In this document: positions 1 to 64,000 of the stretch, piece after piece | How positions within the stretch are numbered: the stretch's first letter is position 1 | How the letters are laid out: every line of letters starts with the position of its first letter | From: Bacteroidota bacterium | GTDB taxonomy: Bacteria; Bacteroidota; Ignavibacteria; Ignavibacteriales; Melioribacteraceae | Direction of reading: 5' to 3' | DNA length: 64,000 bases | NCBI GenBank assembly: GCA_023453125.1 | Contig: JAEXUB010000108.1 | Coordinates: 4,694-68,693, forward strand | Program-made: the position numbers and the translations under genes | The notes under the pieces: generated by a model | The model's database searches: none | What the model saw: only the letters and a program-made list of their open reading frames with translations | Told to the model about the DNA's origin: nothing

Positions 1-1131
1 ATTCCCAATAAACTTTAGAATATTTGTGCCGCTCCCTGAGTGATATAAAAATTTCTTGCTTCCTGCAATTACTGAGGGGGAACCTTCCACGGTAACTTTT
101 TCGTCAATGTATAGAGTAATTACAGTCCCCTCAATTTTAAATTTAATTATAGATGGGCCGGCAAGTTTTTCCGGATCCCATCTCCCGCCGTAAACCGAAG
201 ATGCATTAACAATACCATTGCTGTTAAGTTTGATAATTCCCGGCAAGTTATTTATCAGCCAGTCCGGATTTCCCCCTTCCCTGCTGCAATTCAAAAAGTA
301 ATATCTTTCCCCCCAGTTGAATGGCCTGTCTCTTTCAGGCTGGTCAGGATAAGTAACCCTGTAAATAGGTCGATCGCTCATTGTCTTTGAAAATTTGCAA
401 TCCAGCAGAATAAACTGAGCATCGTAATGATGCCTGCCCAATTCCCATCCTTCCACTCCGCCGAAACGGCAATTCTGAAGAACAAATTTCTGATTTATAT
501 TTTCTCCCCCTGCGTGCCAAAGGGCCGCGCTCTTTTTTACTTCATAGAATTCCGAATCCCTTATGTAACACCAGCCTCTTGGACATACAAAATCGACTGC
601 ACCCTCAAAATAGCAGTTCCAGCAATAATAAAGTCCGGTTTTATGATCCCACAAGGAAACCGTATCTCCCCCTTTGCTTATGAAACGGCTTTGCAGTAGA
701 ATTGTCCTTGTTCCGGTTCCGTATATAGTGAATGCATGAGGGCCTATCTGCGGCTGTGTATTTTCAACTGTTATTCCCTCAATTATAATATCATCGGCAA
801 AAATATTAATAATTCCGGGTCCTATTGAATCCTTGCTTGCATCCCAGTCGCTGCGGAGCTGCGGATATTTAATAAATGTCCTATCCGGGCTTTCTCCCAA
901 AAGAGTAATATAGTCTCTGTCTATTCTGATTTTCTCTTCATATAAACCGGCTTTAATTAGAATTATCACTCTTTCATAATTAAACTGGGGAATTGACCTG
1001 ACTGCTTCTGATATTGTTTTGAAATCCGCCTCTCCCTTTTGCGAAACCGTAAGCACCATCTTTCTTTCTGCCTTCAGGCTTACCGGGAATGAGCAGATTA
1101 TAAAAAGGAATATTATCAGAGACTTTTTCAT
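1..1131 (-). CDS. Pectin methylesterase-like protein (CE8-like); 3' end runs off the window
   Basis: Absent from the ORF track because there is no stop inside the window. My own minus-strand translation from ATG 1131..1129 stays open to nt 1 (377 codons). It begins with a signal-like MKKSLIIFLFIICSFPVSLKA. It then shows QKGEADFKTISEAV, RFISKGGDTVSLWD, FEGAVDFVCPRGW and ELGRHHY, resembling the CE8 xDT, DFIFG and LGRxW blocks. The ATG overlaps the upstream TGA (ATGA at 1128..1131). Confidence 0.7.
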   Translation of the reverse strand, partial: MKKSLIIFLFIICSFPVSLKAERKMVLTVSQKGEADFKTISEAVRSIPQFNYERVIILIKAGLYEEKIRIDRDYITLLGESPDRTFIKYPQLRSDWDASKDSIGPGIINIFADDIIIEGITVENTQPQIGPHAFTIYGTGTRTILLQSRFISKGGDTVSLWDHKTGLYYCWNCYFEGAVDFVCPRGWCYIRDSEFYEVKKSAALWHAGGENINQKFVLQNCRFGGVEGWELGRHHYDAQFILLDCKFSKTMSDRPIYRVTYPDQPERDRPFNWGERYYFLNCSREGGNPDWLINNLPGIIKLNSNGIVNASSVYGGRWDPEKLAGPSIIKFKIEGTVITLYIDEKVTVEGSPSVIAGSKKFLYHSGSGTNILKFIGN

Positions 1132-2816
1132 TCTTTCATTATCCTTAAAGCATCTTTTGATGCACCGGGAGCAAATTCTACTCTGGCAACAACCAAACCG
1201 GCATTTTTGCCCTTCACGGAAATATTTCTACTCTTCTCCCCTTCAATCCTGATTATTTTCGAAACTCCCTCCGCAGCATCAATACCATCAATCGCAACAC
1301 CTGCCGTCTGGTTAATAAGCAGCAATGGAGAAGCGGCAATAATATTCATTCTTTTAAGTGAAATATTAAATGCATTGTAAACGGATATTCCTCTATCCGA
1401 TTTGAAGAATACCTTATCGAAACTTATTCCGGCAACAGGCATCTCTGGAAGCCCCTGAATTAAAATAGCATCCTTCGCACCATCGCAAATAATATTTGTA
1501 AAAGATATATTCCTGAATTGAGGAGTAGTTTCATCTGCTTTTACCTCTTTAAGCTCTTTATTCTTATCTGAGGCCGATTTATCTTCCATCGGCGCAACAC
1601 CCCCGTAAAGCAGATTAAAGCTTACAGCCTCGGCGGGGATATCTTTCATATAAATATTGCTTACCCAAATATTTTCAACAATTCCCCCTCTCCCCCGTGC
1701 GCTCTTAAAACGAAGCCCTACATCTGTACCGATGAAATTGCAGTTATCCACTTTAATATTGCGAACACCGCCTGACATTTCGCTGCCGACAGTAAATCCA
1801 CCGTGCCCGTGGTAAACAACACATCCGCTTATTATTAATTTCTCTGCGGGCATACCTCTCCTGCGCCCTTCGTCATCACGTCCCGATTTAATGCAGATTG
1901 CATCATCCCCTACATCGAACCTGCAGTTATAGATTATTGTGTTAGCGCAAGATTCAACATCTATTCCGTCTCCGTTTTGAGAATACCAGGGATTCCTCAC
2001 ATTTACATCAACAGCTATTATATTTTTACATCTGAGCGGATGCAGATTCCATGCCGGCGAGTTCTGGAAAGTTACTCCGTCAAGAAGAATACCTTCGCAG
2101 TCAATAAGACTCAATAGTACAGGCCTGAAAAAGAGTTTGTATCTTTCCGCATCCTGCTTTGAAAGGTTCCTTCCTTCGGTTTTCATTTTTGGTACCAGAA
2201 CAGAAGCTTCTAGCGCTTCCTTCGACGGCCACCACGTTTCCCCTTTCAGGTCAAGGACTCCCCCCGATGATGTAAGGTCTTTCCATTGGCTTGCCGTAAG
2301 CTTGAATTTTTTGACGGGACGCCATACTTCTCCGGCGCCGTCAATTATTCCTTTACCGGTAATAGCAATATTTTTCAGATTCCGCCCCATAATCGGAGAA
2401 GCACACCGGTACTGATCGTAACCTTCCCAATTGCTTTCAATTATCGGATAGAGGGAGACATCGCGGCTGAATTGTAAATGAGCCCCCTGCTCAAGATGAA
2501 GATTAACATTATTTTTAAGAAAAAGGGGCCCGGTAATCCATATGCCGGAAGGTATTATTACTTTCCCCCCGCCGCTATTTGAACATTCATCAATTGCTTT
2601 TTGAATTGCAGCGGTATTTAATGACTGCCCCTCCCCCTTTGCACCATATTTAGTAATATTAAACTTTCTATCCGGAAATCCGGGAACCGGAATAGTCTTC
2701 ATTTTGAAAGGAAGATTTTTATAAAGAGGGGAAAGAAAAGAATAATCCGTTTGTCCCTGTACAAAAGCTGCAGAAACAATAATAGAGACGAATACAATTA
2801 AAATCTTTTTCAGCAT
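1128..2816 (-). CDS. GH28 polygalacturonase / exo-poly-alpha-galacturonosidase, secreted
   Basis: 562-aa ORF with an N-terminal signal peptide. All four GH28 blocks are present: SQNGDGIDV, GDDAICIKSG, GHGGFTVGSE, RFKSARGRGG. Confidence 0.9.
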   Translation of the reverse strand: MLKKILIVFVSIIVSAAFVQGQTDYSFLSPLYKNLPFKMKTIPVPGFPDRKFNITKYGAKGEGQSLNTAAIQKAIDECSNSGGGKVIIPSGIWITGPLFLKNNVNLHLEQGAHLQFSRDVSLYPIIESNWEGYDQYRCASPIMGRNLKNIAITGKGIIDGAGEVWRPVKKFKLTASQWKDLTSSGGVLDLKGETWWPSKEALEASVLVPKMKTEGRNLSKQDAERYKLFFRPVLLSLIDCEGILLDGVTFQNSPAWNLHPLRCKNIIAVDVNVRNPWYSQNGDGIDVESCANTIIYNCRFDVGDDAICIKSGRDDEGRRRGMPAEKLIISGCVVYHGHGGFTVGSEMSGGVRNIKVDNCNFIGTDVGLRFKSARGRGGIVENIWVSNIYMKDIPAEAVSFNLLYGGVAPMEDKSASDKNKELKEVKADETTPQFRNISFTNIICDGAKDAILIQGLPEMPVAGISFDKVFFKSDRGISVYNAFNISLKRMNIIAASPLLLINQTAGVAIDGIDAAEGVSKIIRIEGEKSRNISVKGKNAGLVVARVEFAPGASKDALRIMKE

Positions 2817-2838
2817 AATTTATCTTTCCGGAATTTTA

Positions 2839-4344
2839 TTACTTATTTCCTTTCTTAAGAAGCCATTCAAAGAGATTTACGGCAGCCTCATAATTCTGGT
2901 ATTCAGCCGTGAGGCGCCTGTGGTCAATATACTCATTATAAATCCATGGATCGCCTACCGCAAAAACATACCCTTTACCGAAACTTGCTTCTGCCATTAC
3001 TACATTCCCTTTATCGGTAAGAACCGGGAGAGCATTTCCATCGAGAGAAAGGGTAGATATTTCCTTAAGGTAAATATTTGCAATTCCCTTAAAGAGAGGG
3101 TGACCGGGGAATGAATTAATTTTGCCCATTTCCCATTTGGTTCCTTCAACTTTGTTCAGGCTAACTTCATTAAATTTAATTCCGAATCGGGAGGCAAGCC
3201 GGTTGAAATTTTCAAATTCGCAGTTGCCGTAGTCATTCCCCATTAAAAGAAGCACTCCCCCGTTTTCTACATATTTCACAATTTCATTTATATCCTTCTC
3301 CGATATATAGTTCGGGGAAGGAGACTCTTTGGGGGTGTCAGGATCAACAATTATATATAAAGAGTAATTCTTCAATTCTTTAAACAAGGGAGCGGATTTT
3401 ATGCAGGCAACCCGGGCCCCCAGGTTTTCAATTGCATTGGCTAAAATGCTGAATCCCGAATTTTCCTTGTCCTCCCAGGTATAATGGAACTGTACTTCGG
3501 TACCAAGAGGATTTTTTTTCTTTTCGCAATTGAAATAATAGTCGAGTGCGGCAATCTTACCATTTTCCTCATTCGGAAAAACAGGTTCTGCAATTATCTT
3601 ATCGGCAAAGGGGAGCTTCAATTCGGCAATGCCGCCTGCTACCATTTTTGCAATTTCAATTGCGCCTTTGCGAGTAAAGTGAGTATTGTCCTCTTTCCCC
3701 TCTGGAAATGATTTATATTTCCCCGGCTTTATATGAAGAAATAACTCCTTTGTTTTTTCTTCCCCAAGCTGCGTAAAAAATTCAAGGCTCTTTTTGTGAA
3801 TGTCAATCAGGTATGTATTTGCAGCGGCAGCAACTTCTCTTACAACTGCCGGATAATCACCGTGCTGATCGATAAATTTTCCGTTTGAATCAAACTTCCT
3901 TCTGTTTACGGGAGTAAGCAGTACCGGGGTAGCCCCCTTTTCTTTTATTTCTTTAATGTAACGGAGGAGATTGATCCTGTAATCTGTGTTTGCTTCGGCA
4001 TACCTGGACGTGTCTGAAATCTTTGAGTCATTATGCCCGAACTGAATAAATACAAAATCCCCCTGTTTAAGTTTATTATAAACAACCTGCCAGTGCCCAA
4101 GAGTGCGGAAACTCCTAGTGCTTCTTCCGTTAACGGCGTGGTTTTCAATAACTACATCATCTGTAAAAAAGTTTGGCAGAAGCTGCCCCCATCCCCTTTC
4201 CGGATTGTCATCCATCTGTTTATCGGCGCATGTTGAATCGCCGATTAAGTAAATAACCGGCTTTGATTCAAAAAGAAAGAATGCAGTAAAAACAAATAAC
4301 GCCGGAATAAACAGAGGAAATAATTTTCTTTTTGTGTAATTCAT
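2839..4344 (-). CDS. Rhamnogalacturonan acetylesterase (CE12, SGNH) fused to a C-terminal GATase1-like/DUF4350-like domain
   Basis: SGNH blocks are IYLIGDSTC, IQFGHNDS and DNTHF. The ~230-aa C-terminal half (YIIVDPDTP..., GGVLLLMGND..., FAVGDPWIYNEY) looks like a class-I glutamine-amidotransferase-like fold. I place the start at Met34 of the tracked ORF (ATG 4344..4342, MNYTKRKLFPLFIP... signal peptide). The longer form would overlap the upstream gene. Confidence 0.8.
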   Translation of the reverse strand: MNYTKRKLFPLFIPALFVFTAFFLFESKPVIYLIGDSTCADKQMDDNPERGWGQLLPNFFTDDVVIENHAVNGRSTRSFRTLGHWQVVYNKLKQGDFVFIQFGHNDSKISDTSRYAEANTDYRINLLRYIKEIKEKGATPVLLTPVNRRKFDSNGKFIDQHGDYPAVVREVAAAANTYLIDIHKKSLEFFTQLGEEKTKELFLHIKPGKYKSFPEGKEDNTHFTRKGAIEIAKMVAGGIAELKLPFADKIIAEPVFPNEENGKIAALDYYFNCEKKKNPLGTEVQFHYTWEDKENSGFSILANAIENLGARVACIKSAPLFKELKNYSLYIIVDPDTPKESPSPNYISEKDINEIVKYVENGGVLLLMGNDYGNCEFENFNRLASRFGIKFNEVSLNKVEGTKWEMGKINSFPGHPLFKGIANIYLKEISTLSLDGNALPVLTDKGNVVMAEASFGKGYVFAVGDPWIYNEYIDHRRLTAEYQNYEAAVNLFEWLLKKGNK

Positions 4345-4357
4345 TCTTCTTTCCTTA

Positions 4358-5611
4358 TTAAATCGCTCCGGCCTTTTCAAGTTCAACCGCCCCCATAATA
4401 AAAGGCCCGTATCCCTTAAGGTCGTTGGTCTTTTTAGGCTCACTTATATAGTATTCAAAACTCCCGTCCCTGTAAGGAGTTCCGCCAAGGCCTGCGCTTC
4501 TGCAGGTATTGTGAAGATCTATTCTCTCTCCGTCAATAGTTACCAGATTTTCAATTATTCCCTTAAACGCCTTCTCTGCATTCTTCAGAAATTCTTTTTT
4601 TATATAGCCTTTATTCACCCCTTTTGCCAGAGCATATGTAAACATGCACGATGCCGAGGCTTCGAGATAATTTCCTTCCCTTCCCGGCATATTGGTAACC
4701 TGATACCACAATCCGGTTTTCTCATCCTGCACCTTAACCAGAGCAGCGGCGAGCCGGTTGAGAATATTAATGATTTCTTTTCTCTCTTTTTGATTGCGCG
4801 GGAAGTAATCGAGTACATCTACTAATGCCATTGCGTACCATCCCATAGCACGGCTCCAGAAATTCGGAGACCGTCCGGTAACCTGATCGGCCCATTTCAT
4901 CTGCCTGCTTTCATCCCAGGCATGGTATAATAAGCCTGTTCTTTCATCCCTCGTCATTTTTTCTATATGTATGAACTGATGCGCTATGTCGCTGAAATCT
5001 TTTGAATTATTGAACATCTTTGAATACTGAGCATAAAAGGGAGATCCCATATACAATCCGTCTAGCCACATCTGGAAAGGATATATTTTCTTGTGCCAGA
5101 AACCGCCGCTCTTTGTCCTGGGCTGGAGTGCAAGCTGTTTTCTTAATGTATCGGCCGCGGTTTTGTACTTCCTTTCTTTTGTAGCAGAATATAGAAAAAG
5201 GAGGGACTTTCCCTGGTTTACATTGTCTATGTTGAAATCATTGAACTTATAAGTGGCAATCCTGCCGTCGGGCTGAATAAAAAGGTCAACTGATTTCTTA
5301 ATGTAGTCATAATATTTTTTATCGCCTGTGGATTTATAAACCTGTCTTAAAGCCTCCTGAAGAACTCCCTGGTCGTATGTCCACTTGTTATTATAGATGG
5401 TGTCGTTTACTTTGTCTGAGGGATACCGGTTCATAAATGACTCTGCAATTCTGACCGACCATTTTTTCCCCTTGTCACTTCCATTAGTAATATCTGCCTT
5501 CATTACAGATGCAGAAAAGCTAATAATGAAAGTGAATAATAAAACAGGTAAAATATGTTTTTTCATAGCGGCAGCCCTCTTGGGATTTAAAATTAATAAA
5601 TTCTTTCTCAT
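4358..5611 (-). CDS. GH105 unsaturated rhamnogalacturonyl hydrolase (YteR-like)
   Basis: Typical GH105/GH88 blocks: WTYDQGVLQEAL, WLDGLYMGSPFYAQY, FWSRAMGWYAMALVD, EASASCMFTYAL. The start at 5611 forms an ATGA overlap with the upstream stop. An alternative start is Met16 (5566), which gives a cleaner signal peptide MKKHILPVLLF. Confidence 0.88.
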   Translation of the reverse strand: MRKNLLILNPKRAAAMKKHILPVLLFTFIISFSASVMKADITNGSDKGKKWSVRIAESFMNRYPSDKVNDTIYNNKWTYDQGVLQEALRQVYKSTGDKKYYDYIKKSVDLFIQPDGRIATYKFNDFNIDNVNQGKSLLFLYSATKERKYKTAADTLRKQLALQPRTKSGGFWHKKIYPFQMWLDGLYMGSPFYAQYSKMFNNSKDFSDIAHQFIHIEKMTRDERTGLLYHAWDESRQMKWADQVTGRSPNFWSRAMGWYAMALVDVLDYFPRNQKERKEIINILNRLAAALVKVQDEKTGLWYQVTNMPGREGNYLEASASCMFTYALAKGVNKGYIKKEFLKNAEKAFKGIIENLVTIDGERIDLHNTCRSAGLGGTPYRDGSFEYYISEPKKTNDLKGYGPFIMGAVELEKAGAI

Positions 5612-7335
5612 TTAAGGAGCATCATTTTTAGGCTTTTCTGCTGACTATTAAATACTATATTGCACAGGTAAACGCCTGAGGAGCAAAAATTGCCGAGCGA
5701 ATCTTTGCCGTTCCAGACCAGCTCCGACTCTCCGGCCTGCTTTTCCCCCTTAAAAAGAGTATTCACAAGTTTTCCCTGAATATCAAAAATATTTACCGCA
5801 ACAAATCCTCTTTCCCCGGTATAGAATTTAATAATTGTACTTGGATTAAATGGATTCGGATAATTCTGCTCAATCTGAAATCCAACAGGCAGACGTTTAT
5901 TTTCGGCAGCCGAGACAACCGAACCGTCTGCCAATCCGTTAAGATAAACCTCAAGATTTGTATAACCTGAACTCTGAACATTATTTCTGTCTGAGGCATC
6001 TGACGGATTCAGTCCGTTTGCGGTCTCCCAATAGTCAGGCATACCATCATGGTCGGAATCGGCCGGAGGAGAAACGGTATTGAGCTGCGGCCAGCCCCCT
6101 GCATTTGTCTGCGAATCTATAATACCTGTCTTTTTAGATGGATCAGGCACGGAAAAGACCTGTTTATAATAGTTGCCTTCAAAATTTGAAATGCCGGTTC
6201 TTGCCTCCTGCAACAGCCTTGTATCAACAGCGTCTCTTTTGGGCCGGTTTGCTCCCGCATCATTCAGAACTGCGTCAAATGCTTCCTGTGCTGTCTGCAT
6301 GGAAATATCATTTACAGCAAAGGGAATTTCGGATTTAATTCTTGCCGCTGTTGTATCTGCAACACCGTGGATTCCTTTCCCCCAGTTGTCTGCAGTTACT
6401 TCGGGAAATCCTTCAACATAATTATCTGCAATGTAAAAAGTACCGTATCCGGCTGCCGGGTCGGCCGAAACTGTCGGATGAAATATGCAGTCCCTCATAG
6501 AAGATATTGTAGCGGGTCCCGGCTTAAAATAATTATTTCTAATATTCTGCTGTCCCAGTTCCCCTCCGTAAATACTCTCAAATCCCCAGTTGTAAATTAC
6601 ATTATTAACGAAATCAACAACTTCAGTTGAGGCAGTCGGAATATGATACCTGGCCCCGCAGAAACGCGGATTGCGGCTGGTATTATTTATATAAAGATTA
6701 TGATGGAAAGTAGCTTTCATTCCCCCCTGAATGCCGCCGTACCCATGTTCTCCTTTAGGATGGACCGAATGGAAAAGGCTTTCACCTATTATGCACCACT
6801 GCAAAGTAAAATTTTCATTATCATAGAAGCTTGCACACTCATCCACAGACCAGGTCATAGAACAGTGGTCAATTATTATATTCTTCTGGTTTCTCCCCCA
6901 GAATGAATCTTCCGCAGTGCTGTTCAAATCGCCAAGCCTGAAACGGAGATATCTTACAATAACATTGTCAGTCTTAATTACTGTCGGATATCCAGCAATG
7001 CAGATTCCGTCCCCCGGCGCCGACTGTCCTGCAATTGTTATATTCCCGTTTTTAATTTCGAGAGTAGAGCCTAGATAAATTGTTCCCGAAACCTTGAAGA
7101 CAATAGTTCTGGCTCCTGACTGATTGACAGCATACCTGAGAGAACCGGGGGAGTTATTATCTAATAAGGTAGTAACTTCATAAACCGCGCCTCCTCTCCC
7201 CCCCGATGTAAATCTGCCCCCCCCTTCGGCAGTAGGAAAAGCAGGCTGCTGGGAGAATAAATTAATGGGGGTAACAAGGAAAATAAAAAGGGGAAACAGG
7301 GAGCCCAATAGGGTATAATGATTTATCTTTTTCAT
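5608..7335 (-). CDS. Pectate lyase (PL1-like) with C-terminal T9SS (Por) sorting domain
   Basis: Signal peptide followed by AEGGGRFTSGGRGGAVYEVT, IIIDHCSMTWSVDE and SRNPRFCGARYH (the RxPxxR block). There is a calcium-type DSDHDGMPDYWE linker. The C-terminal ~80 aa (EQNYPNPFNPSTIIKFY...VYLCNIVF...LKMMLLK) look like a T9SS type-A CTD. Confidence 0.85.
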   Translation of the reverse strand: MKKINHYTLLGSLFPLFIFLVTPINLFSQQPAFPTAEGGGRFTSGGRGGAVYEVTTLLDNNSPGSLRYAVNQSGARTIVFKVSGTIYLGSTLEIKNGNITIAGQSAPGDGICIAGYPTVIKTDNVIVRYLRFRLGDLNSTAEDSFWGRNQKNIIIDHCSMTWSVDECASFYDNENFTLQWCIIGESLFHSVHPKGEHGYGGIQGGMKATFHHNLYINNTSRNPRFCGARYHIPTASTEVVDFVNNVIYNWGFESIYGGELGQQNIRNNYFKPGPATISSMRDCIFHPTVSADPAAGYGTFYIADNYVEGFPEVTADNWGKGIHGVADTTAARIKSEIPFAVNDISMQTAQEAFDAVLNDAGANRPKRDAVDTRLLQEARTGISNFEGNYYKQVFSVPDPSKKTGIIDSQTNAGGWPQLNTVSPPADSDHDGMPDYWETANGLNPSDASDRNNVQSSGYTNLEVYLNGLADGSVVSAAENKRLPVGFQIEQNYPNPFNPSTIIKFYTGERGFVAVNIFDIQGKLVNTLFKGEKQAGESELVWNGKDSLGNFCSSGVYLCNIVFNSQQKSLKMMLLK

Positions 7336-7411
7336 AAAATCTAAATTGTTTACTTAAACGATAACTTAATTTGATGAAAAATTTAGAGTTTGTCAAGATG
7401 TTCACGCGGAA

Positions 7412-8419
7412 TTAATTTGAAATGAATTTAATGAAGGAGGCTGCCTTTAACATAACTTTTTCGAACCAGGGATTGAAAAGCCAGAAAGTATGAGGGGAGG
7501 AAGGGATTTCAATTACCTCTGAAAATATATTATGTAAGTGTAATTCAGAAATCACCCTCTCCCTGCCTGCACGAAAACGGGGTATGGAACTATTTATAAA
7601 GAGAACGGGGGGAGAACTTCTGCCAACGTGATTCACCGGCGATGCGATACGCCATAGTTCCGGATTATCGGCATACTTAACTCCAAGCCATTGTTTAACC
7701 GCAGATGGTTTTGAAGGAATTGTATCTTTACCGCTCTCCTCCGGAGTAGTCAGATCGGGTACTCCATCGATATTTATTACTCCTTTAACATTTGTTCCGT
7801 GTAATCTTTTCCCGTCAACTGTATCAAAGAAATCATTCCCGGCAGTAACTGCAGCAAGAAGGGCAAGATGTCCTCCGGCCGAGCCCCCCATAAGGAAAAT
7901 ATTATTTGAATCCAATTGGAATTCTTTCCCAACTTCCTTAATCCATCTGATTGCCGACTTAATATTATGAACCGATGCCGGATATAACATCTCCCCCGAG
8001 AGAGTATATTCAACAGCCGCAGCCGCTATTCCCATTTCCGCCATATACAATGATGACTGTTCTTCCATTTCCTTATTACCGGAGCGCCAGCCCCCGCCGT
8101 GAATAATTACTGCAACCGGATATTTTTTATCTTTACTGCCTGCCGGAAGGAATAAATCAAGATGAAGTTCTATTTCCCCTGATTTAAAATACACAAGGTT
8201 CCTGTTAATTTTAATTCCGCCTGAGGGAGACTTGCTTACCATTCTGGTTTCAGGAAATTCTTTAACAGCCTTAACATATGCAGAACTGAGAGTGAACGAG
8301 GTGTCTCTTTTAATATTTGACTGCGCAATGGCAGTACTATTGAAAATAAATAATAATACTGCAGCAGTGTGAATAATAAATAACATTTTTACAATGCGGA
8401 GATTCTTTTTCATAACCAT
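7412..8419 (-). CDS. Secreted alpha/beta-hydrolase carbohydrate esterase (CE10/BD-FAE-like)
   Basis: Oxyanion-hole motif IIHGGGW and nucleophile elbow GGSAGGHLA. It has a signal peptide and sits at the head of the pectin gene string. Confidence 0.75.
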   Translation of the reverse strand: MVMKKNLRIVKMLFIIHTAAVLLFIFNSTAIAQSNIKRDTSFTLSSAYVKAVKEFPETRMVSKSPSGGIKINRNLVYFKSGEIELHLDLFLPAGSKDKKYPVAVIIHGGGWRSGNKEMEEQSSLYMAEMGIAAAAVEYTLSGEMLYPASVHNIKSAIRWIKEVGKEFQLDSNNIFLMGGSAGGHLALLAAVTAGNDFFDTVDGKRLHGTNVKGVINIDGVPDLTTPEESGKDTIPSKPSAVKQWLGVKYADNPELWRIASPVNHVGRSSPPVLFINSSIPRFRAGRERVISELHLHNIFSEVIEIPSSPHTFWLFNPWFEKVMLKAASFIKFISN

Positions 8420-8469
8420 TAATAATTTTCACGGCAACATAGCAATATATATTAGAATAAGAAAGGAAT

Positions 8470-8497
8470 AAAAAAGCCGGAATGAATTTTCCGGCTT
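8470..8497 (-). terminator. Rho-independent terminator after the DUF5916 gene
   Basis: On the minus strand, stem AGCCGGAA / TTCCGGCT with a 6-nt loop is followed by a T5 run. It lies 23 nt downstream of the stop at 8520. Confidence 0.7.
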
Positions 8498-8519
8498 TGT
8501 ATAAACAGGGAGAATTATT

Positions 8520-10700
8520 TTATAGCCTGTATAAATAAGAAGCCTTAAAGAATAAACCGCGCCTTGTTTCAAGAAAATTATTTGCAGGGCGGTAGTTTGC
8601 GCCGTCCCATTCAACCCTTTCAAACATCGATCCGTATCCGACGTGAATAACCGTCCCCGGTATGTAAGTGAATGAAACCAGAAAGTCAGCAAGCATCCTT
8701 TCTCTATAGTCATTATATTCAAGAATTCCCCTCAAAAACAAATACTGGTTCAGCTGATATGATACCTTGGTCCTGACAATCGGGTAATTATAAATCAGGG
8801 AGCCGTCGGAATCTTTTGTAAAATCGCTGTAAGTAAAAGTAACATTTGCATTCAGCTTATCGGATGGCTGGTAAATAACCCCGGCGGAAACAAGGTTAGA
8901 ATAGCCCTGGAAAGGAGAATTGGAATAATAAATTGCATCGAGTCTTCTGTATAAGAGAGACAGATAGAAAGTTTTATGCAGCCAGCCTACAAACTGAGCC
9001 TGAATTCCTCCCGTATTAAATCTTTCCCCAAGAAAAATCTCTGTACCCAGAGAATATTTTACTTTAAACTGAAAACTCCCCGGCAGGTAAGTCAGCAGGG
9101 AAACTGTATTGTAAGTTTCCCACATACCGAAAAATGCATCTCTCGTTTGGGCAGAGAAAATTTCCAGGTCAATTCTTCTGAAAAAATCAGACTCCGGATA
9201 AAACTTAGGCCTTAACAGTCCCGAAGCAATAAAGACGCCTGTCCTTGTTAAATACCCCATATCGGCTCTGAAATCTTCCGATACATTTTTAACATTGACG
9301 AAATAATCCAGGTCGCGCGTGCCGTACCCGTATTTAAGGCTTAAGTTATGCCCGTAGAGTGTTTCATCTGCAAAAGGGTTCTTAGACATCGAAAGAGTTC
9401 CTCCGAAGTCTATCATACCCGATTTTGAGACTCTTATTAATCCGTCAATTCCCCCCAGCCTGTTATAACTATCAGACTCCGCCCGCACAGGTATATCTGT
9501 CTCGACCAAATCTTCGCGGGATGCAGCCAAAAGTCCAATATAGCTGTCATCATTAAGAGCATATTTAAATCTTACTATCGGAAAATGTGCATACTTTCCT
9601 CTATCGGCCGGCGATTGAATTTTTTCATCCATTGCATAAAGAGCCGATAATGTACCCCGTGAAGAAAGCTTTCCTGTAAGTTTAAGCCCGATAAGCGGAT
9701 CTACAATAGTTCTGGTATGAACAAGGGAAACAACCGGATCGGCTTCGCTCTGTCCTGTTCCGCCGAAGACAAAATTCTCTCTTCCCTCAAGAAAGAAGGG
9801 GCGCTTTTCCGGAAAATATAATCCGTATCTTAAATTTATATCCACCTGGCCGGCATCCGATTCAATCTGGCTGAAATCGGGATTATAAGCACCGTCGAGT
9901 ATAAGGTCGCTTGTAATTCCGTATTTCATATTAAATCCGAAATCTCTTCTTATGTCCTTTATGCCAAGAGAACCATTTTCGTGTGCCGACTGCTGATTAA
10001 AAGTAACTGCAGGCATAATTTCGAATAGTGTATAATGCTCAACATTTTCATAGAACATCGGTTTCAGCTGGGTAGTAAAAGCATACCCCTTGGCAGGATC
10101 CATTGGAGGGTATGCACCCTGTTCGGCCTTGCGCGATATTCTTCGTTCAAAGAATACAGCCATTTCCACAGGATTGGTGTTTGCATACCGGATGCTCTTT
10201 AACGGTATCTGCATTTCAATTGTATAGCCGTCGCTGTCTATTTTACCGGCACTGTACCATACAAAATCAATTCCTGTATCCTCGCTGTCCCCTACCATCT
10301 TACTGTCCGATTGAATACCGAATGGATTCACATAAAAAGCGCAGAGAGACTGCTGGTCGTTAAATGTATCAAGGTTAAGGCAAATCCAGTCGTCAGGTCT
10401 GGTGTTATCCCTGTTGGTCATCGTTGCCTTAATTTTATCAGGTTCGCTGTCGTAGCATTTATATGCGAAATAAATATTCTCCTTGTCGTAGCACATATAT
10501 ACAACGGTTTTTTCCGACTGGTCTTTACCGAAATCGGGAATAAAGGTTTTAAATCCTGTAACCGAAGGGGCCGTTTTCCATATTTCATCGTCAAGCACGC
10601 CGTCAATCTTCGGAGGCGCATTCGTAAACTTCGGGCGCAATGGATCAGTTGCGGTAATAACCGCCGTTAACATAAAAAAGAAGAGAAGGTATGCTTTCAT
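8520..10700 (-). CDS. Exported CBM9/DOMON-like domain plus DUF5916-like putative outer-membrane beta-barrel protein
   Basis: The signal peptide is followed by PKIDGVLDDEIWKTAPSVTGF...ENIYFAYKCYD, a CBM9_2/DOMON-like signature. About 550 aa rich in alternating aromatic/Gly beta-strand patterns follow. The family call is from memory of DUF5916 proteins. Confidence 0.6.
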   Translation of the reverse strand: MKAYLLFFFMLTAVITATDPLRPKFTNAPPKIDGVLDDEIWKTAPSVTGFKTFIPDFGKDQSEKTVVYMCYDKENIYFAYKCYDSEPDKIKATMTNRDNTRPDDWICLNLDTFNDQQSLCAFYVNPFGIQSDSKMVGDSEDTGIDFVWYSAGKIDSDGYTIEMQIPLKSIRYANTNPVEMAVFFERRISRKAEQGAYPPMDPAKGYAFTTQLKPMFYENVEHYTLFEIMPAVTFNQQSAHENGSLGIKDIRRDFGFNMKYGITSDLILDGAYNPDFSQIESDAGQVDINLRYGLYFPEKRPFFLEGRENFVFGGTGQSEADPVVSLVHTRTIVDPLIGLKLTGKLSSRGTLSALYAMDEKIQSPADRGKYAHFPIVRFKYALNDDSYIGLLAASREDLVETDIPVRAESDSYNRLGGIDGLIRVSKSGMIDFGGTLSMSKNPFADETLYGHNLSLKYGYGTRDLDYFVNVKNVSEDFRADMGYLTRTGVFIASGLLRPKFYPESDFFRRIDLEIFSAQTRDAFFGMWETYNTVSLLTYLPGSFQFKVKYSLGTEIFLGERFNTGGIQAQFVGWLHKTFYLSLLYRRLDAIYYSNSPFQGYSNLVSAGVIYQPSDKLNANVTFTYSDFTKDSDGSLIYNYPIVRTKVSYQLNQYLFLRGILEYNDYRERMLADFLVSFTYIPGTVIHVGYGSMFERVEWDGANYRPANNFLETRRGLFFKASYLYRL

Positions 10701-10729
10701 ATTATCCTCGTATTACTTAGTCCCCGTTT

Positions 10730-12217
10730 TTAAATTCCAAGTTGTTTTAAATACCCCTCAACATCAAGGGTTTTTCCTGTTGCCCGTTTCAGTATCTGCT
10801 GCCATTCAAGAAGCATTCCGTCTTTGTATAAATTATCCGCCATAAATTCCCCAACGTGCTTATCGAATAGATAATTGCCGCCGAACCTGTTTTTGAGTGC
10901 ATCATGAACCTGCCATGCAATTATATCGGCCAGAAAATAGTTGTGAAGGTAACAGGGATAATCAACATACAATGTATTCACCATTGAAAATGGATACTTT
11001 ATATTTTCGAGCAGGAGATATTTTTCAATAAGCGAGGAGAATAATTCTCCCGGATCCCTGTCGGGATTTTTGTAGAGCTCAATTTCAAGCATAAAATTTA
11101 TCAGGTTAAATCTTATTTTGACTGCCTCGTTGAATTTATCAACTGAAGTATACCCTTTAATCTTTTCATCCGTAAAGCGGGCATATTTTTTGTACCATTC
11201 CGGGTGTTTGCTGAACCCTGCCAGTGTCTGTGCCATTCCTTCATAAAATGCGGGAGCAGTTCCCCCCATGCACCATTCATATCCTTCAAGCAGGGGACTC
11301 TCGATTGCGGTTTTCATCCATTGGAGGCCGTGGCCAAGTTCATGAAGATAGACAGAAACCGGCATGTTCGGTACCATAACAACTCTCATATCCTCAGGTA
11401 TTCTAACTCCGATGCAATTTCCCCCGAAATCTGCCTCTTTTATTACGAATCTAATTGGAAGTTTGCCGTAGTCTATTCCAATATCGGCAAGAGTTTCGCT
11501 CATTACAAGAAAAAGACTGTCTTTCGAAAAAGAGGGGGCCGGCAGATTCTTCTGAAACCGGGCTATATCACCGATACTTACAGCCCCTTTTTCATTCTTA
11601 ATTTTATCGAAGAGTTCTTTATATACCGGCAGAGTTTTTTTGTCAACGGATTCCACAAATTCGTAAAACCATTTTGCTCCCAGTCCGGTAGATTCCAAAA
11701 CAAATTCCGCATAATTATTATATCCGTTCACTAAAGCTAGTTCATTCCTCTTCTTTATCAGTTCAATAACTCTCGCCTGCAGTTCTTTTGTCTTCGCCGC
11801 ATCTTTCGTATCACGGTTTCTAACATCTTCAAGCAGGGAGGAGGATAATTTTATAATTTCCGGAGAGTATTCAATTGAAGCAGCATCAAGTATTTTTTTC
11901 CATACATCAATTCTTCTTTTCAATGATTGGTCGCCCATTATCTCCGGCTCACTGCCCCAGCCTTTGATATTCTTTTTCAGTTCTTCATCGGTGAATAATT
12001 TTCTGAATTTCTCTTTTGCAGATTGAATATCGGCCGGACCTTCAAGAGAATAAAGATTCCAGGTCTGAAGCCCGAAGTTATTGCATATCTCTTCGTAAAC
12101 TTTTTCCTTATCGTCAAGATATTTCTTAATTGTGCCCTTCTGCTGGGGAGCAGCAGAGGCAACAAAAAGAATTAAAATAATGAATGTTTTAATGACTAAA
12201 AATGAATGCTTTTTCAT
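10730..12217 (-). CDS. Secreted gluzincin metallopeptidase (M2/M3/M32-like, HEXXH)
   Basis: Signal peptide and zinc motif YLHELGHGLQ. It is a helical ~500-aa protein with an ACE/M3-like C-terminal block (LEWQQILKRATGKTLDVEGYLKQLG). Confidence 0.6.
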   Translation of the reverse strand: MKKHSFLVIKTFIILILFVASAAPQQKGTIKKYLDDKEKVYEEICNNFGLQTWNLYSLEGPADIQSAKEKFRKLFTDEELKKNIKGWGSEPEIMGDQSLKRRIDVWKKILDAASIEYSPEIIKLSSSLLEDVRNRDTKDAAKTKELQARVIELIKKRNELALVNGYNNYAEFVLESTGLGAKWFYEFVESVDKKTLPVYKELFDKIKNEKGAVSIGDIARFQKNLPAPSFSKDSLFLVMSETLADIGIDYGKLPIRFVIKEADFGGNCIGVRIPEDMRVVMVPNMPVSVYLHELGHGLQWMKTAIESPLLEGYEWCMGGTAPAFYEGMAQTLAGFSKHPEWYKKYARFTDEKIKGYTSVDKFNEAVKIRFNLINFMLEIELYKNPDRDPGELFSSLIEKYLLLENIKYPFSMVNTLYVDYPCYLHNYFLADIIAWQVHDALKNRFGGNYLFDKHVGEFMADNLYKDGMLLEWQQILKRATGKTLDVEGYLKQLGI

Positions 12218-12239
12218 ATCACACTCCGGGGGAAAATAA

Positions 12240-13316
12240 TTAATTCATTTTTTGATACAGCTTTTTGACGGTGCTTTCAGATAATGGTTCCAGAAAGAGC
12301 ATTTGGGACTTGTCAATTCCTCTTTTAAGAAAGCTCCATCCCCTTGTTTTTACATTCTCCCTGTCATAAACTGCAAAATCTGCTGTAATGGAACTCTTCC
12401 AGTCCTCAGGCACGGGGATAACTCCTTTTGTATTCATAATTGTCCCCTTCTCCCCGTTCCAGTAGGTGAGTATTATTTTCTTTGTCTTCATATAATTTGT
12501 AACAACCGCATTTCCGTGGCAGTCGCGGCACTTTCTCCCCTCTTTGCTGATTGTATGTGCTTTATAAGGGCCAATGGCAAGAAATGTCTTGTCCTTGAAT
12601 GTAAGCCCCATAAAATTAGCCGCCTGAATTTTCTTTGTAAAAGTATTCCTGGCAAGAAGAACAAATCCGTGAAGTCCGGCATTTATTCTGCCCGATTCAA
12701 AATGGCAGCTGAAACAGGAAACCTGTGTCTGAACGTGGCATGCGCTGCAATCCAGCTTATCGTAATGAATGGAATGAGACCGTGAAGAATTAATTTGTTT
12801 ATGGCACGATTCACAGTTTTTTTCAACCGCCCCCTCGTAAATGGAGCGGAGCTCCCTGCCGTCCCCGTGCATATCCGATGCCGTATGACAGTCGGTACAA
12901 ACCATTCCTTTATCCCTGTGAACATCCCCCGAAACTCCAATTTCGGCAGTCTGATGCGTATGGCAGTTTCTGCATGCTGTCAGGTTTACACTTTTAGAAT
13001 TTGGTGTATCGTGGCAGTCGGAACAGGAAGGAGAATATTTATCATGAATTATTCTGCTCCCGAGAGCATTCTCTTCAGCGTGGCAATTCATACAGTCGGG
13101 AGATATTTTCATTCTTGTAATAGATTCAAATCCGCCATTCTCTTCACAGTACCAGTATTCGGCTCCTGCACGGGTATAATGAAGACTTTTTTCAAAATTG
13201 GCAGGGCTTTGCGGCTTAACAACTCCTGCTGCCTGAAGCATAAAAAACAGGAATGCGAAAAAAGAGTATTTCAGGGGCATATTATTTCCATAAATTTTCA
13301 ATTCAAATTTACGCAT
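12240..13316 (-). CDS. Periplasmic octaheme c-type cytochrome
   Basis: Eight CXXCH motifs: CMNCH, CSDCH, CRNCH, CTDCH, CESCH, CSACH, CFSCH, CRDCH. A signal peptide is present. The start may be Met13 (13280, MPLKYSFFAFLFFML). Confidence 0.9.
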   Translation of the reverse strand: MRKFELKIYGNNMPLKYSFFAFLFFMLQAAGVVKPQSPANFEKSLHYTRAGAEYWYCEENGGFESITRMKISPDCMNCHAEENALGSRIIHDKYSPSCSDCHDTPNSKSVNLTACRNCHTHQTAEIGVSGDVHRDKGMVCTDCHTASDMHGDGRELRSIYEGAVEKNCESCHKQINSSRSHSIHYDKLDCSACHVQTQVSCFSCHFESGRINAGLHGFVLLARNTFTKKIQAANFMGLTFKDKTFLAIGPYKAHTISKEGRKCRDCHGNAVVTNYMKTKKIILTYWNGEKGTIMNTKGVIPVPEDWKSSITADFAVYDRENVKTRGWSFLKRGIDKSQMLFLEPLSESTVKKLYQKMN

Positions 13317-13466
13317 TCACTCTTTATAACAGTAATCAATTTTAATTCTTCAATTAAAACAGGGAGTACCAGGCTTAAGATTAACGCAATAGGATTTAAA
13401 ATTCAGGAAGATAATTACAGGAGGCAGAATAGTTATACGGCAGGCTAATAAAAAGGAGGATAGGAT

Positions 13467-13712
13467 TTAGTTTGAATTTGAATCTTTTCCTTTACGGCTG
13501 ATATACTTTAGAAAAATGGAGAGAAGAAAATCCAGCAGGGCTACCAGAATAAATACGCCCCCCGCCAGTCCGGTTACTGTGTAGGTAAGCAACTCAGTCC
13601 TTGTACTGGATGCATCTGCATTCATCAGCCCGGCAGCTGAGTAAAACACGCAGATGAGTCCTATAAAAAAGGAAATGTAACTTAAAATTCTTTTCATACC
13701 CAAAAATATCAA
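13467..13712 (-). CDS. Small two-TM membrane protein, unknown function
   Basis: 81-aa ORF with two clear hydrophobic helices and a charged C-terminus. It is divergent from the LytS-type kinase gene. Confidence 0.45.
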   Translation of the reverse strand: MIFLGMKRILSYISFFIGLICVFYSAAGLMNADASSTRTELLTYTVTGLAGGVFILVALLDFLLSIFLKYISRKGKDSNSN

Positions 13713-13829
13713 AAAAAAAGGAAAATGAAATAAGCCGTTAAAACCATCTATTAACCGTTCATAATAAATTATTTACTTTAGGCTTTAAATAGCCGATTTT
13801 TGTGTGTCAGGAATAATCAAATTAGAGCA

Positions 13830-14939
13830 ATGGCATTTTCGGCAAGAACAAGAAATTTTTTCAATAGGTTACTCTTCAGCGGAGTCACCCTTTCCTTCTA
13901 CAAGCTGAATCTTATAGGGTGGGGACTTGTAATTGCAGCCGATACAATAATTGTAAGCCCTAAGGATCTCCTTTCAAGTTTTCCCCTGTTTCTGCAGAAC
14001 ACAATAGCATGGGGTACCGGATATCCACTAACCCTATACCTGAGAACATTTTATAAGAAATTCGATTATAAAAGCCACTCCATAGGGAGTTTGATTACTC
14101 TGATTCTGCTCGGCTCACTTGTCTGCTCTCTTATTCTCTATTCTTCGGCCGCTGCAATATACATTATTTCAGGAACCACCTCCCGCTCCATGCCTTACGA
14201 TTATTTTTTAAGACTCTGGGTAGTAGCCGACAGGATGACCCGCTTTTTCCCATTAATGACCACCTGGAGCCTGATGTATTTCGGAATTAAAATCTGGATC
14301 GATTTTACAATCGAAAGGGAAAAAGTAATTAAAGCAGAACTATTCGCACAGCAGGCACAGCTTCAAATGCTGCGGTACCAGATAAATCCCCACTTTCTTT
14401 TCAATTCATTCAGTTCTTTGAGAGCTTTAACCAGAAGCGCACCAAAAAAAGCCGAGGAAATGATTTCCAAGCTATCTGAATTTTACCGCTATTCCCTTGT
14501 CTCAAGAAATCATGAAGTCTCGCTTAATGATGAGATAGAGGCAATTACACTCTACTCCGAAATAGAAAAAATCCGCTTTGAAGAAAATCTTCAGTTTGAA
14601 TTCCATATTGATCCGGTCGCAGAAGTATATCCCATCCCCTCTTTTCTTATTCACCCTCTTGTAGACAACGCAATAAAGTACGGGATGAAAACCAGCACAA
14701 TGCCTCTGCGTGTAATTATAAATGCCGAGGTGGTTAACGGTCATCTGATTATTGAGGTCAAAAACTCCGGTAAGTGGATACCTTTAAATGAAAAAAATGA
14801 ATATTACAGCACCGGGACAGGAATTAATAATATAAAGGAAAGGCTCGCATTTTCATATCCGAACAAGCATTCAATCGAAGTAACAGAAAAAGAGGGTTTT
14901 GTAAGCGTTAGAATAGAAATATTCAAGGAATTAAAATGA
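13830..14939 (+). CDS. LytS/YehU-family sensor histidine kinase
   Basis: Multi-TM N-terminus, the His_kinase block INPHFLFNSFSSLRAL and an HATPase block NAIKYG. The tracked ORF begins at TTG 13800. I prefer ATG 13830 (MAFSARTRNFF). Confidence 0.85.
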   Translation: MAFSARTRNFFNRLLFSGVTLSFYKLNLIGWGLVIAADTIIVSPKDLLSSFPLFLQNTIAWGTGYPLTLYLRTFYKKFDYKSHSIGSLITLILLGSLVCSLILYSSAAAIYIISGTTSRSMPYDYFLRLWVVADRMTRFFPLMTTWSLMYFGIKIWIDFTIEREKVIKAELFAQQAQLQMLRYQINPHFLFNSFSSLRALTRSAPKKAEEMISKLSEFYRYSLVSRNHEVSLNDEIEAITLYSEIEKIRFEENLQFEFHIDPVAEVYPIPSFLIHPLVDNAIKYGMKTSTMPLRVIINAEVVNGHLIIEVKNSGKWIPLNEKNEYYSTGTGINNIKERLAFSYPNKHSIEVTEKEGFVSVRIEIFKELK

Positions 14940-15661
14940 AAAAAGTATTTAAAGCAGTAATTATAGATGATGAAAAACTTGCTCGGGAAGACCTGCGCTC
15001 TCTCCTTGAGGAATTCCAGGAAGTCCAGATAATCGGAGAAGCTGGAAATGCCGATGAGGCTAAAAAGATAGTTGCAGAACTCGATCCCGACCTTATATTC
15101 CTCGATATCCAGATGCCGGGGAAAAACGGCTTTGAACTGCTCAGCGAATTAAATACCAGAGCCAAGATAATTTTTGTAACCGCATATGATGAGTATGCAA
15201 TTAAAGCATTCGAAGTAAATGCGCAGGACTACCTTCTCAAACCGGTAAACTCAAAAAGGCTCCAATCCTCCCTTGAGCACCTTAAAACAGCACGGATAGA
15301 AAAAACGTCGGATGCCAAGACTTTTGAATACGGCGACAGCTTCTTTCTTATGATAAATAATGCATACCAGTTTATCAAGATAAGCAGCATTATATGTATA
15401 ACTGCGGCAGGGAATTATTCCGAAATTACAACAAACAGCAAAATAAAGGGACTCGTTCTTAAATCGATGATAGAATGGGAGAACAAACTGCCGGCAGGTA
15501 CTTTCGTCAGGATTCACAGGAACGCAATCATTAATCTTGAATATATTGACCACGTAGAAGAATGGTTTAATTATTCTTACCAGATTTATTTGAAGGGACT
15601 CGAGAAACCTGTTCTGATGAGCAGGCGCTATGCAGCCAAACTGAAAGAAATTCTCTCCTAA
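14936..15661 (+). CDS. LytTR-family response regulator (REC + LytTR DNA-binding domain)
   Basis: REC motifs (IIDDE..., FLDIQMPG, KP). The C-terminal LytTR block is FVRIHRNAIINLEYI. The start overlaps the kinase gene stop by 4 nt (ATGA). Confidence 0.9.
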   Translation: MKKVFKAVIIDDEKLAREDLRSLLEEFQEVQIIGEAGNADEAKKIVAELDPDLIFLDIQMPGKNGFELLSELNTRAKIIFVTAYDEYAIKAFEVNAQDYLLKPVNSKRLQSSLEHLKTARIEKTSDAKTFEYGDSFFLMINNAYQFIKISSIICITAAGNYSEITTNSKIKGLVLKSMIEWENKLPAGTFVRIHRNAIINLEYIDHVEEWFNYSYQIYLKGLEKPVLMSRRYAAKLKEILS

Positions 15662-15901
15662 GATATAAACGCAGAAAGGTTTAAAAGGGGCAACGGCCGG
15701 CTTTGGGGGAACCGACCGTTGTTATGGGGTAATGAAAAGACAATGCAATTCTAATTATTAATCCCTTCACTTCAACGGGAAACTCAATTAACGGCTTAAG
15801 AATTATTCGGACGGTAATTAAAAGGCGCCGGACGGCAGTCTGCTTTACAAGACGGGGCGCCTCCTAAATGGAAAACGCCCGTATCCTGATGTGAGAACGA
15901 A

Positions 15902-17440
15902 TTATTTTACGACTGTAATTTTAACAATTGATTTGGAGGGCATTTCAAGCATTATGCTTCTGCCGGACTGCTTAAATCCATTGAACGGTTTAATATTTAC
16001 CTCTTCAGGCTTTCCGAAATCGTTAAACGATGAAATCTTTTCACCGGTGATAATTTCTCCGGAGATTTTATTGCTGTATAAATCGTCAAGTTCAATTTCA
16101 ACTCGGTGCATATTCTCCGCATCCAAATTGCAGACTGTTACATTTATTTCCCCTTTCTTATTCAGCGATGCAGAGGCATTAATGAGAGGAAGCTTTTCAT
16201 TGTATTTATTGTAGACCGGGACTCCCGATAGGGCAGCGGGTATCATATCTGCATCCTGATGCACTTTATACATCTTGAAAACATAATAAGTAGGGGTGAG
16301 CACCATTTTTTCTTCTTTTGTAAGTACAATTGCCTGAAGTACATTAACAGTCTGTGCAATGTTGGCCATTTTAACGCGCGCGGCATTATTATTAAAAATA
16401 TTAAGGTTCATTCCCGCGGTCATGGCGTCCCTGAGAGCATTCTGCTGAAACAGGAATCCGGGATTAGTCCCCTTTTCAACATCCCACCAGGTTCCCCATT
16501 CGTCAACCATAAGTCCTATTCTTTTATCTTTATCATACTTATCCATAATGGCTGAATGTTTCTTAACAAGTTCTTCCATTTGTGATGCAAAACTAAGCTG
16601 TGCATACCACTGGTTTTCGTCAAACTGTGTTGCAGCTCCTTTCTTAGACCAGTTCTGGACAGAATAAAAGTGGAGAGAAACCCCCTGCATCTGCCAGCCG
16701 GGAATGTTTTTCATTAGCACTTCAGTCCAGTTATAATCAAATGCATTTGCCCCGGAGGCAATCTTAAAAAGCCTGTTGTCATTATAATTGAAACAAAAAC
16801 TTGCAAACTGCCTGTAGAGGTCGGCATAATATTCGGGCCTCATTTCACCGCCACATCCCCAGGATTCATTACCCACTCCCCAGTATTTAACTTTCCAGGG
16901 TTCTATTCTGCCATTTGCCCTTCTAAGATTGGCCATCGGCACATCTTCGGCGCTTGTAAGATATTCGACCCATTCCTGCATTTCCTGCACAGTACCGCTC
17001 CCGACATTAGCGGATATATACGGTTCGGCACCGATTAATTCGCACAGGTCCATAAATTCGTGGGTTCCGAAGCTGTTGTCTTCAACCACTTTTCCCCAAT
17101 GGATATTCATCATTTTCGGGCGCTTCTCCTTTGGGCCGATTCCGTCTTTCCAGTGGTAAGTATCGGCAAAACATCCGCCGGGCCAGCGCAGCACCGGAAT
17201 ACTTATCTCTTTAAGTGCGCTGATTACATCATTCCTTATTCCGCGAGTATTGGGAATTGATGATTTTTCACCCACATAAATTCCGCCGTAGATACAGTTG
17301 CCCAGGTGTTCTGCAAAATGCCCGTAGAGCTCTTTATTGATTTTCGCCTTAGCATTCTTAACTTCAAGCGAAATCTTTGTCTGTCCAAGACAGAATGAAA
17401 CCGTTAAAAAAACAAAAAGAAGTAATAAATATTTTTTCAT
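15902..17440 (-). CDS. GH51 alpha-L-arabinofuranosidase, secreted
   Basis: [20 protein letters not shown] and [12 protein letters not shown] (the acid/base Glu block). It has a signal peptide and is 512 aa, typical for GH51. Confidence 0.9.
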
Positions 17441-17452
17441 TTGTCCCCCGTG

Positions 17453-17481
17453 AAAAAAAATGCGGGGAATTAATTCCCCGC
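17453..17481 (-). terminator. Intercistronic rho-independent terminator between the isomerase gene and GH51
   Basis: Minus strand GCGGGGAATTAATTCCCCGC (8-bp stem, 4-nt AATT loop) followed by T8. It lies 7 nt after the isomerase stop and 12 nt before the GH51 ATG. Confidence 0.75.
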
Positions 17482-17488
17482 TAAATAA

Positions 17489-18967
17489 TTAAAACGGATT
17501 TTCGGATGGATAGAGCATTCCTTTCGGCCTGTTGAAATAAACATCTTCAACACCGAGCATCCTGCTTGCAGCAAACAAATACTTGCCCGAATGTTTGAAT
17601 GCAATTGCCGTATGGTGCGGGAAGTGTTTTTCAATTAATACGTGCCGGTAGAAACGCCCCATTTCGTTAACAGCGAATACCCCAATAGAGCCGAATGATT
17701 TGGGATTAACATTAAGCACTTCGCCGTTTGCCACATAGGCAAGAATTTTTGCGTCGGCATTGGACTGCATTCTGAAAATTGAAATCGGGCCCGATTTAAT
17801 CTGCCCTTCCAGAGTTCCCCTTGTAATATTCGGCTCCTGTCCCGGTTCCTGAAGACGGTGCATTATAAGCTGATACTGCATAATAGGATTGACGATGCAT
17901 GCCGATGATGTATTGCCGCAATGGAATCCCATAAATAAATCTTCAAGCTTATAATCCCCAATTATTTTCTTGCTTTCTTCATACATATCCTTAGGAACCG
18001 AATTGTTAATATCCAGGATAGCGGGGGGAAGTTCAGTAGCGCAGATTGCCATATATTCACTCAATGTCCCGTAAATATCGGTTTCGCAGGCAACAGGAAT
18101 ACCTTTGGCTGCAAGGCGTGAATTGAGAAAACAGGGTACGTGTCCGAAATATTTTTCAAAAGCAGGCCAGCATTTGTTTGCAAAAGCGGCATACTGCGAA
18201 GCACCAAGATTTGCATTCATAAATTTCTCAAGCGCAAGCTCATACTGAGCAAGCTTATTAAGAAGATCGGGATAAGTATTCCCCTTTCCCAGTTCAGCGG
18301 CCATTTCCTTTGCAATTTCTTTAACCTGCGGATTATCCTTCTCGGACTGGACAATATCATAAAGATCCAGCTCGCTGTTCTCCATTATTTCAACACCGAG
18401 ATCGTAAAGAGGCTGGATAGGGGCATTGCATGCAAGAAAATCGAACGGACGCGGCCCGAATGAAAAGATTTTAAGATTGCGCACGCCGAGAACAATTCTG
18501 GAAATTACGATAAACTCTTCTATAAGCTTTACAGAATCCTCTGCATCCGCAACGGGATACTCCGGAATATAAGGATTAAGCCTGCGCATTCCGAAATTAT
18601 AGGAGGCATTCAGCATACCGCAATATGCATCTCCTCTCCCATTAATCAAATCTTTGCCCGAATCTTCGGCAGCCGCGAGAAGCATTACCGGTCCCCCGAA
18701 CAGTTTTGCCAGTTTGGATGTAGGGCCTTCCGGTCCGAAATTCCCCAGATAGATTACAAGGGCATTAATCCCTTTACTCTTAATCTCATCCAGAGCCGGG
18801 GCAATATCATATTCGTTTTCAATTATTTTTTCAATTTCAATAACCGTAACATTTTTCTTGCCGCATTCGGCAATAACTTTTTCTCTTCTCCTGCGCGACA
18901 GATCAATAGGGAAACAATCGCGGCTGACGGCAATTACGCCCATTTTAATTTTTGGAATATTCTGCAT
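17489..18967 (-). CDS. FucI-like sugar isomerase (L-fucose/L-arabinose isomerase superfamily); candidate non-canonical L-arabinose isomerase
   Basis: 492 aa counted from ATG 18967 (MQNIPKIKMGVIAVSRDCFP...). It lacks the canonical AraA N-terminal WFVxGSQxLYG block and resembles short FucI-family proteins. It sits immediately downstream of araB-araD, with a 1-nt gap to the araD stop. Confidence 0.65.
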   Translation of the reverse strand: MQNIPKIKMGVIAVSRDCFPIDLSRRRREKVIAECGKKNVTVIEIEKIIENEYDIAPALDEIKSKGINALVIYLGNFGPEGPTSKLAKLFGGPVMLLAAAEDSGKDLINGRGDAYCGMLNASYNFGMRRLNPYIPEYPVADAEDSVKLIEEFIVISRIVLGVRNLKIFSFGPRPFDFLACNAPIQPLYDLGVEIMENSELDLYDIVQSEKDNPQVKEIAKEMAAELGKGNTYPDLLNKLAQYELALEKFMNANLGASQYAAFANKCWPAFEKYFGHVPCFLNSRLAAKGIPVACETDIYGTLSEYMAICATELPPAILDINNSVPKDMYEESKKIIGDYKLEDLFMGFHCGNTSSACIVNPIMQYQLIMHRLQEPGQEPNITRGTLEGQIKSGPISIFRMQSNADAKILAYVANGEVLNVNPKSFGSIGVFAVNEMGRFYRHVLIEKHFPHHTAIAFKHSGKYLFAASRMLGVEDVYFNRPKGMLYPSENPF

Positions 18968-18968
18968 T

Positions 18969-19673
18969 TCAATTCTCCTTGTTATATTTCTGGCCGTAGT
19001 ATGCATTAGGCCCGTGTTTTCTGTTAAAATGTTTTTGAGCTATATAGTCATTTAATTCTTTTAGTTCCGGATTAAGCTGAACAGAAAGCAGAGCCATTAA
19101 GGCAGTCTGTTCCAGAATCTGGCTATTATTTACTGAATCCAGCGCATTTTTGCCCCAGGTAAATGGAGCATGCCCGGCAACCAGAACGGCAGGCGTGTGA
19201 ACCGGATTGAGGTCCCGGAATCTTTCAACAATAATTTTTCCGGTATTTTTTTCATAATTTATTTCGCATTCATCTTTTGAAAGGAATCGGGTAACTGGAA
19301 CCGGACCGTGAAAATGATCGGCATGCGTTGTCCCGAAACAGGGAATTTCCATGCAGGCCTGAGCATATACAGTTGCATATGTACTATGAGTATGCGAAAT
19401 ACCGCCGATCTCCGGAAAGGCTTTATATAGTTCAATGTGTGTCGGAGTATCTGAAGAAGGGCGCTTATTGCCGTGCACTACATTCCCTTCAAGGTCAACA
19501 ACTACAATATCCTCAGCGGTCAATTCAGTATATACAATACCGCTTGGCTTAATTGCAATTAAACCTTCGGCGCGGCTTATTCCGCTTACATTTCCCCACG
19601 TCTGAATAACAAGCCCCGATCTAACAAGCTTTAAATTAGCAGCAAATACTTCTTTAATAAGATCTTCCATCAT
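18969..19673 (-). CDS. araD: L-ribulose-5-phosphate 4-epimerase
   Basis: Near-collinear similarity to E. coli AraD as I recall it: TWGNVSG, IKPSG, PSSDTPTH, GGISHTHS, GTTHADHF. Confidence 0.95.
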   Translation of the reverse strand: MMEDLIKEVFAANLKLVRSGLVIQTWGNVSGISRAEGLIAIKPSGIVYTELTAEDIVVVDLEGNVVHGNKRPSSDTPTHIELYKAFPEIGGISHTHSTYATVYAQACMEIPCFGTTHADHFHGPVPVTRFLSKDECEINYEKNTGKIIVERFRDLNPVHTPAVLVAGHAPFTWGKNALDSVNNSQILEQTALMALLSVQLNPELKELNDYIAQKHFNRKHGPNAYYGQKYNKEN

Positions 19674-21373
19674 TGTTTTTCCCTCCTCACTTTGTCCCTT
19701 ATGTCCAGGAGTTCTTTCATAACATTATACATCGAAGAGTTGTCCTGCTTTAATCCAAAGGAATCGTGAATCTGCCTGTAAAGGCGGTATAGTTCTTTAT
19801 ACACTTTAGTCCTTGCCTCATCGGGAAAATATGTTTTGCTGATGGAGGTCATCTTCTCCCTGGCTTCAAGAACCGAATCATATCCTCCTTTGGCCGACCC
19901 TGCAGCGACAGAGCCGAATATGGAAGCTCCGAGGGCAGGAGTCTGTTCGCTCTTTGAGATTTTCATCGGGCGCCCTGTAACATCGGCATAGATTTGCATC
20001 ATTAGGCTGTTCTTAATGGCAAGCCCGCCGCAGTTTACTACCTCCTTAATCTCAACTCCGTATTCTTCAATACGGTCAATTATGGCAAGGGCGCCAAATG
20101 CAGTTGCTTCAATTAATGCCCGGTATATTTCACGCGGAGTTGTATGGAGTGTCTGCCCGAGAATCAATCCGGTTAAACGTACATCAACAAGAATTGTCCT
20201 GTTGCCGTTATTCCAGTCGAGCGCCAGAAGCCCCGATTCACCCGGAAATAAACTGGCGGCTTCCTCTTCGAGGTTCTTGAATTTCTCTGCTTGAGTTAAA
20301 CCATACTTTTCAGGAACCAGATTATTAACAAACCAGAGGAAGATATCGCCTACAGCCGATTGTCCGGCTTCAATCCCAAAATAACCATTCATTACTGAAC
20401 CGTCCACAATACCGCAGACTCCCGGTATATCCTTTAACTGTTTCCTGTCTGACGAAACCATTATGTCGCAAGTGCTGGTTCCTACAATTTTTACAAGAGT
20501 ACCCTCATCAATACCGGCGCCAACCGCTCCCATATGGGCATCGAATGCTCCGACTGCAACTGCAACATCCCCATTAAGCCCCAGTTTCTTTCCCCATTCC
20601 CCGCATAAAGTACCTATTGATTCTTCGGCAGAATAGGCATCGTTAAAGAGCCTTGTTCTCAAACTACCAAGTCCTTTTGAAAGGGAATCGAGAAATTCGC
20701 TGTCGGGCAGCCCATTCCACTGCTTACTGAACATTGCTTTATGCCCGGCAGCGCAAATGCTCCTTTTTATTTTGGACACATCATTTATGCCGGCAAGTAC
20801 CGAAGGTATCCAGTCGCATATTTCAACAAAAGAATATGCATTTTCGTAAACATCATTATCAATTTTTTTAAGGCGTAAAATCTTGCTCCAGAACCATTCC
20901 GATGAATAAGTTCCTCCAATTTTCGCAAGATACTGGGGACGTATACGTGCGGCTGTTTCAGTAACAGCAGCCGCTTCGGCAAATGAGGTGTGATCTTTCC
21001 AAAGCCAAACCATTGCATTCGGATTGTTTCTGTATTTTTCCCTGAAGCAGAGAGGTTTATTATGTCTGTCAACCGGCATTGGACTGCTACCGGTGGTATC
21101 CACTCCAATCCCGATTACATTATCGGGATTGAAAGAGGGGTCTGCTTTCTTTGCTTTAATGATTGCATCGTTAACCGTTACCTCAATACCAATAAGATAA
21201 TCGGCAGGATTCTGGCGTGCGAGATTCGGATCTGCAGAATCAATTATTACCCCCTCAAATCCGGAAGGATAATTAAACACACTTCCCGCAAGTTCCCTGC
21301 CGTCTTTACAGCTTACAATTAAGGCGCGGCAGGAGTTTGTACCGAAATCAAGGCCAATAACATATTTCTCCAT
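19670..21373 (-). CDS. araB: Ribulokinase (FGGY family)
   Basis: GLDFGTNSCRALIV, NPNAMVWLWKDHT, GGTYSSEWFWSKIL and EICDWIPSVLAG match AraB blocks. I place the start at Met14 (21373), which avoids overlapping the symporter gene. There is an ATGA overlap with araD. Confidence 0.93.
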   Translation of the reverse strand: MEKYVIGLDFGTNSCRALIVSCKDGRELAGSVFNYPSGFEGVIIDSADPNLARQNPADYLIGIEVTVNDAIIKAKKADPSFNPDNVIGIGVDTTGSSPMPVDRHNKPLCFREKYRNNPNAMVWLWKDHTSFAEAAAVTETAARIRPQYLAKIGGTYSSEWFWSKILRLKKIDNDVYENAYSFVEICDWIPSVLAGINDVSKIKRSICAAGHKAMFSKQWNGLPDSEFLDSLSKGLGSLRTRLFNDAYSAEESIGTLCGEWGKKLGLNGDVAVAVGAFDAHMGAVGAGIDEGTLVKIVGTSTCDIMVSSDRKQLKDIPGVCGIVDGSVMNGYFGIEAGQSAVGDIFLWFVNNLVPEKYGLTQAEKFKNLEEEAASLFPGESGLLALDWNNGNRTILVDVRLTGLILGQTLHTTPREIYRALIEATAFGALAIIDRIEEYGVEIKEVVNCGGLAIKNSLMMQIYADVTGRPMKISKSEQTPALGASIFGSVAAGSAKGGYDSVLEAREKMTSISKTYFPDEARTKVYKELYRLYRQIHDSFGLKQDNSSMYNVMKELLDIRDKVRREKQ

Positions 21374-21386
21374 TAGTCGCGCCCCC

Positions 21387-23141
21387 TTATCCGGTAAAGT
21401 AGACATATGCAATTAGAATTAATACAACAACTATTACTGAAGTAATCACGTCTATTTTATTCCAGCTTGCACGGGATTCTTTTTTATGCTCCTCGGTTAC
21501 TGTACCGTATGTAAGGCCGCTTATCTGCTCATACGAAGGAGCTTCGGTTGCATAGCTTACACCAACCATAACTGCAGCGCATACTATAAGGATTAGAATA
21601 CTGTAATACTGGAAAAAGATATTATTTACAATCCAGAAGAAAGAACCTTCGGCATATTTAAAGCCGCTAATTAATTTAACAGGCGTATCAACAGCCAGGC
21701 GGAATAAGCCAAGAGCAAATCCAACAATAAGAGCGGACAGGCATCCTTTTGCGTTTAATCTTTTATTGAACACACCAAAGAAGAAGACTACGAAAATCGG
21801 CGGAGCAAGATATGCCTGAATTCCCTGCAGATAATCATATAATCCCCTTCCCCCCTGTATAACGGGAATCCATAGAAGACCGATTATAACCATTACGAAT
21901 GTTGCAACTCTTCCCATCCATACTAGCTTTTCCTGTGTGACATTCTTCTTGATTCTTGAGTAGAAATCTATTGTAAATAGTGTTGCGCAGGCATTGAATA
22001 CTCCTGCCAGCGAGCTCATTAAAGCAGCCAGGAGTCCTGCAACTACCATTCCCCTTACTCCTGCAGGAAGTACATTTGCAACCATCAGCGGGAATGCCTG
22101 CTGCGCGTTTTCCCTGATTATATTCCCGTCAGGACCTATAAGCTGATTCTGAAGAGCCGGTACGGTACCGCTCTTTGCAATTGCAAAACAGATTATACCA
22201 GGAATAATAAAAATGAAAACCGGAAGAAGTTTGAAGAAAGATGCAGCAATTGATCCTCTTCTGGCTTCTCTTTCATTAGGCGCAGAGAGCACTCTTTGAA
22301 CTATATACTGGTCGGTACACCAGTACCAGAGCCCAATTATAGGAGCGCAAAAAAGCATCCCTATCCAGGGATAATTATCGTTAAAATACCAGGCCATTCT
22401 TCCTGCTTCTTTAACAGGGGCCCAGGTGCTTTCAACTCCTGCAGGTACAAGAGGCTTCCACAAATTAAACATTTCTGTGCCTACAATTGCCTTTAATTGA
22501 TCCCATCCACCTAGTGCCTGGAGTCCGAAAATGGTTACTAGTGCAGAACCGATTATAAGAATAATTGTCTGGAGGGCTTCTGTATATGCTACGGCTTTCA
22601 TACCTCCCAATATTGTATATAAACCGGTAATTAGGATTACTAAAATAGACCCTACCCAGAAGCTGTCCATTCCCATAAAATTTATTTCCGGAAGCAGCAC
22701 CGCAAAAACTACACCGCCTGCAAAAATGCCGACTGCAATTTTTGTAAGCACATATGCAATAAGGGAAATGAGTGAAAGCACAGTCCGCGATGCGGGGGAA
22801 AACCTTTTTTCAAGAAATTCAGGCATTGTAAAAACTTTCGATCTCATATAGAAAGGAACGAGGACCCATCCGAGAATAAGAAGACACCAGGCGTGCAGCT
22901 CATAATGCGCCATTGCAACGCCGTCTGTAGCCCCGGATCCTGCGAGCCCGACAAGATGTTCCGAGCCAATATTGGATGCAAAGATTGACGCGCCGACAAT
23001 GAACCATCCAAGATGCCTTCCCGCCAGAAAGTAATCATCCGATGTCTTTTTTTGTTTCCTGATTACCCACCACGCTAACCCGGCGATGATCAGAAAGTAA
23101 ATAAATATAATAAACCAGTCTAATGTTGTTAAAACACTCAT
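21387..23141 (-). CDS. Sodium:solute symporter (SSS/SGLT family), likely sugar (arabinose) uptake
   Basis: 584-aa polytopic membrane protein with the SSS-type N-terminus (DYFLAGRHLGWF..., GSEHLVGLAGSG). It lies inside the arabinose operon. Confidence 0.85.
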   Translation of the reverse strand: MSVLTTLDWFIIFIYFLIIAGLAWWVIRKQKKTSDDYFLAGRHLGWFIVGASIFASNIGSEHLVGLAGSGATDGVAMAHYELHAWCLLILGWVLVPFYMRSKVFTMPEFLEKRFSPASRTVLSLISLIAYVLTKIAVGIFAGGVVFAVLLPEINFMGMDSFWVGSILVILITGLYTILGGMKAVAYTEALQTIILIIGSALVTIFGLQALGGWDQLKAIVGTEMFNLWKPLVPAGVESTWAPVKEAGRMAWYFNDNYPWIGMLFCAPIIGLWYWCTDQYIVQRVLSAPNEREARRGSIAASFFKLLPVFIFIIPGIICFAIAKSGTVPALQNQLIGPDGNIIRENAQQAFPLMVANVLPAGVRGMVVAGLLAALMSSLAGVFNACATLFTIDFYSRIKKNVTQEKLVWMGRVATFVMVIIGLLWIPVIQGGRGLYDYLQGIQAYLAPPIFVVFFFGVFNKRLNAKGCLSALIVGFALGLFRLAVDTPVKLISGFKYAEGSFFWIVNNIFFQYYSILILIVCAAVMVGVSYATEAPSYEQISGLTYGTVTEEHKKESRASWNKIDVITSVIVVVLILIAYVYFTG

Positions 23142-23167
23142 TTTTCCCTCAGTAAATTTTTGTTCAA

Positions 23168-24304
23168 TTACTTAATTGAGAATTTGTAAATAGTTGTATG
23201 CTTATAGGTATCCCCCGGATTCAGCCTCACGGAGGGGAATTCAGGTTTGTTTGGAGAATCGGGAAAATGCTGAGTCTCAAGACAGAAGCCGGTGCGGTGC
23301 TGGTACGGCTTGCCATTTTTTCCGGAACCCGTTCCGTCAAGAAAATTTCCTGCATAGAACTGAATACCCGGCTGATCGGTTAATACTTCCATAAATCTTC
23401 CGCTTACCGGCTCATATGCTGTTGCGGCAAGCTTTACTGTTTTATCCCAGTTTCTCAAAACCCAGTTATGGTCATATCCTTTTCCAAACTTAAGCTGTTC
23501 AAAATCCTTATCAATACCGGCACCTATTTTAACCGGTTTGCGGAAATCCATCGGAGTATTTTCCACATTCTCCAGTTTGCCTGTTGTTATAAGCCCTGCG
23601 TCAACAGGAGTATATTGGTCAGCATTCAGCATCAGCTCATGATCAAGAATTTTGTTTTCTGTATTCCCTGTCAGGTTAAAATAGGAATGATGGGTCGGAT
23701 TGAATACTGTCGGCTTATCTGTTGTAGCGCTGTATTCAATTTTAAGTTCGTTGTTGTTTGTAAGAGTATAAACAACTTCAAGCTTTACATTACCCGGATA
23801 CCCTTCTTCTCCATCCCTGCTTAAATAAGTAAGCTTTAATGAAGGGCCGTTTTCTGTTTCTAGAGGTTCTGCATTCCACATTACTTTATTATAACCGATA
23901 TTGCCCCCGTGCAGATGGTTTTCGCCGTTGTTTACAGCAAGTTTGTATTCAGTTCCGTCAATTGAGAATTTTCCTTTTCCAATTCTGTTTCCATAGCGCC
24001 CTACAATTGCTCCGAAGTAGCTGGTTCCTTTGGAATAATCCTGCGGGTTGTCGTATCCGAGAACAATATCTTCAAATTTTCCGTTTTTATCCGGAATCAT
24101 AAGAGAAACAACAGTTGCACCGTAATTAGTAATTTTGGCAGATGCCCCCGTTTTGTTTGTGAGGATGTAAAGACCGGCTTCGGTGCCCTCCTCCAATTTC
24201 CCGAAAGATGATTTTTCTATCATTGATTTCTCCTTGTTATTCGACTGGCAGGCAGCTAAAAGAAAAATAAAAAGCAGGCAAAGCATTAGGTTTAATGTTC
24301 TCAT
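23168..24304 (-). CDS. galM: Aldose 1-epimerase (mutarotase), lipoprotein-type signal
   Basis: Blocks GRYGNRI, NHLHGG and THHSYFNL. The signal peptide has an LLAAC lipobox. Confidence 0.88.
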   Translation of the reverse strand: MRTLNLMLCLLFIFLLAACQSNNKEKSMIEKSSFGKLEEGTEAGLYILTNKTGASAKITNYGATVVSLMIPDKNGKFEDIVLGYDNPQDYSKGTSYFGAIVGRYGNRIGKGKFSIDGTEYKLAVNNGENHLHGGNIGYNKVMWNAEPLETENGPSLKLTYLSRDGEEGYPGNVKLEVVYTLTNNNELKIEYSATTDKPTVFNPTHHSYFNLTGNTENKILDHELMLNADQYTPVDAGLITTGKLENVENTPMDFRKPVKIGAGIDKDFEQLKFGKGYDHNWVLRNWDKTVKLAATAYEPVSGRFMEVLTDQPGIQFYAGNFLDGTGSGKNGKPYQHRTGFCLETQHFPDSPNKPEFPSVRLNPGDTYKHTTIYKFSIK

Positions 24305-24443
24305 TTTTCCACTCCTTGATTTTGGTACTACATATTACGTGAAAGGGAGCCATAAAAAAAAGCCCATTTACGCCAATTATTAACCAGTTTGCGCAAAAGG
24401 ACTTTAATTTCGGACAATAAAACGGTTTTTAATTAAAATGACT

Positions 24444-25589
24444 TCAACACTTGCGGCAGAGTTTCCTGAAGTCCCGCAGTGCTACTCCTTTTTCTTTTTT
24501 AAAGTAGCGGGCTATGTGTTCAACATCGGTAAAATTGAACATTGAGGTAATTTCTGATATGGAGAGATTTGTTTCAATGAGCATTCGCGTTATGAGTTCG
24601 GTTCTCGTCTTTCTTATTTCTTCCTGAATAGAGCGGTGAATTAGTTTGCGGAAGCGGGACTCGAGACTGCGTCTGCTAAGGCAAGTCTGCTTAACAACAT
24701 CATCAACTTTAATCTTGTTCCTGGCATTTTCCCTTATGAATCTGATAGCCTGCGATACCGCCTCGTCTTCAACAAAAAGAATATCGGTAGACTGCCTTCT
24801 GACAATATGCGTAGGGGTTACAACAATCTCCTGCCCCGCCATATTTCCACCGTTCATAAGCTTGTCCAGAAGTTCCGCAATGGCATATCCGGCATATTCG
24901 GTATTAAGCGCAATGCTGGTAAGAGGGGGATCACAAAAACCGCAGATTATCGGATCGTTATCAACCCCCACAACAGCTACTTCCCCCGGCACATTAATGC
25001 CTGCTGATTTACAAGCTTCAAGTATCTGCTGTCCCCTGTCGTCGTTACAGGCAAGAATTCCCACCGGTTTTGGAAGCTTTAACAGCCATTTTTGAAGCTG
25101 CGACTGTTCCTTATCCCACGAAAGCTTTCTCTTTCCCTGCTCATAAACTTTAACATTATATCCGGCTTCTGCAAGATAGTTCTTAAAATGTTCTTCCCTT
25201 CCGAGCGACCATTCAAGATTATCGAATCCGCAATATGCAAAATTTTTCATACCTCTGTTAAGCAAATGTTCCGAAGCCAGCTTCGCAATAGCCGCGCTGT
25301 CAGTTGTAACTACAGGGAGATGTTTTAACCTTCTTGTTTCATGAAGGCATAAAATTGTAGGGAGCTTCAAATTGAGAAGGTCGTTCGAGATTACGGAATT
25401 GCGCATAATAATACCGTCCGCATTCCAGTTCTTTATCCTGGGAATGGAAGACTTAAGTGCGCGGGGCTCAAGATAAAACGACCAGGGGCCGTGCAGCTTG
25501 GCATAACGGGCTATTCCATTGAGCAATTCCCTTCCGAATTCCCTCGATGTTTCAATAAGCAGTATTATTTTTTTTAAGTTACCCGACAT
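24444..25589 (-). CDS. XylR-type regulator (periplasmic-binding-protein-like sugar sensor + AraC-family HTH)
   Basis: The N-terminal half is LacI/PBP-like (KKIILLIETSREFGRELLNGI..., GILACNDDRGQQILEA). The C-terminus is an AraC-type HTH. I place the start at Met47 (25589). The longer ORF would overlap the divergent gene. Confidence 0.8.
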   Translation of the reverse strand: MSGNLKKIILLIETSREFGRELLNGIARYAKLHGPWSFYLEPRALKSSIPRIKNWNADGIIMRNSVISNDLLNLKLPTILCLHETRRLKHLPVVTTDSAAIAKLASEHLLNRGMKNFAYCGFDNLEWSLGREEHFKNYLAEAGYNVKVYEQGKRKLSWDKEQSQLQKWLLKLPKPVGILACNDDRGQQILEACKSAGINVPGEVAVVGVDNDPIICGFCDPPLTSIALNTEYAGYAIAELLDKLMNGGNMAGQEIVVTPTHIVRRQSTDILFVEDEAVSQAIRFIRENARNKIKVDDVVKQTCLSRRSLESRFRKLIHRSIQEEIRKTRTELITRMLIETNLSISEITSMFNFTDVEHIARYFKKEKGVALRDFRKLCRKC

Positions 25590-25712
25590 ACCAATATTTT
25601 TTATCAACAGGGATAAAATAGAAAATATTCTCTTTTTAATTAACCAAATTTTTATCAAGTTAGTAAAAATCCATATGTAAATTATTGCGCTAAATTTTTT
25701 CGGGGGACAATA

Positions 25713-28103
25713 ATGAGCTTCAAACAATTCATCGAGGCATATTTAATGCTGATTTTATTAACGTTTCTTTCTCTCTGCACCGCATCAACGGCACAGGAAA
25801 AACCGAACAATTCACGATATTTCGAAACCATTAGCGAAGACGGTGCCTGGTGCTGGTTTTCCGACCCGAGAAGCATATTTCTTGAAGGGGCAAAAAAGCA
25901 GATAATTGCAGGGTACGTTACAAGCTCCGGATCTATTGCCGTTAGCTCGGTTAATACCGAAACAGGTGAAAAGCGGGAAACGATTATTCATAAGGATTTC
26001 CTAAAGGACGACCACGCAAATCCGAGTTTTCTAATTCTTCCTGACAGAAGGATTATGATATTTTATGCACCCCACGGAGGAAATGGGAGCAAGATCTATT
26101 ACAGGACAACATTAAAATCGGAAGATATTTCCGACTGGGGAGAACTGGGAACAATATCAGCAAATACACCGGGCAATTCGGGTATTACTTATACCAATCC
26201 GGTTATGCTATCAGGAGAAAACAACAGGATTTATCTATTCTGGCGCGGAGGGAATTACCAGCCTTCGTTTGCCTATTCCGATAATTTCGGCAGCACCTGG
26301 TCATCTCCTCAGACACTAATTCAGTCTTCACGGCTTGATTTGAAACGTCCTTATATTAAAATAATTTCAGACAATAAAGATGAAATCCACTTCGCATTTA
26401 CCGACGGGCATCCCCGCAACGAACCCCTTAACAGCATTTATTATATGAAATACAGGAAAGGCTTTTTTTACAGCGCCGGGGGGAAAAAAATCGGTTCAAT
26501 TACCAAACTCCCGATTGAACATAAATCCGCCGACGTAGTTTTTAACGCTGCAGAGAATTACAAAAAGACCGGCAACGGTACCAGAGGATGGATCTGGGAT
26601 ATTGCTATAAATAAGTCTGGAAATCCAGTACTTGCCTATACTCTTCTCCCCGAAGAAACTTCGCACCGGTATTATTATGCCCTTTACAATGGAAAAGAAT
26701 GGGTAAATAATTTTGTTGCAAAGGCTGGCAAGGCTTTTCCACGAATTAACCTTCTGAAATCGGAAAGAGATCCGGAGCCCCATTATTCAGGTGGAATTGC
26801 AATTGACCATAGCGATCCTTCAATATTATATCTCTCCCGCCCGGAAAAGGACATATTCGAAATTGAAAAATGGACAACATCAAACGGCGGAAAGGATTGG
26901 AGCAGAGAGGCAATTACATCAAACTCCCTTAAAGATAATGTGAGGCCTTTTGTAGTTAGGTATGCACCGGCTGAAATTAAAGGGAGAGTTATCTGGATGT
27001 ACGGCGACTATAAACACTATACAGATTATTCCACTGCAGTTAAATCAAGCACCGCAAGGCAGAAACCATTGGATGCGTTTACAAAAGAATCTATTTTCAA
27101 TGCTATGAAATCGGTTGCTGATTGGCAGATTCAGGAGCCGCTAAGATATGATCTAACGGAGTGGACAACAGGAGCCCTTTTTGCCGGAATGGTTGAATGG
27201 GCAAAGATTGCAGGAACAGAAAAATATTTTAACTGGCTTATGGAAAAGGGAAATCAGGCCAGATGGCGACTCGGCAACAGGATCTATATGGCAGACGACC
27301 ACTGTGTGGGACAAATGTATATTGAAATGTTCCGCAAATACGGGGACAAAAAGATGATAGGCAATCTTCAATCCCGTTTCGACTGGATTTTGGGGAACAG
27401 GCAACATATAAGCCTCCGGTTCCAATCCGATTCTGTTACATCCTGTACTGACAGATGGAGCTGGTGCGATGCTATTTTTATGGGTCCTACAGTCTGGACC
27501 AAACTTGCAGCAATTACCGGAAAGAAAAAGTATCTCGATTTTATGGAGCAGGAATTTAAAGCTACTACCGACTACCTGTACGATAAAGAAGAACATCTTT
27601 ATTACAGGGACGACAGATATATCAGTCCCAGGGAGTCAAACGGCAAGAAAGTATTCTGGGGAAGAGGAAACGGATGGGTTCTTGCAGGGCTATCTATAAT
27701 TCTAAACGAACTTCCAAAGGATTATCCGAATAGGAAGATGTTTGAGCAGATTTTTATAGATATGTGCCGAAGGATTGCATCGCTTCAGGATGCAAACGGT
27801 TATTGGCACGCCAGTCTTCTGGATCCCGACAGTTACCCGCAGCCTGAAACCAGCGCAAGCAGTTTCTACGTATTTGCAATTGCCCGGGGTATTAATAATG
27901 GCCTTCTTTCTTCCTGGGAATATAAACCGGTTGTTGAAAAAGGGTGGCGGGCATTAGTAAAAACAATACACCCCGAAGGGAAATTGGGTTTTGTTCAGCC
28001 GGTTGGAGAATCTCCTAAAAATGTAACGGAAGATATGACTGAAATTTACGGTGTTGGTGCTTTTCTTCTTGCAGGAACCGAGGTAATAAAATTGGTCAAA
28101 TAA
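25713..28103 (+). CDS. Secreted two-domain enzyme: N-terminal BNR_4-like beta-propeller fused to C-terminal GH105 unsaturated uronyl hydrolase
   Basis: Signal peptide. The N-terminal ~440 aa carry DGAWCWFSDPRSIF, YSDNFGSTWS and FAFTDGHPRN, which are beta-propeller/BNR_4-like. The C-terminal ~350 aa carry RWSWCDAIFMGP, FWGRGNGWVLAG, ETSASSFYVFAIARG and GVGAFLLAG (GH105/GH88). Confidence 0.75.
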   Translation: MSFKQFIEAYLMLILLTFLSLCTASTAQEKPNNSRYFETISEDGAWCWFSDPRSIFLEGAKKQIIAGYVTSSGSIAVSSVNTETGEKRETIIHKDFLKDDHANPSFLILPDRRIMIFYAPHGGNGSKIYYRTTLKSEDISDWGELGTISANTPGNSGITYTNPVMLSGENNRIYLFWRGGNYQPSFAYSDNFGSTWSSPQTLIQSSRLDLKRPYIKIISDNKDEIHFAFTDGHPRNEPLNSIYYMKYRKGFFYSAGGKKIGSITKLPIEHKSADVVFNAAENYKKTGNGTRGWIWDIAINKSGNPVLAYTLLPEETSHRYYYALYNGKEWVNNFVAKAGKAFPRINLLKSERDPEPHYSGGIAIDHSDPSILYLSRPEKDIFEIEKWTTSNGGKDWSREAITSNSLKDNVRPFVVRYAPAEIKGRVIWMYGDYKHYTDYSTAVKSSTARQKPLDAFTKESIFNAMKSVADWQIQEPLRYDLTEWTTGALFAGMVEWAKIAGTEKYFNWLMEKGNQARWRLGNRIYMADDHCVGQMYIEMFRKYGDKKMIGNLQSRFDWILGNRQHISLRFQSDSVTSCTDRWSWCDAIFMGPTVWTKLAAITGKKKYLDFMEQEFKATTDYLYDKEEHLYYRDDRYISPRESNGKKVFWGRGNGWVLAGLSIILNELPKDYPNRKMFEQIFIDMCRRIASLQDANGYWHASLLDPDSYPQPETSASSFYVFAIARGINNGLLSSWEYKPVVEKGWRALVKTIHPEGKLGFVQPVGESPKNVTEDMTEIYGVGAFLLAGTEVIKLVK

Positions 28104-28126
28104 AAACCGACCTTAATTTTCGAATA

Positions 28127-28158
28127 AACCCTGAAACTAAAGCTTCAGGGTTTTTAAT
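28127..28158 (+). terminator. Terminator hairpin overlapping the 3' end of the convergent MFS gene
   Basis: AACCCTGAA / TTCAGGGTT, a 9-bp stem with an 8-nt loop, followed by TTTAATTT on the plus strand. Confidence 0.6.
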
Positions 28159-29378
28159 TTAGGCGCAAGCTTATATACCGCCCCTACCACGCCCAGTGTC
28201 ATACTCCCTCCGAAAATTACAGAGGGCACAAGTCCCAGCAATTTGGCTGCCACCCCCGATTCGAAGGAACCAAGTTCATTTGATGAACCGATGAATATGC
28301 TGTTTACCGATGAAACCCGTCCGCGCATTTCATCCGGAGTAAAAAGCTGAATAATCGTACTTCTTATAATTACACTCACATTATCAAACATTCCCCCTAT
28401 CAACAGCATCATAAAAGAAAGAATAAAATTCTGCGATACTGCAAATAGAATTATAGTAACACCAAAACCTGCCACGCATATAAGGAGATTCCTTCCGGCA
28501 TTACGGAACTGCGGCTTATGCGCCTGATAGAAAGACATTATTATGGCGCCAATTGCCGGGGCGGCTCTTAATATTCCCAGACCTTCTGCACCGGTCTTTA
28601 GAACCTGGTCGGCAAAAATGGGAAGAACAGAAACAGCACCGCCGAAGAATACAGCAAACATATCCAGGCTTATTGCGCTAAGGATTATCTGATTATTAAA
28701 CACAAATTTTATCCCCGCAGTAAGACTCTGGAAAATTGTTTCCTTCTTTTCCTTTGCGGGAACCGGCCTGCTTTTAACTCGAAACAGGAATACGAGTCCC
28801 AGCATTATAAAGAAAATCACGAGACCGTATGCGCTGCTGAATCCAAGGAATCCGCATACAAGCCCTCCAATGGCAGGCCCGGCTACGGCTGCTATCTGCC
28901 AGGCTACGCTGTTCCAGGTGGAGGCGTTTCCCATCAGCTCCCTTGGAATAAGCTGGGCAAAGAGGGCGCTCTGAGCCGGAGACATTAAACCGCGCGCCAG
29001 TCCCGTAAAAAATATTATTACAAATATGGGAAAAGTGCCGCCGCCTAATACTTCCCGGTTAAAAAAAGTAGTTACTGAAAAAAGCACAATAATACAGATA
29101 AAATAGAGGAATACGGCATTTATTATTATTGTTTTTCTGTTTTTAATATCTGCCAGATGCCCCGCAAAGAGAGCCACAAAAAGAAACGGGACAGCTTCGG
29201 TCAGCCCTATCATGCCTAAAGAGAGTGCGTCCCGGGTAAGATGATAAATGTGCCATCCAACAACGACCGACTGCATCTGAATTGCAATCGTAAAAAGGAA
29301 GCGGGCATAAATAAATCTTCTGAAATCGGCAATTTTTATAGCGGCGTAGGCATCGCCTGTATTTAGCTGAGGCTCCAT
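28137..29378 (-). CDS. MFS transporter (EntS/MFS_3-like)
   Basis: 413-aa protein with ~12 predicted TM helices and an MFS_3-like N-terminus (FRRFIYARFLFTIAIQMQSVVVGW). Confidence 0.8.
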   Translation of the reverse strand: MEPQLNTGDAYAAIKIADFRRFIYARFLFTIAIQMQSVVVGWHIYHLTRDALSLGMIGLTEAVPFLFVALFAGHLADIKNRKTIIINAVFLYFICIIVLFSVTTFFNREVLGGGTFPIFVIIFFTGLARGLMSPAQSALFAQLIPRELMGNASTWNSVAWQIAAVAGPAIGGLVCGFLGFSSAYGLVIFFIMLGLVFLFRVKSRPVPAKEKKETIFQSLTAGIKFVFNNQIILSAISLDMFAVFFGGAVSVLPIFADQVLKTGAEGLGILRAAPAIGAIIMSFYQAHKPQFRNAGRNLLICVAGFGVTIILFAVSQNFILSFMMLLIGGMFDNVSVIIRSTIIQLFTPDEMRGRVSSVNSIFIGSSNELGSFESGVAAKLLGLVPSVIFGGSMTLGVVGAVYKLAPKLKTLKL

Positions 29379-29379
29379 A

Positions 29380-29886
29380 TTAAATCTCTATTTCCATTGG
29401 ATCTTTTTCCGTGGGCACAATTCTCCACTCATTTTCATCTTTATCGAAATCCGTAATTTTTTCCAGGGGTACTTTCAGATATTTGCCCGAAGCGGTAACC
29501 GCAACTTCGCCGCTGCCAAGTACAATTTCCCCGGTTCCTTCAAAAAACCGGCTGTTCTCCGATGTAATTCTCCCGATTACTTTAAGCTCTTCATTTAGGG
29601 GAACAGGCTTTTTGTAATTTACATTCAGTTCAATTGTAACCCCCCAAACCTCAGTTTCATATTTATTAAGAATTGCCCTCCCAATAGTTTCATCCAATAT
29701 TGCCGAGGCAATTCCGCCGTGAAGCCGTCCCGGATAACTCTGATGCTCTTCCGAAGGGGTAAAAACCGCAATAAGCTCATTTTCCTTTGTAATATAAAAG
29801 TGCGCTTTTATGCCGAATCTGTTTTTTAGTCCGCATACAAAACAGAGTTTGGAATTATGCTGCTTTCCTACTATATGGTGAATCAT
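29380..29886 (-). CDS. Hotdog-fold (PaaI/4HBT-like) acyl-CoA thioesterase
   Basis: Contains CFVCG...GRLHGGIASAILDETIGRA. There is a 1-nt gap to the MFS gene. Confidence 0.7.
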   Translation of the reverse strand: MIHHIVGKQHNSKLCFVCGLKNRFGIKAHFYITKENELIAVFTPSEEHQSYPGRLHGGIASAILDETIGRAILNKYETEVWGVTIELNVNYKKPVPLNEELKVIGRITSENSRFFEGTGEIVLGSGEVAVTASGKYLKVPLEKITDFDKDENEWRIVPTEKDPMEIEI

Positions 29887-30164
29887 TTATCCCTCATCAT
29901 TTACTCTGCAAAAATAAGAATAACGCCCAATTAAGATGAATTTTTTCCATTATTTTTTATTAATGAGAAAACGGGAAATGCATCAGCATTACTTCCAATT
30001 CTAATAATTTAACAGTTAATTTAATTTCCGGTTGCTGCCTAAATTTTGAATCAACATTTTTCTTCTAAATTGCTTTTTTAATTGTGGAATTATCTATTTT
30101 ATATATCATCAAATAATTCATTGCGCCTTATAACGTTATAACATAACAATAAATAATTACAACA

Positions 30165-32306
30165 ATGGAGGGCTGTACATTGAAAAGGATTACAAAATTG
30201 TTAACGGGCATTGCCGCAATTTCGGCATTATTGCTTTCATTAACTGCCGCGCCGGTTCACGGGCAGGACAGACTAAAAAAAATGCCCGGCTACGAGCAGT
30301 ATCAGAAAATGGCTTCGCAGATTCCCGGCTCAGTCAAATACGGAACTATTATGCCCAACTGGAAAGAGGATGGCAAATCATTCGATTATATGTTCGGAGG
30401 CAAAAAATTCACTTATGATCTTTCAAAGAAGAAAGCCATAGAAGCAGGGGATGCCCCTGCAGGACAGGGAGACCGTCCGGCAATGAGGCCCGGAGGCAGA
30501 AGAGGTAATGTTGCCGGTATGGGACCGCGCCCTGAAAGAGGCCGCCAGTGGACTGTTGCATTAAGCCCGGACAAAAAATTAAAAGCTTTCTATCAGGATA
30601 GAAACCTTTGGATTTCGGACAGCGCAGGTACAAATAAATACGCTGTTACAACCGAAGGAAACGAGAAAGAGAGAATTAAATTCGGTACAGCAAGCTGGAC
30701 CTACGGAGAGGAACTTGCTCAAACTACGGCAATGTGGTGGTCCCCCGACAGCAGAAAGATTGCTTACTATAAATTTAACGAAGCCGGAATGCCCGATTAC
30801 TATCTGCAGTATCATCAGCTCAGACTGTATGATTCCTGCGAAGTTGAACCATACACTAAAGTGGGTGCTAAAAATCCGGTTGTTGACATTTTCATTTATG
30901 ACGTCAATACCAAATCAAAAATTCAGGTTGATGTAAGAGACGGAAAACCATTCGACGACCACGTAACAGGGCATTATATTTATGATATATTCTGGACAGA
31001 TGACGGAAAGGAATTAGTATTCCACCGCACAAACAGACTCCAGAACGTAATGGAATTATGCGCTGCAGACCCGGCTACAGGAAAAGTAAGGGTAATAATA
31101 AGGGAAGAACAGCCGCAGAGTTTTACCGAAAATTCCCCTACGATGCAGTTTCTGCAGGATAAAAAAAGATTTATCTGGGAATCTGAAAGAACCGGATTTA
31201 AGAATTATTATCTTTATGATCTAAGCGGAAAACTTTTAGCGACTTTGACAAACCATCCATTTGAAGTTTCAGGCATTGTTAAAGTTGACGAAGAGAGCAA
31301 GACATTATACTACTATGCCCGCAGCGGCGAAAACCATATGAAGGTTCAGTTCCACAAAGTGGGCTTGGACGGCAAAGGGGATAAACGCCTTACTGATCCT
31401 AACTTTAATCATTCCGTTAATATTTCTCCCGATAATAAATATTTTATTGATGTAGCCCAGACACACGATAATCCTCCTTTCTCACAGCTTGTTGATATGA
31501 AAGGAAAAGTAATTGAAGTACTGGCTAAGAGCGATATGACCAAATTCGAACAGCTCGGCATTAAAAAGACCGAATTAATTAAATTCAAATCTGCCGACGG
31601 TGAATGGGATTTATACGGAATGCTTAATTTCCCTTCGAATTTTGATCCTTCCAAAAAATATCCGGTACTTGTAAGTGTCTACGGAGGCCCGGGCACAAAT
31701 GCTGCAAGCGAGCAGTTCAGAACACCAAGTGCGCTGACCGAATACGGATTTATTGTCGCCTCTTTCGATTCACGCGGCTGCGCACAAAGGGGAAAGAAAA
31801 TTGCTGATGAATTATACGGCTGGATGGGTACAGTTGAAATGGAAGACCAGGCTGAAGGAGTTAAATCTCTTTACAGCAGACCTTACATCGATAAAGAAAG
31901 AGTCGGAATTTTCGGGACTTCATACGGCGGTGCCTCTTCTGCAACCTGCCTCCTCAAATTCCCCGATATATTCCAGGCTGCCTGTGCAAATTCAGGAGTA
32001 TACGACTGGCGCAATTATGACAATATTTATACCGAGCGCACAAACGGCACAATCGAAACCAACAAAGCAGGTTACGATAAAGGCAATCCCATGAACTATG
32101 CCCAGAACCTTAAAGGAAGATTAATGCTTTTCTACGGGACTTCCGATAACAACGTGCACCCGGCCAATACAATGCAGCTTATTGCAGCGCTTCAGAAAGC
32201 CGGCAAGAGCTTCGAGGTTCAGGTCGGACCCGATATGGGGCATACGGCTCTTAACACTGCCAGAATGATGGAATTCTTTATTGAAAACCTTGTCCTGAAT
32301 AAGTAA
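30165..32306 (+). CDS. Dipeptidyl-peptidase IV (S9B prolyl oligopeptidase family), secreted
   Basis: DPPIV_N-like propeller region (WSPDSRKIAYY). The catalytic triad context is FGTSYGG, GTSDNNVHP and GHT. Confidence 0.88.
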   Translation: MEGCTLKRITKLLTGIAAISALLLSLTAAPVHGQDRLKKMPGYEQYQKMASQIPGSVKYGTIMPNWKEDGKSFDYMFGGKKFTYDLSKKKAIEAGDAPAGQGDRPAMRPGGRRGNVAGMGPRPERGRQWTVALSPDKKLKAFYQDRNLWISDSAGTNKYAVTTEGNEKERIKFGTASWTYGEELAQTTAMWWSPDSRKIAYYKFNEAGMPDYYLQYHQLRLYDSCEVEPYTKVGAKNPVVDIFIYDVNTKSKIQVDVRDGKPFDDHVTGHYIYDIFWTDDGKELVFHRTNRLQNVMELCAADPATGKVRVIIREEQPQSFTENSPTMQFLQDKKRFIWESERTGFKNYYLYDLSGKLLATLTNHPFEVSGIVKVDEESKTLYYYARSGENHMKVQFHKVGLDGKGDKRLTDPNFNHSVNISPDNKYFIDVAQTHDNPPFSQLVDMKGKVIEVLAKSDMTKFEQLGIKKTELIKFKSADGEWDLYGMLNFPSNFDPSKKYPVLVSVYGGPGTNAASEQFRTPSALTEYGFIVASFDSRGCAQRGKKIADELYGWMGTVEMEDQAEGVKSLYSRPYIDKERVGIFGTSYGGASSATCLLKFPDIFQAACANSGVYDWRNYDNIYTERTNGTIETNKAGYDKGNPMNYAQNLKGRLMLFYGTSDNNVHPANTMQLIAALQKAGKSFEVQVGPDMGHTALNTARMMEFFIENLVLNK

Positions 32307-32320
32307 AATATTTTAGGAAA

Positions 32321-32347
32321 AAGCCCGTCAGCTGACGGGCTTTTTTA
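32321..32347 (+). terminator. Rho-independent terminator after the DPP-IV gene
   Basis: GCCCGTCAGCTGACGGGC, a perfect 7-bp stem with a 4-nt AGCT loop at 32323..32340, followed by T6. Confidence 0.85.
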
Positions 32348-32506
32348 ATTCATACATTGACTCCTATTTTCCCCCGAATAAATTAAACTCCTCCCCTTTT
32401 TTTTCGATATTATAGTCTATATCTTCTAATGTTGGTTTGGGATGCTCAGGCACTCTTTCAGCTCTTAATTTAATGGTCGTTTTTTTCATTTAAATAGAAA
32501 TATGCC

Positions 32507-34573
32507 ATGAATATTTTATTTACAAAGGTGAAAAATATAATTGCGCAGGGAACAGGATTTCTTTCAGCCGCAAAATTAAAGAGCTTATTCTTTTTATTAA
32601 TAATCATTATTAACGCCTCCCCTTTATTGAGGGCCCAGGATAGGGATACTCTAACCCTTGATAATGTGATGAAACTTTCACTTGAAGATCTTCTTGACGT
32701 AAAAGTTAAGGTTTCCACTTCCCTTCCCACCAGGCTTTACGGTTCACCGTCAACCGTAACTGTTATTGACAGAAATATTATCGAAAAATATAATTTTCTT
32801 TCGGTAGCCGAGGCAATTAGGACAATTGCCGGCGTTGAGATTCTGCAATCGAATCTTGATGTCAATATTCCAACCTTCAGAGGCGTTCTTCAGAATTTTT
32901 ATGCAAACAAGCTTCTCCTGATGGTTAACAACATCCCAACCTGGCAGCCTCTTTACGGCAATGGCACAATTGACAGAATAAGCATTAATGATATTGAAAG
33001 GATAGAAGTCCTTAAAGGACCAGCTTCAGTGCTATACGGCACCAACGCATTCAACGGAGTAATAAACATTATAACCCGCGAAGCTGGAGAAAACAGCATT
33101 TATGCCAGAATTACAGGCGGAATTCCATACACCGGATCAGCATCAGTAAATTTAAACTATTTCAGCGAGGGGTTTCATCTCTTTTTATCCGGCAGCAGCG
33201 AATATGAAACCAGCGAGCCTTACAAGATTAAACTTGCTCCCGATATTACCAGCTATGGGCAAACCTCCAGATACGGAAACGACACTCTTATTAATTTCTC
33301 AGAAGACACAAGAAAGTTTTCTTTTAGTCTTTTTTCCAAATATGAAGGACATTCGTTATTCCTTAATTTCTTCGGCCATACTTATAATTTCCCGGGAGTT
33401 TCTCTCTCCTATGCTACGGGGGGAGGGCATCCTCTTTTCAACAAAGGTACCATGGCAGGATATAAATTTGAGGCAGACCTAAATAACGAGGTTAAGTTCC
33501 TGCTGGATCTAAATTATGATTATTTCTGGCGTTATTATACTCAGAATGCCGATGAAACAAGCGGAATCCGTCTATCAGGCGACAGGTTTATGGGAGCATT
33601 AAAAACAATATACTCCTTTAGCGAGACTATAAGCAGTGAATTTGGCGCCGATATACAGTACGGGCGCTGCTTAGGGCACTATAACCTAGATCCGAGAACC
33701 GACTTTATTACAAATATTAATCTGGACAACTCAAAGAATATGACAGAATGGTCTATGTTCCTTCAGACTTATTTTGATTACAGATGGATTACTTTCTCGG
33801 GGGGAATTAGATATACAGGCAATGAAACATTCGGCAGCAACATATCGGGACGGCTTTCGGCAAACATCAACATAAACAAATTCAACACATTAAAGTTTAA
33901 TTTTGGACAGTCATTCAGAACACCCAATCTCTTAGAACTCTATTTCAACCATTGGACCATAGTCGGAAATCCAAACCTGAAACCGGAACTAAATAATACA
34001 TTTGAAATTTCATATCTCTTTGGCTTAGACAATTTACTCGCTCAAATTACGGGATATTATTCCTCCTACAGCAGCCTGATACAGAGAATACGCACTTCCG
34101 ACAACCTCTCTGTGCCTGCGACATACCGGAACGTTTCCGATTTTGATGCCAAGGGACTGGAAGTGGAAATTAAGTATGACAATCCTTCTTTTATTAACTG
34201 CTTCCTTAATTACAGTTATGTGAGCGGAGAGGGTCCTGCCGCATATTCAAATTTCCGGTTTGTTCCAGCTCATACTGTTTCGGCCGGAATCAACAAATCA
34301 TTTAATGCATTCTTCATTTCGGCCAATCTGCATGCTTATTCAGAAACAGACGGACTGCTGGGTACAATATCCGGGCAGATGCTTGCCGACCTTCATTTAG
34401 GATATAAGCATAAATTCGGCGGAGTTAGTTTAATTCATACAATTTCAATTAAAAATCTTACCGAAAGCGATATGCTGATTCCGGAGTACATAAGACAGCG
34501 CCCCACAATTAACACCTTACCTACAGCCGGGGCCGGAAGAAGATTAGTCTATACTGTAAATCTAAATATATAA
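32507..34573 (+). CDS. TonB-dependent outer-membrane receptor
   Basis: Signal peptide, the plug block IERIEVLKGPASVLYGTNAFNGVINIITR, and a long beta-barrel with aromatic/Gly repeats. Confidence 0.85.
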   Translation: MNILFTKVKNIIAQGTGFLSAAKLKSLFFLLIIIINASPLLRAQDRDTLTLDNVMKLSLEDLLDVKVKVSTSLPTRLYGSPSTVTVIDRNIIEKYNFLSVAEAIRTIAGVEILQSNLDVNIPTFRGVLQNFYANKLLLMVNNIPTWQPLYGNGTIDRISINDIERIEVLKGPASVLYGTNAFNGVINIITREAGENSIYARITGGIPYTGSASVNLNYFSEGFHLFLSGSSEYETSEPYKIKLAPDITSYGQTSRYGNDTLINFSEDTRKFSFSLFSKYEGHSLFLNFFGHTYNFPGVSLSYATGGGHPLFNKGTMAGYKFEADLNNEVKFLLDLNYDYFWRYYTQNADETSGIRLSGDRFMGALKTIYSFSETISSEFGADIQYGRCLGHYNLDPRTDFITNINLDNSKNMTEWSMFLQTYFDYRWITFSGGIRYTGNETFGSNISGRLSANININKFNTLKFNFGQSFRTPNLLELYFNHWTIVGNPNLKPELNNTFEISYLFGLDNLLAQITGYYSSYSSLIQRIRTSDNLSVPATYRNVSDFDAKGLEVEIKYDNPSFINCFLNYSYVSGEGPAAYSNFRFVPAHTVSAGINKSFNAFFISANLHAYSETDGLLGTISGQMLADLHLGYKHKFGGVSLIHTISIKNLTESDMLIPEYIRQRPTINTLPTAGAGRRLVYTVNLNI

Positions 34574-34599
34574 TTTGGTTCAATACAGGTTATCATACT

Positions 34600-35145
34600 A
34601 TGGCATTTAATAAAAAACCGGCCTTTGCAAAAAGCACCTTTATAACAATGATTCTATTAATTGTTTTTACGGGACGCTCATTTTCGCAAAGCAATGAATA
34701 TCTTGTAAAAGCGGCTTACATAGAAAAATTTGCCCGATTTACCGAATGGCCGGCCAGGGCGCTGGAAGGGAAATTTATAATTGCCATCCTGGGCAAAGAT
34801 CCTTTTAACGGGGCTCTTAAAGATATAGCCGGAAAAGAAAAAATTAAAGGGCTCCCGGTAGAGGTACAGATTATCAATGACATATCGGAGCTTGGAAGAT
34901 GCCATATACTTTTCATTGCCAAAGAAAGGGGGAACTCCCTTAATCAAATTCTTTCTCATCTGGGCTCACGGCACATTCTTACCGTAAGCGACTCAAAAGA
35001 TTATTCCGAAAAAGGAGTGCATTTTAACTTTTACTTTACCGATAAAAGCACGATTCATTTTGAAGTTAATCCGTCAAGCTTAAAAAAATCGGGATTAAAT
35101 ACTGATATGTATCTTCTTCAGTTCGGCAAAAAGGTTGGAGGCTGA
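34600..35145 (+). CDS. YfiR-like periplasmic protein (DUF4154)
   Basis: The signal peptide is followed by YLVKAAYIEKFARFTEWP, CHILFI and VHFNFY...IHFEVN, the pattern I associate with DUF4154/YfiR. Confidence 0.75.
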   Translation: MAFNKKPAFAKSTFITMILLIVFTGRSFSQSNEYLVKAAYIEKFARFTEWPARALEGKFIIAILGKDPFNGALKDIAGKEKIKGLPVEVQIINDISELGRCHILFIAKERGNSLNQILSHLGSRHILTVSDSKDYSEKGVHFNFYFTDKSTIHFEVNPSSLKKSGLNTDMYLLQFGKKVGG

Positions 35146-35146
35146 T

Positions 35147-38100
35147 GTGTTGAATTCTTTTTCAAACTTTTCAATCCGCAACAAAATAATCCTGATAGTA
35201 ATGATGATAAGCATCATTACCACCTCTATCAGCATTTTTATGAGTCTTAAACTTGAAATTGCCGATTATAAGGATAAAGCCGCAGACGAAGCCGTTACTA
35301 ATGCGCGCCTGATTGGACAGTATTGTGTAATGCCTCTTGAATTTAATTACCCGGCAAATGCAATTGAAACCCTGGAAAAATTAAGCACCGTCCCTTTCAT
35401 AACAGACTGTCTGCTTTACGATGCCGGAAACAATCTTTTTGCCGAGTATCGCAAGGATGCCGGCAACAGGGCCGAAATTCCGGATGAACTGACTGAGGAA
35501 GGATATATCTTTGAAGACGATTTCATATACGTTCTGTACAAAATAGAATACAAAGGAGTTCATTACGGAAAACTTTACCTCAAAGCCCATGCGGGCATAA
35601 GCGAAATTGTATCCGGCAAGGTTTACACCGGATTATTACTTGTAGCCGGAATTCTTTTCCTTTCATTTATCCTTACTACCCTTTTACAAGGCTACATAAC
35701 TGCCCCAATTTTAAAATTAAAGAAATTCACGGCCAAGATATCCGAGACAAAAGATTATTCTCTCAGGATTCAGCCTTATGGAACTGATGAAATAAGCAAT
35801 CTTTATACTGAATTCAATTTACTTTTGAACACACTCCAGAAAAGCGAAACAGATATAAATGAGGCTCATATTTCCTTAAAATCAAGCGAGGAATTATTGA
35901 GGCAGAACCGTAATATGCTTCTTAATATTATGGATACAATTCCACAGTCTGTTTTCTGGAAAGATATAAATTGTGTTTATAAAGGATGCAATAAAAATTT
36001 TGCCTATTCTCTGGGCTATTCAAGTCCTGCGGAAATTATTGGCAAAAACGACTTTGAACTATCCCCTCCTGAACTTGCCGTAAATTATATAGCTGACGAC
36101 AAGGAGGTAATGGAATCAGGAATAATTAAGCATCATATTCTTGAAGAAGTTGTGAGCCGGAACAAAACCAGTATGTGGGTTACAACTACTAAAGCGCCAT
36201 TATATGATTCAGAGGGAAAGGTAACAGGTATTCTCGGCATGCTTGAGGATATCAGCGAGCGGAAAAAAGCCGATGATGCATTAAAAGAAAGCGAAGCATA
36301 TAATAAGGTGCTTTTCCGCGATTCTAACATACCTCTTGTTGTAATGGATTCCGAAAGCCTCCGGTTTACCGATTGCAACGATGCCGCAACGAGAATTTTC
36401 GGATTCGGTTCCAGGGAAGAGCTTTTGGGGCTTTCAATCGAGGATGTGTCTCCCCCTCTTCAAAAAGAAAAAAAATCATCGTCCGATGCAATTGCCGGAA
36501 TGATTGATATTGCATTAACTAAGGGGGCGGTGCTCTTTGAATGGCAGCATTTAAAGCGTTCGGGAGAAATCTGGGACGCCGAAGTGCATCTTATGTCATT
36601 TACTTATAAAAATAAGCAATGGCTTAAATTCAGTCTGATGGATATAACCGAGAGAAAAAAAGCAAATGAGAGTTTAAAAGAGAGTGAATGGTTTTTAAGC
36701 AAGGCACAGGAAATTGCCCGCTTCGGAGCATATAAACTAGATTTTGCAACCGGATACTGGACAAGCTCCAAATTACTTAACGAAATATTCGGAATCGATG
36801 AATCTTTTGAGACTAATTTGGAAGGATGGATTAGGATTGTTCATCCTGAATGCAAAGAAGAAATGAGTGAATATCTGGTACGTGAGGTTATTAAAGGGAA
36901 AAAACCATTCGATTACCAGTACAGAATATTAAGGATTAATGACTGCGCGGAAAGATGGGTCCACGGAAGGGGAACTCTTGAATTTGACGAATCGGGAAAT
37001 CCCATAACAATGATAGGAACCATTCAGGATATAACTGACAGGAAACAGGCCGAAGAGGCAATCAGGCAAAGCGAAATTAAGTACAGGCTACTTTTTGAGA
37101 ATATGACAGCCGGTTTTGCCCTTCACGAAATGCTGTGGGATGATAAGGGAAATCCGGTTGATTACATATTTATTGAAGCCAACCCGGCGTACGAAAAACT
37201 TACCGGCATTAAAATTGCCGACATAACCGGCAAAAGAGTGAAAGAGCTAATACCAAATCTTGAACAGGAGTGGATAGATAAATTCGGTAATGTTACGGCA
37301 ACAGGAGAACCAATTTCCTATGTAAATTTTGTAGGCGCTATTGGAAAGTATTACGACACATATGCTTTTAGGCCTGGTACTAATCAATTTGCTGTTGTAT
37401 TCACCGATATAACAGAAAGAGTGCTGTCCGAGGAAAAGCTTCAGAAGAGCGAAGCGCGTTTAAATGAAGCCCAGAGGATTGCCCATATTGGCAACTGGGA
37501 ACTGGATCTTTCCACTAACATACTTACCTGGTCCGACGAAGTGTATAGAATATTAGGAATTGAAAAAACTGATGAAGAGCTTACATATGAAGGGTTTATA
37601 AATCTTATTCATCCCGATGACCGCCAAATGGTTATTACCGCCTATTCCGATTCCCTAAAAAACAGAACTCCATATGACTTTATTCATAGAATCCTATTTG
37701 GAGAGGGCAACGTAAAATTTGTTCATGAACAGTGCGAAACAAATTATGATGAATCGGGGAATCCAATTCATTCTTTCGGAACTATTCAGGATATTACCGA
37801 TTATATTAATGCTCAGGAAGCGCTGAGGGACCGGGAAGAGAAGCTGAAATTCTTCTTTGACACAATGGCTCAGGGAGTGGTTATTCAGGATACTTCCGGG
37901 AAAATAATTGAAGCGAATGATGCAGCATGCCGGATATTGGGATTGACTATGGACCAGATGCTGGGCAAGACGATTTACGATCCGGAGTGGAAACTAATTA
38001 AAGAAGACGGAACTCCTATGGGGCCGGATGATATGCCTTCAACATTGGCTCTTACCGGAGGCAGGCCGGTTGAAAATATATTCTTCGGGGTCTACATACC

Positions 38101-39748
38101 CGCACTTAAGAGACACAACTGGCTCCTTACAAGCTCCGTACCGAAATTCAAACCGGGGGAAAACAAGCCTTATATTACAATTACCACCTTTACCGATGTG
38201 ACCGAGAGAAGGGAAATTGAAGAGGAACTTAGAAAGCACAGGGAGAACCTTGAAGAGCTTGTAAAAGAAAGAACGCGCGAACTCGCCGATTCAAATGCAC
38301 TTCTTCAAAGCGCAAAGGAAAATGCCGAAGCTGCAAACAGGGCAAAATCTGTTTTCCTTGCTAATATGAGTCACGAGTTGAGAACTCCGATGAATGCAAT
38401 TATCGGTTTTTCTGAAATTCTTGAAAAACTGGTTACCGAACCAAAACAGAAGAATTATCTCACTAAAATTCAGTCGGGAGGCAATACTCTCCTCTCTTTA
38501 ATAAATGATATTCTAGATCTTTCGAAAATTGAGGCAGGGAAACTTGCAATTACTTACCGGCCCGTATCCGTGCACAAAGTATTTGACGAAACATTTCAGA
38601 TATTCACACAGAGAATGGCAGAAAAAAGCATTGAGCCTACAATTGAAATCTCTCCCGACATACCCCGCTCCGTAATTATGGACGAAACAAGGCTGAGGCA
38701 AATACTTTTAAATTTAATCGGGAACGCAGTAAAATTCACAAAAGGGGGTTCTGTATCTCTTAAAGTATGGAGTAAATTCGATATTGACTCAACACGCAGC
38801 TGTTTTGACCTCTGCTTTTCTGTAGAAGATACAGGCATTGGAATTCCTGAAGACCAGTATGATCTTATATTTGAACCTTTCGAACAGCAGAAGGGAAGAG
38901 CCGGGTTTGATTTCGGCGGCACAGGACTTGGGCTTTCAATTACTAAAAACCTTGTAACGGCACTAAATGGGGAGATTAAGGTAAAATCGGCAATTGATAA
39001 GGGTGCAACCTTTACAGTAATACTTCGCGAGGTTGAAGTCTGTATTACAGAAACCGATGAATCGGCTGAAAATATGAAAAGCATTTTTAATTTCGAAGCA
39101 GTGGATTTTGATAAGGCAACTATTCTGGTTGTGGATGATATTGATTACAACAGAGACCTGATACGGGGTTTTCTTGCAGGATACAACTTCACTATCCTTG
39201 ATGCTGAAAACGGAAGCAAGGCTCTTGATCTGGCAAACAAATATAAACCGGATATGATTCTTCTTGACATGAAAATGCCCGTAATGAACGGATACGAAGC
39301 GGCTTCTATTCTGAAAAACGACCCTGCGATGAAGAATATTCCGATTATATCAATTACCGCATCTGCGCTTACTGAAGATGAGATGAAAATCTCGAGCCTG
39401 TGCGACGGATATCTCCGCAAACCGATGCACCGGCACGAGCTTGTTGAAATGCTGATGAAGTATCTCTCTCATAAAGTTAACGATGAATTTATTACCGCCG
39501 CCGGAACTGCAGAGGAACCGGTTTATACTTTAGATCAATACATAGGTAAACTTGATCCTATGGTTATAGGCGAAATGATAAAATCAGCCGATATGGCCGA
39601 TGTTTTTAAACTCCGGGCACAAATTGAAAAATTTGAAAGTTCACTACCCGGACTGGCACGTCTTCTATATTCATTAATTGATAAGTTCGACTATGATAAA
39701 TTGAAAGAAACCCTTAAATTGCTTGGACGGAAAGATGGAAGAAAGTAA
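35147..39748 (+). CDS. Hybrid sensor histidine kinase: TM-periplasmic (CHASE8-like)-TM-HAMP, six PAS/PAC, HisKA, HATPase, REC, ~100-aa tail
   Basis: H-box ANMSHELRTPMNAIIGF. The N/G boxes are NLIGNAVKFT and GTGLGLSI. REC motifs are VVDDIDYN, LLDMKMP and RKP. PAC linkers of the DITERKKA type recur six times. The tracked ORF starts at TTG 35135. I prefer GTG 35147, which lies 5 nt after GGAGG (35137..35141) and right after the yfiR-like stop. Confidence 0.9.
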   Translation: MLNSFSNFSIRNKIILIVMMISIITTSISIFMSLKLEIADYKDKAADEAVTNARLIGQYCVMPLEFNYPANAIETLEKLSTVPFITDCLLYDAGNNLFAEYRKDAGNRAEIPDELTEEGYIFEDDFIYVLYKIEYKGVHYGKLYLKAHAGISEIVSGKVYTGLLLVAGILFLSFILTTLLQGYITAPILKLKKFTAKISETKDYSLRIQPYGTDEISNLYTEFNLLLNTLQKSETDINEAHISLKSSEELLRQNRNMLLNIMDTIPQSVFWKDINCVYKGCNKNFAYSLGYSSPAEIIGKNDFELSPPELAVNYIADDKEVMESGIIKHHILEEVVSRNKTSMWVTTTKAPLYDSEGKVTGILGMLEDISERKKADDALKESEAYNKVLFRDSNIPLVVMDSESLRFTDCNDAATRIFGFGSREELLGLSIEDVSPPLQKEKKSSSDAIAGMIDIALTKGAVLFEWQHLKRSGEIWDAEVHLMSFTYKNKQWLKFSLMDITERKKANESLKESEWFLSKAQEIARFGAYKLDFATGYWTSSKLLNEIFGIDESFETNLEGWIRIVHPECKEEMSEYLVREVIKGKKPFDYQYRILRINDCAERWVHGRGTLEFDESGNPITMIGTIQDITDRKQAEEAIRQSEIKYRLLFENMTAGFALHEMLWDDKGNPVDYIFIEANPAYEKLTGIKIADITGKRVKELIPNLEQEWIDKFGNVTATGEPISYVNFVGAIGKYYDTYAFRPGTNQFAVVFTDITERVLSEEKLQKSEARLNEAQRIAHIGNWELDLSTNILTWSDEVYRILGIEKTDEELTYEGFINLIHPDDRQMVITAYSDSLKNRTPYDFIHRILFGEGNVKFVHEQCETNYDESGNPIHSFGTIQDITDYINAQEALRDREEKLKFFFDTMAQGVVIQDTSGKIIEANDAACRILGLTMDQMLGKTIYDPEWKLIKEDGTPMGPDDMPSTLALTGGRPVENIFFGVYIPALKRHNWLLTSSVPKFKPGENKPYITITTFTDVTERREIEEELRKHRENLEELVKERTRELADSNALLQSAKENAEAANRAKSVFLANMSHELRTPMNAIIGFSEILEKLVTEPKQKNYLTKIQSGGNTLLSLINDILDLSKIEAGKLAITYRPVSVHKVFDETFQIFTQRMAEKSIEPTIEISPDIPRSVIMDETRLRQILLNLIGNAVKFTKGGSVSLKVWSKFDIDSTRSCFDLCFSVEDTGIGIPEDQYDLIFEPFEQQKGRAGFDFGGTGLGLSITKNLVTALNGEIKVKSAIDKGATFTVILREVEVCITETDESAENMKSIFNFEAVDFDKATILVVDDIDYNRDLIRGFLAGYNFTILDAENGSKALDLANKYKPDMILLDMKMPVMNGYEAASILKNDPAMKNIPIISITASALTEDEMKISSLCDGYLRKPMHRHELVEMLMKYLSHKVNDEFITAAGTAEEPVYTLDQYIGKLDPMVIGEMIKSADMADVFKLRAQIEKFESSLPGLARLLYSLIDKFDYDKLKETLKLLGRKDGRK

Positions 39749-40715
39749 AAAGAACATATTGATAATCGATGATATTCCGGACAATCTAACCGTATTATCG
39801 GAGCTGCTCATTGCAGAGGGTTATACGGTACGCCCGGTTACTAGCGGCTCTGCCGCACTCAAAACAATTGCCAATGCAATTCCGGATCTCATCCTTCTCG
39901 ATATTAAAATGCCCGAAATGGACGGCTTTCAGGTCTGCAGAAGAATTAAAGCCGACGAAAAACTGAAAGACATTCCGGTTATTTTTATTAGCGCTTACGG
40001 GGAAGAAACCGAGAAAATCAAGGCATTCGAAGCAGGAGGAGTTGATTATATACTGAAACCGTTCCATTCCGGAGAAATTTATGCCCGCGTGAAAACCCAT
40101 TTATCACTTGCCGAAGCAAAAAAAAATCTTGAGAATCTTAATTATAATCTTGAAAAAATGGTTTTTCAGAGAACAATGCAGCTTGAAGAAAGCAACGCGA
40201 AATTCAAAAAATCGGAGGAAATGTTTTCAAAGACATTCCATCTTAATCCCCTTTCAATGATTATTTGCACCATTAAAGAGCACAGAATATTGGAAGTGAA
40301 CAAGGCCTTTGAAAAGAACATTGGATACTCATCTGCAGAGGCAATTGGAAAAACTATGGATTCGCTGAAAATATTAAGCGATATTGACTCGGTTGAATCG
40401 GCAATCAACCGGGAAACTGGAAATAAATTCAGGAATATTGAAACCTTATTTACAGCAAATGGGAATGAAACAAGGACCGGACTTATTTACTGCGAAAGAA
40501 TAGATTTTGCCGATGAAGAATGCAATTTGATGGTAATTGAAGATATTACCGGATTAAAACAGAACGAAGCAAAAATAAAGGACCAGCTCGAAGAACTTCA
40601 AAAATGGTTCAGCGTTACTGTTGACAGGGAAGAAAGGGTAATGGAATTGAAATCCGAGGTTAATGCCCTTCTTTCAAGGCTTAATGAACCGCCTAAATAT
40701 ACTACCACAAAATGA
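39735..40715 (+). CDS. Response regulator REC + coiled coil + PAS, no recognisable output domain
   Basis: MEESKKNILIIDD, LLDIKMPEMDG and LKPF define the REC. A PAS-like region follows (PLSMIICTIKEHRILEVNKAFEKNIGYS). The start overlaps the kinase gene end by 14 nt. Confidence 0.85.
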   Translation: MEESKKNILIIDDIPDNLTVLSELLIAEGYTVRPVTSGSAALKTIANAIPDLILLDIKMPEMDGFQVCRRIKADEKLKDIPVIFISAYGEETEKIKAFEAGGVDYILKPFHSGEIYARVKTHLSLAEAKKNLENLNYNLEKMVFQRTMQLEESNAKFKKSEEMFSKTFHLNPLSMIICTIKEHRILEVNKAFEKNIGYSSAEAIGKTMDSLKILSDIDSVESAINRETGNKFRNIETLFTANGNETRTGLIYCERIDFADEECNLMVIEDITGLKQNEAKIKDQLEELQKWFSVTVDREERVMELKSEVNALLSRLNEPPKYTTTK

Positions 40716-40718
40716 ACA

Positions 40719-41801
40719 TTAAGCTTTTTTACATGGGAGCTTTACCCTAACAATGGTGTGGCTCTTCTTTTTGCTTTCAATCTCCAGGCTTCCTCCGTGC
40801 ATCTGAACAATATTTTTCACTATTGCGAGTCCGAGACCATTCCCCTGCTGACTGAAATCCTCCCTGCTGAACTGCTGGAATAATCCGATCTGCTCAATTT
40901 CCGAGTCAGTCATTCCTATTCCGGAATCTTTAATTTCGATTGTATATAATTCATCCGAACAGGTGCCGTTAACTTCAACACTGCTCCCCGCCTCGGAATA
41001 TTTTGCGCTATTTTCAAGTATCTCTTTCAGCATTCTGACCATTTGCAGGTCGTCTACTTCAATTTCTGCAGGTAAGACTGAAATCTTTATATCGTCCGAA
41101 CGTTCCCTCAGCATATAATGATTTTCTATTATGCTGTCTATTAACATCTTATCAAAAAGCACTTCATCAGTATTTTTTCTTTCTGACGGTTTGGAACGGG
41201 CAACATTCAACTCTGCATAGGCTATAAATTTTTCTATCCTGTTATGAAGTCTGTTTGCAGACCAGAGAATTCTCTCTACCATTTCCTTTAATTGAGTCTT
41301 TTCCATCTCCTCAATTCCTTCAAGCACCAGATGAGAATAGCCGATTATTGAAACAAGGGGAGTCCTTAATTCGTGAGGTATATACATATTGATATTCTTG
41401 ATAAGAGAATTGAACTGGTCCCTGACTTCTTTCTGTTTTTCCATTCTGATTTCAATAGCCTTAAGAAGATCGGACGACGAAAAAGGTTTTGTAATATAAT
41501 CATCAACTCCCAGATTGAGGCCGGCCCTAATTGATGAAAGATCAGAATGCGCCGTAAGGAAAATAAATGGAATGAACTTTGTATCGAAATCGGATTTAAC
41601 ATATTTATGGAACTCATATCCGTTCATCTTAGGCATCATAATATCGCAGATTATGAGATCCGGTTTAGTCTGTTTAAGCAGAGCAACCCCTTCGGTACCG
41701 TCACTGCCGCACATAACCTCATATCCTTCAGAAGAAAGAAGTTCGGTTAAATTATTCATAATATTTTCATCATCTTCAACTACAAGTATTACCTTTTTCA
41801 T
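40719..41801 (-). CDS. REC-HisKA-HATPase fusion (response regulator / histidine kinase)
   Basis: The N-terminal REC has VVEDDE, ICDIMMPKMNG and TKPF. The H-box is IPHELRTPLVSIIGYS. The HATPase region has GNGLGLAIV. Confidence 0.88.
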   Translation of the reverse strand: MKKVILVVEDDENIMNNLTELLSSEGYEVMCGSDGTEGVALLKQTKPDLIICDIMMPKMNGYEFHKYVKSDFDTKFIPFIFLTAHSDLSSIRAGLNLGVDDYITKPFSSSDLLKAIEIRMEKQKEVRDQFNSLIKNINMYIPHELRTPLVSIIGYSHLVLEGIEEMEKTQLKEMVERILWSANRLHNRIEKFIAYAELNVARSKPSERKNTDEVLFDKMLIDSIIENHYMLRERSDDIKISVLPAEIEVDDLQMVRMLKEILENSAKYSEAGSSVEVNGTCSDELYTIEIKDSGIGMTDSEIEQIGLFQQFSREDFSQQGNGLGLAIVKNIVQMHGGSLEIESKKKSHTIVRVKLPCKKA

Positions 41802-41809
41802 TACGACCT

Positions 41810-43663
41810 CTAATTAAGATTAGTATTGAGAGGCAGTTCAACTGTAAACCGGCTCCCTTCCCCTGTTTTACTCTCCAGTTTTATAGTGCCCCGATGCAGT
41901 TCTACAGATCTTTTAACTATAGACATACCGAGTCCGGTACCCCTTATGGCTCCGATATTGCTCCCCCTGTCAAACGGGTCAAAGATTCTTTTCTGATCTT
42001 CTTCCGGTATTCCTATTCCGTTATCGGAGACTTCAAATATAATTGTTCCATCACCGTCTTTCGCTTCAAAACTAACCAGGCCTCTTTCTCCGGAAAACTT
42101 AATGGCATTGGAAAGAAGATTGTTAAGAATATGTTTTAAAAGCTTTTCGTCAATTTCATAAATTTTTCCTGCAAGCCTGTAATGGAAATCGAGTATGTTG
42201 TTTTCATTTGTAAGTGTTTTTGCCTCATCAACAATAACTGAACATAGATTTTCAAGATCTACCGGCTGGGGGTCAAAACTTATTTTTCTTGCCTCGGCCC
42301 TGCTTACCGTAAGAACGTCATCCATTAATCCGGTTAGATATTTTATGGCTTTTTTAATCCTGTCCGTGTGCACAAAAAATCTTTCTTTGTCTCTGTTTTC
42401 CCAATGTTTTTCAGAAAGCTCAGTGGAAGAAAGAATAGTTGCAAGCGGAGTTCTGAATTCGTGGGAGGCGGTTGAAATAAATTCCGATTTAAGCGCATTT
42501 AATTCCTTTTCTTTCTCCAGAGCCGCAATTACCTTTTCTTCAGCTTCTTTCTGCTTAAGAATTTCTTTTTGCAGAAGATGATTTAGTTCTTCAAGACTCC
42601 TGGTTCTCTCCGAGACTATGTTCTCCAAATGAAGCCTGTAATCGGCAAGTTCCTTTTCTATCTTCTTTCTTTCCGAAATGTCTTTTGCAATTCCAATTAC
42701 TCCTTTTGGTGAGCCGTCCTCTTTGTAAAGCAGCGAGAGACTTAGTTCTGCATAGAACCTGTCCCCGTTCTTTTTAACAAATATATATTCATCATTTGAA
42801 TGAGTTCCTTCAACAATGGCTTTTTCAAGATTTCTGTATATCTTATCCAATTCCCCCTGTTCAATAATTTCTCTGGCACTATGGCTCATCAATTCCATTT
42901 TTGATGAATAACCATGCATTTTGGCTGCGGCACCGTTAGCAAGAATTATATCCCCCTCAATGCTGAGAAGCAAAATAGCATCCGGCGAAGTTTCAATAAG
43001 TGTACGGTACTTCTCTTCGCTTTCTTTCAATAAAGCTTCCGCCTTCTTCCTTTCGGTAATATCAATACTTGCGCCCCGGTATCCAACGAGTTCATTCTTT
43101 GAAGATATAACAGGGGAAGCGTTCGATTCAAGAATAACATCGTTTCCGTTTTTATGCGAGAATACTGCCACATAACTTTTCAAAGAGTTTCTATTTAAAA
43201 ATGCCTGTTCAAGATCCAATCTTAAAGTGGGATTCTTTTCAAGATTAAGCAGGTCGTAAATTGTTTTATTTTCTATTACCTCTTCAGGGCTATATCCAAG
43301 TATCACCTTAACGACCGGATTAACGTATGCAAATTTACCGCCTATCCCTATTTCCCAGATTATTTCACCCGAATTTTCTGCAATCTGCTTAAAACGGTCT
43401 TCGGATCTCCTGAGAAGTTTTTCCGAACCGATAATCTGTTTAACCCTTCGGGCAATCAGAAAATATAGGAGAGTTGAGGTAAAAAGAATAAAGAAAAACC
43501 CCTTTAGCATTGCGATTTTAATAATTACAGAAGGATTTGAAGTAAATAACTCTACAACCGAGTCGGATAGAAAAATCCAGAGACTGCCGAAAAAGACGTA
43601 AACAGCAACAATTTTTACAACTGCCAGCCGGTCTTTATACTTAAGTGTAGCATTCTTATTCAA
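41810..43663 (-). CDS. Membrane PAS sensor histidine kinase (2 TM, 2 PAS, HisKA, HATPase)
   Basis: Two N-terminal hydrophobic helices, two PAS/PAC modules ending in DITERKKAE and DISERKKIE, the H-box STASHEFRTPLATI, and GTGLGMSIV. Confidence 0.9.
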   Translation of the reverse strand: MNKNATLKYKDRLAVVKIVAVYVFFGSLWIFLSDSVVELFTSNPSVIIKIAMLKGFFFILFTSTLLYFLIARRVKQIIGSEKLLRRSEDRFKQIAENSGEIIWEIGIGGKFAYVNPVVKVILGYSPEEVIENKTIYDLLNLEKNPTLRLDLEQAFLNRNSLKSYVAVFSHKNGNDVILESNASPVISSKNELVGYRGASIDITERKKAEALLKESEEKYRTLIETSPDAILLLSIEGDIILANGAAAKMHGYSSKMELMSHSAREIIEQGELDKIYRNLEKAIVEGTHSNDEYIFVKKNGDRFYAELSLSLLYKEDGSPKGVIGIAKDISERKKIEKELADYRLHLENIVSERTRSLEELNHLLQKEILKQKEAEEKVIAALEKEKELNALKSEFISTASHEFRTPLATILSSTELSEKHWENRDKERFFVHTDRIKKAIKYLTGLMDDVLTVSRAEARKISFDPQPVDLENLCSVIVDEAKTLTNENNILDFHYRLAGKIYEIDEKLLKHILNNLLSNAIKFSGERGLVSFEAKDGDGTIIFEVSDNGIGIPEEDQKRIFDPFDRGSNIGAIRGTGLGMSIVKRSVELHRGTIKLESKTGEGSRFTVELPLNTNLN

Positions 43664-43753
43664 GCAAAATATTCCGCCGATTAAAACTATGAAATTAAAA
43701 ATTTACCCTTTAAAATCAAAGACATTACCATCCCGATATTTACTTCTCTATTT

Positions 43754-46700
43754 CTATTCAGCCGCCTGGAATCTGAGGGTGAAAATTGTACCGATTCCTA
43801 TTTCGCTTTCAACAGAAATTGAACCGTTAAGCAGCTCGGTATATTTTTTTGCAATCGAAAGTCCAAGCCCGGTCCCCTGGAATTCCCTATTAATTCCTTC
43901 ACTCACCTGTCTGAATTCCTCAAATATTATTCCCAGGTTGTCTTTGTCAATTCCAATTCCGGTATCTTTAATCCTTATAAATACATTATTTCCTTCTTTA
44001 CCAGCTTCAATTGAAACCGAACCCCGTTCAGTAAATTTGATTGCGTTATTAACGAGATTCTCCAGAATTACCGCAAAGAATGATGGATCGGAGTTTATAT
44101 ACATCCCGTCGGGACACTGTAAAACCATTTCAATGTGCTTATCAATGGCAGCACCGCGGAACATTTTCTCTATTGTTTCAAGTTCATCTTTTACATCGAG
44201 CCGTTTTAAAACTATCTGATATTTCTCCGATTCTATCTTTGTGAAATTTAAAATCATATTGAGTGTATTAAGAAGCCTTTTGCCGGATCTTTTAATTCCC
44301 TTAGACATTTCGACAAGCTCTTCATCTTTCAGGATTTCCGAAAGCAGATCGGAATAGCCGAGAATTCCAATTAATGGAGTTCTAAGTTCGTGGCTCATAT
44401 TGGCAAGAAAGAGATCCTTGGTTTTATTGGCTTCTTCTGCCTTATTCTTTGCATCCATTAACTGTTCAAGAATCATTTTCCTGTCTGTTATATCTTCTTT
44501 TACGGCAATAAAATGCGTTATCCTGTTCAGGTCATCCTTAATTGCTGATATAGAAGCCGATTCCCAGTAATATGTTCCGTCCTTTTTTCTGTTCCGGAAT
44601 TGCCCTTTCCATAGTTTTCCGTCAAGAATTGTATTCCAAAGCTCCTTATATTCTTCGCTGGTTTTATTCCCCGAACTAAAAATTCTAGGATTTTTTCCAA
44701 TCACTTCATCATAAGAAAATCCGGTAATCTCCAGCAGGTAAGGATTAACATATTCAATAGTTCCTTTGACATCGGTAATAACTATTGAAACCGGGCTCTG
44801 TTCCGTGGCTTTAAATAATTTTTTTAAGTTTTCCTCATAGAGTTTCCTGGCAGTAACATCATGGGCTACTCCCTGTAAACCGCATACTTTACCGTTTTTA
44901 TAAACCGGATATTCAAAAACCTCTAAAAGTATTTTAGATCCGGATGCGTGTTTTACTTCAAGCACCATGGAGTTCTCTGTAAAGTCCCCGTTAAGGTGCC
45001 TGTGAGTCAATAATTTGGCGTTTTCATTAATTATACTATCCGTCAGGAACCAGCCCTTTTCCATAAGCCATAATTCAACCGGATAGCCTGTAATTTTTTC
45101 AACTGTAGAAGAGACGTAAGTAGTATTTGCATTCTCATCCTGCGTGTAAAAGAATAAATTGGGAGTGCCTTCAATTATAGCCCTCATCCTCTCTTCACTT
45201 CTTAGAAGCGATTCCTGAGAGGCTCTTTCTTCCGTCTGGTCCCTGAATACAAGAACAACGCCGGTAATGTTTCCGTCCTTATCTCTGATAGGGGCTCCGC
45301 TGTCTGCAATAGGTCTTCTGCTCCCGTCTTTTGAAATAAGTATTGTGTGGTTTGCAAGTCCAACTACAACCCCTTCGTTAAGAACTCTGCTTACAGGGCT
45401 TTCAACTTTATTTCCGTTATCTTCGCAGATAATGTTAAATACTTCATCAAGGTATTTACCCTTTGCCTCTTCCTCTTTCCATCCGGTCAATCCCTCGGCA
45501 ATTGGATTAATCTGCCTTATGAGTCCCGATTTATCAGTGCTGATAACTGCATCACCTATACTGTAAAGAGTTGTATGCAGTTCCTCCTTCAGCTCCCACT
45601 GCAGTTTTTCTGCTTCTTTTCTCTCGGTAATATCTCTTGTAATGTTCAGTATATGGTTTACCCCTTCGAGCTGAATGATGGAAGCAGACATTAGCCCGTA
45701 TTTTATGGACCCATCCTTCATCCGGAAGCGTGCCTCAAGGTTATTAACCTGCCCCGATTTTGAAAGCCCTTCAATCAGTTTACTCCTGGATTCGGCATCG
45801 GCCCATATGCTGATTTCTGCTGAAGTGCGCCCAACCACTTCTTCTTCGGTATAACCTGTAAGCTGTGTAAAGCCGTTGTTAACTGAAACGTATAGCCCGT
45901 CCGATAAGCGGTTAATATTAACCGAATCGGGACTTGTATAGAAAGCTGTTCTGAATTTCTGTTCGCTCTGCAGAATATTCTGTTCCGCTTTTTTTCTTTC
46001 TGTAATGTCCCTTATAACCGAAAGAAGGTATTTTTTTTCATTCAGATTTATTAAAGTGACGGAAATTGAACCGGTAAAAACAGATCCGTCTTTTTTCCTA
46101 AAATCGGACTCGTAATCATAAACCGAACCGGAACGGTTGATTGCATCAACAATTTTGTTTCTCCCCTCTTTCTCAATCCATAAACCGGCATCAACCGTAG
46201 TCCTGCCAATCAGTTCAGATGCCTTGAAGCCGAAAATCTGCTCGTTGCATTCTATAATCATTCCGGTTTCAATTTCAGTTATAAAAATAGCATCCCCGAT
46301 TGTTGCAAAAATTGACCTGTAAATCTCTTCCCGAATTTTTAATTCTTTTGCGGTTTTTTTCGAATCGGATATATCTTCAACAGTGCCCTCGTAATAAAGA
46401 GTAACACCGAATTCATCCTTAACGGATTTTGAACTTTCCCTAATAAAAAGTTCCGTACCGTCTTTTTTATACCAGACATCTTCCCAACCCCTGAGAGTCC
46501 CTTTTTCTTCAACCAGCTTTTTAAAATCAACCCTGCGGTAATTTGGTTCATACCCGTCTTCTTCCAGGTTGCGGTTAGAAAAATCCTCAAATGAATCATA
46601 ACCGAGCATTTTTATGAGGGTAGGATTTGCCAGCAGAATCCTCCCGTCGGGTGTGGTTCGGTAAAATCCGATATTATCATTTTCATAAAGGCTTCTGAAA

Positions 46701-47176
46701 GTTCTCTCTCTTTCGAGGAGCAGCTGTTCATCCTTTTTCTGTTTCGTTATATCTTCAACATTGCTTAAAATCAGGTCTTCATCATTTTGATTTATCAATA
46801 CGCCTGATACTTTTACTGTAATTGTATCCCCCCCGGCGGTAATTATCTTTCTCTCATAAGGGCCGTAAGAACCGTTTTCTTTGAGATTTTTCATCTGCTC
46901 GTTATCCGATTCATCGAAGCCTTCCGGGCTGACTCCCTTATAATTTAATTTGCGCAGCTCAGATAAATCATAACCCAGCATTTTAATTAGAGCTTTATTG
47001 GCATCAACAAATGCCCCGTCCAAACGGTTTATGGAAATTCCTATGGGAGATTTTTCGAAAAGCAGCCTATTGAATTTTTCACTCTCGCGCAGTTTGGCTA
47101 TAGTCATCTGCTGATCTTCCAGAAGATTAAGAAAAGCAGACTTGAGGTTTTCTGAATCCATGTTGTTTTTTGCCAT
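43754..47176 (-). CDS. Soluble multi-PAS sensor histidine kinase (about seven PAS/PAC, HisKA, HATPase)
   Basis: No TM segment. About seven PAS/PAC modules have recurrent DIT(E/D)RK linkers. The H-box is ANMSHELRTPLIGILGYS, with GTGLGLSIA in the HATPase region. Confidence 0.9.
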   Translation of the reverse strand: MAKNNMDSENLKSAFLNLLEDQQMTIAKLRESEKFNRLLFEKSPIGISINRLDGAFVDANKALIKMLGYDLSELRKLNYKGVSPEGFDESDNEQMKNLKENGSYGPYERKIITAGGDTITVKVSGVLINQNDEDLILSNVEDITKQKKDEQLLLERERTFRSLYENDNIGFYRTTPDGRILLANPTLIKMLGYDSFEDFSNRNLEEDGYEPNYRRVDFKKLVEEKGTLRGWEDVWYKKDGTELFIRESSKSVKDEFGVTLYYEGTVEDISDSKKTAKELKIREEIYRSIFATIGDAIFITEIETGMIIECNEQIFGFKASELIGRTTVDAGLWIEKEGRNKIVDAINRSGSVYDYESDFRKKDGSVFTGSISVTLINLNEKKYLLSVIRDITERKKAEQNILQSEQKFRTAFYTSPDSVNINRLSDGLYVSVNNGFTQLTGYTEEEVVGRTSAEISIWADAESRSKLIEGLSKSGQVNNLEARFRMKDGSIKYGLMSASIIQLEGVNHILNITRDITERKEAEKLQWELKEELHTTLYSIGDAVISTDKSGLIRQINPIAEGLTGWKEEEAKGKYLDEVFNIICEDNGNKVESPVSRVLNEGVVVGLANHTILISKDGSRRPIADSGAPIRDKDGNITGVVLVFRDQTEERASQESLLRSEERMRAIIEGTPNLFFYTQDENANTTYVSSTVEKITGYPVELWLMEKGWFLTDSIINENAKLLTHRHLNGDFTENSMVLEVKHASGSKILLEVFEYPVYKNGKVCGLQGVAHDVTARKLYEENLKKLFKATEQSPVSIVITDVKGTIEYVNPYLLEITGFSYDEVIGKNPRIFSSGNKTSEEYKELWNTILDGKLWKGQFRNRKKDGTYYWESASISAIKDDLNRITHFIAVKEDITDRKMILEQLMDAKNKAEEANKTKDLFLANMSHELRTPLIGILGYSDLLSEILKDEELVEMSKGIKRSGKRLLNTLNMILNFTKIESEKYQIVLKRLDVKDELETIEKMFRGAAIDKHIEMVLQCPDGMYINSDPSFFAVILENLVNNAIKFTERGSVSIEAGKEGNNVFIRIKDTGIGIDKDNLGIIFEEFRQVSEGINREFQGTGLGLSIAKKYTELLNGSISVESEIGIGTIFTLRFQAAE

Positions 47177-47335
47177 TATCCGCCTGTCAGAACTATATTT
47201 ACTGACTATCTCTTCCCTTACGGGAAGGAGCCGAAACTAATCATTATATTATCGCAAATAAATCCCCATTTATTAGGGATTTATTGAAAAATGCCCTTTA
47301 AAATTCTAATTACTTGGCCGGCCGGAATCGGGAAC

Positions 47336-47950
47336 TCAAATGGATTTCCCCCCAAGCTCCTTACCGCAATAGCGGCATATCTTTGCCTTGGCTTTAATTT
47401 TTTCTGCGCAGAAGGGGCATTCAATTGTGTCCCCGCTCTCCCCCGGAACAGCCGATTGATTGTTATTAGAGAAGTGGGCCGAATAAAGATTCTGTTTGTA
47501 GTTTTCCTGAACTGTGGTTAATGCCTGGCTCAATTCCTTTGGCCTTGCAATTCCGTTGTATACAGTCGCTCCCTGCTCTGCCGCGGTTTGAATTTCAACA
47601 TTTCCGAATCCAAGCATCCTTCCCAAAAAAGATTGTACATAGGTAACATTATTAATTTTATCAATCGGGCTTTCTTTCACTTTTACAGTGAATACCCCTT
47701 CTTCGTCAATTAAACGAAGGTTGGTTATTACCCAGATATTGAATTTTCTTTCGTATACTTTATAGAGCAGGTATCCAAGGGCAATTAAGATTATTATTGC
47801 GGGAATAAACAATCCAACGGACGTGGCAAATAATATATAAAAGGCTAATATGAGCAGCAAACAAGTTATAGTATATGGCATAACCAGAAAATACCAATGC
47901 TGAGTTGTTTGAAAAATTACGGCTTCTTTATCCTTTAGTGTAGTCCTCAT
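47336..47950 (-). CDS. Membrane bPH (YdbS/YdbT-like, DUF304) protein with C-terminal zinc ribbon
   Basis: Two TM helices are followed by a PH-like region (NIWVITNLRLIDEEG...GNVEIQTA). The C-terminus carries CPFCAEKIKAKAKICRYCG. Confidence 0.6.
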   Translation of the reverse strand: MRTTLKDKEAVIFQTTQHWYFLVMPYTITCLLLILAFYILFATSVGLFIPAIIILIALGYLLYKVYERKFNIWVITNLRLIDEEGVFTVKVKESPIDKINNVTYVQSFLGRMLGFGNVEIQTAAEQGATVYNGIARPKELSQALTTVQENYKQNLYSAHFSNNNQSAVPGESGDTIECPFCAEKIKAKAKICRYCGKELGGKSI

Positions 47951-48082
47951 ACTCTCCTCAATATGATTCTTTCCATTCTTAATTTAATGAAGATGAATAC
48001 AAATATCTATATTTTCCCCCGAGCCCACCATCCAAAAATGAGATTAATCTCATTGCACTACTAATTCTGAGTAAAAATTAAT

Positions 48083-48111
48083 TTGACAGGTCTATATTAT
48101 ATTGATATATT
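48083..48111 (+). promoter_or_regulatory. Candidate sigma-70-type promoter of the rex-hyd operon
   Basis: TTGACA (48083..48088), a 17-nt spacer, then TATATT (48106..48111). This is about 30 nt upstream of the rex ATG at 48142. Confidence 0.5.
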
Positions 48112-48141
48112 TATATCGATAAATAATTAGCGGTATAAACC

Positions 48142-48801
48142 ATGAAAAACGACGAAAAAAGCATAGTCAGGGTTCCAGAACCCACATTAAGAAGACTTCC
48201 AAAGTATATTAACTTACTTGAAAAGTTAAAAAGAGAATCTGTCCAGTTTGTTTCAAGCAATCTGATATCGGAAGAACTGGGGCTGGATTCGATTCAGGTA
48301 AGAAAAGATTTGGCATTAACCGGAATTTCGGGTAAACCAAAACTCGGATTTAATCTTGGCGAACTCTTGCAGGCTTTATACCACACCCTTAACTGGGATA
48401 ATTCCAACGATGCTTTCCTGGCAGGAGCCGGAAGTCTTGGCTCTGCCCTTTTGGGTTATAAAACTTTCAAAGACTACGGGCTGAATATTATTGCCGCATT
48501 TGATGTCAATCCATCCCTAACCGGGACGAAGATTAATGAGACGGAGATTCTTCCGATTGATAAACTTGCTGAAATGATAACCCGGATGCATGTTAATATC
48601 GGGGTAATATGCGTACCTGCCGATGAAGCCCAGCAAATAGCTGACTTAATGGTCCAGGGGGGAATAAAGGCAATATGGAATTTTGCCCCGGTTCACCTTA
48701 AAGTACCCGCAGGCATTATTGTCGAGAATGCGCAACTCTCACAATCGCTTGGGGTTCTTACACATAAATTAGCCGAAAGACTAAAACCAAATACAAAATA
48801 A
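48142..48801 (+). CDS. rex: Redox-sensing transcriptional repressor Rex
   Basis: The N-terminal winged helix has PEPTLRRLPKYINLL. The Rossmann block is LAGAGSLGSALLGY. At 219 aa the length is typical for Rex. Confidence 0.9.
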   Translation: MKNDEKSIVRVPEPTLRRLPKYINLLEKLKRESVQFVSSNLISEELGLDSIQVRKDLALTGISGKPKLGFNLGELLQALYHTLNWDNSNDAFLAGAGSLGSALLGYKTFKDYGLNIIAAFDVNPSLTGTKINETEILPIDKLAEMITRMHVNIGVICVPADEAQQIADLMVQGGIKAIWNFAPVHLKVPAGIIVENAQLSQSLGVLTHKLAERLKPNTK

Positions 48802-48824
48802 AAGCTATAAACTACGGAGATAAT

Positions 48825-49346
48825 ATGAACAGAAATGATGTTAGTGATTCCGGAATGGCGAGGAAGTTTGACAGAGTATGTGCTATACTTGAACAGAACA
48901 ATTACTCCCCTTCAAAACTTATTCCCATTCTTCAGGCAATTCAGGAAGAATACCGATACCTGCCCGAGAAAATTCTCACTTTCGTTGCTACTTCTCTCGG
49001 GATTCCCCCGGCAAAGGTTTACGGCGTTGCCACATTCTATTCCCATTTTGCACTTAAAGCCAAAGGAAAATATGTAATTAAAATATGCGACGGCACAGCA
49101 TGCCATGTGCGCAATTCTATTCCTATTGTTGAAGCACTAAGAAAACGGCTTGAATTATCGGAAACAAAAAACACTACTGATGATATGATGTTTACAATCG
49201 AGACTGTTTCCTGCCTCGGTGCCTGCGGCCTGGCCCCCGTTGTAGTAATTAATGACGACGTTCATTCTCTTATGACCCCCGAAAAGGCTCTTGTTGTGAT
49301 TGAAAATATTGTAAAAGAAGAGGAGAGTGAATATGCACACAATTAA
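48825..49346 (+). CDS. hydC: [FeFe] hydrogenase subunit HydC (NuoE-like, [2Fe-2S])
   Basis: NuoE/24-kDa pattern: LIPILQAIQEEYRYLP, CDGTACHV, SCLGACGLAP. Confidence 0.88.
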   Translation: MNRNDVSDSGMARKFDRVCAILEQNNYSPSKLIPILQAIQEEYRYLPEKILTFVATSLGIPPAKVYGVATFYSHFALKAKGKYVIKICDGTACHVRNSIPIVEALRKRLELSETKNTTDDMMFTIETVSCLGACGLAPVVVINDDVHSLMTPEKALVVIENIVKEEESEYAHN

Positions 49347-51228
49347 CCTGGAACAAATAAAAAACGATTATCAGTCCGCCGTTAAGGTGACTAAGAGAAG
49401 GATAATAATATGCGCCGGAACTGGCTGCGTTGCCAACGGTTCACTTAAAATATTTTCCGAATTCAGCCGCCAGATTGAGCTTAAGGGACTGAATCATCTT
49501 GTCGAAATCTCACTTAAGGAAGAGCCTGTTGATCATATACATCTTTCGGGAAGCGGATGTCAGGGCTTCTGCCAGATGGGACCCCTTGTTTCTATTGAAC
49601 CGGACAGCATACTCTACGTAAGAGTGAAAATTGAAGATGTTAAAAGAATTGTCGAAGAGACTCTGTGCAGCAACAAGGTAATTGAAGAACTCCTGTATAC
49701 CGACCCGACAAACGGGAGGAAATGCAAAGGGACAAATGAAATTCCTTTCTATAAAAGACAAAGCAGAATTGTTCTGAATAACTGCGGCAGAATAAATCCA
49801 GAAGATATAAACGAATATATCGCCCTGAGCGGATACAGCGCCGCACAGAGAGCATATCTGGAGATGAGCCCTTTGGATATCTGCGAAGAAATTGCATTCA
49901 GCGGATTGCGCGGCAGAGGGGGCGGCGGATTTCCTACAGGAAAAAAATGGGAACTTACCAGAATTCAGAAATCGGAAAAGAAATTTGTTATATGCAACGG
50001 GGATGAAGGGGACCCGGGGGCTTTTATGGACAGAAGCGTTATGGAGGGGAACCCCCATTCCGTTATTGAAGGAATGATGATAGCGGCCCGGGCAATAGGA
50101 GCCGATGAAGGATATATCTACGTAAGAGCGGAATATCCGCTCGCAGTAAAGCGTGTAAGAAAAGCAGTTGAACAAGCCGAAAAGCTTAACCTTCTGGGGA
50201 ATAATATCTTCGGATCGGGGCTCAATTTCACCATTCAGGTTATGGAAGGCGCCGGCGCATTTGTATGCGGCGAGGAGACTGCTTTAATGGCTTCCATAAT
50301 GGGTGAAAGAGGAATGCCTAATCCAAAACCTCCTTTCCCTGCTCAATCGGGATTATTCGAAAAACCGACCGTTATAAATAATGTTGAGACGCTTAGCACA
50401 GTTCCTTTGATTATTCTTAAAGGGGCAAACAGCTTTTCATCACTTGGCACTCAGAAGTCCGCCGGCACAAAAACTTTTGCGCTCACCGGGCACGTAGCTA
50501 ATACCGGGCTTATTGAAGTACCATTCGGAACTACTCTGAGAGAGATTATTTACAATATCGGCGGAGGCATTCTGGATGAAAAAGGAAACATTACTCACGA
50601 AGGATTTAAATCAGTCCAGATTGGAGGGCCTTCCGGCGGATGCCTGACCGAAGAGCATCTCGATATGCCTCTCGATTTCGATTCACTAACCGGAATTGGA
50701 GCGATGGTTGGTTCGGGCGGGCTTGTTGTAATGAACAAACAGACTTGCATGGTTTCAATTGCGCGCTACTTTATGCAGTTCACTCAGAATGAATCGTGCG
50801 GCAAATGCGTACTCTGCCGCGAAGGAACTAAACAGATGCTTGCACTTCTTGATGACATTATCGAAGGAAGAGGTTCCGAAGAAACGATTATGCTTCTGGA
50901 GGACCTGGCACACGCTGTTAAGAAAGGCTCACTGTGCGGGCTCGGAAAGACTGCGCCGAATCCGGTTCTTTCAACACTCCATCATTTCCGCGAAGAATAT
51001 GATGCTCACGTCCTGCAGCACAGATGCCCATCCAAAAAGTGCAAAGCACTAATGGCTTACGAAATTGACCCGGTTAAGTGCAAAGGATGCGGAGTATGCC
51101 TTAAGAAATGCCCGGTAGATGCTATAAGCGGTAACAGGAAAGAACCCCATTATATAAATGAACAACTATGCATTAAGTGCGGCGCATGCATTGAAGCCTG
51201 CAGATTGAATGCGGTTATAGGAGGATAA
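49333..51228 (+). CDS. hydB: [FeFe] hydrogenase subunit HydB (NuoF-like NAD(H)/FMN subunit with extra Fe-S domains)
   Basis: N-terminal thioredoxin-like 2Fe-2S (CAGTGC...CQGFCQMGP). The NuoF blocks are GLRGRGGGGFPTGKKW, NGDEGDPGAF and ESCGKCVLCREG. The C-terminus has 2x[4Fe-4S] (CKGCGVCLKKCP, CIKCGACIEAC). ATG 49333 is preceded by GGAG. Confidence 0.9.
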   Translation: MHTINLEQIKNDYQSAVKVTKRRIIICAGTGCVANGSLKIFSEFSRQIELKGLNHLVEISLKEEPVDHIHLSGSGCQGFCQMGPLVSIEPDSILYVRVKIEDVKRIVEETLCSNKVIEELLYTDPTNGRKCKGTNEIPFYKRQSRIVLNNCGRINPEDINEYIALSGYSAAQRAYLEMSPLDICEEIAFSGLRGRGGGGFPTGKKWELTRIQKSEKKFVICNGDEGDPGAFMDRSVMEGNPHSVIEGMMIAARAIGADEGYIYVRAEYPLAVKRVRKAVEQAEKLNLLGNNIFGSGLNFTIQVMEGAGAFVCGEETALMASIMGERGMPNPKPPFPAQSGLFEKPTVINNVETLSTVPLIILKGANSFSSLGTQKSAGTKTFALTGHVANTGLIEVPFGTTLREIIYNIGGGILDEKGNITHEGFKSVQIGGPSGGCLTEEHLDMPLDFDSLTGIGAMVGSGGLVVMNKQTCMVSIARYFMQFTQNESCGKCVLCREGTKQMLALLDDIIEGRGSEETIMLLEDLAHAVKKGSLCGLGKTAPNPVLSTLHHFREEYDAHVLQHRCPSKKCKALMAYEIDPVKCKGCGVCLKKCPVDAISGNRKEPHYINEQLCIKCGACIEACRLNAVIGG

Positions 51229-51229
51229 A

Positions 51230-53260
51230 GTGAAAAATAAAACGATGATGATTAATGGCAGAGAGGTTTCATTTAAAGATGAAAGAAACCTCCTTGAAGT
51301 AATTAGAAAAGCAAACATAGAAATTCCCACTTTCTGCTACCATTCCGAACTTAGCACTTACGGGGCATGCCGAATGTGCATTGTTGATATTGAAGGAAGA
51401 GGCATAATTACATCCTGTACTACCATTCCCGAAGAAGGAATGGTGGTTAAAACACATACAAAAGAAGTAAGAGACGTTAGAAAAATTGCCCTGGAACTGC
51501 TTCTTGCAAATCACGAGCAGAAATGCACTTCGTGCATTAAAAGCGCTAACTGCAAACTTCAGGATCTGGCTAATAAATTAGGAATTGACAAGGTAAGATA
51601 TAAGAAAACAGAGAACCATATTCCGCCGGATTTATCGTCAGACGCTCTTATGAGAGATCCGAATAAATGCATTCTATGCGGCGACTGCGTAAGGGCATGC
51701 TACGAAATACAGGGAATCGGCGCAATCGACTTTACCAACAGAGGCTCTCAGGTTACTGTATCGCCGGCTTTCGGCAAAGATCTTGCATCGGTTGAATGCG
51801 TTGACTGCGGCCAGTGCGCGCGCGTATGCCCTACGGGAGCCATTACTCCCAAATTCGATATTGAAAGAGTCTGGAAGGAAATTGATAATCCGAAGAAAAC
51901 AGTTGTTGCACAGATAGCACCAGCCGTGAGAGTCGCTATTGGAGAAATGTTCGGATTAAAGCCGGGAACCCAGTCCATAGGGCAAATAGTGGCCGCGCTA
52001 AAAATGTTAGGTTTCGATAGAGTGTTCGATACTTCATTCGCTGCAGATTTAACGGTACTTGAAGAGACATCGGAATTTCTTGAAAGGAAATCTAACAGCG
52101 AAAAACTTCCTTTATTTACATCCTGCTGCCCCGGCTGGGTTAAGTTTGCCGAACAGCACTATTCGGAGTTTCTGCCTAATCTATCAACCTGCAAGTCGCC
52201 GCAGCAGATGTTCGGCGCCGTAGCAAAAGAAATTCTTCCTGAACAGCTCAATGTAAAAAAAGAAAACCTGGTTGTAGTTTCCATTATGCCCTGTACTGCG
52301 AAGAAGAGCGAAGCAGCACGCCCTGAATTTTCCGAAGGGGATATTAAGGAAGTTGACATTGTTTTGACCACGCAGGAACTTGCCTCTATGATTAAACAGG
52401 CAGGCATCCGTTTTGAAAATTTGACTCCTGAATCTCTCGACCTCCCTATGGGATTTAAAACAGGGGCCGGGGTTATCTTCGGTAACAGCGGCGGCGTGAG
52501 CGAAGCGGTTTTGAGATACGCTTACGAAAAGGTAAACGAAGTTAAACTTGATTCTTTTGAATTTACCGAAACCAGAGGGGAGGATTCAATCCGCGAGCTG
52601 GAAGTAAATTTGAACGGCACTAAGGTAAAACTCGCAATTGTAAGCGGTCTCAAAAATGCGAAAAATCTGCTCGATAAGATCCGTAAAAAAGAGGCCGCGT
52701 ATGATATTATTGAGGTTATGGCCTGCCCCGGCGGATGCATTGGAGGTGCCGGACAGCCTTATATTTTCGAGGCAAATGCAAAAGAAGAAAGAACAAAAGG
52801 GCTATATGACTCGGATAAAACGCTCCAGCTTCATAAATCGCAGGAAAATCCATACATAGCAAGTTTATATAAGACCCTTCTCGTTGAGCCGGGAAGTCAC
52901 AAGGCACACAAATTGCTTCATACTAATTACAAAAACAGAAAGCGCATATTCGAATCGGAATTAAGCTTTATTGGATGCCAGGATTCCCATAAATTGGAAA
53001 TCAAAGTATGCGTGGGTACCAACTGTTATTTGAAAAACTCTCAAAAACTGATATCGCGTCTTTTGAAATATGTTGATGAGAAAGGGTTAAAAAACGCGGT
53101 GGATGTAAGCGCAACTTTCTGTATGGAAAAATGCGGAGAGGGACCCAATGTACTAATCGGAGGGGAGCATATTCCCCAGTGCACATTTGAAAAAGCAATT
53201 GATGCGCTTAACAGGAAAATGACTCCCGATTTGAAAGCAATAAAAATGGAAGCAAAATAA
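51230..53260 (+). CDS. hydA: [FeFe] hydrogenase catalytic subunit HydA (group A3-type, with C-terminal NuoE-like 2Fe-2S domain)
   Basis: H-cluster motifs are intact: TSCCPGW, MPCTAKKSEA, EVMACPGGCIGGAGQP. The N-terminus has 2Fe-2S and 4Fe-4S domains. The C-terminus carries CVGTNC...CMEKCGEGP. GTG 51230 lies 5 nt after AGGAGGA. Confidence 0.92.
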   Translation: MKNKTMMINGREVSFKDERNLLEVIRKANIEIPTFCYHSELSTYGACRMCIVDIEGRGIITSCTTIPEEGMVVKTHTKEVRDVRKIALELLLANHEQKCTSCIKSANCKLQDLANKLGIDKVRYKKTENHIPPDLSSDALMRDPNKCILCGDCVRACYEIQGIGAIDFTNRGSQVTVSPAFGKDLASVECVDCGQCARVCPTGAITPKFDIERVWKEIDNPKKTVVAQIAPAVRVAIGEMFGLKPGTQSIGQIVAALKMLGFDRVFDTSFAADLTVLEETSEFLERKSNSEKLPLFTSCCPGWVKFAEQHYSEFLPNLSTCKSPQQMFGAVAKEILPEQLNVKKENLVVVSIMPCTAKKSEAARPEFSEGDIKEVDIVLTTQELASMIKQAGIRFENLTPESLDLPMGFKTGAGVIFGNSGGVSEAVLRYAYEKVNEVKLDSFEFTETRGEDSIRELEVNLNGTKVKLAIVSGLKNAKNLLDKIRKKEAAYDIIEVMACPGGCIGGAGQPYIFEANAKEERTKGLYDSDKTLQLHKSQENPYIASLYKTLLVEPGSHKAHKLLHTNYKNRKRIFESELSFIGCQDSHKLEIKVCVGTNCYLKNSQKLISRLLKYVDEKGLKNAVDVSATFCMEKCGEGPNVLIGGEHIPQCTFEKAIDALNRKMTPDLKAIKMEAK

Positions 53261-53263
53261 AAA

Positions 53264-55036
53264 ATGTCCCCGAAATCATTCGACAGACAGATAATATTTA
53301 CAAACAAGGCACGGTGCCGCGACTGTTACAGATGCTTGAGAAACTGTCCGGTAAACGCTATAAAGCTGAAAGATCATCAGGCATCTGTTGATCCTGAAAG
53401 ATGCATCTTATGCGGTACTTGCTTAAAGGAATGCCCGCAGGAAGCAAAACAGTTCAGACGCGACCTCGACCTGGTAAAATCCCTAATCGGGGAAAACGAA
53501 AGGGTTGCGGTTAGCATTGCCCCCTCATTTCCCGCGTTATTTGAAGATTGGCAGTCTGAAAGAATTCCTTCTGTATTGAGAAAACTCGGATTCGATTATG
53601 TAAGTGAAACCGCAGAGGCCGCTTTCTATGTCGCGGGAGAAACATGTTCTCATTATTTGAATGATAAGAGTATTTCCTGTTATGCAACCGCATGTCCGGC
53701 GTTTGTAAATTACATCGAAAAATTTCAGCCGGCGCACGTAAAAAATCTCGCGCCTGTTGTATCCCCGATGATTGCGCACGCAAAGAGGCTAAAGAAAAAA
53801 CTTGCCCCCGATGCAAAAGTGGTTTTCATTGGCCCGTGCCTTGCAAAAAAAGGGGAGGCTGAAAGACCTGAATATTACGGATTGGTTGACGGAGTATTAA
53901 CTTTTACTGAATTGTTGGAATGGATAGAAGAAGAAAAAATCGACTTTAAGATGCTTGAAGCAGGTGATTTCGATGACAAAGTGGCAGGCGACTCCCGTCT
54001 TTTCCCACTGGCGGGAGGCCTGTCAAAGACAGGAGACCTTAATCCGGATAATCTTAACAGCAATGTTTTCTCGATTACCGGAGTGAATGAAATCTCAGAC
54101 ATAATAGATTCGCGCGCCAATTCAAAATCGCGCGTTCTGATTGAGCCCCTCGTTTGCGCTTCGGGATGCGTTAACGGCCCGGGGATGCCCAAGCATCAGA
54201 GCATTTTCGCAAATAAGGAAAATGTAATTAATTATGCCCTAAAGAGAGAATACGAAATGAACGCACCGGCAAATGATGTGAGCCTGAGAACAACATTTTC
54301 CAATTCTTCTGCTATATCAGAACCCGAATTCCCGGAAGAGGAAATAAGAAGAATACTCGAGCAGACAGGAAAGCTTTCGGAAGAAAATCAGCTTAACTGC
54401 GGAGCCTGCGGCTATTCATCATGCATTGAAAACGCAAGGGCAATTCTTATGGGAATGGCAGATAACGACATGTGCATCCCCCATATGAGAAGGCTTGCCG
54501 AGCAGAGAACAGACCGCATAATTGAAACAAGCCCCAACGGCATTGTGATTTTAGATTCGGAAATGTGTATACTTCATATGAATCCCGCATTTAAAAAATT
54601 CTTCAAATGCACTAACTCCATTATCGGGAAGAGAATCTCATACCTTATGGACCCGGAGCCTTTTATACGGCTTACCGGTGATGAGGAGGAAAAAATTGAG
54701 CTGATTTTAAAACATGAGAATTATCATATTACATGCCATCAGCTTCTTTACAAATTAAAAGAAGAGAAACAGTATGTCGGAATATTTGTTAACATCACCA
54801 AGAATATGGCTGATGCAGAAAAACTGGATTTATTACGAGAAAAAACAATCCACAAAGCAGAAGAGTTGCTCCAGCACCAGCTCGAAATGGCCCAGCAGCT
54901 CGCAAAACTCCTCGGTGAAAATACAGCCCGCGGAGAAGAGTTAGTTGAAAATCTTCTAACCCTTACACAGGATGAAAAAACAAAAAAGACCTCTAACAAG
55001 AATAACTGGCTATGGGATATCTACACCTCGAAGTAA
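53264..55036 (+). CDS. hydS: Sensory [FeFe] hydrogenase-like protein HydS (group C): ferredoxin + degenerate H-domain + Cx2Cx4Cx16C + PAS
   Basis: There are 2x[4Fe-4S] motifs (CRDCYRCLRNCP, CILCGTCLKECP). The H-cluster motifs are altered as in sensory enzymes: ATACPAF (proton-relay Cys to Ala), IGPCLAKKGEA (Met to Gly) and EPLVCASGCVNGPGMP. These are followed by CGACGYSSC-x16-C, then a PAS (NGIVILDSEMCILHMNPAFKKFF) and a coiled-coil tail. Confidence 0.85.
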   Translation: MSPKSFDRQIIFTNKARCRDCYRCLRNCPVNAIKLKDHQASVDPERCILCGTCLKECPQEAKQFRRDLDLVKSLIGENERVAVSIAPSFPALFEDWQSERIPSVLRKLGFDYVSETAEAAFYVAGETCSHYLNDKSISCYATACPAFVNYIEKFQPAHVKNLAPVVSPMIAHAKRLKKKLAPDAKVVFIGPCLAKKGEAERPEYYGLVDGVLTFTELLEWIEEEKIDFKMLEAGDFDDKVAGDSRLFPLAGGLSKTGDLNPDNLNSNVFSITGVNEISDIIDSRANSKSRVLIEPLVCASGCVNGPGMPKHQSIFANKENVINYALKREYEMNAPANDVSLRTTFSNSSAISEPEFPEEEIRRILEQTGKLSEENQLNCGACGYSSCIENARAILMGMADNDMCIPHMRRLAEQRTDRIIETSPNGIVILDSEMCILHMNPAFKKFFKCTNSIIGKRISYLMDPEPFIRLTGDEEEKIELILKHENYHITCHQLLYKLKEEKQYVGIFVNITKNMADAEKLDLLREKTIHKAEELLQHQLEMAQQLAKLLGENTARGEELVENLLTLTQDEKTKKTSNKNNWLWDIYTSK

Positions 55037-56160
55037 TAACAGAACAGATAGCTAAGAAGCCGGAACATCCAAGCGGCGACGTTATAAGCACAGAAAGGGA
55101 TAATAATTCCATTATTCACATTCTGTGCGACGGCGCCGGCTCGGGCATTAAAGCCAATATTACGGCAACAATGTATGTCTCGAGAATAAAAGAATTAATC
55201 AGACGCGGTTTTTCAAAGCGAGAAGCATTTGCCAAAATTGTAAACTCGGTTGAAGAAAGCAAAAAGAAGGAACTCCCCTGTGCTTTCTTTACTCTGGTGC
55301 GGATTCTCAACGACGGCGTTGCTTCTATTCTGATGTATGATATGCCCGAACCTCTTTTTGTATGTCAGCGTTATTCAACCCCGTTAAAGAGCAGCAGCCA
55401 GATGCTGTTCGGAGGGCTTGTACGGGAATCTAACTGTTCTCTTAATCTGGGAGAAGGAATTCTGATATTCAGCGATGGTATTACACAGGCAGGCATTGGA
55501 AAAGGAATAAATAACGGATGGGGCATTGAAGGTTTAAATAAATTTGTGAATGAATGCCTCCGCGGCGGTGCAAATATAACTGAGCTGCCTAAATTAATCA
55601 TAAGCGAAACGAAGAAGCTATGGAAACATAAATGCGAGGATGACTGCTCCGTTTCCCTTATCTACTGCCGTAAAGGAAGAGTAATTAATATCCTCAGCGG
55701 CCCCCCTGCCAATCCAGACGATGACCATGCAGTTGTGAACAAATTCCTTGGTATGGATGGATTAAAAATTATCTGCGGGGCAACAACGGCAAAAATTGCC
55801 GCCCGGGTAATGAACAAACAACTCGAAATTAATGATGAATTTGCAAGCATAATTTCTCCGCCGAATTATGAGATTGAAGGAATCGGGCTCGTTACCGAAG
55901 GAGCAGTAACATTAAACCAGCTTTATAATGTAATGGGAGAAGACCTTTCCCTTCTTGAAAAAGGGAGCCCTGTAACAGCACTTTCGGCCTGGCTCAATGT
56001 TGCTGACAGAATTAACTTCTTTGTCGGGACTGCCGAGAATCCTGCCGGCTCAGACATAAGTTTTAAACAAAGCGGCATTCTTCTGCGCAAAAAAATCATT
56101 AAGCTTATTATTGAGAAATTGAGAGAGGAAGGAAAATTTGTTTATCTGGAAGAATTTTAG
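55012..56160 (+). CDS. PP2C/SpoIIE-type serine phosphatase with unassigned ~160-aa C-terminal domain
   Basis: The N-terminal ~215 aa carry HPSGDVIS...ILCDGAGSGIKAN...IFSDGITQAG...DDCSVSLI (PP2C/SpoIIE-like metal-binding Asp pattern). The gene overlaps hydS by 25 nt in another frame. Confidence 0.7.
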   Translation: MGYLHLEVITEQIAKKPEHPSGDVISTERDNNSIIHILCDGAGSGIKANITATMYVSRIKELIRRGFSKREAFAKIVNSVEESKKKELPCAFFTLVRILNDGVASILMYDMPEPLFVCQRYSTPLKSSSQMLFGGLVRESNCSLNLGEGILIFSDGITQAGIGKGINNGWGIEGLNKFVNECLRGGANITELPKLIISETKKLWKHKCEDDCSVSLIYCRKGRVINILSGPPANPDDDHAVVNKFLGMDGLKIICGATTAKIAARVMNKQLEINDEFASIISPPNYEIEGIGLVTEGAVTLNQLYNVMGEDLSLLEKGSPVTALSAWLNVADRINFFVGTAENPAGSDISFKQSGILLRKKIIKLIIEKLREEGKFVYLEEF

Positions 56161-56190
56161 CTTTCTTCATAAGATATTACTAAAGCATAC

Positions 56191-56220
56191 AAAAAAGTCC
56201 GGCCTATAGCCGGACTTTTA
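56191..56220. terminator. Bidirectional rho-independent terminator between the convergent PP2C and REC-CheW genes
   Basis: A6, then GTCCGGC, a CTATA loop, GCCGGAC, then T4. The stem is flanked by an A-run and a T-run, so it can act on either strand. Confidence 0.8.
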
Positions 56221-56223
56221 ATT

Positions 56224-58167
56224 TCAGCCGTTTAGCTTATGTAACGGGGTTGCAAGGACTTCAACGTCAAGAAGTATATAAACGGAATCTTCGAGCCTTA
56301 CCACCGCCTTAATAAAATTGGCTTTCTGCTCCTGCCCGAACGAAGGGGCCATATCAATATCATCTGCTTTTACATCACATACAACATCAACCTCGTCAAC
56401 TATAAAGCCGACTCTCATTTTAACGCCGTCCAATTCCTCCTCAAGAATTACGATTCTGGTCTTTGACCCATATTCTGTATCCGGCATACCAATCTTAAGC
56501 CTAAGGTCAATAACAGGAACCACTGTTCCGCGCAGGTTTATTACCCCCCTTACAAAATCGGGAGTGTTAGGCACTTTTGTTATCGGAACAAGTTTAATAA
56601 TCTCAATAATCTTTAGAATTTCAATTCCGAATTTTTCTTTTCCTAAAGAGAATCTCAGATATTTCCCTTCCATATTGAGTAGTTCTTTAGTCTTAATATC
56701 TCCAAAGGCTTCCTCGCTTCTTCCGGCAAGTTTTTCAATATTCTGGGCAATATACTGCTCGCTTACCCTGCTTTTTGCAGCAGCCTTATCCTGATCCGAA
56801 CAGGCTTCATCCGCAAAGCGGCTGTCGACAAATTCATTCAGATTAATTATTGAACCAATACCCATTTTATCGTGCATATAATGCTGAATAAAATTGAGGT
56901 CTTCTTTAACCGGATAAAGGTTATTTGTCTTAATCCCCTTCGGCTCAGTAAGAACATTTTTTAGAATAGGTACTTTAAGCCCGAGTTCTTTTTTAGGGTC
57001 GAGGAATTCAACCGCAATTTCAGCTGCGTATCCCGGTTTCTGTTCAATTATTTTTCCCGCCTGAACAAGGTATTTAACAAATTCGTTAACAGCCTGAGGA
57101 TAATTATTTACAAAATCCTCCTGAACGGCGAGAACACAGCAGGGATGGTTTTCCCAAATTTCACTCGAAAGGAACTGCAGCTCTGCATTTCCCTGAGCAA
57201 TGGATTTTGTTCCGAGAGGCTCTGCAACCATAAATCCGCTTGCATCCGGATTTCCGGCCATAAATTCCCCCATTTTAATCGGCGCAACGACCTCGAACGG
57301 AACATCCACACCGCTCTGCCCGGTTACTCCCGGATTCAAACCCTGATTCTTAAAATATAAATGTCCGAGCATATTATGTATTGACATAGTGTGAGGGATA
57401 TAGAATGATTTATTTTTAAAATACTCAATCCCCTTTGTATCGTTTCCCATTTTATTTTTAACGCAGATGCTTCCGTTCCTGTGCGCAAAAAGAATCATCT
57501 TTAAGGGCACGCCGTAATTAAAAAGATCCATAGCCAGCGGTGCAAGAATAAATGCCGCATCTGCAGTTCCCTGCTCAAGCGATTTTGCAACGGCGTTCCA
57601 GCTTGGGAGGCATTCGGTTTCAAGTTCAAAATGTTTTGTTGTAATTTCATTCCTTTTAATAAGGTTTTTAAGAACGCCGAGTGTAAGATGGTCTGTGATT
57701 TGAATATGAATAGCCTTTATAATTACCTTACCGGAAGGGGCGATTCTTGATTCGCGTGAAATCGGCTTTTTCTCTTCTCCTTTTATTCCAAACGCCTCAT
57801 TTATTTTCTCATTAAGCTCATCTTTATTGAACGGCTTTGATATAAAACTGCTTACGCCGGCTTCAATAGCCTTCTCTACCTCTTTTTTCTCTCCTCTTCC
57901 GGTAGCCATTAAAAAAGGAATTTTACCCGTGCCCGTATTTTCCCTTACAAAACGGAGCAACTCAAAGCCATCCATAACCGGCATATTCCAGTCGCTTATA
58001 ATCAAATCATAATTCGGGTCCTTCTTAAGAATTTCTACCGCCTCACTCCCATGCTCTGCTTCGGTAACATTATTAAAGTCGAGCGAATTTAATGTTTTGA
58101 TTTCCATCTTCCTCATAACGGAAGCGTCTTCTACCAAAAGAATTTTCATATTCTTATTGAGTGCCAT
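56224..58167 (-). CDS. REC / NrtA-NasS-like (NitT/TauT-type) solute-binding domain / CheW fusion protein
   Basis: aa ~7-125 form a CheY-like REC (MKILLVED, IISDWNMPVMDG, SKPF). aa ~145-470 are NrtA-like (GFMVAEPLGTKSIAQG, ENHPCCVLAV). aa ~497-640 are CheW (VPNTPDFVRGVINLRGTVVPVIDLR). There is no signal peptide or TM segment. The start is either 58167 or Met7 (58149). Confidence 0.8.
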   Translation of the reverse strand: MALNKNMKILLVEDASVMRKMEIKTLNSLDFNNVTEAEHGSEAVEILKKDPNYDLIISDWNMPVMDGFELLRFVRENTGTGKIPFLMATGRGEKKEVEKAIEAGVSSFISKPFNKDELNEKINEAFGIKGEEKKPISRESRIAPSGKVIIKAIHIQITDHLTLGVLKNLIKRNEITTKHFELETECLPSWNAVAKSLEQGTADAAFILAPLAMDLFNYGVPLKMILFAHRNGSICVKNKMGNDTKGIEYFKNKSFYIPHTMSIHNMLGHLYFKNQGLNPGVTGQSGVDVPFEVVAPIKMGEFMAGNPDASGFMVAEPLGTKSIAQGNAELQFLSSEIWENHPCCVLAVQEDFVNNYPQAVNEFVKYLVQAGKIIEQKPGYAAEIAVEFLDPKKELGLKVPILKNVLTEPKGIKTNNLYPVKEDLNFIQHYMHDKMGIGSIINLNEFVDSRFADEACSDQDKAAAKSRVSEQYIAQNIEKLAGRSEEAFGDIKTKELLNMEGKYLRFSLGKEKFGIEILKIIEIIKLVPITKVPNTPDFVRGVINLRGTVVPVIDLRLKIGMPDTEYGSKTRIVILEEELDGVKMRVGFIVDEVDVVCDVKADDIDMAPSFGQEQKANFIKAVVRLEDSVYILLDVEVLATPLHKLNG

Positions 58168-58344
58168 TTTAACCCGCTTATATAAATGTTGTAATTATTG
58201 AATTGATTATGAACATATCTCATCAAGAATATTATCGTCAGAAAATTCATTTTTTTTAACTGAATTGGAGGAATAATTGGTTAAAAAATCCCTTAAAAAA
58301 GGGTAAAAATCAACTTTTACGGTTTCTTTATTCCCACCAATAAA

Positions 58345-58376
58345 TAAAAAAGGGACCCCTTCCCGGAGGTCCCTTA
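58345..58376 (-). terminator. Rho-independent terminator after pepP
   Basis: On the minus strand, AAGGGACC / GGTCCCTT (8-bp stem, 10-nt loop) is followed by T6. It lies about 20 nt downstream of the stop at 58398. Confidence 0.7.
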
Positions 58377-58397
58377 AAAAACTGGCAATTGGATTGG

Positions 58398-59789
58398 CTA
58401 AAATGCTTTTTCCCGTTCCGCTTCAATCTTTTCAACAGTCTTCGGCAATTCTTTTCCCAACAGGCGGGCTCCATCGGAAGTAATAAGATAATCTTCTTCG
58501 TTGCGGCATCCGCCAAAGTTTTTATACTCTTCAAGACGGTCGTAATTTAGAAACTCCATGAATTTCTTTTCACTGCGCCACTTGTCCATAAGCTCGGGAA
58601 TAAAATATATACCCGGTTCAATGGTAATTACAAATCCGGGCTGAAGTTCCCTTCCGAGCCTGAGTGATTTCAGACCGAACAGAGTGCTCTTCGCTTCCCC
58701 GCCGTAACCTACATACACCTCTCCCAGGTTTTCCATATCGTGCACATCCAGTCCCATCATATGTCCGAGTCCGCACGGAAAGAACATTGCATGTGCCCCT
58801 TCGTGAACAGCATCATCAAGGTTCCCTTTCATAAATCCCATTCCCTTCATTCCTTCTGCAATGAATCGGCAGGTGGAAAGATGAATGTCGCGGAATTTTA
58901 CTCCCGGCTTTAAGAGAGAAACTGCGTGATTATGGGCGCCTAAAGAGATATTATATACTTCCTTCTGCCTCTCGGTAAATTTTTTGCCGACGGGGAAAGT
59001 GCTTGAAAGGTCTCCGCAGTAATGGGATTCAACTTCCGCTCCCGAATCCAGGAGAAACATCTGCCCCTCTTCAAGAGTATTCCCGTAATAATGATTATGG
59101 AGAGTCTGTCCGTTCTTTGTTGCTATTATAGGGAATGAAAGATTCCCGCCTCCCGCCAATGCAGTCTGATGTACTTTTGCCATTACTTCATTTTCAGTCA
59201 TACCCGGCCTTGCATAGCGCATTGCTGCCAGATGCATCTCTGCGCTTAATACTGCAGCTTTGTTAATCTCTTCTACTTCCTCTTCCGTCTTTATATTCCT
59301 CTGGGAAACGACGCACTTAACAAGCTCAACCGAATAATTTTTATAAACTTCTGCAGGCGATATTCCCAGCCATTGATGCAGCTTAATAACATTATCCCCT
59401 CTGTATTGAGGCAGATAATGAATTTTTCTTCCTTTGGATAAAGCAGCGGCGATAAATGAGTCCGCTTCTTTTACAGGAGCGGAATTCTCAATACCGGCAA
59501 GTGACGAGCGGTATTTGATTGTGGGCTGAGGTCCCATCCACACTATATCGTCAATTGTGTAATCATTGCCGAAGATATAATCTTTTCCTTCATCGGCGTC
59601 TATTATTCCAACCAGCCCCGGAAAATCAATGCCGAAATAATAAAGAAAAGAACTGTCCTGCCGGTAATGGTATGTGTTATCGGTATAATTCATAGGGCTC
59701 TCATCATTCCCCGGAATAAGCACAATACCCGTTTTAATAAGCTCTCTTAATTTTTTTCTTCTTTCAACATAGGTTGATGCTTTAAACAT
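58398..59789 (-). CDS. pepP: Xaa-Pro aminopeptidase (M24B)
   Basis: Creatinase-like N-domain plus pita-bread metal ligand blocks (DSGAEVESHYCGDLSSTF, GLGHMMGLDVHD, TIEPGIY, RNEED). Confidence 0.85.
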   Translation of the reverse strand: MFKASTYVERRKKLRELIKTGIVLIPGNDESPMNYTDNTYHYRQDSSFLYYFGIDFPGLVGIIDADEGKDYIFGNDYTIDDIVWMGPQPTIKYRSSLAGIENSAPVKEADSFIAAALSKGRKIHYLPQYRGDNVIKLHQWLGISPAEVYKNYSVELVKCVVSQRNIKTEEEVEEINKAAVLSAEMHLAAMRYARPGMTENEVMAKVHQTALAGGGNLSFPIIATKNGQTLHNHYYGNTLEEGQMFLLDSGAEVESHYCGDLSSTFPVGKKFTERQKEVYNISLGAHNHAVSLLKPGVKFRDIHLSTCRFIAEGMKGMGFMKGNLDDAVHEGAHAMFFPCGLGHMMGLDVHDMENLGEVYVGYGGEAKSTLFGLKSLRLGRELQPGFVITIEPGIYFIPELMDKWRSEKKFMEFLNYDRLEEYKNFGGCRNEEDYLITSDGARLLGKELPKTVEKIEAEREKAF

Positions 59790-59804
59790 AACATTCCTCT
59801 TCTA

Positions 59805-61478
59805 TTATTGATTTGTCTGTTCCGGTTTCAGCTGCTGTACCTTAATATAAAAATTCGGGTCGGCTTTTATTTCCGCATTCACCTCCGCATTAATCTTTTT
59901 CCATTCCGCTGACGGAGTAAGCCATTTTTCTTTTCCGTTCAATGTTATTTTAACAGGCATTTTAAATCCGTCTACTACATTATTCCACCTATACTCGAGC
60001 ACATTTCCATCTGACCTGTATTCAAGCGCCGGTATTTTAACCGTGCGCAGATACTGATTAAAGAAGGGTTTTAAGTTCATTCCCGTTTCTTTGGCCATCA
60101 GGTTCTCAATCTGTTCCGTTGTTACTGTTTTATGATAAAAGACGGAACAGATTTTATTAATCATATTCCTGAATTTTTTATCGTCATTTACAATCTGTCT
60201 TAGTGTATGGAGCATATTTGCCCCTTTGGTATACATATCGCCGGAGCCTTCATAGTTCACATTATAAATTCCTACAACCGACCTGTCGTTGCGTATGCTT
60301 CTTCGGGTGCCTATGATATACTGGTTTCCCGCCTCTTTGCCGAAATGGAAATCGGTAAAAAGTGTTTCAGAATAGGCGCCGAAACTTTCGTGTATCCACA
60401 TATCTGCAATATCTTTGCTTGTAACGCTGTTGCCGAACCATTCGTGCGCCGATTCGTGGATAATTATAAAATCGAATTTCATTCCCCACCCCGAACCGGA
60501 TCCGTCACGGCCCCTGTAACCGTTCTTATATCCGTTGCCGTAAGTAACAGAACTCTGATGCTCCATCCCGGTATAAGACACATCTACCAGCTTGTAGCCG
60601 TCTTCATAAAACGGATAAGGGCCGAACCAGAATTCAAATGCATCCAGCATCCTTTTAACATCCTTAAACTGCTCCTTTGCTTTTTCAAGGTTTTCTTTAA
60701 GCACATAATAATCGCAGTCAAGAATCCCCTTTTTCCCCTTATATTTTTCGGAGAAATGAACATACGCGCCTATGTTCATATTAACGCAATAGTTGTTTAT
60801 TGGATTAGATACGAACCAGTTATACGTAGTAGTGTTATCGGAATTCTTTTCTATGGAGCGGAGCCTCCCATTGGAAACATCCATTAGATTGGAGGGCACA
60901 GTAATGCTGATAAGCATACTGTCCGGCTCGTCATACTGATGGTCTTTGCAGGGCCACCATAGACTCGCTCCGTCCCCCTGGCAGGTGGTGGTAATGTAAT
61001 GATTTCCCTCTGAATCCTTTTTCCAGGAGAGCCCGCCGCTCCAGGGAGGATTCTTGCTCACCTGAGGCTTGCCCGAAAATTCTACAGTTAGATTTTCAAT
61101 CTTTCCTTTCTTTCTTGCAGCCGGAAAATCAATAAACCAGGCATTGCCCTCCTTCCGGAAAGGAAGGTTTTTCCCCTCCTGTGTGATTTTGGTAATTGAC
61201 ATAGGGGCTTGCAGGTCTATCTGCATTACTTTATAAGAATCGAGCACCTTGTATTGGATTTTGTTTGTCCCCTTTATTGTGCTGTCATCGGGATTAACTT
61301 TAATGCTGAGGTGATAATACTTAAGGTCCCACCATACTCTTTCTTTTGTAATGGAACCTCTGAGAGTATCCTGCCGGTTAAAAGATTTTTTCTGCGGCTG
61401 AGCCAAAACAGAGCCGCCCGCAATAATAAAGGACATTAAAAAGAACGCCGGTAACCGGCGTAAAAATATATTTTTCAT
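59805..61478 (-). CDS. M1-family zinc metallopeptidase (aminopeptidase N-like), secreted
   Basis: HESAHEWFGN with the downstream Glu exactly 18 residues later (WIHESF). A GxMEN-like TGMEHQS motif and a signal peptide are present. Confidence 0.85.
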   Translation of the reverse strand: MKNIFLRRLPAFFLMSFIIAGGSVLAQPQKKSFNRQDTLRGSITKERVWWDLKYYHLSIKVNPDDSTIKGTNKIQYKVLDSYKVMQIDLQAPMSITKITQEGKNLPFRKEGNAWFIDFPAARKKGKIENLTVEFSGKPQVSKNPPWSGGLSWKKDSEGNHYITTTCQGDGASLWWPCKDHQYDEPDSMLISITVPSNLMDVSNGRLRSIEKNSDNTTTYNWFVSNPINNYCVNMNIGAYVHFSEKYKGKKGILDCDYYVLKENLEKAKEQFKDVKRMLDAFEFWFGPYPFYEDGYKLVDVSYTGMEHQSSVTYGNGYKNGYRGRDGSGSGWGMKFDFIIIHESAHEWFGNSVTSKDIADMWIHESFGAYSETLFTDFHFGKEAGNQYIIGTRRSIRNDRSVVGIYNVNYEGSGDMYTKGANMLHTLRQIVNDDKKFRNMINKICSVFYHKTVTTEQIENLMAKETGMNLKPFFNQYLRTVKIPALEYRSDGNVLEYRWNNVVDGFKMPVKITLNGKEKWLTPSAEWKKINAEVNAEIKADPNFYIKVQQLKPEQTNQ

Positions 61479-61536
61479 TCTGCCTTCCAGCCTTAATAAA
61501 AAAATCCAACTTAATTATGTTTAATAAGAACCGTTA

Positions 61537-62385
61537 TTATTTTATTTTTTCAGAAATCAGATTCAGATATTTCAATGCGGTATTATCATCGCCGCAATTA
61601 ATTATGCCGAAAATGTAATTATTCTTGACTGATAGATTTATTTTCCCGTCGAGGGGATTATTTAATACGAATTTTCCCTTTTGCGGTTCCGATACAGCTT
61701 CTCTGCCGGCTTCTTTTTTCCACTGCTCAAAAACAGCCCCGGCTTCGGCTGGTGAGATACACTTTATAATGAATGCCGAAAACTGAGTTTCGGTTCCGTA
61801 GCGAACAGTTGCAGCATTCTTAAGAAACGAGTGCCCCATAAAATTCTGCGATACATATTTTTCGCTGTTCTTCATTATAGCTTCTTCAGGAAAAAAGGAA
61901 AAAAGCTCCGGCATCGAATTCTTTTTAGCCAATCCAGCGCTTATTCTCGTGGCAATGGTTTCAAGTGCCTTTTGAGCATCTGCCCCTTTTGCGTGGGTTG
62001 TCATCTTTATATAATATTCCCCGTCAAGAAAATTGAGCACTCCTTCCTCGGAATACCCCTGGAGTCCCATATTAATAAATTTAAATCCCGGATCTCTTTC
62101 CTGAGAATACATTCCGAAAGCTTCATCCGGTCCGGCGTGCCGGTATAGCTCGGCCTTAACTTCAATCCCCTTATCATTTGTGTAACGGGCAAGATGCAAA
62201 TCAATAAAGGAATACTCAAGAAACAAGTCAGCCGCGCCGTTTATAAGATCCCATAAATTATTTGCGTCGTACACCTGTTCTTCAATCTTAAGGTCCCATC
62301 CGTCAACAGGGGGGAACAACGGTTTTTGAGCGTAAATGCCTGCCGCAAAAAAAACAATTAGTAAAAAAGGGAGAACATACTTCAT
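61537..62385 (-). CDS. Secreted protein of unknown function
   Basis: 282-aa ORF with a signal peptide (MKYVLPFLLIVFFAAGIYAQ). Coding-like composition, no motif I can assign. Confidence 0.5.
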   Translation of the reverse strand: MKYVLPFLLIVFFAAGIYAQKPLFPPVDGWDLKIEEQVYDANNLWDLINGAADLFLEYSFIDLHLARYTNDKGIEVKAELYRHAGPDEAFGMYSQERDPGFKFINMGLQGYSEEGVLNFLDGEYYIKMTTHAKGADAQKALETIATRISAGLAKKNSMPELFSFFPEEAIMKNSEKYVSQNFMGHSFLKNAATVRYGTETQFSAFIIKCISPAEAGAVFEQWKKEAGREAVSEPQKGKFVLNNPLDGKINLSVKNNYIFGIINCGDDNTALKYLNLISEKIK

Positions 62386-62394
62386 ATTAGGCTC

Positions 62395-63603
62395 CTATGC
62401 TAAAAATTCGGCCGGGACCGAGGTTATTCTTGACACATCTGCAATTCTTTCGGCGACTGAGAAACTCTTAGCACATTCAACAGTACAGCTGCTGCATCCA
62501 TCGCAAGGATTGCCTTTAATGCCGAGCGACACCAGTAATTCCTGAGCCTGCGCGGCATTTGCATAGCCGTAGGTATACATATACGCGCGCATTAATTCCG
62601 GTATGGGAAGGTTTTTGGAACACATCGGGAGGCAGGTCTGGCAAGCCTGACAGTAGAGTCCTTCCGGTTTCTGTTCAAGGTATACAATGTCTGCCTTTTC
62701 TGCATCGGTCATTGCAAGATCGAAATTAACGCTCATATTCTCTTTTAAATGGTCGAAATTGGTTATGCCGGGAATTGATGTACATACATTCTCATCCTGC
62801 ATTACAAATTTCAAAGCTGCTTTGCAGTTGATTGGCATTTTTCTTTCTTTATCGTGAAATCCACCGGCCATTGTTTTCATTGCCACAATACCAACTCCTG
62901 CCTGGGCGGCTTCTGCGATTGCCTTCTTTACTTCAGCATAATGTGCCTGCTTAAAATTCACCGATGTAAGCACAACTTCAAATATTTTACTTTCTATTAC
63001 CGCTCTTATAACCTCCGGCTCGTTCTTATGGGTGGATACTCCTATAAGTTTCGCTTTCCCCTCTTTCTTTGCCCTGGTTACGGCATTTAGAAGCTCAGGG
63101 TAAAGAACTCCATCCCTGTTGCTGAGAGCGTGGACATATAAAATATCTACATAGTCCTTTTTAAGCCTTTTAAGGCTTATATCTAGTCTGTCGAGGAATG
63201 CTTTTTCTGTAGTACCGGGTCCCACTTTACCGCTTCCCCTGTCCATATCTTCCGGCTGCACCTTAGTTGATAGAACTATCGAATCGCGCGGAACATCCTT
63301 AAAAATTTCCCCTATCATCTCCTCGTTCCTGCCGTTCTGGTATCCGTGCGCGGTATCAAAATGAACCATTCCTTCATTATAGGCGGCCTGCAGCAATGCC
63401 GGGCTGTCTGCACGCATAACACCAAAACTCACAATCGGAAGCTCAATACCTGTTTTCCCCAGTTTTCTTCTTATTATCTTCTTATCTTCCTTTGCCGTTG
63501 CAGCTGCAGCTGCCGAAGCAATTGAAGAAGAAAAGATAACTCCCGCACTGCTGAAAATAGTTTTTTGTATAAAATTTCTACGGTTATAGGTATTGCTGCC
63601 CAT
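62395..63603 (-). CDS. Aldo/keto reductase with Tat-type signal and C-terminal Cys-rich (Fe-S) region
   Basis: Twin-arginine motif NRRNFIQKT plus an Ala-rich h-region. The AKR core has FDTAHGYQNGRNEE, LKKDYVDILYVHA and IGVSTH. The C-terminus carries CQACQTCLPMC and CDGCSSCTVEC. Confidence 0.8.
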   Translation of the reverse strand: MGSNTYNRRNFIQKTIFSSAGVIFSSSIASAAAAATAKEDKKIIRRKLGKTGIELPIVSFGVMRADSPALLQAAYNEGMVHFDTAHGYQNGRNEEMIGEIFKDVPRDSIVLSTKVQPEDMDRGSGKVGPGTTEKAFLDRLDISLKRLKKDYVDILYVHALSNRDGVLYPELLNAVTRAKKEGKAKLIGVSTHKNEPEVIRAVIESKIFEVVLTSVNFKQAHYAEVKKAIAEAAQAGVGIVAMKTMAGGFHDKERKMPINCKAALKFVMQDENVCTSIPGITNFDHLKENMSVNFDLAMTDAEKADIVYLEQKPEGLYCQACQTCLPMCSKNLPIPELMRAYMYTYGYANAAQAQELLVSLGIKGNPCDGCSSCTVECAKSFSVAERIADVSRITSVPAEFLA

Positions 63604-63725
63604 ATTGCGCTCCCGATTTTTTAATAAATCATACTATAGAGGAAATAATTGTTAAAAATAGAATTTTTTTCGTTTAATGGAAACAGAGCAGTAAGATTTT
63701 GGAAGGGGGCACTCTTTAAGTTTGA

Positions 63726-63768
63726 AACAAAAAACGCGCTGAAAGGATATTGCATCCTTTTAGCGCGC
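63726..63768 (-). terminator. Rho-independent terminator after the bacterioferritin-like gene
   Basis: A ~13-bp stem (GCGCTGAAAGGAT / ATCCTTTTAGCGC, one non-Watson-Crick pair) with a 5-nt loop. It is followed on the minus strand by T6GTTT. Confidence 0.65.
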
Positions 63769-63799
63769 CGTAAAAATTCAATTCATATTTGTATATAGA

Positions 63800-64000
63800 T
63801 TAGGCCTGAGGAGGCATTGGCATTCCGGCGGCTTTGCTTCTTTCCATTGACTGGAGAGCCAGATACTGATCGCCGTAATTCTGAAGGTTTTCCATTTCTT
63901 TATCAAATTGGTCAAAATGTCTTTCTTCATCTTCAACCAAAAGCTCAAACAGTTTTTTTGTAGCAGAATCTGCATTCTGTGCGCATTCGTTAGCCCACAT
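63800..64000 (-). CDS. Bacterioferritin/ferritin-like protein, C-terminal fragment (5' end outside the window)
   Basis: ELLVEDEERHFDQFDKEMENLQNYGDQYL resembles the last helix pair of bacterioferritin (ExxH iron ligand block). The reading frame is open to the window edge. Confidence 0.5.
   Translation of the reverse strand: MWANECAQNADSATKKLFELLVEDEERHFDQFDKEMENLQNYGDQYLALQSMERSKAAGMPMPPQA

Follow-up and report, generated by a model that had tools for sequence, protein, structure and literature searches.

The window (the whole 64,000-nucleotide stretch analysed here) carries a four-gene, putatively trans-envelope signalling operon on the forward strand at 32507-40715, in which a TonB-dependent receptor (TBDR) gene is followed by genes for a YfiR-like (DUF4154) protein, a hybrid histidine kinase and a REC-PAS response regulator. 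The preliminary description had presented the first three as a co-directional module; their open reading frames and junctions were re-read and are as it described, and the operon is completed by the fourth gene (39735-40715). The gap between the TBDR and DUF4154 genes is 26 nt (34573 to 34600), and the GTG start of the kinase at 35147, preceded by GGAGG, lies one base past the DUF4154 TGA at 35143-35145, a 1-nt junction; an alternative TTG start at 35135 would give a kinase of 1537 aa instead of 1533 aa. An intrinsic-terminator hairpin read from the sequence (GCCCGTC-AGCT-GACGGGC, then a T run; 32323-32346, forward strand) sits between the upstream DPP-IV gene and the TBDR cluster, which therefore begins a separate transcription unit. 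This hairpin is kept at a related locus (L011). Weak Rfam matches to leader and sRNA models were all confined to it, and the Rfam scan found no riboswitch in 32200-32700.

The TBDR (688 aa; 32507-34573, forward strand) has a plug and a barrel by Pfam (Plug, 2e-20; TonB_dep_Rec_b-barrel, 1e-29) and in an AF2 model (pLDDT 83.6), in which the barrel has 22 strands and short periplasmic turns. It is BtuB-sized, and BtuB is its closest PDB fold (1nqg, TM-score 0.83). Its N-terminus consists of a signal peptide and a Ton-box-like segment, DTLTL...LSLEDLLDVKV. That it lacks the classical signalling extension, as previously proposed, is borne out by the absence of a Pfam STN domain from the window TBDR and of sigma or anti-sigma genes accompanying it. 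In extracellular loop 11, P659, E660, Y661, R663 and N669 are invariant, which fits the expectation for a real ligand-gated transporter. An N-terminal LSLEELLxIKV motif is common to TBDRs whether or not they have a DUF4154 partner, and comparison of the N-termini of these two groups yielded no partner-specific docking motif.

The second gene (34600-35145, forward strand; Pfam, NCBIfam, AF2/Foldseek) encodes a secreted protein of 181 aa with a signal peptide. It matches Pfam DUF4154 at 2e-35 (122 bits), and the profile of the YfiR-like family matches PDB YfiR (E=4e-9). The predicted structure (AF2, pLDDT 88) confirms the YfiR fold, and with it the identity first assigned to this protein: its top Foldseek matches are YfiR (4zhu, 4yn7 and 5eb1; target-normalised TM-scores 0.72-0.83), below which rank substrate-binding proteins, namely the R. 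marinus SBP 6k1x and L-Trp-bound 3lft. NCBIfam gives 98.5 bits with the TOL_0243 YfiR-like model (cut-off 125) and 34.9 bits with true YfiR (cut-off 85). The surface that YfiR uses for YfiB and YfiN, made up of helix alpha1, the alpha1-beta1 loop and the C-terminal helices (PMC4655355), carries the most conserved residues of the YfiR-like family (K37, A38, W50, L166, L172 and L173). The window protein has a single cysteine, C101, and both YfiR cysteine (disulfide) pairs are absent, so redox control of the YfiR/HmsC kind does not apply to it.

The kinase (1533 aa; 35147-39748, forward strand; Pfam, NCBIfam, hydropathy) is arranged as TM, CHASE8 loop, TM, HAMP, approximately six PAS domains and a transmitter and receiver at 38345-39454, with HisKA at 38345-38539, HATPase_c at 38681-39031 and REC at 39122-39454 (all Pfam, forward strand). 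The TM/periplasmic loop/TM/HAMP layout noted earlier stands, from hydropathy and a weak Pfam HAMP match, although the loop, put at about 140 aa, is about 128 aa by hydropathy, between helices at approximately residues 8-33 and 162-180. The CHASE8 domain (35270-35581, forward strand; Pfam, NCBIfam) scores 29.1 bits against a Pfam cut-off of 27, so that, like DUF4154, it has the HMM support that was sought. Its loop contains two cysteines, C60 and C88, and is presumed to be where the YfiR-like protein docks. The domain searches detected no HPt domain in the 1533-aa kinase. The REC-PAS regulator (326 aa, ATG start; 39735-40715, forward strand; sequence, Pfam), in which Pfam finds no DNA-binding or enzymatic output domain, is likely the kinase's phosphorelay partner, since the two genes overlap by 14 nt at the kinase stop; such a gene also lies directly 3' of the kinase in L011 and L012. 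Convergent signalling genes on the reverse strand (40719-47176; Pfam) encode a REC-HisKA-HATPase protein (40719-41801), a PAS-PAS kinase (41810-43663) and a five-PAS kinase (43754-47176). Given that the first two also adjoin the operon in L011 and L012, these genes may belong to its network.

We surveyed synteny at 18 loci found via the DUF4154 protein, in differing genomic contexts and in phyla that include the FCB group, Geobacteraceae and Krumholzibacteria. A CHASE8-type sensor, with an N-terminus homologous to that of the window's kinase, lies directly downstream of the YfiR-like gene at every one (18/18). By comparison, the TBDR is directly upstream at 12 of the 18 and is missing as a neighbour from the other 6, including two (L001 and L012) that have the window's own flanking genes and an intact kinase, indicating that the module can work without an adjoining TBDR. 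Where present, the TBDR comes from at least five mutually unrelated clades, at background identity, whereas the YfiR-like proteins of the triads are 34-44% identical; the window and L013, for instance, share 44% identity in the YfiR-like protein and 19%, which is background, in the TBDR. A specific co-evolved interface is therefore unlikely, and any contact must use a generic TBDR feature, or else the link is made by a ligand. Judged from gene order, the core is the YfiR-like protein together with the CHASE8 sensor, with the TBDR as a partner that is often present and can be exchanged, given the 18/18 and 12/18 counts, the number of TBDR clades and the two TBDR-less loci. The conserved synteny anticipated for the triad is thus widespread, but with a TBDR that is not a fixed member. 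The outputs across loci are phosphorelay or c-di-GMP enzymes, and none is a transcription factor, which argues against a simple two-component system regulating its own transporter. A kinase in place of a GGDEF cyclase, pointed out before, is what the window has; related loci also have GGDEF-EAL outputs.

A look-up seeded with the TBDR indicates that its link with DUF4154 exists independently: the two free-type homologues looked up at 48-49% identity (L019 and L020) carry the triad, and L021 has two DUF4154 genes and three TBDR genes with the CHASE8 sensor absent. L027 is a further DUF4154-TBDR cluster without CHASE8. Beside homologues at 29-41% identity (L022, L024-L034), DUF4154 is mostly absent; in L032 the TBDR is followed by Phosphonate-bd, ABC_sub_bind and then a HAMP cyclase.

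A sister kinase family (L023, P0241-P0360), which comprises more than 110 clusters and goes by the name 'YfiR/HmsC family protein' in Ekhidna and other Bacteroidota, consists of a signal peptide, DUF4154, a coiled coil, one TM and HisKA, with no CHASE8. In L023, such a fused kinase directly follows a TBDR that shares 42% identity with the window's, which constitutes Rosetta-stone evidence. Six more fused members match top TBDR homologues of the window (40-50% identity, among them the two nearest that are not orthologous) in the length of the longest contig and so appear to share contigs with them; adjacency is proven for L023 alone. The stalk measures 141 aa at the median (130-149 aa in 106 of 112 members), a Pro+Gly content of 1.8% and a heptad periodicity of 6.99/3.51 residues at near-constant phase. 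An unbroken coiled coil of 141 residues is about 21 nm long and the periplasm is roughly as wide, which would place the DUF4154 head beside the outer membrane. In principle the coiled coil might double back, though it has no conserved break. Together, the stalk and the TBDR neighbours of the fused family suggest that DUF4154 acts at the outer membrane; the fused heads form a separate subfamily, sharing just 25-30% identity with the YfiR-like protein of the window.

Our best reading, with a probability of about 0.4, is a partner switch resembling YfiBNR in which the TBDR substitutes for YfiB. Homology with YfiR-YfiN and HmsC-HmsD suggests that the YfiR-like protein binds the periplasmic CHASE8 loop and sets kinase activity, and synteny and the fused sister family point to the TBDR as the outer-membrane partner. 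When ligand-loaded or TonB-energised, the TBDR would expose a generic periplasmic element, the Ton-box/plug face, and the YfiR-like protein would be caught on it at the outer membrane, perhaps via its conserved C-terminal strand and hydrophobic pocket, as YfiR is held on YfiB. Capture would shift the amount of YfiR-like protein free for CHASE8 binding, and phosphate would pass from the kinase to its own receiver and the REC-PAS protein, and possibly to neighbouring kinases. If true, this might be a new route of signalling from the outer membrane to the cytoplasm in bacteria.

In YfiBNR (P. aeruginosa; DgcN in E. coli) and HmsCDE (Y. pestis), as in the window, the gene for a secreted DUF4154 protein adjoins that of an inner-membrane TM/CHASE8/TM/HAMP sensor, and the model for these systems, in which the periplasmic protein, itself titrated by a partner in the outer membrane, binds the loop of the sensor, is the one proposed here; the conserved YfiR surface (alpha1, C-terminal helices) is retained. 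The window differs in its gene order (TBDR, yfiR-like, sensor), in having a TonB-dependent transporter rather than the OmpA/Pal-like lipoprotein YfiB, in its output, a hybrid kinase and REC-PAS regulator rather than a GGDEF cyclase, and in having neither of the YfiR disulfides. In FecA-FecR-FecI and FpvA-FpvR, a ligand-gated TBDR is the signal entry point, as is proposed for the window, and the signal depends on the plug/Ton-box side exposed to the periplasm. These transducers have an STN domain and anti-sigma/ECF sigma genes, whereas the proposed relay runs through a diffusible YfiR-fold protein and a histidine kinase. The fused family also couples DUF4154 to a kinase, in L023 behind a TBDR of the window's clade, but does so covalently and without CHASE8.

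An alternative that we consider unlikely, though deserving weight, is that the TBDR imports a small molecule which the YfiR-like protein binds in the periplasm, its loaded or unloaded form modulating the CHASE8 kinase with no TBDR-YfiR contact. The YfiR-like fold is that of one lobe of a periplasmic binding protein, consistent with the Foldseek matches to 6k1x and 3lft, and at L032 true binding proteins take the middle position of an otherwise equal layout, which ends in a HAMP cyclase. Exchange of the TBDR is easily explained if a ligand alone joins the parts, and the invariant loop 11 residues also fit. Soluble, binding-protein-like co-sensors of membrane kinases are known in LuxP-LuxQ, TorT-TorS and ChvE-VirA, and sensing downstream of TBDR import in PfeA-PfeS/R; unlike these, the window has a single-lobe fold with no demonstrated high-affinity ligand, no ABC importer and a regulator that is not a transcription factor. 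Moreover, a soluble sensor has no obvious need for a fixed-length stalk of about 21 nm, YfiR-like proteins 44% identical adjoin unrelated TBDRs that probably import different ligands, and no riboswitch or uptake genes hint at a ligand. YfiR does bind vitamin B6 and L-Trp in its hydrophobic pocket, but with affinities in the 10 mM range (PMC4887326).

It is less probable still that the YfiR-like/CHASE8 pair senses the periplasm or envelope alone, the TBDR being co-transcribed cargo or a downstream target. One third of the related loci, two with the window's flanks, keep the pair without an adjoining TBDR, the TBDR partner is non-orthologous between clades, and two-component systems are known to adjoin the transporter they regulate, as in PfeS/R-PfeA. 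Such a pair would leave unexplained why TBDRs were recruited directly upstream of DUF4154 repeatedly and independently, why DUF4154-TBDR clusters occur without CHASE8 (L021, L027) and why a fused DUF4154 kinase adjoins a TBDR (L023); in addition, the cognate regulators have no DNA-binding domains, and with the redox-sensing cysteines of YfiR gone there is no evident autonomous cue. That the three genes are unrelated neighbours is extremely improbable and is contradicted by the synteny survey, in which the adjacency of TBDR, YfiR-like protein and sensor is, from gene order, far above chance: the order recurs across phyla and contexts, the junctions are tight or overlapping, and NCBIfam curators have named models for the triad by neighbourhood.

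The mechanism of the triad had been thought undescribed. We found no published mechanism for it in the literature, so that claim stands, but the triad itself is already recognised as protein families in NCBIfam (release 20, June 2026): NF053590 (TOL_0244 family TBDR), NF053591 (TOL_0243 family YfiR-like periplasmic protein) and NF053592 (sensor histidine kinase, YfiR-like protein-associated), with the same three-gene layout and order as in the window. These are the best or best-specific matches for the three window proteins, all of which score below the cut-offs: the TBDR, of another clade, resembles the TOL_0244 family via the plug only (101.9 bits, cut-off 645), the YfiR-like protein reaches 98.5 of 125, and NF053592 covers kinase residues 9-231 at 138.7 bits (cut-off 194). 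Full members of the triad families occur in Geobacteraceae and at other loci (L016-L018). The sole published datum we found for a member is proteomic, the TOL_0244 protein being up sevenfold on n-C28 alkane (PMC6304351).

The YfiR-like periplasmic protein and the CHASE8 sensor kinase encoded in the window are the core of a signalling module in which a TonB-dependent receptor (TBDR) is a frequent, facultative and interchangeable partner. The operon comprises four co-directional genes spanning 32507-40715 on the + strand. An intrinsic-terminator hairpin recognised in the sequence at 32323-32346 ends the upstream DPP-IV gene, and is followed by genes for a TBDR (32507-34573; Pfam Plug and TonB_dep_Rec_b-barrel), a YfiR-like protein (34600-35145; Pfam DUF4154 "YfiR/HmsC-like", PF13689, 2e-35), a hybrid kinase (GTG at 35147 to 39748; Pfam CHASE8, HAMP, a PAS array, HisKA, HATPase_c and REC) and a REC-PAS protein (ATG at 39735 to 40715; Pfam). 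The TBDR and DUF4154 genes are 26 nt apart, the kinase GTG, with GGAGG ahead of it, lies one base past the TGA of the DUF4154 gene, and the REC-PAS start codon is 14 nt ahead of the kinase stop. A preliminary description of this DNA gave the first three genes, as 32507-39748, with these tight junctions and missed the fourth. It proposed a YfiBNR-style module (periplasmic YfiR, membrane sensor YfiN and outer-membrane lipoprotein YfiB) wired to a TBDR and a phosphorelay; as a description this was accurate, and as an interpretation it is plausible and borne out in part. No riboswitch was found upstream of the TBDR gene, hence no clue to a ligand, and the window contains no tonB or exbBD genes. 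Within the TBDR ORF, a perfect sigma-70 consensus (TTGACA, 17 nt, TATAAT) at 32766-32794 (+) falls on codons for the conserved VIDR..KYNF motif of the plug and is probably a coincidence.

Pfam, profile comparison and structure prediction agree that the second gene encodes a DUF4154 protein of YfiR fold. The protein has a signal peptide and one cysteine, and the profile of its family matches solved YfiR structures in the PDB (E=4e-9). The best Foldseek matches of its AF2 model (pLDDT 88) are YfiR chains, with target-normalised TM-scores of 0.72-0.83, followed by single-lobe and bilobal substrate-binding proteins. Orthology to YfiR is another matter: on the YfiR equivalog model NF053586, whose cut-off is 85 bits, the protein scores 34.9, below the level for orthology, and in NCBIfam the TOL_0243 model outscores that for true YfiR. 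The most conserved residues of the family (K37, A38, W50, L166, L172 and L173) map to helix alpha1, the alpha1-beta1 loop and the C-terminal helices, the same surface that Li et al. describe as YfiR's conserved face toward YfiB and YfiN (PMC4655355). C101 is the counterpart of YfiR Cys110, and nowhere in the family alignment is there a cysteine at the equivalents of Cys71, Cys145 or Cys152. Since the redox control reported for YfiR/HmsC (PMC4655355; PMC8846402) rests in YfiR on the conserved pairs Cys71-Cys110 and Cys145-Cys152 (PMC4655355), that mechanism is not transferable, and redox sensing of this style is ruled out. Any redox input would have to enter through the kinase. The top matches of the DUF4154 profile in a 1.84-billion-protein library (P0361-P0385) are 340-390 aa long and contain a tandem pair of DUF4154 stretches; they may be pseudo-dimers or mimics of two-lobe binding proteins.

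The TM-loop-TM-HAMP layout ascribed to the kinase also holds: CHASE8 scores 29.1 bits against the Pfam cut-off of 27, HAMP is recognised, and by hydropathy two TM helices enclose a periplasmic loop of ~128 aa. This loop holds two cysteines, C60 (35324-35326) and C88 (35408-35410). In place of a GGDEF cyclase output, which is absent, HisKA, HATPase_c and REC all lie on the kinase chain, and Pfam found no HPt domain in the kinase or the REC-PAS protein. In L011, the closest relative, whose YfiR-like protein is 69% identical to that of the window, gene prediction splits the orthologous kinase into two overlapping ORFs of 341 and 1212 aa (8548-13150), the result of a frameshift or of an error in the assembly.

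FecA-type transducers carry an N-terminal STN domain and are accompanied by anti-sigma and ECF sigma genes, whereas the window TBDR has neither: Pfam finds no STN match in the protein, and the gene's neighbours are DPP-IV, kinases and regulators. The classical TBDR signalling extension is thus missing, as had been proposed. The AF2 model (pLDDT 83.6) shows a canonical plug inside a 22-strand barrel with short periplasmic turns, matched in Foldseek by BtuB (closest), Cir and PfeA, and extracellular loop 11 carries invariant residues, which is what a real transporter should show. Ahead of the plug lies a Ton-box-like segment, DTLTL...LSLEDLLDVKV, of a kind common to many TBDRs. A partner-specific N-terminal docking motif is ruled out, since the LSLEELLxIKV segment is present in TBDRs with and without DUF4154 partners.

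The preliminary description regarded the mechanism of the gene triad as undescribed. The triad itself is already named: NCBIfam release 20 has three models for it, NF053590 ("TOL_0244 family TonB-dependent receptor"), NF053591 ("TOL_0243 family YfiR-like periplasmic protein") and NF053592 ("sensor histidine kinase, YfiR-like protein-associated"), and the NCBIfam triad has the same order (TBDR, YfiR-like protein, membrane sensor), shared direction and tight spacing as the window operon. These models are the best or best-specific matches for the window's three proteins, all below cut-off: the TBDR scores 101.9 bits against 645, over plug residues 54-195 only; the YfiR-like protein 98.5 against 125, its best match; and the kinase N-terminus 138.7 over residues 9-231 against 194. 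The TBDRs of three related loci (L016-L018), a Geobacteraceae MAG among them, exceed the NF053590 cut-off at 648-711 bits, and these loci are full members of the NCBIfam triad. The window operon is a divergent version from the FCB group, in which the hybrid kinase is very large and PAS-rich and is partnered by a REC-PAS protein. Where mechanism is concerned the original statement stands: in the literature on DUF4154, CHASE8, YfiR-like proteins and YfiR/YfiN/YfiB with TonB, we found no account of how the triad works, and the only paper found to touch a member reports that TOL_0244 is up sevenfold on n-C28 alkane (PMC6304351).

We surveyed 18 loci anchored on DUF4154, 10 from GTDB genomes and 8 from homologue-encoding contigs, a sample skewed to relatives of the window protein and including the near-duplicates L013/L014 and L006/L007. 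A homologous CHASE8-type sensor follows DUF4154 in all 18. A TBDR stands directly ahead in 12 (L002, L006-L011, L013, L014 and L016-L018), those of L006/L007 being recognised by Pfam and too divergent for the survey's TBDR HMM; the same triad occurs on the contig of the homologue P0070. Synteny is thus invariant for the YfiR-like/CHASE8 pair, and the TBDR is frequent. The TBDR is missing in the other six loci, among them L001 and L012, where the window's flanks (MFS, thioesterase, DPP-IV) are kept and the kinase is intact. The description of a TBDR gene, and no YfiB gene, beside the YfiR-like gene holds: Pfam finds no OmpA/Pal-like (YfiB-type) gene in or beside the window operon, and none of the 18 loci has a YfiB-like gene. 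Outputs vary among plain kinases, hybrid kinases, kinases with HPt and GGDEF-EAL, the last on the CHASE8 protein itself in L018 and on a downstream regulator in L015 and L017; REC-PAS-GGDEF-EAL is frequent as a downstream regulator.

Pairwise protein identities among 11 triads show how the TBDR is exchanged. The triad TBDRs fall into at least five groups with between-group identity at background (0.17-0.23), and that of L006 is a sixth type; YfiR-like proteins within the FCB group retain 0.34-0.44. Between the window and L013, identity is 0.44 for the YfiR-like protein, 0.32 for the CHASE8 region and 0.19 for the TBDR. Within the window's clade it is the YfiR-like protein that changes faster (0.36-0.71, vs 0.48-0.76 for the TBDR), and the low cross-clade identity of TBDRs therefore reflects non-orthologous replacement. 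Background identity between triad TBDR clades rules out a dedicated, co-evolving TBDR clade, an idea further contradicted by DUF4154-free members of the window-type TBDR family (L022 and L024-L034). Viewed from the TBDR, homologues at 48-49% identity (L019, L020) sit in triads, and those at 29-41% (the same L022 and L024-L034) mostly lack a nearby DUF4154 gene. A 42% homologue belongs to L021, a Melioribacteraceae locus in which two DUF4154 and three TBDR genes, followed by genes for Reg_prop and Y_Y_Y proteins, cluster at 336-7962 with no CHASE8 sensor; DUF4154-TBDR association therefore exists without CHASE8.

A second arrangement joins DUF4154 to a kinase on one chain. In L023, a kinase gene (2482-3969, +) directly follows that for a TBDR with 42% identity to the window's; the kinase starts with a signal peptide and DUF4154, continues in a long helical region and crosses the membrane once ahead of HisKA. 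This fused family (L023, P0241-P0360) comprises more than 110 clusters of ~640 aa with HisKA-HATPase after a single TM helix. Judged only from longest contigs of equal size, six fused kinases apparently share contigs with top TBDR homologues of 40-50% identity, including P0123 and P0124 (49-50%). The segment from DUF4154 to the TM helix is 141 residues long at the median and 130-149 in 106 of 112 members; this stalk contains 1.8% Pro+Gly, and a periodicity of 6.99/3.51 residues dominates, its phase nearly constant from about residue 199 to 311 with no conserved break. From this pattern, the stalk is predicted to be an uninterrupted coiled coil of ~21 nm. That is roughly the width of the periplasm, and such a stalk would keep its DUF4154 head close beneath the outer membrane. 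These heads form a separate subfamily with only 25-30% identity to the YfiR-like protein of the window, and the stalk argument therefore reaches the window by module analogy, not orthology.

In our model, the CHASE8 kinase has the YfiR-like protein as its co-sensor in the periplasm, the TBDR is the module's usual input device, and TBDR and YfiR-like protein are physically coupled through a generic periplasmic feature of the loaded TBDR. The co-sensor link, taken alone, is very probable given the homology with YfiR-YfiN and the invariant YfiR-like/CHASE8 pairing. At variance with a role for the TBDR is the possibility that the YfiR-like/CHASE8 pair does its own sensing, with the TBDR as co-expressed cargo; the loci that keep the window's flanks but have no TBDR speak for it. 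We lean towards the TBDR as usual input, because TBDRs have been repeatedly recruited to the same position, DUF4154-TBDR clusters occur without CHASE8, fused kinases adjoin TBDRs, and the outputs are not transcription factors.

How the TBDR would be read is less secure. The main rival to physical coupling is a relay in which the YfiR-like protein serves as binding protein for the TBDR-imported substrate. In support of this, YfiR binds vitamin B6 and L-Trp, if weakly (PMC4887326), and in L032 genuine binding proteins take the middle position of an analogous layout, ahead of a HAMP cyclase (3989-10028: a TBDR 36% identical to the window's, Phosphonate-bd, ABC_sub_bind (PF04392) and a TM-HAMP adenylate/guanylate cyclase). 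The fixed stalk length of the fused family favours physical coupling, and the beta-strand pairing and hydrophobic pocket by which YfiR contacts YfiB (PMC4655355, PMC4887326) are consistent with it. We put the probability of the whole predicted model, physical coupling included, at about 0.4. More tentatively still, both arrangements may be read jointly, with DUF4154/YfiR-fold modules as a general, sigma-factor-independent read-out of TBDRs. Such modules would dock on a generic periplasmic element of a loaded TBDR, its Ton-box/plug face. Kinases or c-di-GMP enzymes of the inner membrane would learn from them whether the TBDR is occupied or energised, the carrier being a soluble protein that shuttles, as in the window, or the outer-membrane-held head of the fused family on its ~21-nm coiled coil.

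The DUF4154 family numbers ~29,000 clusters at 50% identity (E <= 1e-3) in the 1.84-billion-protein library, and a large share of the sampled relatives adjoin a TBDR and a kinase or c-di-GMP enzyme. The module thus points to an unstudied, apparently widespread route from TonB-dependent transporters to phosphorelays and c-di-GMP. To our knowledge, TBDR signalling is known only through the route of STN domain, anti-sigma and ECF sigma factor, and no YfiBNR system is known other than that with a cyclase and YfiB, a lipoprotein. If the YfiR-like protein does receive its input from the TBDR, outer-membrane capture of nutrients or ligands would be tied directly to phosphorelays and c-di-GMP in many environmental bacteria, and a general DUF4154 read-out, if true, would give TonB-dependent trans-envelope signalling a second, widespread class. 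The fused kinases make the TBDR route testable and, should the TBDR be the input, their fixed-length stalks would offer a simple handle on how signals cross the periplasm.

Elsewhere in the window, 1128-28103 holds a pectin/rhamnogalacturonan and arabinose utilisation cluster with GH28, two GH88 (one fused to BNR_4), a GDSL esterase, BD-FAE, an arabinofuranosidase, araBAD-like genes and an SSF symporter. This cluster and the relatives found suggest that the host is an anaerobe of the FCB group that degrades polysaccharides. At 48142-56160 (+), a gene for a Rex-like repressor precedes those of a HydABC-type bifurcating [FeFe]-hydrogenase. Further along, 53264-55036 encodes another [FeFe]-hydrogenase-like protein, with PAS at its C-terminus, and overlaps the gene for a SpoIIE-type phosphatase (55012-56160); these two look like a sensory-hydrogenase regulatory pair. 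On the - strand, 56224-58167 encodes one protein that unusually combines REC, an NMT1-like binding-protein domain and CheW.

Follow-up and report, generated by a model that had tools for sequence, protein, structure and literature searches.

A kinase-rich 12-kb stretch of an Ignavibacteria-type genome probably consists of two separate two-component modules arranged tail to tail

In the YfiBNR system (TpbB, Pseudomonas aeruginosa), the sensor YfiN has a periplasmic domain of the CHASE8 class, which is repressed by YfiR in the periplasm; this repression is lifted by an outer-membrane partner (PMC8085984). The window, i.e., the whole stretch of 64,000 nucleotides that was analysed, carries a similar arrangement on its plus strand, with a gene for a small secreted protein of the YfiR family (DUF4154) directly upstream of a CHASE8-HAMP inner-membrane sensor. 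The features of this locus are as follows.

32507 to 34573, plus strand: TonB-dependent outer-membrane receptor (Pfam Plug and TonB_dep_Rec_b-barrel), first gene of the plus-strand unit
34600 to 35145, plus strand: YfiR-like periplasmic protein (DUF4154; Pfam PF13689, 122.4 bits, cut-off 24.9)
35147 to 39748, plus strand (ORF 35135/35147-39748): hybrid histidine kinase with a transmembrane segment, CHASE8, a second transmembrane segment, HAMP, six PAS, HisKA, HATPase_c, REC, and a C-terminal tail
39524 to 39745, plus strand: C-terminal helical tail of the hybrid kinase (about 74 aa, residues 1464-1537), a conserved, unnamed module
39735 to 40715, plus strand (ORF 39723/39735-40715): REC-PAS, a response regulator without a recognised output domain, consisting of REC, a signalling helix, PAS, and a C-terminal motif
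40575 to 40712, plus strand: 46-aa C-terminal motif of REC-PAS, I..Q..ELQ.W......RE.R..ELK.EVN.LL.RL.EPP.Y, a candidate output or interaction element
40719 to 41801, minus strand: REC-HK (ORF; Pfam REC-HisKA-HATPase_c), without a sensor domain
41810 to 43663, minus strand: membrane kinase with two N-terminal hydrophobic helices, two PAS, HisKA, and HATPase_c (ORF and Pfam domains)
43754 to 47176, minus strand: soluble seven-PAS histidine kinase (ORF), first gene of the minus-strand operon
44477 to 44830, minus strand: kinase-proximal PAS module 7 of the soluble kinase, a NifL/MmoS-type (flavin-type) PAS in which the LOV cysteine is absent

Unlike in YfiBNR, the output of the sensor is HisKA/HATPase/REC behind six PAS domains instead of GGDEF, the outer-membrane gene encodes a TonB-dependent receptor instead of the OmpA/Pal-like lipoprotein YfiB, and the YfiR-like protein scored below the cut-off of the NCBIfam model sequest_YfiR (34.9 vs. 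85 bits). The same three-gene order is represented by the NCBIfam trio NF053590, NF053591, and NF053592, and the specific match of each gene was the corresponding trio member. The TonB receptor (best NCBIfam match, NF053590, TOL_0244 family), the YfiR-like protein (NF053591, TOL_0243 YfiR-like), and the N-terminus of the hybrid kinase (NF053592, "sensor histidine kinase, YfiR-like protein-associated") scored 101.9, 98.5, and 138.7 bits against cut-offs of 645, 125, and 194, respectively; since all scores were under the cut-offs, the three are distant relatives and not equivalogs. In contrast to the trio, the kinase of the locus additionally has a long PAS array, REC, and a tail.

The hybrid kinase shares a kinase core of the same type (FLANMSHELRTP) with a fused receiver with ArcB, BarA, and TorS, which were also its best full-length NCBIfam similarities, all far under the equivalog cut-offs. 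It differs from these phosphorelays in the lack of HPt and in a post-REC tail without a conserved His. NifL PAS1 and MmoS PAS-A/B share a W-G-x-f-x-NRrKDGt-yW block with PAS module 7, which, however, sits in a seven-PAS histidine kinase and not in the NifL anti-activator or MmoS, and whose flavin cofactor is predicted. Rhodospirillum centenum CheS3 and the Legionella REC-HK proteins are examples of REC-first kinases in multi-kinase networks; the locus resembles them in domain order, with an N-terminal receiver fused to a sensor-less HisKA kinase, an arrangement that implies control by phosphorylation from another kinase. The remaining comparison is with a cassette of Ignavibacteriales (kinase, LytTR regulator, REC-HK, and chemoreceptor) that was defined in this analysis and was not found in the literature searched. 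As in this cassette, a kinase belonging to the LytTR-partner clade immediately precedes the REC-HK orthologue. In contrast to it, no REC-LytTR regulator lies between the membrane kinase and REC-HK, where the gap is only 8 nt, no chemoreceptor gene follows REC-HK, the convergent REC-PAS gene being found there instead, and a second, soluble seven-PAS kinase heads the operon.

The original prediction had described five ORFs on two converging strands, with gaps of 90 and 8 nt on the minus strand, and our coordinates agreed with this placement. Its start coordinate cut off the two co-directional upstream genes of the plus-strand unit. The YfiR-like stop codon and the kinase start at 35147, which follows from the public gene call of 1533 aa, are separated by 1 nt; the REC-PAS start overlaps the hybrid-kinase end by 14 nt; and the convergent stop codons of REC-PAS and REC-HK are 3 nt apart. 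Pfam and NCBIfam searches confirmed four histidine kinases (HisKA plus HATPase_c, both exceeding the Pfam cut-off in each) and three receiver domains (Response_reg, 71-104 bits in Pfam). The estimate of about 16 PAS modules was also borne out, with TIGR00229 stretches of 6, 2, and 7 and one PAS_9 in REC-PAS. None of the five proteins gave a DNA-binding, GGDEF, CheB, or Hpt family match in Pfam or NCBIfam, and no recognised output domain was found in any of the three REC proteins, as had been proposed. The H boxes (SHELRTPM, SHEFRTPL, SHELRTPL, and IPHELRTPL), G1 boxes (DxGxG), and G2 boxes (GxGLG) were kept in all four kinases, and the F box was also intact in the hybrid kinase; the regular expressions missed the His of REC-HK (IPHELRTPL) and the N box of both the hybrid kinase and REC-HK, and these were read by eye. 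The acidic pair, phospho-Asp, T/S, and K were kept in all three receivers (DD, D, S, and K in REC-PAS; ED(D), D, T, and K in REC-HK), and DD/D/T/K were invariant in the alignment of the hybrid-kinase REC.

The host genome (3.4 Mb) is of the Ignavibacteria type (Ignavibacteriales) and is unusually rich in two-component genes, with at least 84 HisKA kinases, 76 receivers, and approximately 174 PAS domains. The locus had been read as an island whose PAS modules were duplicated and shuffled locally. Duplication within the locus was not borne out: the identity among its PAS modules was 19.2% (0.192), equal to that to about 140 other PAS domains of the genome (0.192), the nearest relative was inside the locus for only 1 of the 16 modules, and on the PAS-module tree the 16 tips labelled "local" required 15 changes, as many as randomly placed labels did. 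The modules are thus no closer to each other than to the others of the genome, an outcome that the original prediction had itself named, as the second half of a pair, as speaking against it. The only DNA repeats within the locus were linker matches of 20-49 nt. The linker said to recur about 16 times was found after 13 of the 16 PAS modules as a loose D[IV][TS] ending, but only 4 times in the strict form D(I/V)(T/S)(E/D)RK(K/Q)xE; the DITERK linker, which occurs 35 times across 22 ORFs of the genome, is generic and not a sign of local duplication. Shuffling was real only between species, as the same PAS cassettes recur in the hybrid-kinase orthologues in permuted order or in shorter or longer arrays (p1-p2-p3-p4-p5-p6 in the window; p1-p5, p1-p5-p4, p1-p5-p2-PocR-p4-p6, and others in relatives). 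The PAS array of the soluble kinase is collinear with those of its orthologues, apart from an additional PAS between modules 6 and 7 in four of them. In our view, all 16 PAS modules are ancient cassettes that have diverged, the DITERK...SE linker is an ordinary PAS-to-PAS junction, and the 12-kb stretch is no island of local duplication but an ordinary and evolutionarily stable section of a genome with very many kinases.

The locus arrangement was syntenic in five relatives. The pairing of the hybrid kinase with REC-PAS was kept in all five, and the 7/8-PAS kinase was also kept, whereas REC-HK, the membrane kinase, the YfiR-like gene, and the TonB receptor were variably absent, each independently. 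Because of this variable absence, one integrated network across both strands is doubtful. In four syntenic relatives, the TonB receptor was not found at the same position, and the YfiR-like gene was not found in two of them, which suggests that coupling to these proteins is not obligatory.

The hybrid kinase contains CHASE8 at residues 46-149 (29.1 bits, cut-off 27), flanked by two hydrophobic segments, HAMP slightly under its cut-off (21.3 vs. 25 bits), six PAS at approximately 255-1026, HisKA at 1071-1135, HATPase_c at 1183-1299, and REC at 1330-1440. The translated YfiR-like protein has an N-terminal signal-like hydrophobic segment. The nearest paralogues of the hybrid-kinase REC and the REC of REC-PAS are the members of another adjacent pair (contig C262). 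The C-terminal tail of the hybrid kinase is conserved, following REC in numerous hybrid kinases from several phyla, and in 4 of 5 unrelated contexts the gene following the tail-bearing kinase opens with a REC domain. The tail had no Pfam or NCBIfam match. In agreement with the earlier view that it holds no HPt, the 96-aa tail scanned alone gave no Hpt match at E ≤ 10; a conserved His, or any invariant residue, was not found across 26 homologous tails; the AF2 model (pLDDT 86.5-89) consists of four short helices of about 10-12 residues each; and a Foldseek search against PDB returned nothing at E ≤ 0.001, HPt domains appearing only at a non-significant E of about 5. An HPt identity of the tail was rejected on these grounds. 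The four Hpt matches of the genome are all on contigs other than that of the locus, and a 240-aa REC-HPt protein (contig C29) is a candidate distal partner.

REC-PAS formed 16 orthologue clusters with 57-92% identity, of which 6 matched a hybrid-kinase homologue in the length of their longest contig; for 3 of these 6, both genes were confirmed on the same contig. Its next-best relatives were cyanobacterial REC-PAS-HisKA-HATPase proteins. The PAS core of REC-PAS is variable, and the 46-aa C-terminal motif has 17 invariant columns across 16 sequences. A profile search with the motif retrieved 4029 representative proteins (E ≤ 1e-3), and in almost all of them the motif forms the very C-terminal end; no match to it was found in Pfam, NCBIfam, or the literature searched. 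All 10 motif-bearing proteins scanned were sensor-only, built from REC, MASE1, GAF, PocR, or HAMP plus PAS. Sensor-only proteins with the motif adjoined kinase genes in all three unrelated contexts examined, and two further motif-bearing proteins sit upstream of the TonB/YfiR/CHASE8-kinase operon of the relative G003. We regard this motif as the most interesting by-product of the analysis; it could be an undescribed output element, e.g., a His-less DHp-like hairpin docking onto kinases.

On the minus strand, the trees of RECs and kinase cores, which are based on short alignments and contain many unresolved forks, linked both REC-HK and the membrane kinase to LytTR regulators. REC-HK nested (SH-aLRT 91) among the REC-HKs of relatives that follow a LytTR regulator, forming with its same-genus orthologue a clade with a support of 100 inside these LytTR-linked copies (91). 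Its REC and those of LytTR regulators adjoining PAS kinases fell together in a single clade (SH-aLRT 99), and the core of the membrane kinase grouped (SH-aLRT 93) with the five LytTR-adjacent PAS kinases of this genome, in a clade of 12 members with a support of 100. The membrane kinase shared 54% identity over 287 aa with the G003 kinase that is encoded upstream of LytTR and REC-HK. Among the REC-HK loci of relatives, 18 of 30 read kinase, LytTR, REC-HK, the ORFs downstream of REC-HK were chemoreceptors in all 8 cases scanned, and a REC-HK paralogue (C14) adjoins MCP-CheY-CheA genes. The genome contains eight LytTR regulators as candidate distal partners; the nearest LytTR match in the window (14936-15661) belongs to a different REC clade. 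By pairing the membrane kinase with the REC of REC-HK, the two trees fit a kinase cascade with its output elsewhere, and the LytTR-linked clades thus strengthen the earlier proposal of a cascade via REC-HK, which we consider plausible from the sequences.

The core of the soluble seven-PAS kinase had no clear partner clade in the kinase-core tree. In a phmmer search against PDB, its PAS module 7 aligned over the full length with 3EWK (E 9.7e-31) and 2GJ3 (E 2e-17), which we take to be the MmoS PAS pair and NifL PAS1, respectively, and LOV domains scored 1e-12 or weaker. A LOV photoreceptor was rejected, as GKNPRIFSSG replaces the LOV sequence GRNCRFLQ (GxNCRFLQ) and the photoactive cysteine is absent. 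Module 7 is thus assigned to the NifL/MmoS type, with a flavin as the predicted cofactor. The other neighbours of this kinase are a bPH/zinc-ribbon gene, rex, and an NADH-linked hydrogenase operon.

We consider it probable that the locus comprises two two-component modules that are independent of each other and lie tail to tail, module A (32507-40715, plus strand) and module B (40719-47176, minus strand). Module A would be a periplasmic switch of the YfiR/YfiN type with a kinase output, in which the secreted YfiR-like protein would control the CHASE8-HAMP sensor, possibly reporting the cargo or state of the adjoining TonB-dependent receptor, and the six cytoplasmic PAS modules would supply further inputs. 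The hybrid kinase would phosphorylate its own REC and/or the translationally coupled REC-PAS. A hybrid kinase normally reaches a second REC through HPt; since the locus has none, the step to REC-PAS may not be direct, and the tail of about 70 aa could be a docking domain replacing the HPt step. REC-PAS would probably exert its effect through the conserved C-terminal helix of 46 aa, with another protein rather than DNA as the target. Module B would be a reduced copy of the cassette of sensor kinase, LytTR regulator, REC-HK, and chemoreceptor that is common in the order, the regulator and the chemoreceptor having presumably been lost from the locus in this genus. The membrane kinase, and perhaps also the soluble kinase with its flavin-type redox PAS, would phosphorylate the REC of REC-HK, which would gate this sensor-less kinase toward a regulator encoded elsewhere, most likely one of the LytTR type.

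A single integrated network, built by local PAS duplication and shuffling and having one output via the kinase cascade, would account for the conservation of the convergent arrangement in at least five related genomes, the cassette-wise rearrangement of the hybrid-kinase PAS array among orthologues, and the microhomologies of the linker-coding DNA. It is nevertheless very unlikely, given the PAS identities, nearest neighbours, and tree labels described above, the genome-wide occurrence of the linker, the independent gain or loss of four of the genes in relatives, and the different paralogous origins of the two halves. A separate question is whether the soluble kinase functionally belongs with the bPH/zinc-ribbon gene, rex, and the hydrogenase operon as a flavin-based redox sensor, its adjacency to the other kinases being incidental. 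The NifL/MmoS-type PAS immediately precedes DHp, and the order of PAS kinase, bPH, Rex, and NuoE/F-like genes is kept in L036, L037, and L038, in L037 even though REC-HK and the membrane kinase are absent. However, rex is not adjacent in L039, where bPH is kept, the soluble kinase is co-directional with the membrane kinase at a gap of just 90 nt, and no regulator connects it to rex; we regard this assignment as possible but would not expect it.

REC-HK could also be a phosphate sink or phosphatase and not a second-tier kinase. Extended to the whole locus, this would make REC-HK and the hybrid-kinase REC sinks or phosphatases and REC-PAS a phospho-dependent kinase-binding modulator acting via its C-terminal helix, so that the output would tune other kinases or chemotaxis with no gene-regulatory end point tied to the locus. 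The H-E-x-x-T phosphatase-type motif kept in REC-HK, the kinase genes beside motif-bearing sensor-only proteins, the chemoreceptor genes linked to related REC-HK cassettes and to the C14 paralogue, and the lack of HPt in the locus are consistent with this explanation. On the other hand, REC-HK retains all ATP-binding boxes and is probably an active kinase, relatives pair it with a DNA-binding LytTR regulator, which suggests that signalling by this family usually ends in transcription, and any role of the 46-aa motif is putative; we therefore judge it unlikely.

The 46-aa motif and the hybrid-kinase tail are two conserved, unnamed C-terminal modules of the locus. We tentatively suggest that the two in combination may define the way in which "output-less" two-component proteins pass on their signals.

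The five large open reading frames (ORFs) of the original prediction were all found at their expected positions, and two co-directional genes lying outside its coordinates were identified upstream of the hybrid kinase gene.

32507-34573, plus strand: TonB-dependent receptor, upstream of the hybrid kinase
34600-35145, plus strand: DUF4154/YfiR-like secreted protein, directly upstream of the hybrid kinase
35135/35147-39748, plus strand: hybrid kinase ORF
39524-39745, plus strand: post-receiver tail of the hybrid kinase, about 70-74 aa, helical
39723/39735-40715, plus strand: REC-PAS ORF
40575-40712, plus strand: C-terminal motif of REC-PAS, 46 aa, ELQRW...RE.R..ELK.EVN.LL.RL.EPPRY
40719-41801, minus strand: REC-HK ORF
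41810-43663, minus strand: membrane kinase ORF
43754-47176, minus strand: soluble kinase ORF

The gaps of 90 and 8 nt between the minus-strand genes were reproduced, and the convergent stop codons of REC-PAS and REC-HK were separated by 3 nt. Pfam and NCBIfam searches assigned HisKA and HATPase_c to four proteins and Response_reg to three, in agreement with the predicted four kinases and three REC domains, and the TIGR00229 stretches (6, 2, and 7) together with one PAS_9 match gave 16 PAS domains, as against the approximately 16 predicted. The absence of a known output was likewise borne out, with no DNA-binding, GGDEF, CheB, or Hpt match in the five proteins. The H, N, G1, and G2 boxes were kept in the kinases, some of them being read by eye, as were the catalytic residues in the receivers. 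Promoter and terminator counts equaled or barely exceeded the shuffled expectation and were therefore uninformative on operon boundaries. The 3.39-Mb genome carries at least 84 HisKA kinase cores and 76 receivers in 74 ORFs, a very high signalling load for its size. It also encodes a 2568-aa protein with 13 PAS domains, two REC domains, and one HPt domain (contig C271:908-8611).

The PAS modules had been proposed to arise by local duplication and shuffling, on the basis of a linker said to recur about 16 times. This count was slightly too high: a loose D[IV][TS] followed 13 of the 16 PAS domains, and the strict pattern occurred four times. In the 279-contig assembly of the same 3.39-Mb genome, a search with an HMM of the 16 local modules detected 174 PAS domains in 58 ORFs, and the D[IV][TS][ED]RK motif was found 35 times in 22 ORFs, only eight of these occurrences being in the locus. 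Comparison of 157 near-full-length PAS domains revealed a mean identity of 0.192 within the locus and 0.192 between the locus and the rest; random sets of 16 gave 0.185 ± 0.009, and 22% of them reached the observed value. The most similar pair within the locus was 38% identical, as against up to 57% between local modules and modules on other contigs, and the nearest neighbor was local for only one of the 16 modules. On a FastTree phylogeny of the 157 domains, the label "local" required 15 changes for 16 tips, compared to 14-16 changes for the ten random label sets listed. No long DNA repeats were found as a trace of recent duplication, the only matches being of 20-49 nt in linker-coding segments. 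Identity, nearest neighbors, tree, and DNA repeats thus refute local duplication, because the local modules are no closer to each other than to modules genome-wide, the outcome that the original prediction itself had named as evidence against it.

Shuffling did take place between species, essentially in the hybrid kinase only, but not within the locus. A genome of the same genus kept the entire arrangement at 57-65% protein identity, and four further metagenomic relatives were syntenic from the DPP-IV gene through the bPH gene, three of them on to rex. The hybrid kinase with REC-PAS and the long soluble kinase were present in all four; REC-HK was present in three, the membrane kinase in two, the YfiR-like gene in two, and the TonB receptor, confined to the genome of the window among five syntenic relatives, in none. 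We mapped the PAS domains of each orthologue onto the window modules of the hybrid kinase, numbered p1-p6 in window order. Orthologues ranged from 1012 to 1662 aa, and comparison of window positions 35897-38212 (plus strand) with homologues P0005-P0012 and loci L036-L039 of other genomes showed that the PAS cassettes are shared but differ in number and order, the breaks lying at the linkers. The orders observed were p1-p5, p1-p5-p4, p1-p5-p2-PocR-p4-p6, p1-p2-X-p5-p2'-p3-p4, and p1-p2-Y-p3-p4-p6, a PocR domain being inserted in some orthologues. Microhomologies of 20-27 nt in linker-coding DNA (e.g., 24 nt at 92%) might serve as joints for cassette exchange. The array of the soluble kinase (43754-47176, minus strand) was collinear, and four of five orthologues had one extra PAS domain between modules 6 and 7; eight versus seven domains implies a clean one-module deletion in the window lineage.

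The plus-strand genes resemble a known signaling switch. The hybrid kinase starts one base after the end of the YfiR-like stop codon, and its N-terminus consists of a transmembrane helix, CHASE8, a second transmembrane helix, and HAMP. The specific NCBIfam matches, all three scoring below the cut-off, belong to one curated trio: a TOL_0244 receptor, a TOL_0243 YfiR-like protein, and a "YfiR-like protein-associated" kinase. The periplasmic domain of YfiN is of the CHASE8 class, and periplasmic YfiR represses YfiN (PMC8085984), which suggests that the plus-strand unit is a YfiR/YfiN-style switch with kinase output. The likeness lies in the YfiR-like protein and the CHASE8 sensor; the unit differs in that its output is a kinase, whereas that of YfiN is a cyclase, and in having a TonB receptor where YfiBNR has YfiB. 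The literature searched contained nothing specific on CHASE8/TonB/YfiR modules. In both the receiver and kinase-core trees, the hybrid kinase was sister to a hybrid kinase on contig C262, and the REC domain of REC-PAS grouped with that of a REC-first kinase encoded directly after the latter. These groupings indicate that a hybrid kinase and its downstream REC protein form a duplicated two-gene unit.

The hybrid-kinase tail (residues 1464-1537) matched no Pfam or NCBIfam family, yielded a confident AF2 model of four short helices, and had no significant structural neighbor by Foldseek against PDB. An HPt domain in the tail was considered and rejected: Pfam at E≤10, the AF2 model, and a Foldseek search of PDB all gave negative or non-significant results, and no His was conserved among homologues. 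Numerous hybrid kinases from several phyla share the conserved tail behind their receiver. Of five unrelated contexts, four had a gene beginning with REC immediately after the tail-bearing kinase. Other homologues carry the tail in a longer form.

The 46-aa motif of REC-PAS was far better conserved than the PAS core of this protein and is its best candidate for an effector element. When 1.84 billion representatives were searched with a profile of the motif, 4029 proteins passed E≤1e-3 and 1253 passed E≤1e-10; in nearly all of them, the motif formed the very end of the protein. All ten of those scanned were sensor-only proteins without enzymatic or DNA-binding output, and motif proteins were encoded beside kinase genes in the three contexts examined. 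A regex scan of ORFs found a single copy, that of REC-PAS, in the genome itself. No match to the motif was found in Pfam, NCBIfam, or the literature searched. The possibility that REC-PAS ends in HEF_HK (PF19191) was rejected, this family having given one 14-bit match on the isolated C-terminal piece and none in 17 orthologues. An interaction between the tail and the motif was considered, but outside the orthologous clade the two co-occurred inconsistently: locus L123 alone had both, tail-bearing kinases at L120-L122 had no motif protein, and motif proteins at L124 and L125 had no tail. In genome G003 (contig C70), two motif-ended ORFs (L011:1-1677) lie directly upstream of a co-directional TonB/YfiR-like/CHASE8/LytTR/REC-HK/MCP operon.

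REC-HK homologues were found in all 31 genomes searched. Among 30 REC-HK loci, 18 encoded a sensor kinase, a REC-LytTR regulator, and REC-HK; six, including the window and its same-genus relative, had no regulator, five were solitary, and one had a bare REC. All eight ORFs scanned downstream of REC-HK encoded methyl-accepting chemoreceptors (MCPs). Copies of this four-gene cassette (PAS sensor kinase, REC-LytTR regulator, REC-HK, and MCP), which recurs in the order, were located at L010-L035 (relative genomes G003-G029) and, in the genome of the window, at C48:14391-19867 and C276:19732-27292. In the REC-HK tree, the window protein and its same-genus orthologue (support 100) were nested with four LytTR-linked copies (support 91), so the LytTR regulator and chemoreceptor were most likely lost from the window locus. 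At L011 of G003, the TonB receptor, YfiR-like protein, CHASE8 kinase, LytTR regulator, REC-HK, and MCP are encoded in a single direction, an order that joins themes of the plus- and minus-strand halves of the window. No description of the LytTR/MCP cassette in Ignavibacteria was found in the literature searched. At C276:22642-23826 (minus strand), a 395-aa REC-HK-like ORF lies between the LytTR regulator and MCP genes; its kinase part is divergent, with a very long branch, and it may be a degenerate pseudo-kinase. A third REC-HK paralogue (C14:2-5085) adjoins an MCP-like gene, a CheY-like receiver, and a contig-truncated CheA, and this neighborhood is another link of REC-HKs to chemotaxis genes.

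Partners were predicted from trees of 75 usable receivers and 84 kinase cores of the genome, the domain trees being short and partly unresolved. One REC clade (support 99) united the three REC-HK paralogues with six PAS-kinase-linked LytTR regulators, and the membrane kinase grouped with five LytTR-adjacent kinases (support 93, inside a clade with support 100). The membrane kinase and the REC domain of REC-HK thus fall in matching partner clades, which supports transfer from the former to the latter. We infer all wiring between the locus proteins from such comparisons, and the kinase cascade originally suggested is plausible and has now gained comparative support. The REC-HK core formed a separate deep lineage, and the soluble kinase core had no clear partner clade. 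In the soluble kinase, PAS module 7 (residues 782-900) matched 3EWK (E 1e-30) and 2GJ3 (E 2e-17). We take these structures to be PAS domains that bind FAD in MmoS and NifL. The module had no LOV cysteine, and these features suggest a putative flavin redox input adjoining the DHp domain. In most relatives, the neighbors of this kinase are the genes for bPH, rex, and hydrogenase. Elsewhere in the genome, eight LytTR regulators (on contigs C48, C87, C156, C218, C232, C263, and C276, with two on C218), a REC-HPt protein on contig C29, and approximately 20 single-domain receivers are candidate distal partners. No small HPt carrier of the stand-alone type was found other than the REC-HPt protein (C29:8705-9424, plus strand; 240 aa, HDIRGTGG motif), which is a candidate to serve as a relay for hybrid kinases lacking HPt. 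At 20 kb upstream (13800-15661, plus strand), there is an ordinary pair of a LytS-like kinase and a LytTR regulator. Its REC falls outside the clade of the REC-HK/LytTR group, which makes this pair an unlikely candidate for the missing partner.

The locus is best read as two modules rather than one network. Its two-component modules are of known kinds and ordinary for a genome so rich in kinases. As the locus shows, neither the recurrence of a DITERK linker nor a large number of PAS modules is evidence of local duplication. The locus also provides a worked example in which PAS cassettes were swapped, lost, and reordered at linkers between orthologous kinases, with no change of kinase core or partner. 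The cassette, apparently conserved across Ignavibacteriales, offers a testable partner assignment for the "orphan" REC-HK. The tail may account for the signal output of HPt-less hybrid kinases, and the 46-aa motif may explain that of a large class of sensor proteins without a recognizable output domain.

Follow-up and report, generated by a model that had tools for sequence, protein, structure and literature searches.

How might an anaerobe control a hydrogenase whose genes are packed together with those for a redox-sensing repressor, a putative H2 sensor and a phosphatase, and on what might that phosphatase act? The question is raised by the operon rex-hydC-hydB-hydA-hydS-PP2C, six tightly packed open reading frames at 48142-56160 on the forward strand of the 64-kb window (the whole stretch of DNA analyzed), whose host is an Ignavibacteria-like anaerobe. 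The best explanation, which from the sequence we hold to be likely, is that this is a typical unit of its kind working by the mechanism proposed below.

Organization and distribution of the operon

The reading frames span 48142-48801, 48825-49346, 49327-51228 or 49333-51228, 51230-53260, 53264-55036 and 55012-56160, with hydB starting either at a GTG (49327) or at an ATG (49333). The gaps between them are 23, −20 or −14 (set by the hydB start), 1, 3 and −25 nt, in agreement with the close packing given in the preliminary description, whose second gap of −14 nt corresponds to the ATG start. The single good upstream promoter that it had claimed was also recovered. A predicted sigma-70-like promoter on the forward strand (48083-48111), TTGACA (48083-48088), a 17-nt spacer, TG and TATATT (48106-48111), falls within the 191-bp intergenic region 5′ of rex and, with 11 of 12 consensus matches, was the top site in a 12-kb scan of 46500-58500, while promoter-like sites as a class were not enriched in that scan (25 found, 25.2 expected). 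The sigma-70 consensus used for the 11/12 score may not fully suit a host of the FCB group. The bidirectional terminator proposed earlier corresponds to a hairpin at 56193-56219, AAAAGTCCGGCC-TAT-AGCCGGACTTTT, located between the operon and a convergent gene (56224-58167), which folds with −17.6 kcal/mol on the forward strand (z −6.5) and −18.0 kcal/mol on the reverse strand (z −4.8) and has a U-run 3′ of it on each strand; it was found by folding, having been missed by the consensus scan.

Spacing and conserved gene order suggest that 48142-56160 is one transcription unit. It is improbable, in our judgment, that hydS and the phosphatase gene instead form a separate unit, transcribed from a promoter inside hydA and merely adjacent to hydABC. 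A 10/12 promoter-like site does lie inside hydA (52364-52392), and in some related loci the pair stands apart from hydABC, divergently oriented (L009), behind hydEFG (L004) or alone (L018 and L036); however, promoter-like matches inside genes are no more frequent than chance predicts, the hydA-hydS gap of 3 nt is without a notable terminator-like hairpin, and the hydA-hydS order is conserved in most loci.

The full six-gene order was present in 39 of 53 informative loci, from Ignavibacteriota, Bacteroidota, Planctomycetota, Armatimonadota, Omnitrophota and Firmicutes as well as from Syntrophorhabdus and other 'delta' lineages. In 67 of 73 loci the PP2C gene immediately follows hydS, 22 loci have the same overlap of −25 nt, and in several (L018, L036 and L078) the pair has no rex or hydABC nearby. 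The operon is an ordinary, typical example of a cassette shared by many anaerobic phyla, so the rarity implied in the preliminary description was not sustained; the class had already been named and joint control already proposed, as discussed below. What the present analysis adds is a phosphatase family of ~380 aa with an unmatched C-terminal domain, the lack of a recurrent kinase, STAS or sigma neighbor in ~80 related loci, and a TATCGATA array that stands in place of a canonical Rex box and co-varies with the Rex clade.

Rex and its predicted operator

The product of the leading gene (48142-48801, forward strand) is, by its domains and motifs, a genuine NAD(H)-binding repressor of the Rex family, in keeping with its earlier reading as an NADH/NAD+ sensor. 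It contains the Pfam domains Put_DNA-bind_N and CoA_binding, scores 267.9 against a cut-off of 130 on NF003994, matches the structure 3wg9 (E 3e-48), and carries QVRKDL in its winged helix (aa 52-57), GKPKLGF in a wing that is altered (aa 64-70) and GAGSLG in its Rossmann fold (aa 95-100).

A canonical Rex box was not found in the window within 3 mismatches. Three octamers with a 14-bp period, TATTGATA (48100), TATCGATA (48114) and TAGCGGTA (48128), form an array at 48100-48135, without assigned strand, that runs across the −10 hexamer and the likely site of transcription initiation and is the probable, predicted Rex operator. Exact TATCGATA occurs at a single site in the window, 48114. The array TATCGATA-N6-TATCGATA, allowing at most one mismatch, precedes rex in 24 of 42 related loci, with all 30 sites at most 300 bp upstream of rex; it was absent elsewhere in the 1.29 Mb of those 42 loci, and none occurred in 20 shuffles. 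The array co-varies with a distinct Rex clade, and its 22-bp unit retains G5, A8, T15 and C18, numbered as in the crystallized Thermotoga maritima operator, where these bases are contacted by Rex Arg48 and Lys49 (PMC8836258). In a wing alignment, the clade retains this R-K pair, but Arg60/Gly61 of the wing are replaced by Pro/Lys. In three Bacteroidales loci, Thr or Val stands at the Arg48 position of Rex, and AAAGAAA-N4-TTTCTTT repeats take the place of the TATCGATA array. The motif alone is no proof of Rex binding, because the exact triple array is also present in rex-less metagenome contigs, as 14-bp tandem repeats and in phage- or plasmid-like contexts.

The HydABC hydrogenase

On the forward strand, hydC (48825-49346) encodes a NuoE-like [2Fe-2S] subunit (PF01257, 2Fe-2S_thioredx, E 2e-49), and hydB (49327-51228, alternative ATG at 49333) a NuoF-like flavoprotein subunit built of an N-terminal Trx-like 2Fe-2S domain, an FMN/NADH site, an NADH_4Fe-4S domain and two C-terminal [4Fe-4S] motifs (Pfam Complex1_51K, NADH_4Fe-4S and Fer4), with full-length matches to the bifurcating 8a6t_B (E 1e-228) and to 7p5h_B. 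The catalytic subunit, an M3-type [FeFe] hydrogenase whose C terminus bears a Trx-like [2Fe-2S] domain, is encoded by hydA (51230-53260, forward strand; Pfam Fer2_4, NADH-G_4Fe-4S_3, Fer4, Fe_hyd_lg_C, Fe_hyd_SSU and C-terminal 2Fe-2S_thioredx). HydA clears NF040763 of NCBIfam (782.9, cut-off 765), matches 8a6t_A (E 2e-178) and 7p5h_A (over aa 7-662), and has the three H-cluster motifs that it had been said to retain, TSCCPGW (aa 297; 52118-52138), MPCTAKK (aa 353; 52286-52306) and EVMACPGGC (aa 495; EVMACPGGCIGGAGQP, 52712-52759). HydA and HydB together match the solved bifurcating enzymes 8a6t, 7p5h and 7q4v over their full length, and among solved structures HydA is closest to electron-bifurcating HydABC enzymes. 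The composition of HydABC, already recognized as NuoF/NuoE-like, supports a bifurcating-type trimer (group A3 / A6). By sequence and homology, HydABC belongs to the Bfu-type [FeFe] hydrogenases linked to NADH and ferredoxin; bifurcating and NADH-only HydABC are inseparable by sequence alone (PMC8924675).

The putative sensor HydS

The next gene, hydS (53264-55036, forward strand), encodes a putative sensory [FeFe] hydrogenase of group C / M2f type (Pfam two Fer4, Fe_hyd_lg_C, PF04060 FeS and PAS). Two N-terminal [4Fe-4S] motifs (53315-53437) are followed by the H-domain motifs ATACPAF (aa 141; 53684-53704), GPCLAKK (aa 190; 53831-53851) and EPLVCASGC (aa 294; 54143-54190), a Cx2Cx4Cx16C motif (aa 379-404; 54398-54475), a PAS domain (~54506-54799) and a helical tail (54800-55033). 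The H-cluster cubane keeps its four Cys ligands, while Cys299 is replaced by Ala (ATACP for TSCCP), Met353 by Gly (GPC for MPC) and Met497 by Leu. HydS thus reads as an H-cluster protein that lacks the proton-transfer Cys and extends into a C-terminal FeS motif and a PAS domain. The Ala and Gly substitutions, the C-terminal Cys motif and the PAS domain make up the published group C (M2f) signature (PMC8163306), and each of the sensory features first proposed for HydS was located. The protein fell below every catalytic family cut-off in NCBIfam (top score 206.7 against 450), which argues against a catalytic group A/B enzyme.

That HydS is a slow catalytic or redox-buffering hydrogenase and no sensor, with the PAS domain and phosphatase answering to, for example, redox state, strikes us as very unlikely. 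Its intact H-cluster ligands, the slow H2 turnover of characterized HydS enzymes (PMC8163306) and a sensory role that is termed putative throughout the literature (PMC8924675) would fit such an enzyme, but the proton-pathway Cys is lost, the linkage to a signaling phosphatase is near-obligate (67/73 loci), and regulatory phenotypes have been reported for hfsB (PMC5707799). How HydS-type proteins transmit a signal, described earlier as unresolved, was still open in a 2026 paper (PMC13104023), in which the C-terminal cluster of the group D enzyme TamHydS was not reduced by H2; the path that a signal would take within HydS is therefore uncertain.

The phosphatase and its possible targets

The last gene, whose start overlaps the hydS end by 25 nt, encodes, as judged from its sequence, an intact PP2C fused to an alpha/beta domain. 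The PP2C domain (SpoIIE/RsbU-type; aa 1-221; 55012-55674, forward strand) was assigned by PF07228, Foldseek (5mqh, E 4e-13) and profile alignment, in which the metal-binding residues D23, D40, D155 and D210/D211 align with the SpoIIE motifs GD, DGxGxG, SDG and EDD; these Asp residues are invariant or at least 90% conserved among 121 homologues, consistent with the phosphatase first proposed. The C-terminal domain (aa 222-382; 55675-56160, forward strand) is alpha/beta (Rossmann-like) in the predicted structure (pLDDT 91.8) and has the signature motifs GPP, CG(A/G)TTA and LVTEGAVTLNQ, with no Pfam or PDB sequence match and no PDB structure match (best E 0.03, TM at most 0.40). Its family comprises 904 representative clusters, and in the best 150 of these it is nearly always found at ~222-382 of ~380-aa proteins, placing the phosphatase in a ~380-aa family whose C-terminal alpha/beta domain is uncharacterized.

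As the preliminary description had said of the locus, partner-switching genes are lacking: no STAS, RsbW-like, Hanks-kinase or sigma gene is present in the 64-kb window, no kinase, STAS or sigma gene recurs within 10 kb of ~80 related loci, and no candidate phosphatase substrate recurs near them. That the protein is a partner-switching phosphatase of the classical RsbU/RsbP/SpoIIE kind, with its STAS substrate, anti-sigma kinase and sigma factor encoded elsewhere in the genome, is possible though doubtful. The structures nearest to the PP2C domain are SpoIIE, the RsbU domain of Rv1364c and RsbX, and HydS (PAS and helical tail) with PP2C resembles the PAS-coiled-coil-PP2C layout of Bacillus subtilis RsbP; against this, such genes do not recur within 10 kb of related loci, with 64 kb of the host genome in view.

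We consider it unlikely that the target lies within the cassette, as Rex, a HydABC subunit, HydS or the phosphatase's own C-terminal domain, in a self-contained integration of H2 and NADH. The lack of a recurrent kinase, STAS or sigma neighbor would suit this, as would a C-terminal domain known almost only from PP2C fusions (best 150 of 904 clusters) and its near-invariant Thr in a Gly-rich strand-to-helix turn, CG[AG]TTA. However, a phosphatase requires a kinase somewhere and the cassette has none, loci in which the pair has no rex or hydABC nearby (L018, L036 and L078) indicate that these are not obligatory neighbors, and of the Ser/Thr residues peculiar to the Rex clade none is invariant.

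Proposed mechanism of control

We favor a target encoded outside the cassette. At low NADH/NAD+, Rex on the TATCGATA array over the −10 hexamer would repress its own operon; NADH would free Rex from the array and derepress the operon, and therefore the enzyme disposing of NADH and reduced ferredoxin as H2 would be made on demand. HydS would bind H2, with slow turnover, and by way of its FeS/PAS/helical C-terminus relay a conformational signal to the phosphatase. The conserved hydS-PP2C overlap suggests translational coupling, by which HydS and PP2C would probably be made in fixed proportion. The phosphatase would dephosphorylate a Ser/Thr phosphoprotein, thereby tuning hydrogen metabolism to H2 partial pressure, and its C-terminal domain probably binds the target or a small ligand. 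Each step of this scheme, from transcription and Rex binding to H2 sensing and phosphatase activity, is a prediction.

Comparison with known systems

By published description, HydS resembles TmHydS of T. maritima, which likewise has two N-terminal [4Fe-4S] motifs, a lost Cys299, Met353 replaced by Gly, a Cx2Cx4Cx16C motif and a PAS domain, and whose gene adjoins those of a trimeric bifurcating hydrogenase (PMC8163306, PMC10055695, PMC3561251); it differs at Met497, which is Ser in TmHydS and Leu here. In surveyed genomes including T. maritima, the sensory gene is usually upstream of hydABC, often with a histidine/serine kinase between (PMC3561251), whereas here rex comes first, hydS is downstream of hydA, and PP2C follows with no kinase.

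Two further known systems are the HydS cluster of Ruminococcus albus, with a phosphatase subunit for its sensory hydrogenase (PMC6776011), and Thermoanaerobacterium hfsABCD, in which regulatory phenotypes are known for hfsB and hfsC (PMC5707799). Both combine a PAS-bearing sensory hydrogenase with a Ser/Thr phosphatase (HfsC), co-located with the hydrogenase thought to be regulated (PMC6776011, PMC5707799, PMC11837493), and Firmicute loci with the order hydS-PP2C-hydrogenase encode the same two-domain phosphatase (L068). Theirs are tied to a ferredoxin-only hydrogenase (HydA2/HfsD), unlike the trimeric NADH-linked enzyme here, and the R. albus cluster also includes an alcohol dehydrogenase and a kinase. 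HydS with PP2C fits HydDB [FeFe] group C3, 'phosphatase-linked (putative)', defined by a putative sensory hydrogenase co-transcribed with a Ser/Thr phosphatase (PMC5037454), a placement made by the defining gene linkage and by motifs. B. subtilis RsbP, RsbU and SpoIIE have the fold and metal site of the same PP2C subfamily, and a plausible analogy is their control by a sensor domain, either attached or on a partner; the present phosphatase differs in having its sensor, HydS, on a separate polypeptide, no STAS substrate or RsbW-like kinase nearby, and an extra C-terminal domain without known relatives.

The rex-hydABC operon of Caldithrix abyssi (Cabys_3675-3679), also of the FCB group, likewise places rex first in a bifurcating operon with predicted autoregulation (PMC5317091), but has a near-canonical Rex box, cTGTGAATCAATTCACAt, where the window has the TATCGATA array. 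Joint control of the bifurcating enzyme by Rex and HydS was already proposed, according to a passage in PMC10084766 that cites Zheng 2014 and Greening 2019.

Layout of the rex-hydCBA-hydS-PP2C operon

The cassette at 48142-56160 consists of six open-reading frames, all on the + strand: rex (48142-48801), hydC (48825-49346), hydB (49327/49333-51228, with two possible starts), hydA (51230-53260), hydS (53264-55036), and the PP2C phosphatase gene (55012-56160). The gaps from rex to the phosphatase gene are 23, -20 or -14, 1, 3, and -25 nt, which bears out the tight packing read from the sequence in the preliminary description. The 191-bp region upstream of rex contains the good promoter proposed there, a sigma-70-like TTGACA-17-(TG)TATATT at 48083-48111 that was the top site of a 12-kb scan, in which promoter-like matches as a class were no commoner than in shuffles. 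The proposed bidirectional terminator was likewise recovered as a hairpin, AAAAGTCCGGCC-TAT-AGCCGGACTTTT (56193-56219), lying between the operon and a convergent gene, with predicted folding energies of -17.6 (+ strand) and -18.0 kcal/mol (- strand) and a U-run in either direction; it was missed by the consensus scan. No Rfam family matched within 47000-58500. A perfect 18-bp palindrome, AATGAGATT followed by AATCTCATT (48037-48054), lies ~30 bp upstream of the -35 hexamer.

The convergent neighbor (56224-58167, - strand) encodes an unusual fusion of a response-regulator receiver, an NMT1-like solute-binding domain, and a CheW domain. Upstream of the operon, 35135-47176 is a dense block of PAS-rich signaling genes (a 1537-aa CHASE8/PAS hybrid kinase, a REC-PAS protein, a REC-kinase, and PAS kinases of 617 and 1140 aa) that are not conserved neighbors in related loci. 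The first half of the window (1128-29886) is a polysaccharide-utilization region with GH28, GH88, arabinofuranosidase, L-arabinose catabolic genes, an SSF transporter, and T9SS-sorted proteins, and a multihaem cytochrome gene is present at 12240-13316.

The hydrogenase and the putative sensor

The identity of each part of the cassette was established. HydA carries all three H-cluster motifs that had been attributed to it (TSCCPxW, MPCxxKxxE, and ExMACxxGCxxGxGQP), as TSCCPGW, MPCTAKK, and EVMACPGGCIGGAGQP. By Pfam it is an M3-type protein with a small-subunit domain and a C-terminal Trx-like 2Fe-2S domain, HydB is NuoF-like with an N-terminal Trx-like 2Fe-2S domain and C-terminal ferredoxin motifs, and HydC is NuoE-like. 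NuoF-like (FMN/NADH) and NuoE-like subunits thus adjoin a HydA with an M3-type N-terminus, the layout of group A3 that had been proposed, and full-length structure matches agree with it: the solved structures nearest HydA and HydB are those of the electron-bifurcating HydABC (8a6t, 7p5h, 7q4v). HydA also exceeds the cut-off of NCBIfam NF040763, 'NADH-dependent [FeFe] hydrogenase, group A6', and NADH-only trimeric relatives of bifurcating HydABC exist (PMC8924675). HydABC is most likely a confurcating hydrogenase, an assignment to be read with the qualification that sequence does not separate bifurcating/confurcating from NADH-only enzymes. No hydEFG genes were found among all non-overlapping open-reading frames of the window.

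HydS contains two Fer4 motifs, the H-domain, a PF04060 FeS domain, and a PAS domain (PAS_8, E 3e-07, aa 416-474) that follows a C-x2-C-x4-C-x16-C motif at aa 379-404, both as previously described. Its motifs read ATACPAF, GPCLAKK, and EPLVCASGCVNGPGMP (EPLVCASGC), so that the sensory substitutions reported earlier, Cys to Ala and Met to Gly, are present; the proton-transfer Cys299 is lost and Met353 replaced by Gly, while the H-cluster Cys ligands are retained. Loss of Cys299, replacement of Met353, the C-terminal Cys motif, and a PAS domain form the published signature of group C (M2f); position 353 is Gly in both HydS and TmHydS, in contrast to Ser/Thr in group D (PMC8163306). HydS failed to reach the threshold of any catalytic NCBIfam model (best 206.7 against 450). 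It is encoded with a Ser/Thr phosphatase gene, as class C3 requires, and by motifs and gene linkage would fit [FeFe] group C (M2f), class C3 'phosphatase-linked'. A rival reading is that HydS has no sensory role; hydrogen sensing and signaling are still putative across the whole HydS class (PMC8924675, PMC13104023), and the loss of the proton-transfer Cys together with the linkage to a phosphatase gene speaks for a sensor.

Conservation of the cassette

A search for relatives of the phosphatase gave 503 at E ≤ 1e-3, with identity reaching 93%, and the named ones belong to Melioribacteraceae, Ignavibacteria, Armatimonadota, and Phycisphaerae. On this basis the window probably comes from Ignavibacteriota, a placement with which its T9SS sorting domain and polysaccharide-degradation genes agree. 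Scanning one genome per species yielded 80 loci from many phyla, in which gene order was determined by tblastn and ORF analysis. The hydS gene lies directly upstream of the phosphatase gene at 67 of 73 loci, with an overlap of exactly -25 nt at 22 loci, and the full order rex-hydC-hydB-hydA-hydS-PP2C is kept at 39 of the 53 loci with enough upstream DNA. Given this linkage and shared order, the window carries a typical copy of a conserved cassette. The hydS-PP2C pair may alternatively be transcribed separately from the rest of the cassette, a reading to be set beside the 3-nt gap between hydA and hydS in the window and the order common to the 39 loci.

Variants were also seen. Two Riflebacteria/Ozemobacteraceae loci (L019 and L024; 3620-6490 and 8280-11143) contain two tandem hydS-PP2C pairs, the second only 26-31% identical to that of the window. 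In L009 (7382-10019), rex-hydCBA is divergent from hydS-PP2C, with an octamer array (described below) in the common intergenic region; in L072 (9261-11098), hydS is lacking and rex with its array immediately precedes the phosphatase gene; and in L003 (7593-8248), hydA and hydS are separated by an inserted PhdYeFM/PIN toxin-antitoxin pair.

A two-domain phosphatase without a linked kinase or substrate

The last gene product has a PP2C fold of the SpoIIE-RsbU branch with intact metal-binding Asp residues. A profile of 121 homologues aligns with SpoIIE at GD, DGxGxG, SDG, and EDD, and the matching residues D23, D40, D155, and D210/D211 show little or no variation. The AlphaFold model of the whole protein (pLDDT 90.6, pTM 0.80) superposes on SpoIIE, the RsbU domain of Rv1364c, and RsbX. 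None of the three outcomes named in the preliminary description as contrary to it (a catalytic HydS, no co-transcription, a phosphatase lacking the metal Asp) appeared at the sequence level, and its interpretation as a whole was supported and the observation confirmed.

Since Foldseek searches with the whole model returned PP2C domains only, the C-terminal domain was modeled alone. These last 160 aa (55675-56160) are confidently predicted to form an alpha/beta domain (pLDDT 91.8). Foldseek gave it no significant neighbor in the PDB (best E 0.03, TM ≤ 0.40, generic Rossmann-like), relaxing the Pfam threshold to E ≤ 10 still yielded no family, and its sequence matched nothing in the PDB. Kinship with phosphoglycerate kinase or UbiX was not accepted, as the resemblance is weak (TM ≤ 0.4). 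Run against 1.84 billion proteins, a profile of the domain matched 904 representative clusters; in the best 150 of these it lies nearly always at ~222-382 of ~380-aa proteins, and the shorter matches look like fragments. Among the matches listed, the domain appears almost confined to this ~380-aa phosphatase fusion. Its conserved positions include GPP, D238, LVTEGAVTLNQ, and CG(A/G)TTA, in which Thr259 hardly varies.

Scanning every non-overlapping ORF of the 64-kb window revealed no STAS, RsbW-like, Hanks-kinase, or sigma genes, extending to the whole window what had been noted for the locus. The context of partner switching, a STAS substrate with an RsbW/SpoIIAB-type kinase and a sigma factor, is thus absent from the window. 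When all ORFs up to 10 kb on either side of 85 related loci were clustered, no family beyond the six genes recurred in more than 7 loci; the family as a whole therefore lacks a linked kinase or substrate, and this locus is no exception. Rival readings are a distal partner-switching module and a phosphatase target within the cassette. No candidate target emerged when metagenomes were scanned for the exact triple octamer array.

Rex and its candidate operator

Rex combines a winged-helix Put_DNA-bind_N domain with a CoA_binding domain (a Rossmann NAD(H) domain with GxGxxG) and exceeds the NCBIfam equivalog cut-off, the features expected of a Rex-family protein from its sequence. The canonical Rex box TTGTGAA-N4-TTCACAA was absent near the promoter within 3 mismatches. 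Three octamers with a 14-bp period, TATTGATA (48100), TATCGATA (48114), and TAGCGGTA (48128), overlap the -10 hexamer instead. In 1.29 Mb of related loci, TATCGATA-N6-TATCGATA (≤1 mismatch) was matched 30 times, always ≤300 bp upstream of rex, and 20 shuffles gave 0 matches. This array occurs in 24 of 42 rex-holding loci, with looser copies in most others, and in most of the related loci, whatever their phylum, rex is closely preceded by an array of 2-4 octamers with the same period (for example, 48100-48135 of the window, L001 2992-3041, L008 2684-2719, L030 3040-3075, and L050 939-988). From this conservation we infer that the array is an operator, which in most related loci would replace the canonical Rex box.

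In three Bacteroidales/Lentimicrobiaceae loci (L020 ~2880-2960, L045 ~2500-2570, L046 ~2930-2960), Rex has Thr or Val at Arg48 (QVTKD/QVVKD), and tandem AAAGAAA-N4-TTTCTTT palindromes are found upstream in place of the octamer array. This looks like repressor-operator co-variation. Because the Rex residue and the upstream repeat co-vary, Rex is most likely the protein that binds the array, with the co-variation counted as a single lineage event. In some Phycisphaerae loci (L030 2985, L037 2984, L049 2871), a near-canonical TTGTGAA-N4-TCACAA lies ~55 bp upstream of the TATCGATA array, which suggests input from a second, canonical Rex.

A regulon search, conducted as the metagenome scan for the exact triple array, returned 63 stretches, ~15 of them beside rex. 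The remainder form 14-bp tandem repeats, belong to surroundings that resemble phages or plasmids, or sit at iron alcohol dehydrogenase genes (2 loci); the octamer motif is not exclusive to rex. The array precedes a conserved 322-aa acidic protein in five phage- or plasmid-like gut-metagenome contigs (L108, L109, L114, L121, L128) and the iron alcohol dehydrogenase gene in L096 and L100, and takes the form of long 14-bp tandem repeats in L086, L099, and L137. In metagenome contig L094 (1098-3557), it separates rex-hydC-hydB from an opposite-strand gene for a DRTGG-like small protein, which is followed on the same strand by a distant HydS-like gene (29% identity).

Proposed mechanism and comparison with known systems

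We consider it most likely that the operon is autoregulated by Rex and derepressed by NADH, serving a confurcating hydrogenase. The conserved pairing of HydS and the phosphatase points to a hydrogen-sensing couple, probably held in fixed proportion by translational coupling, whose output would be the dephosphorylation of a protein encoded elsewhere. We think it improbable that the ~380-aa phosphatase is instead self-contained and not a partner-switching arm, its C-terminal Rossmann-like domain being a nucleotide or phospho-ligand binder or a phospho-acceptor and its output directed to the cassette Rex clade at the non-canonical TATCGATA array; were this true, hydrogen pressure and the NADH/NAD+ ratio would be integrated at one promoter. 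The locus itself is not exceptional, and its value lies in the family-wide features found by comparison. Fermenters are thought to adjust their hydrogen output to ambient hydrogen by means of sensory [FeFe] hydrogenases, a tuning that governs syntrophy, rumen methane, and biofuel yields, and the signaling partner of these enzymes is still putative. The comparison narrows this problem: HydS of this type is invariably partnered by a single kind of two-domain phosphatase, neither a kinase nor a STAS protein travels with the pair, and the cassette Rex appears to have an operator of its own. Concrete experimental reagents are the 36-bp candidate operator, the HydS-PP2C pair, and the orphan domain at the C-terminus of the phosphatase.

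The concept of a HydS-phosphatase or Rex-HydS association is already in the literature. HydDB group C3 is defined as 'phosphatase-linked (putative)' (PMC5037454), a phosphatase subunit was described for the R. albus HydS (PMC6776011), regulatory phenotypes are on record for HfsB and HfsC (PMC5707799, PMC11837493), sensory hydrogenases were noted adjoining bifurcating ones (PMC3561251), and Rex and HydS were both proposed as regulators of a bifurcating hydrogenase (PMC10084766). In Caldithrix abyssi, rex heads the hydABC operon (PMC5317091). Our literature search found no paper pairing 'HydS' with 'PP2C', and a 2026 study calls for identifying HydS interaction partners (PMC13104023). The crystallized T. 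maritima Rex operator (TM0201) was considered as a hydS operator and ruled out, as TM0201 is a different hydrogenase. In that co-crystal, Arg48/Lys49 contact G5, A8, T15, and C18, and Arg60/Gly61 make the wing contacts (PMC8836258). Placed in the same dyad frame, the 22-bp array unit retains G5, A8, T15, and C18 but differs where Arg60 and Gly61 contact the T. maritima operator (PMC8836258); the cassette Rex proteins retain the Arg-Lys pair (QVRKDL) and have Pro and Lys at the two wing positions.
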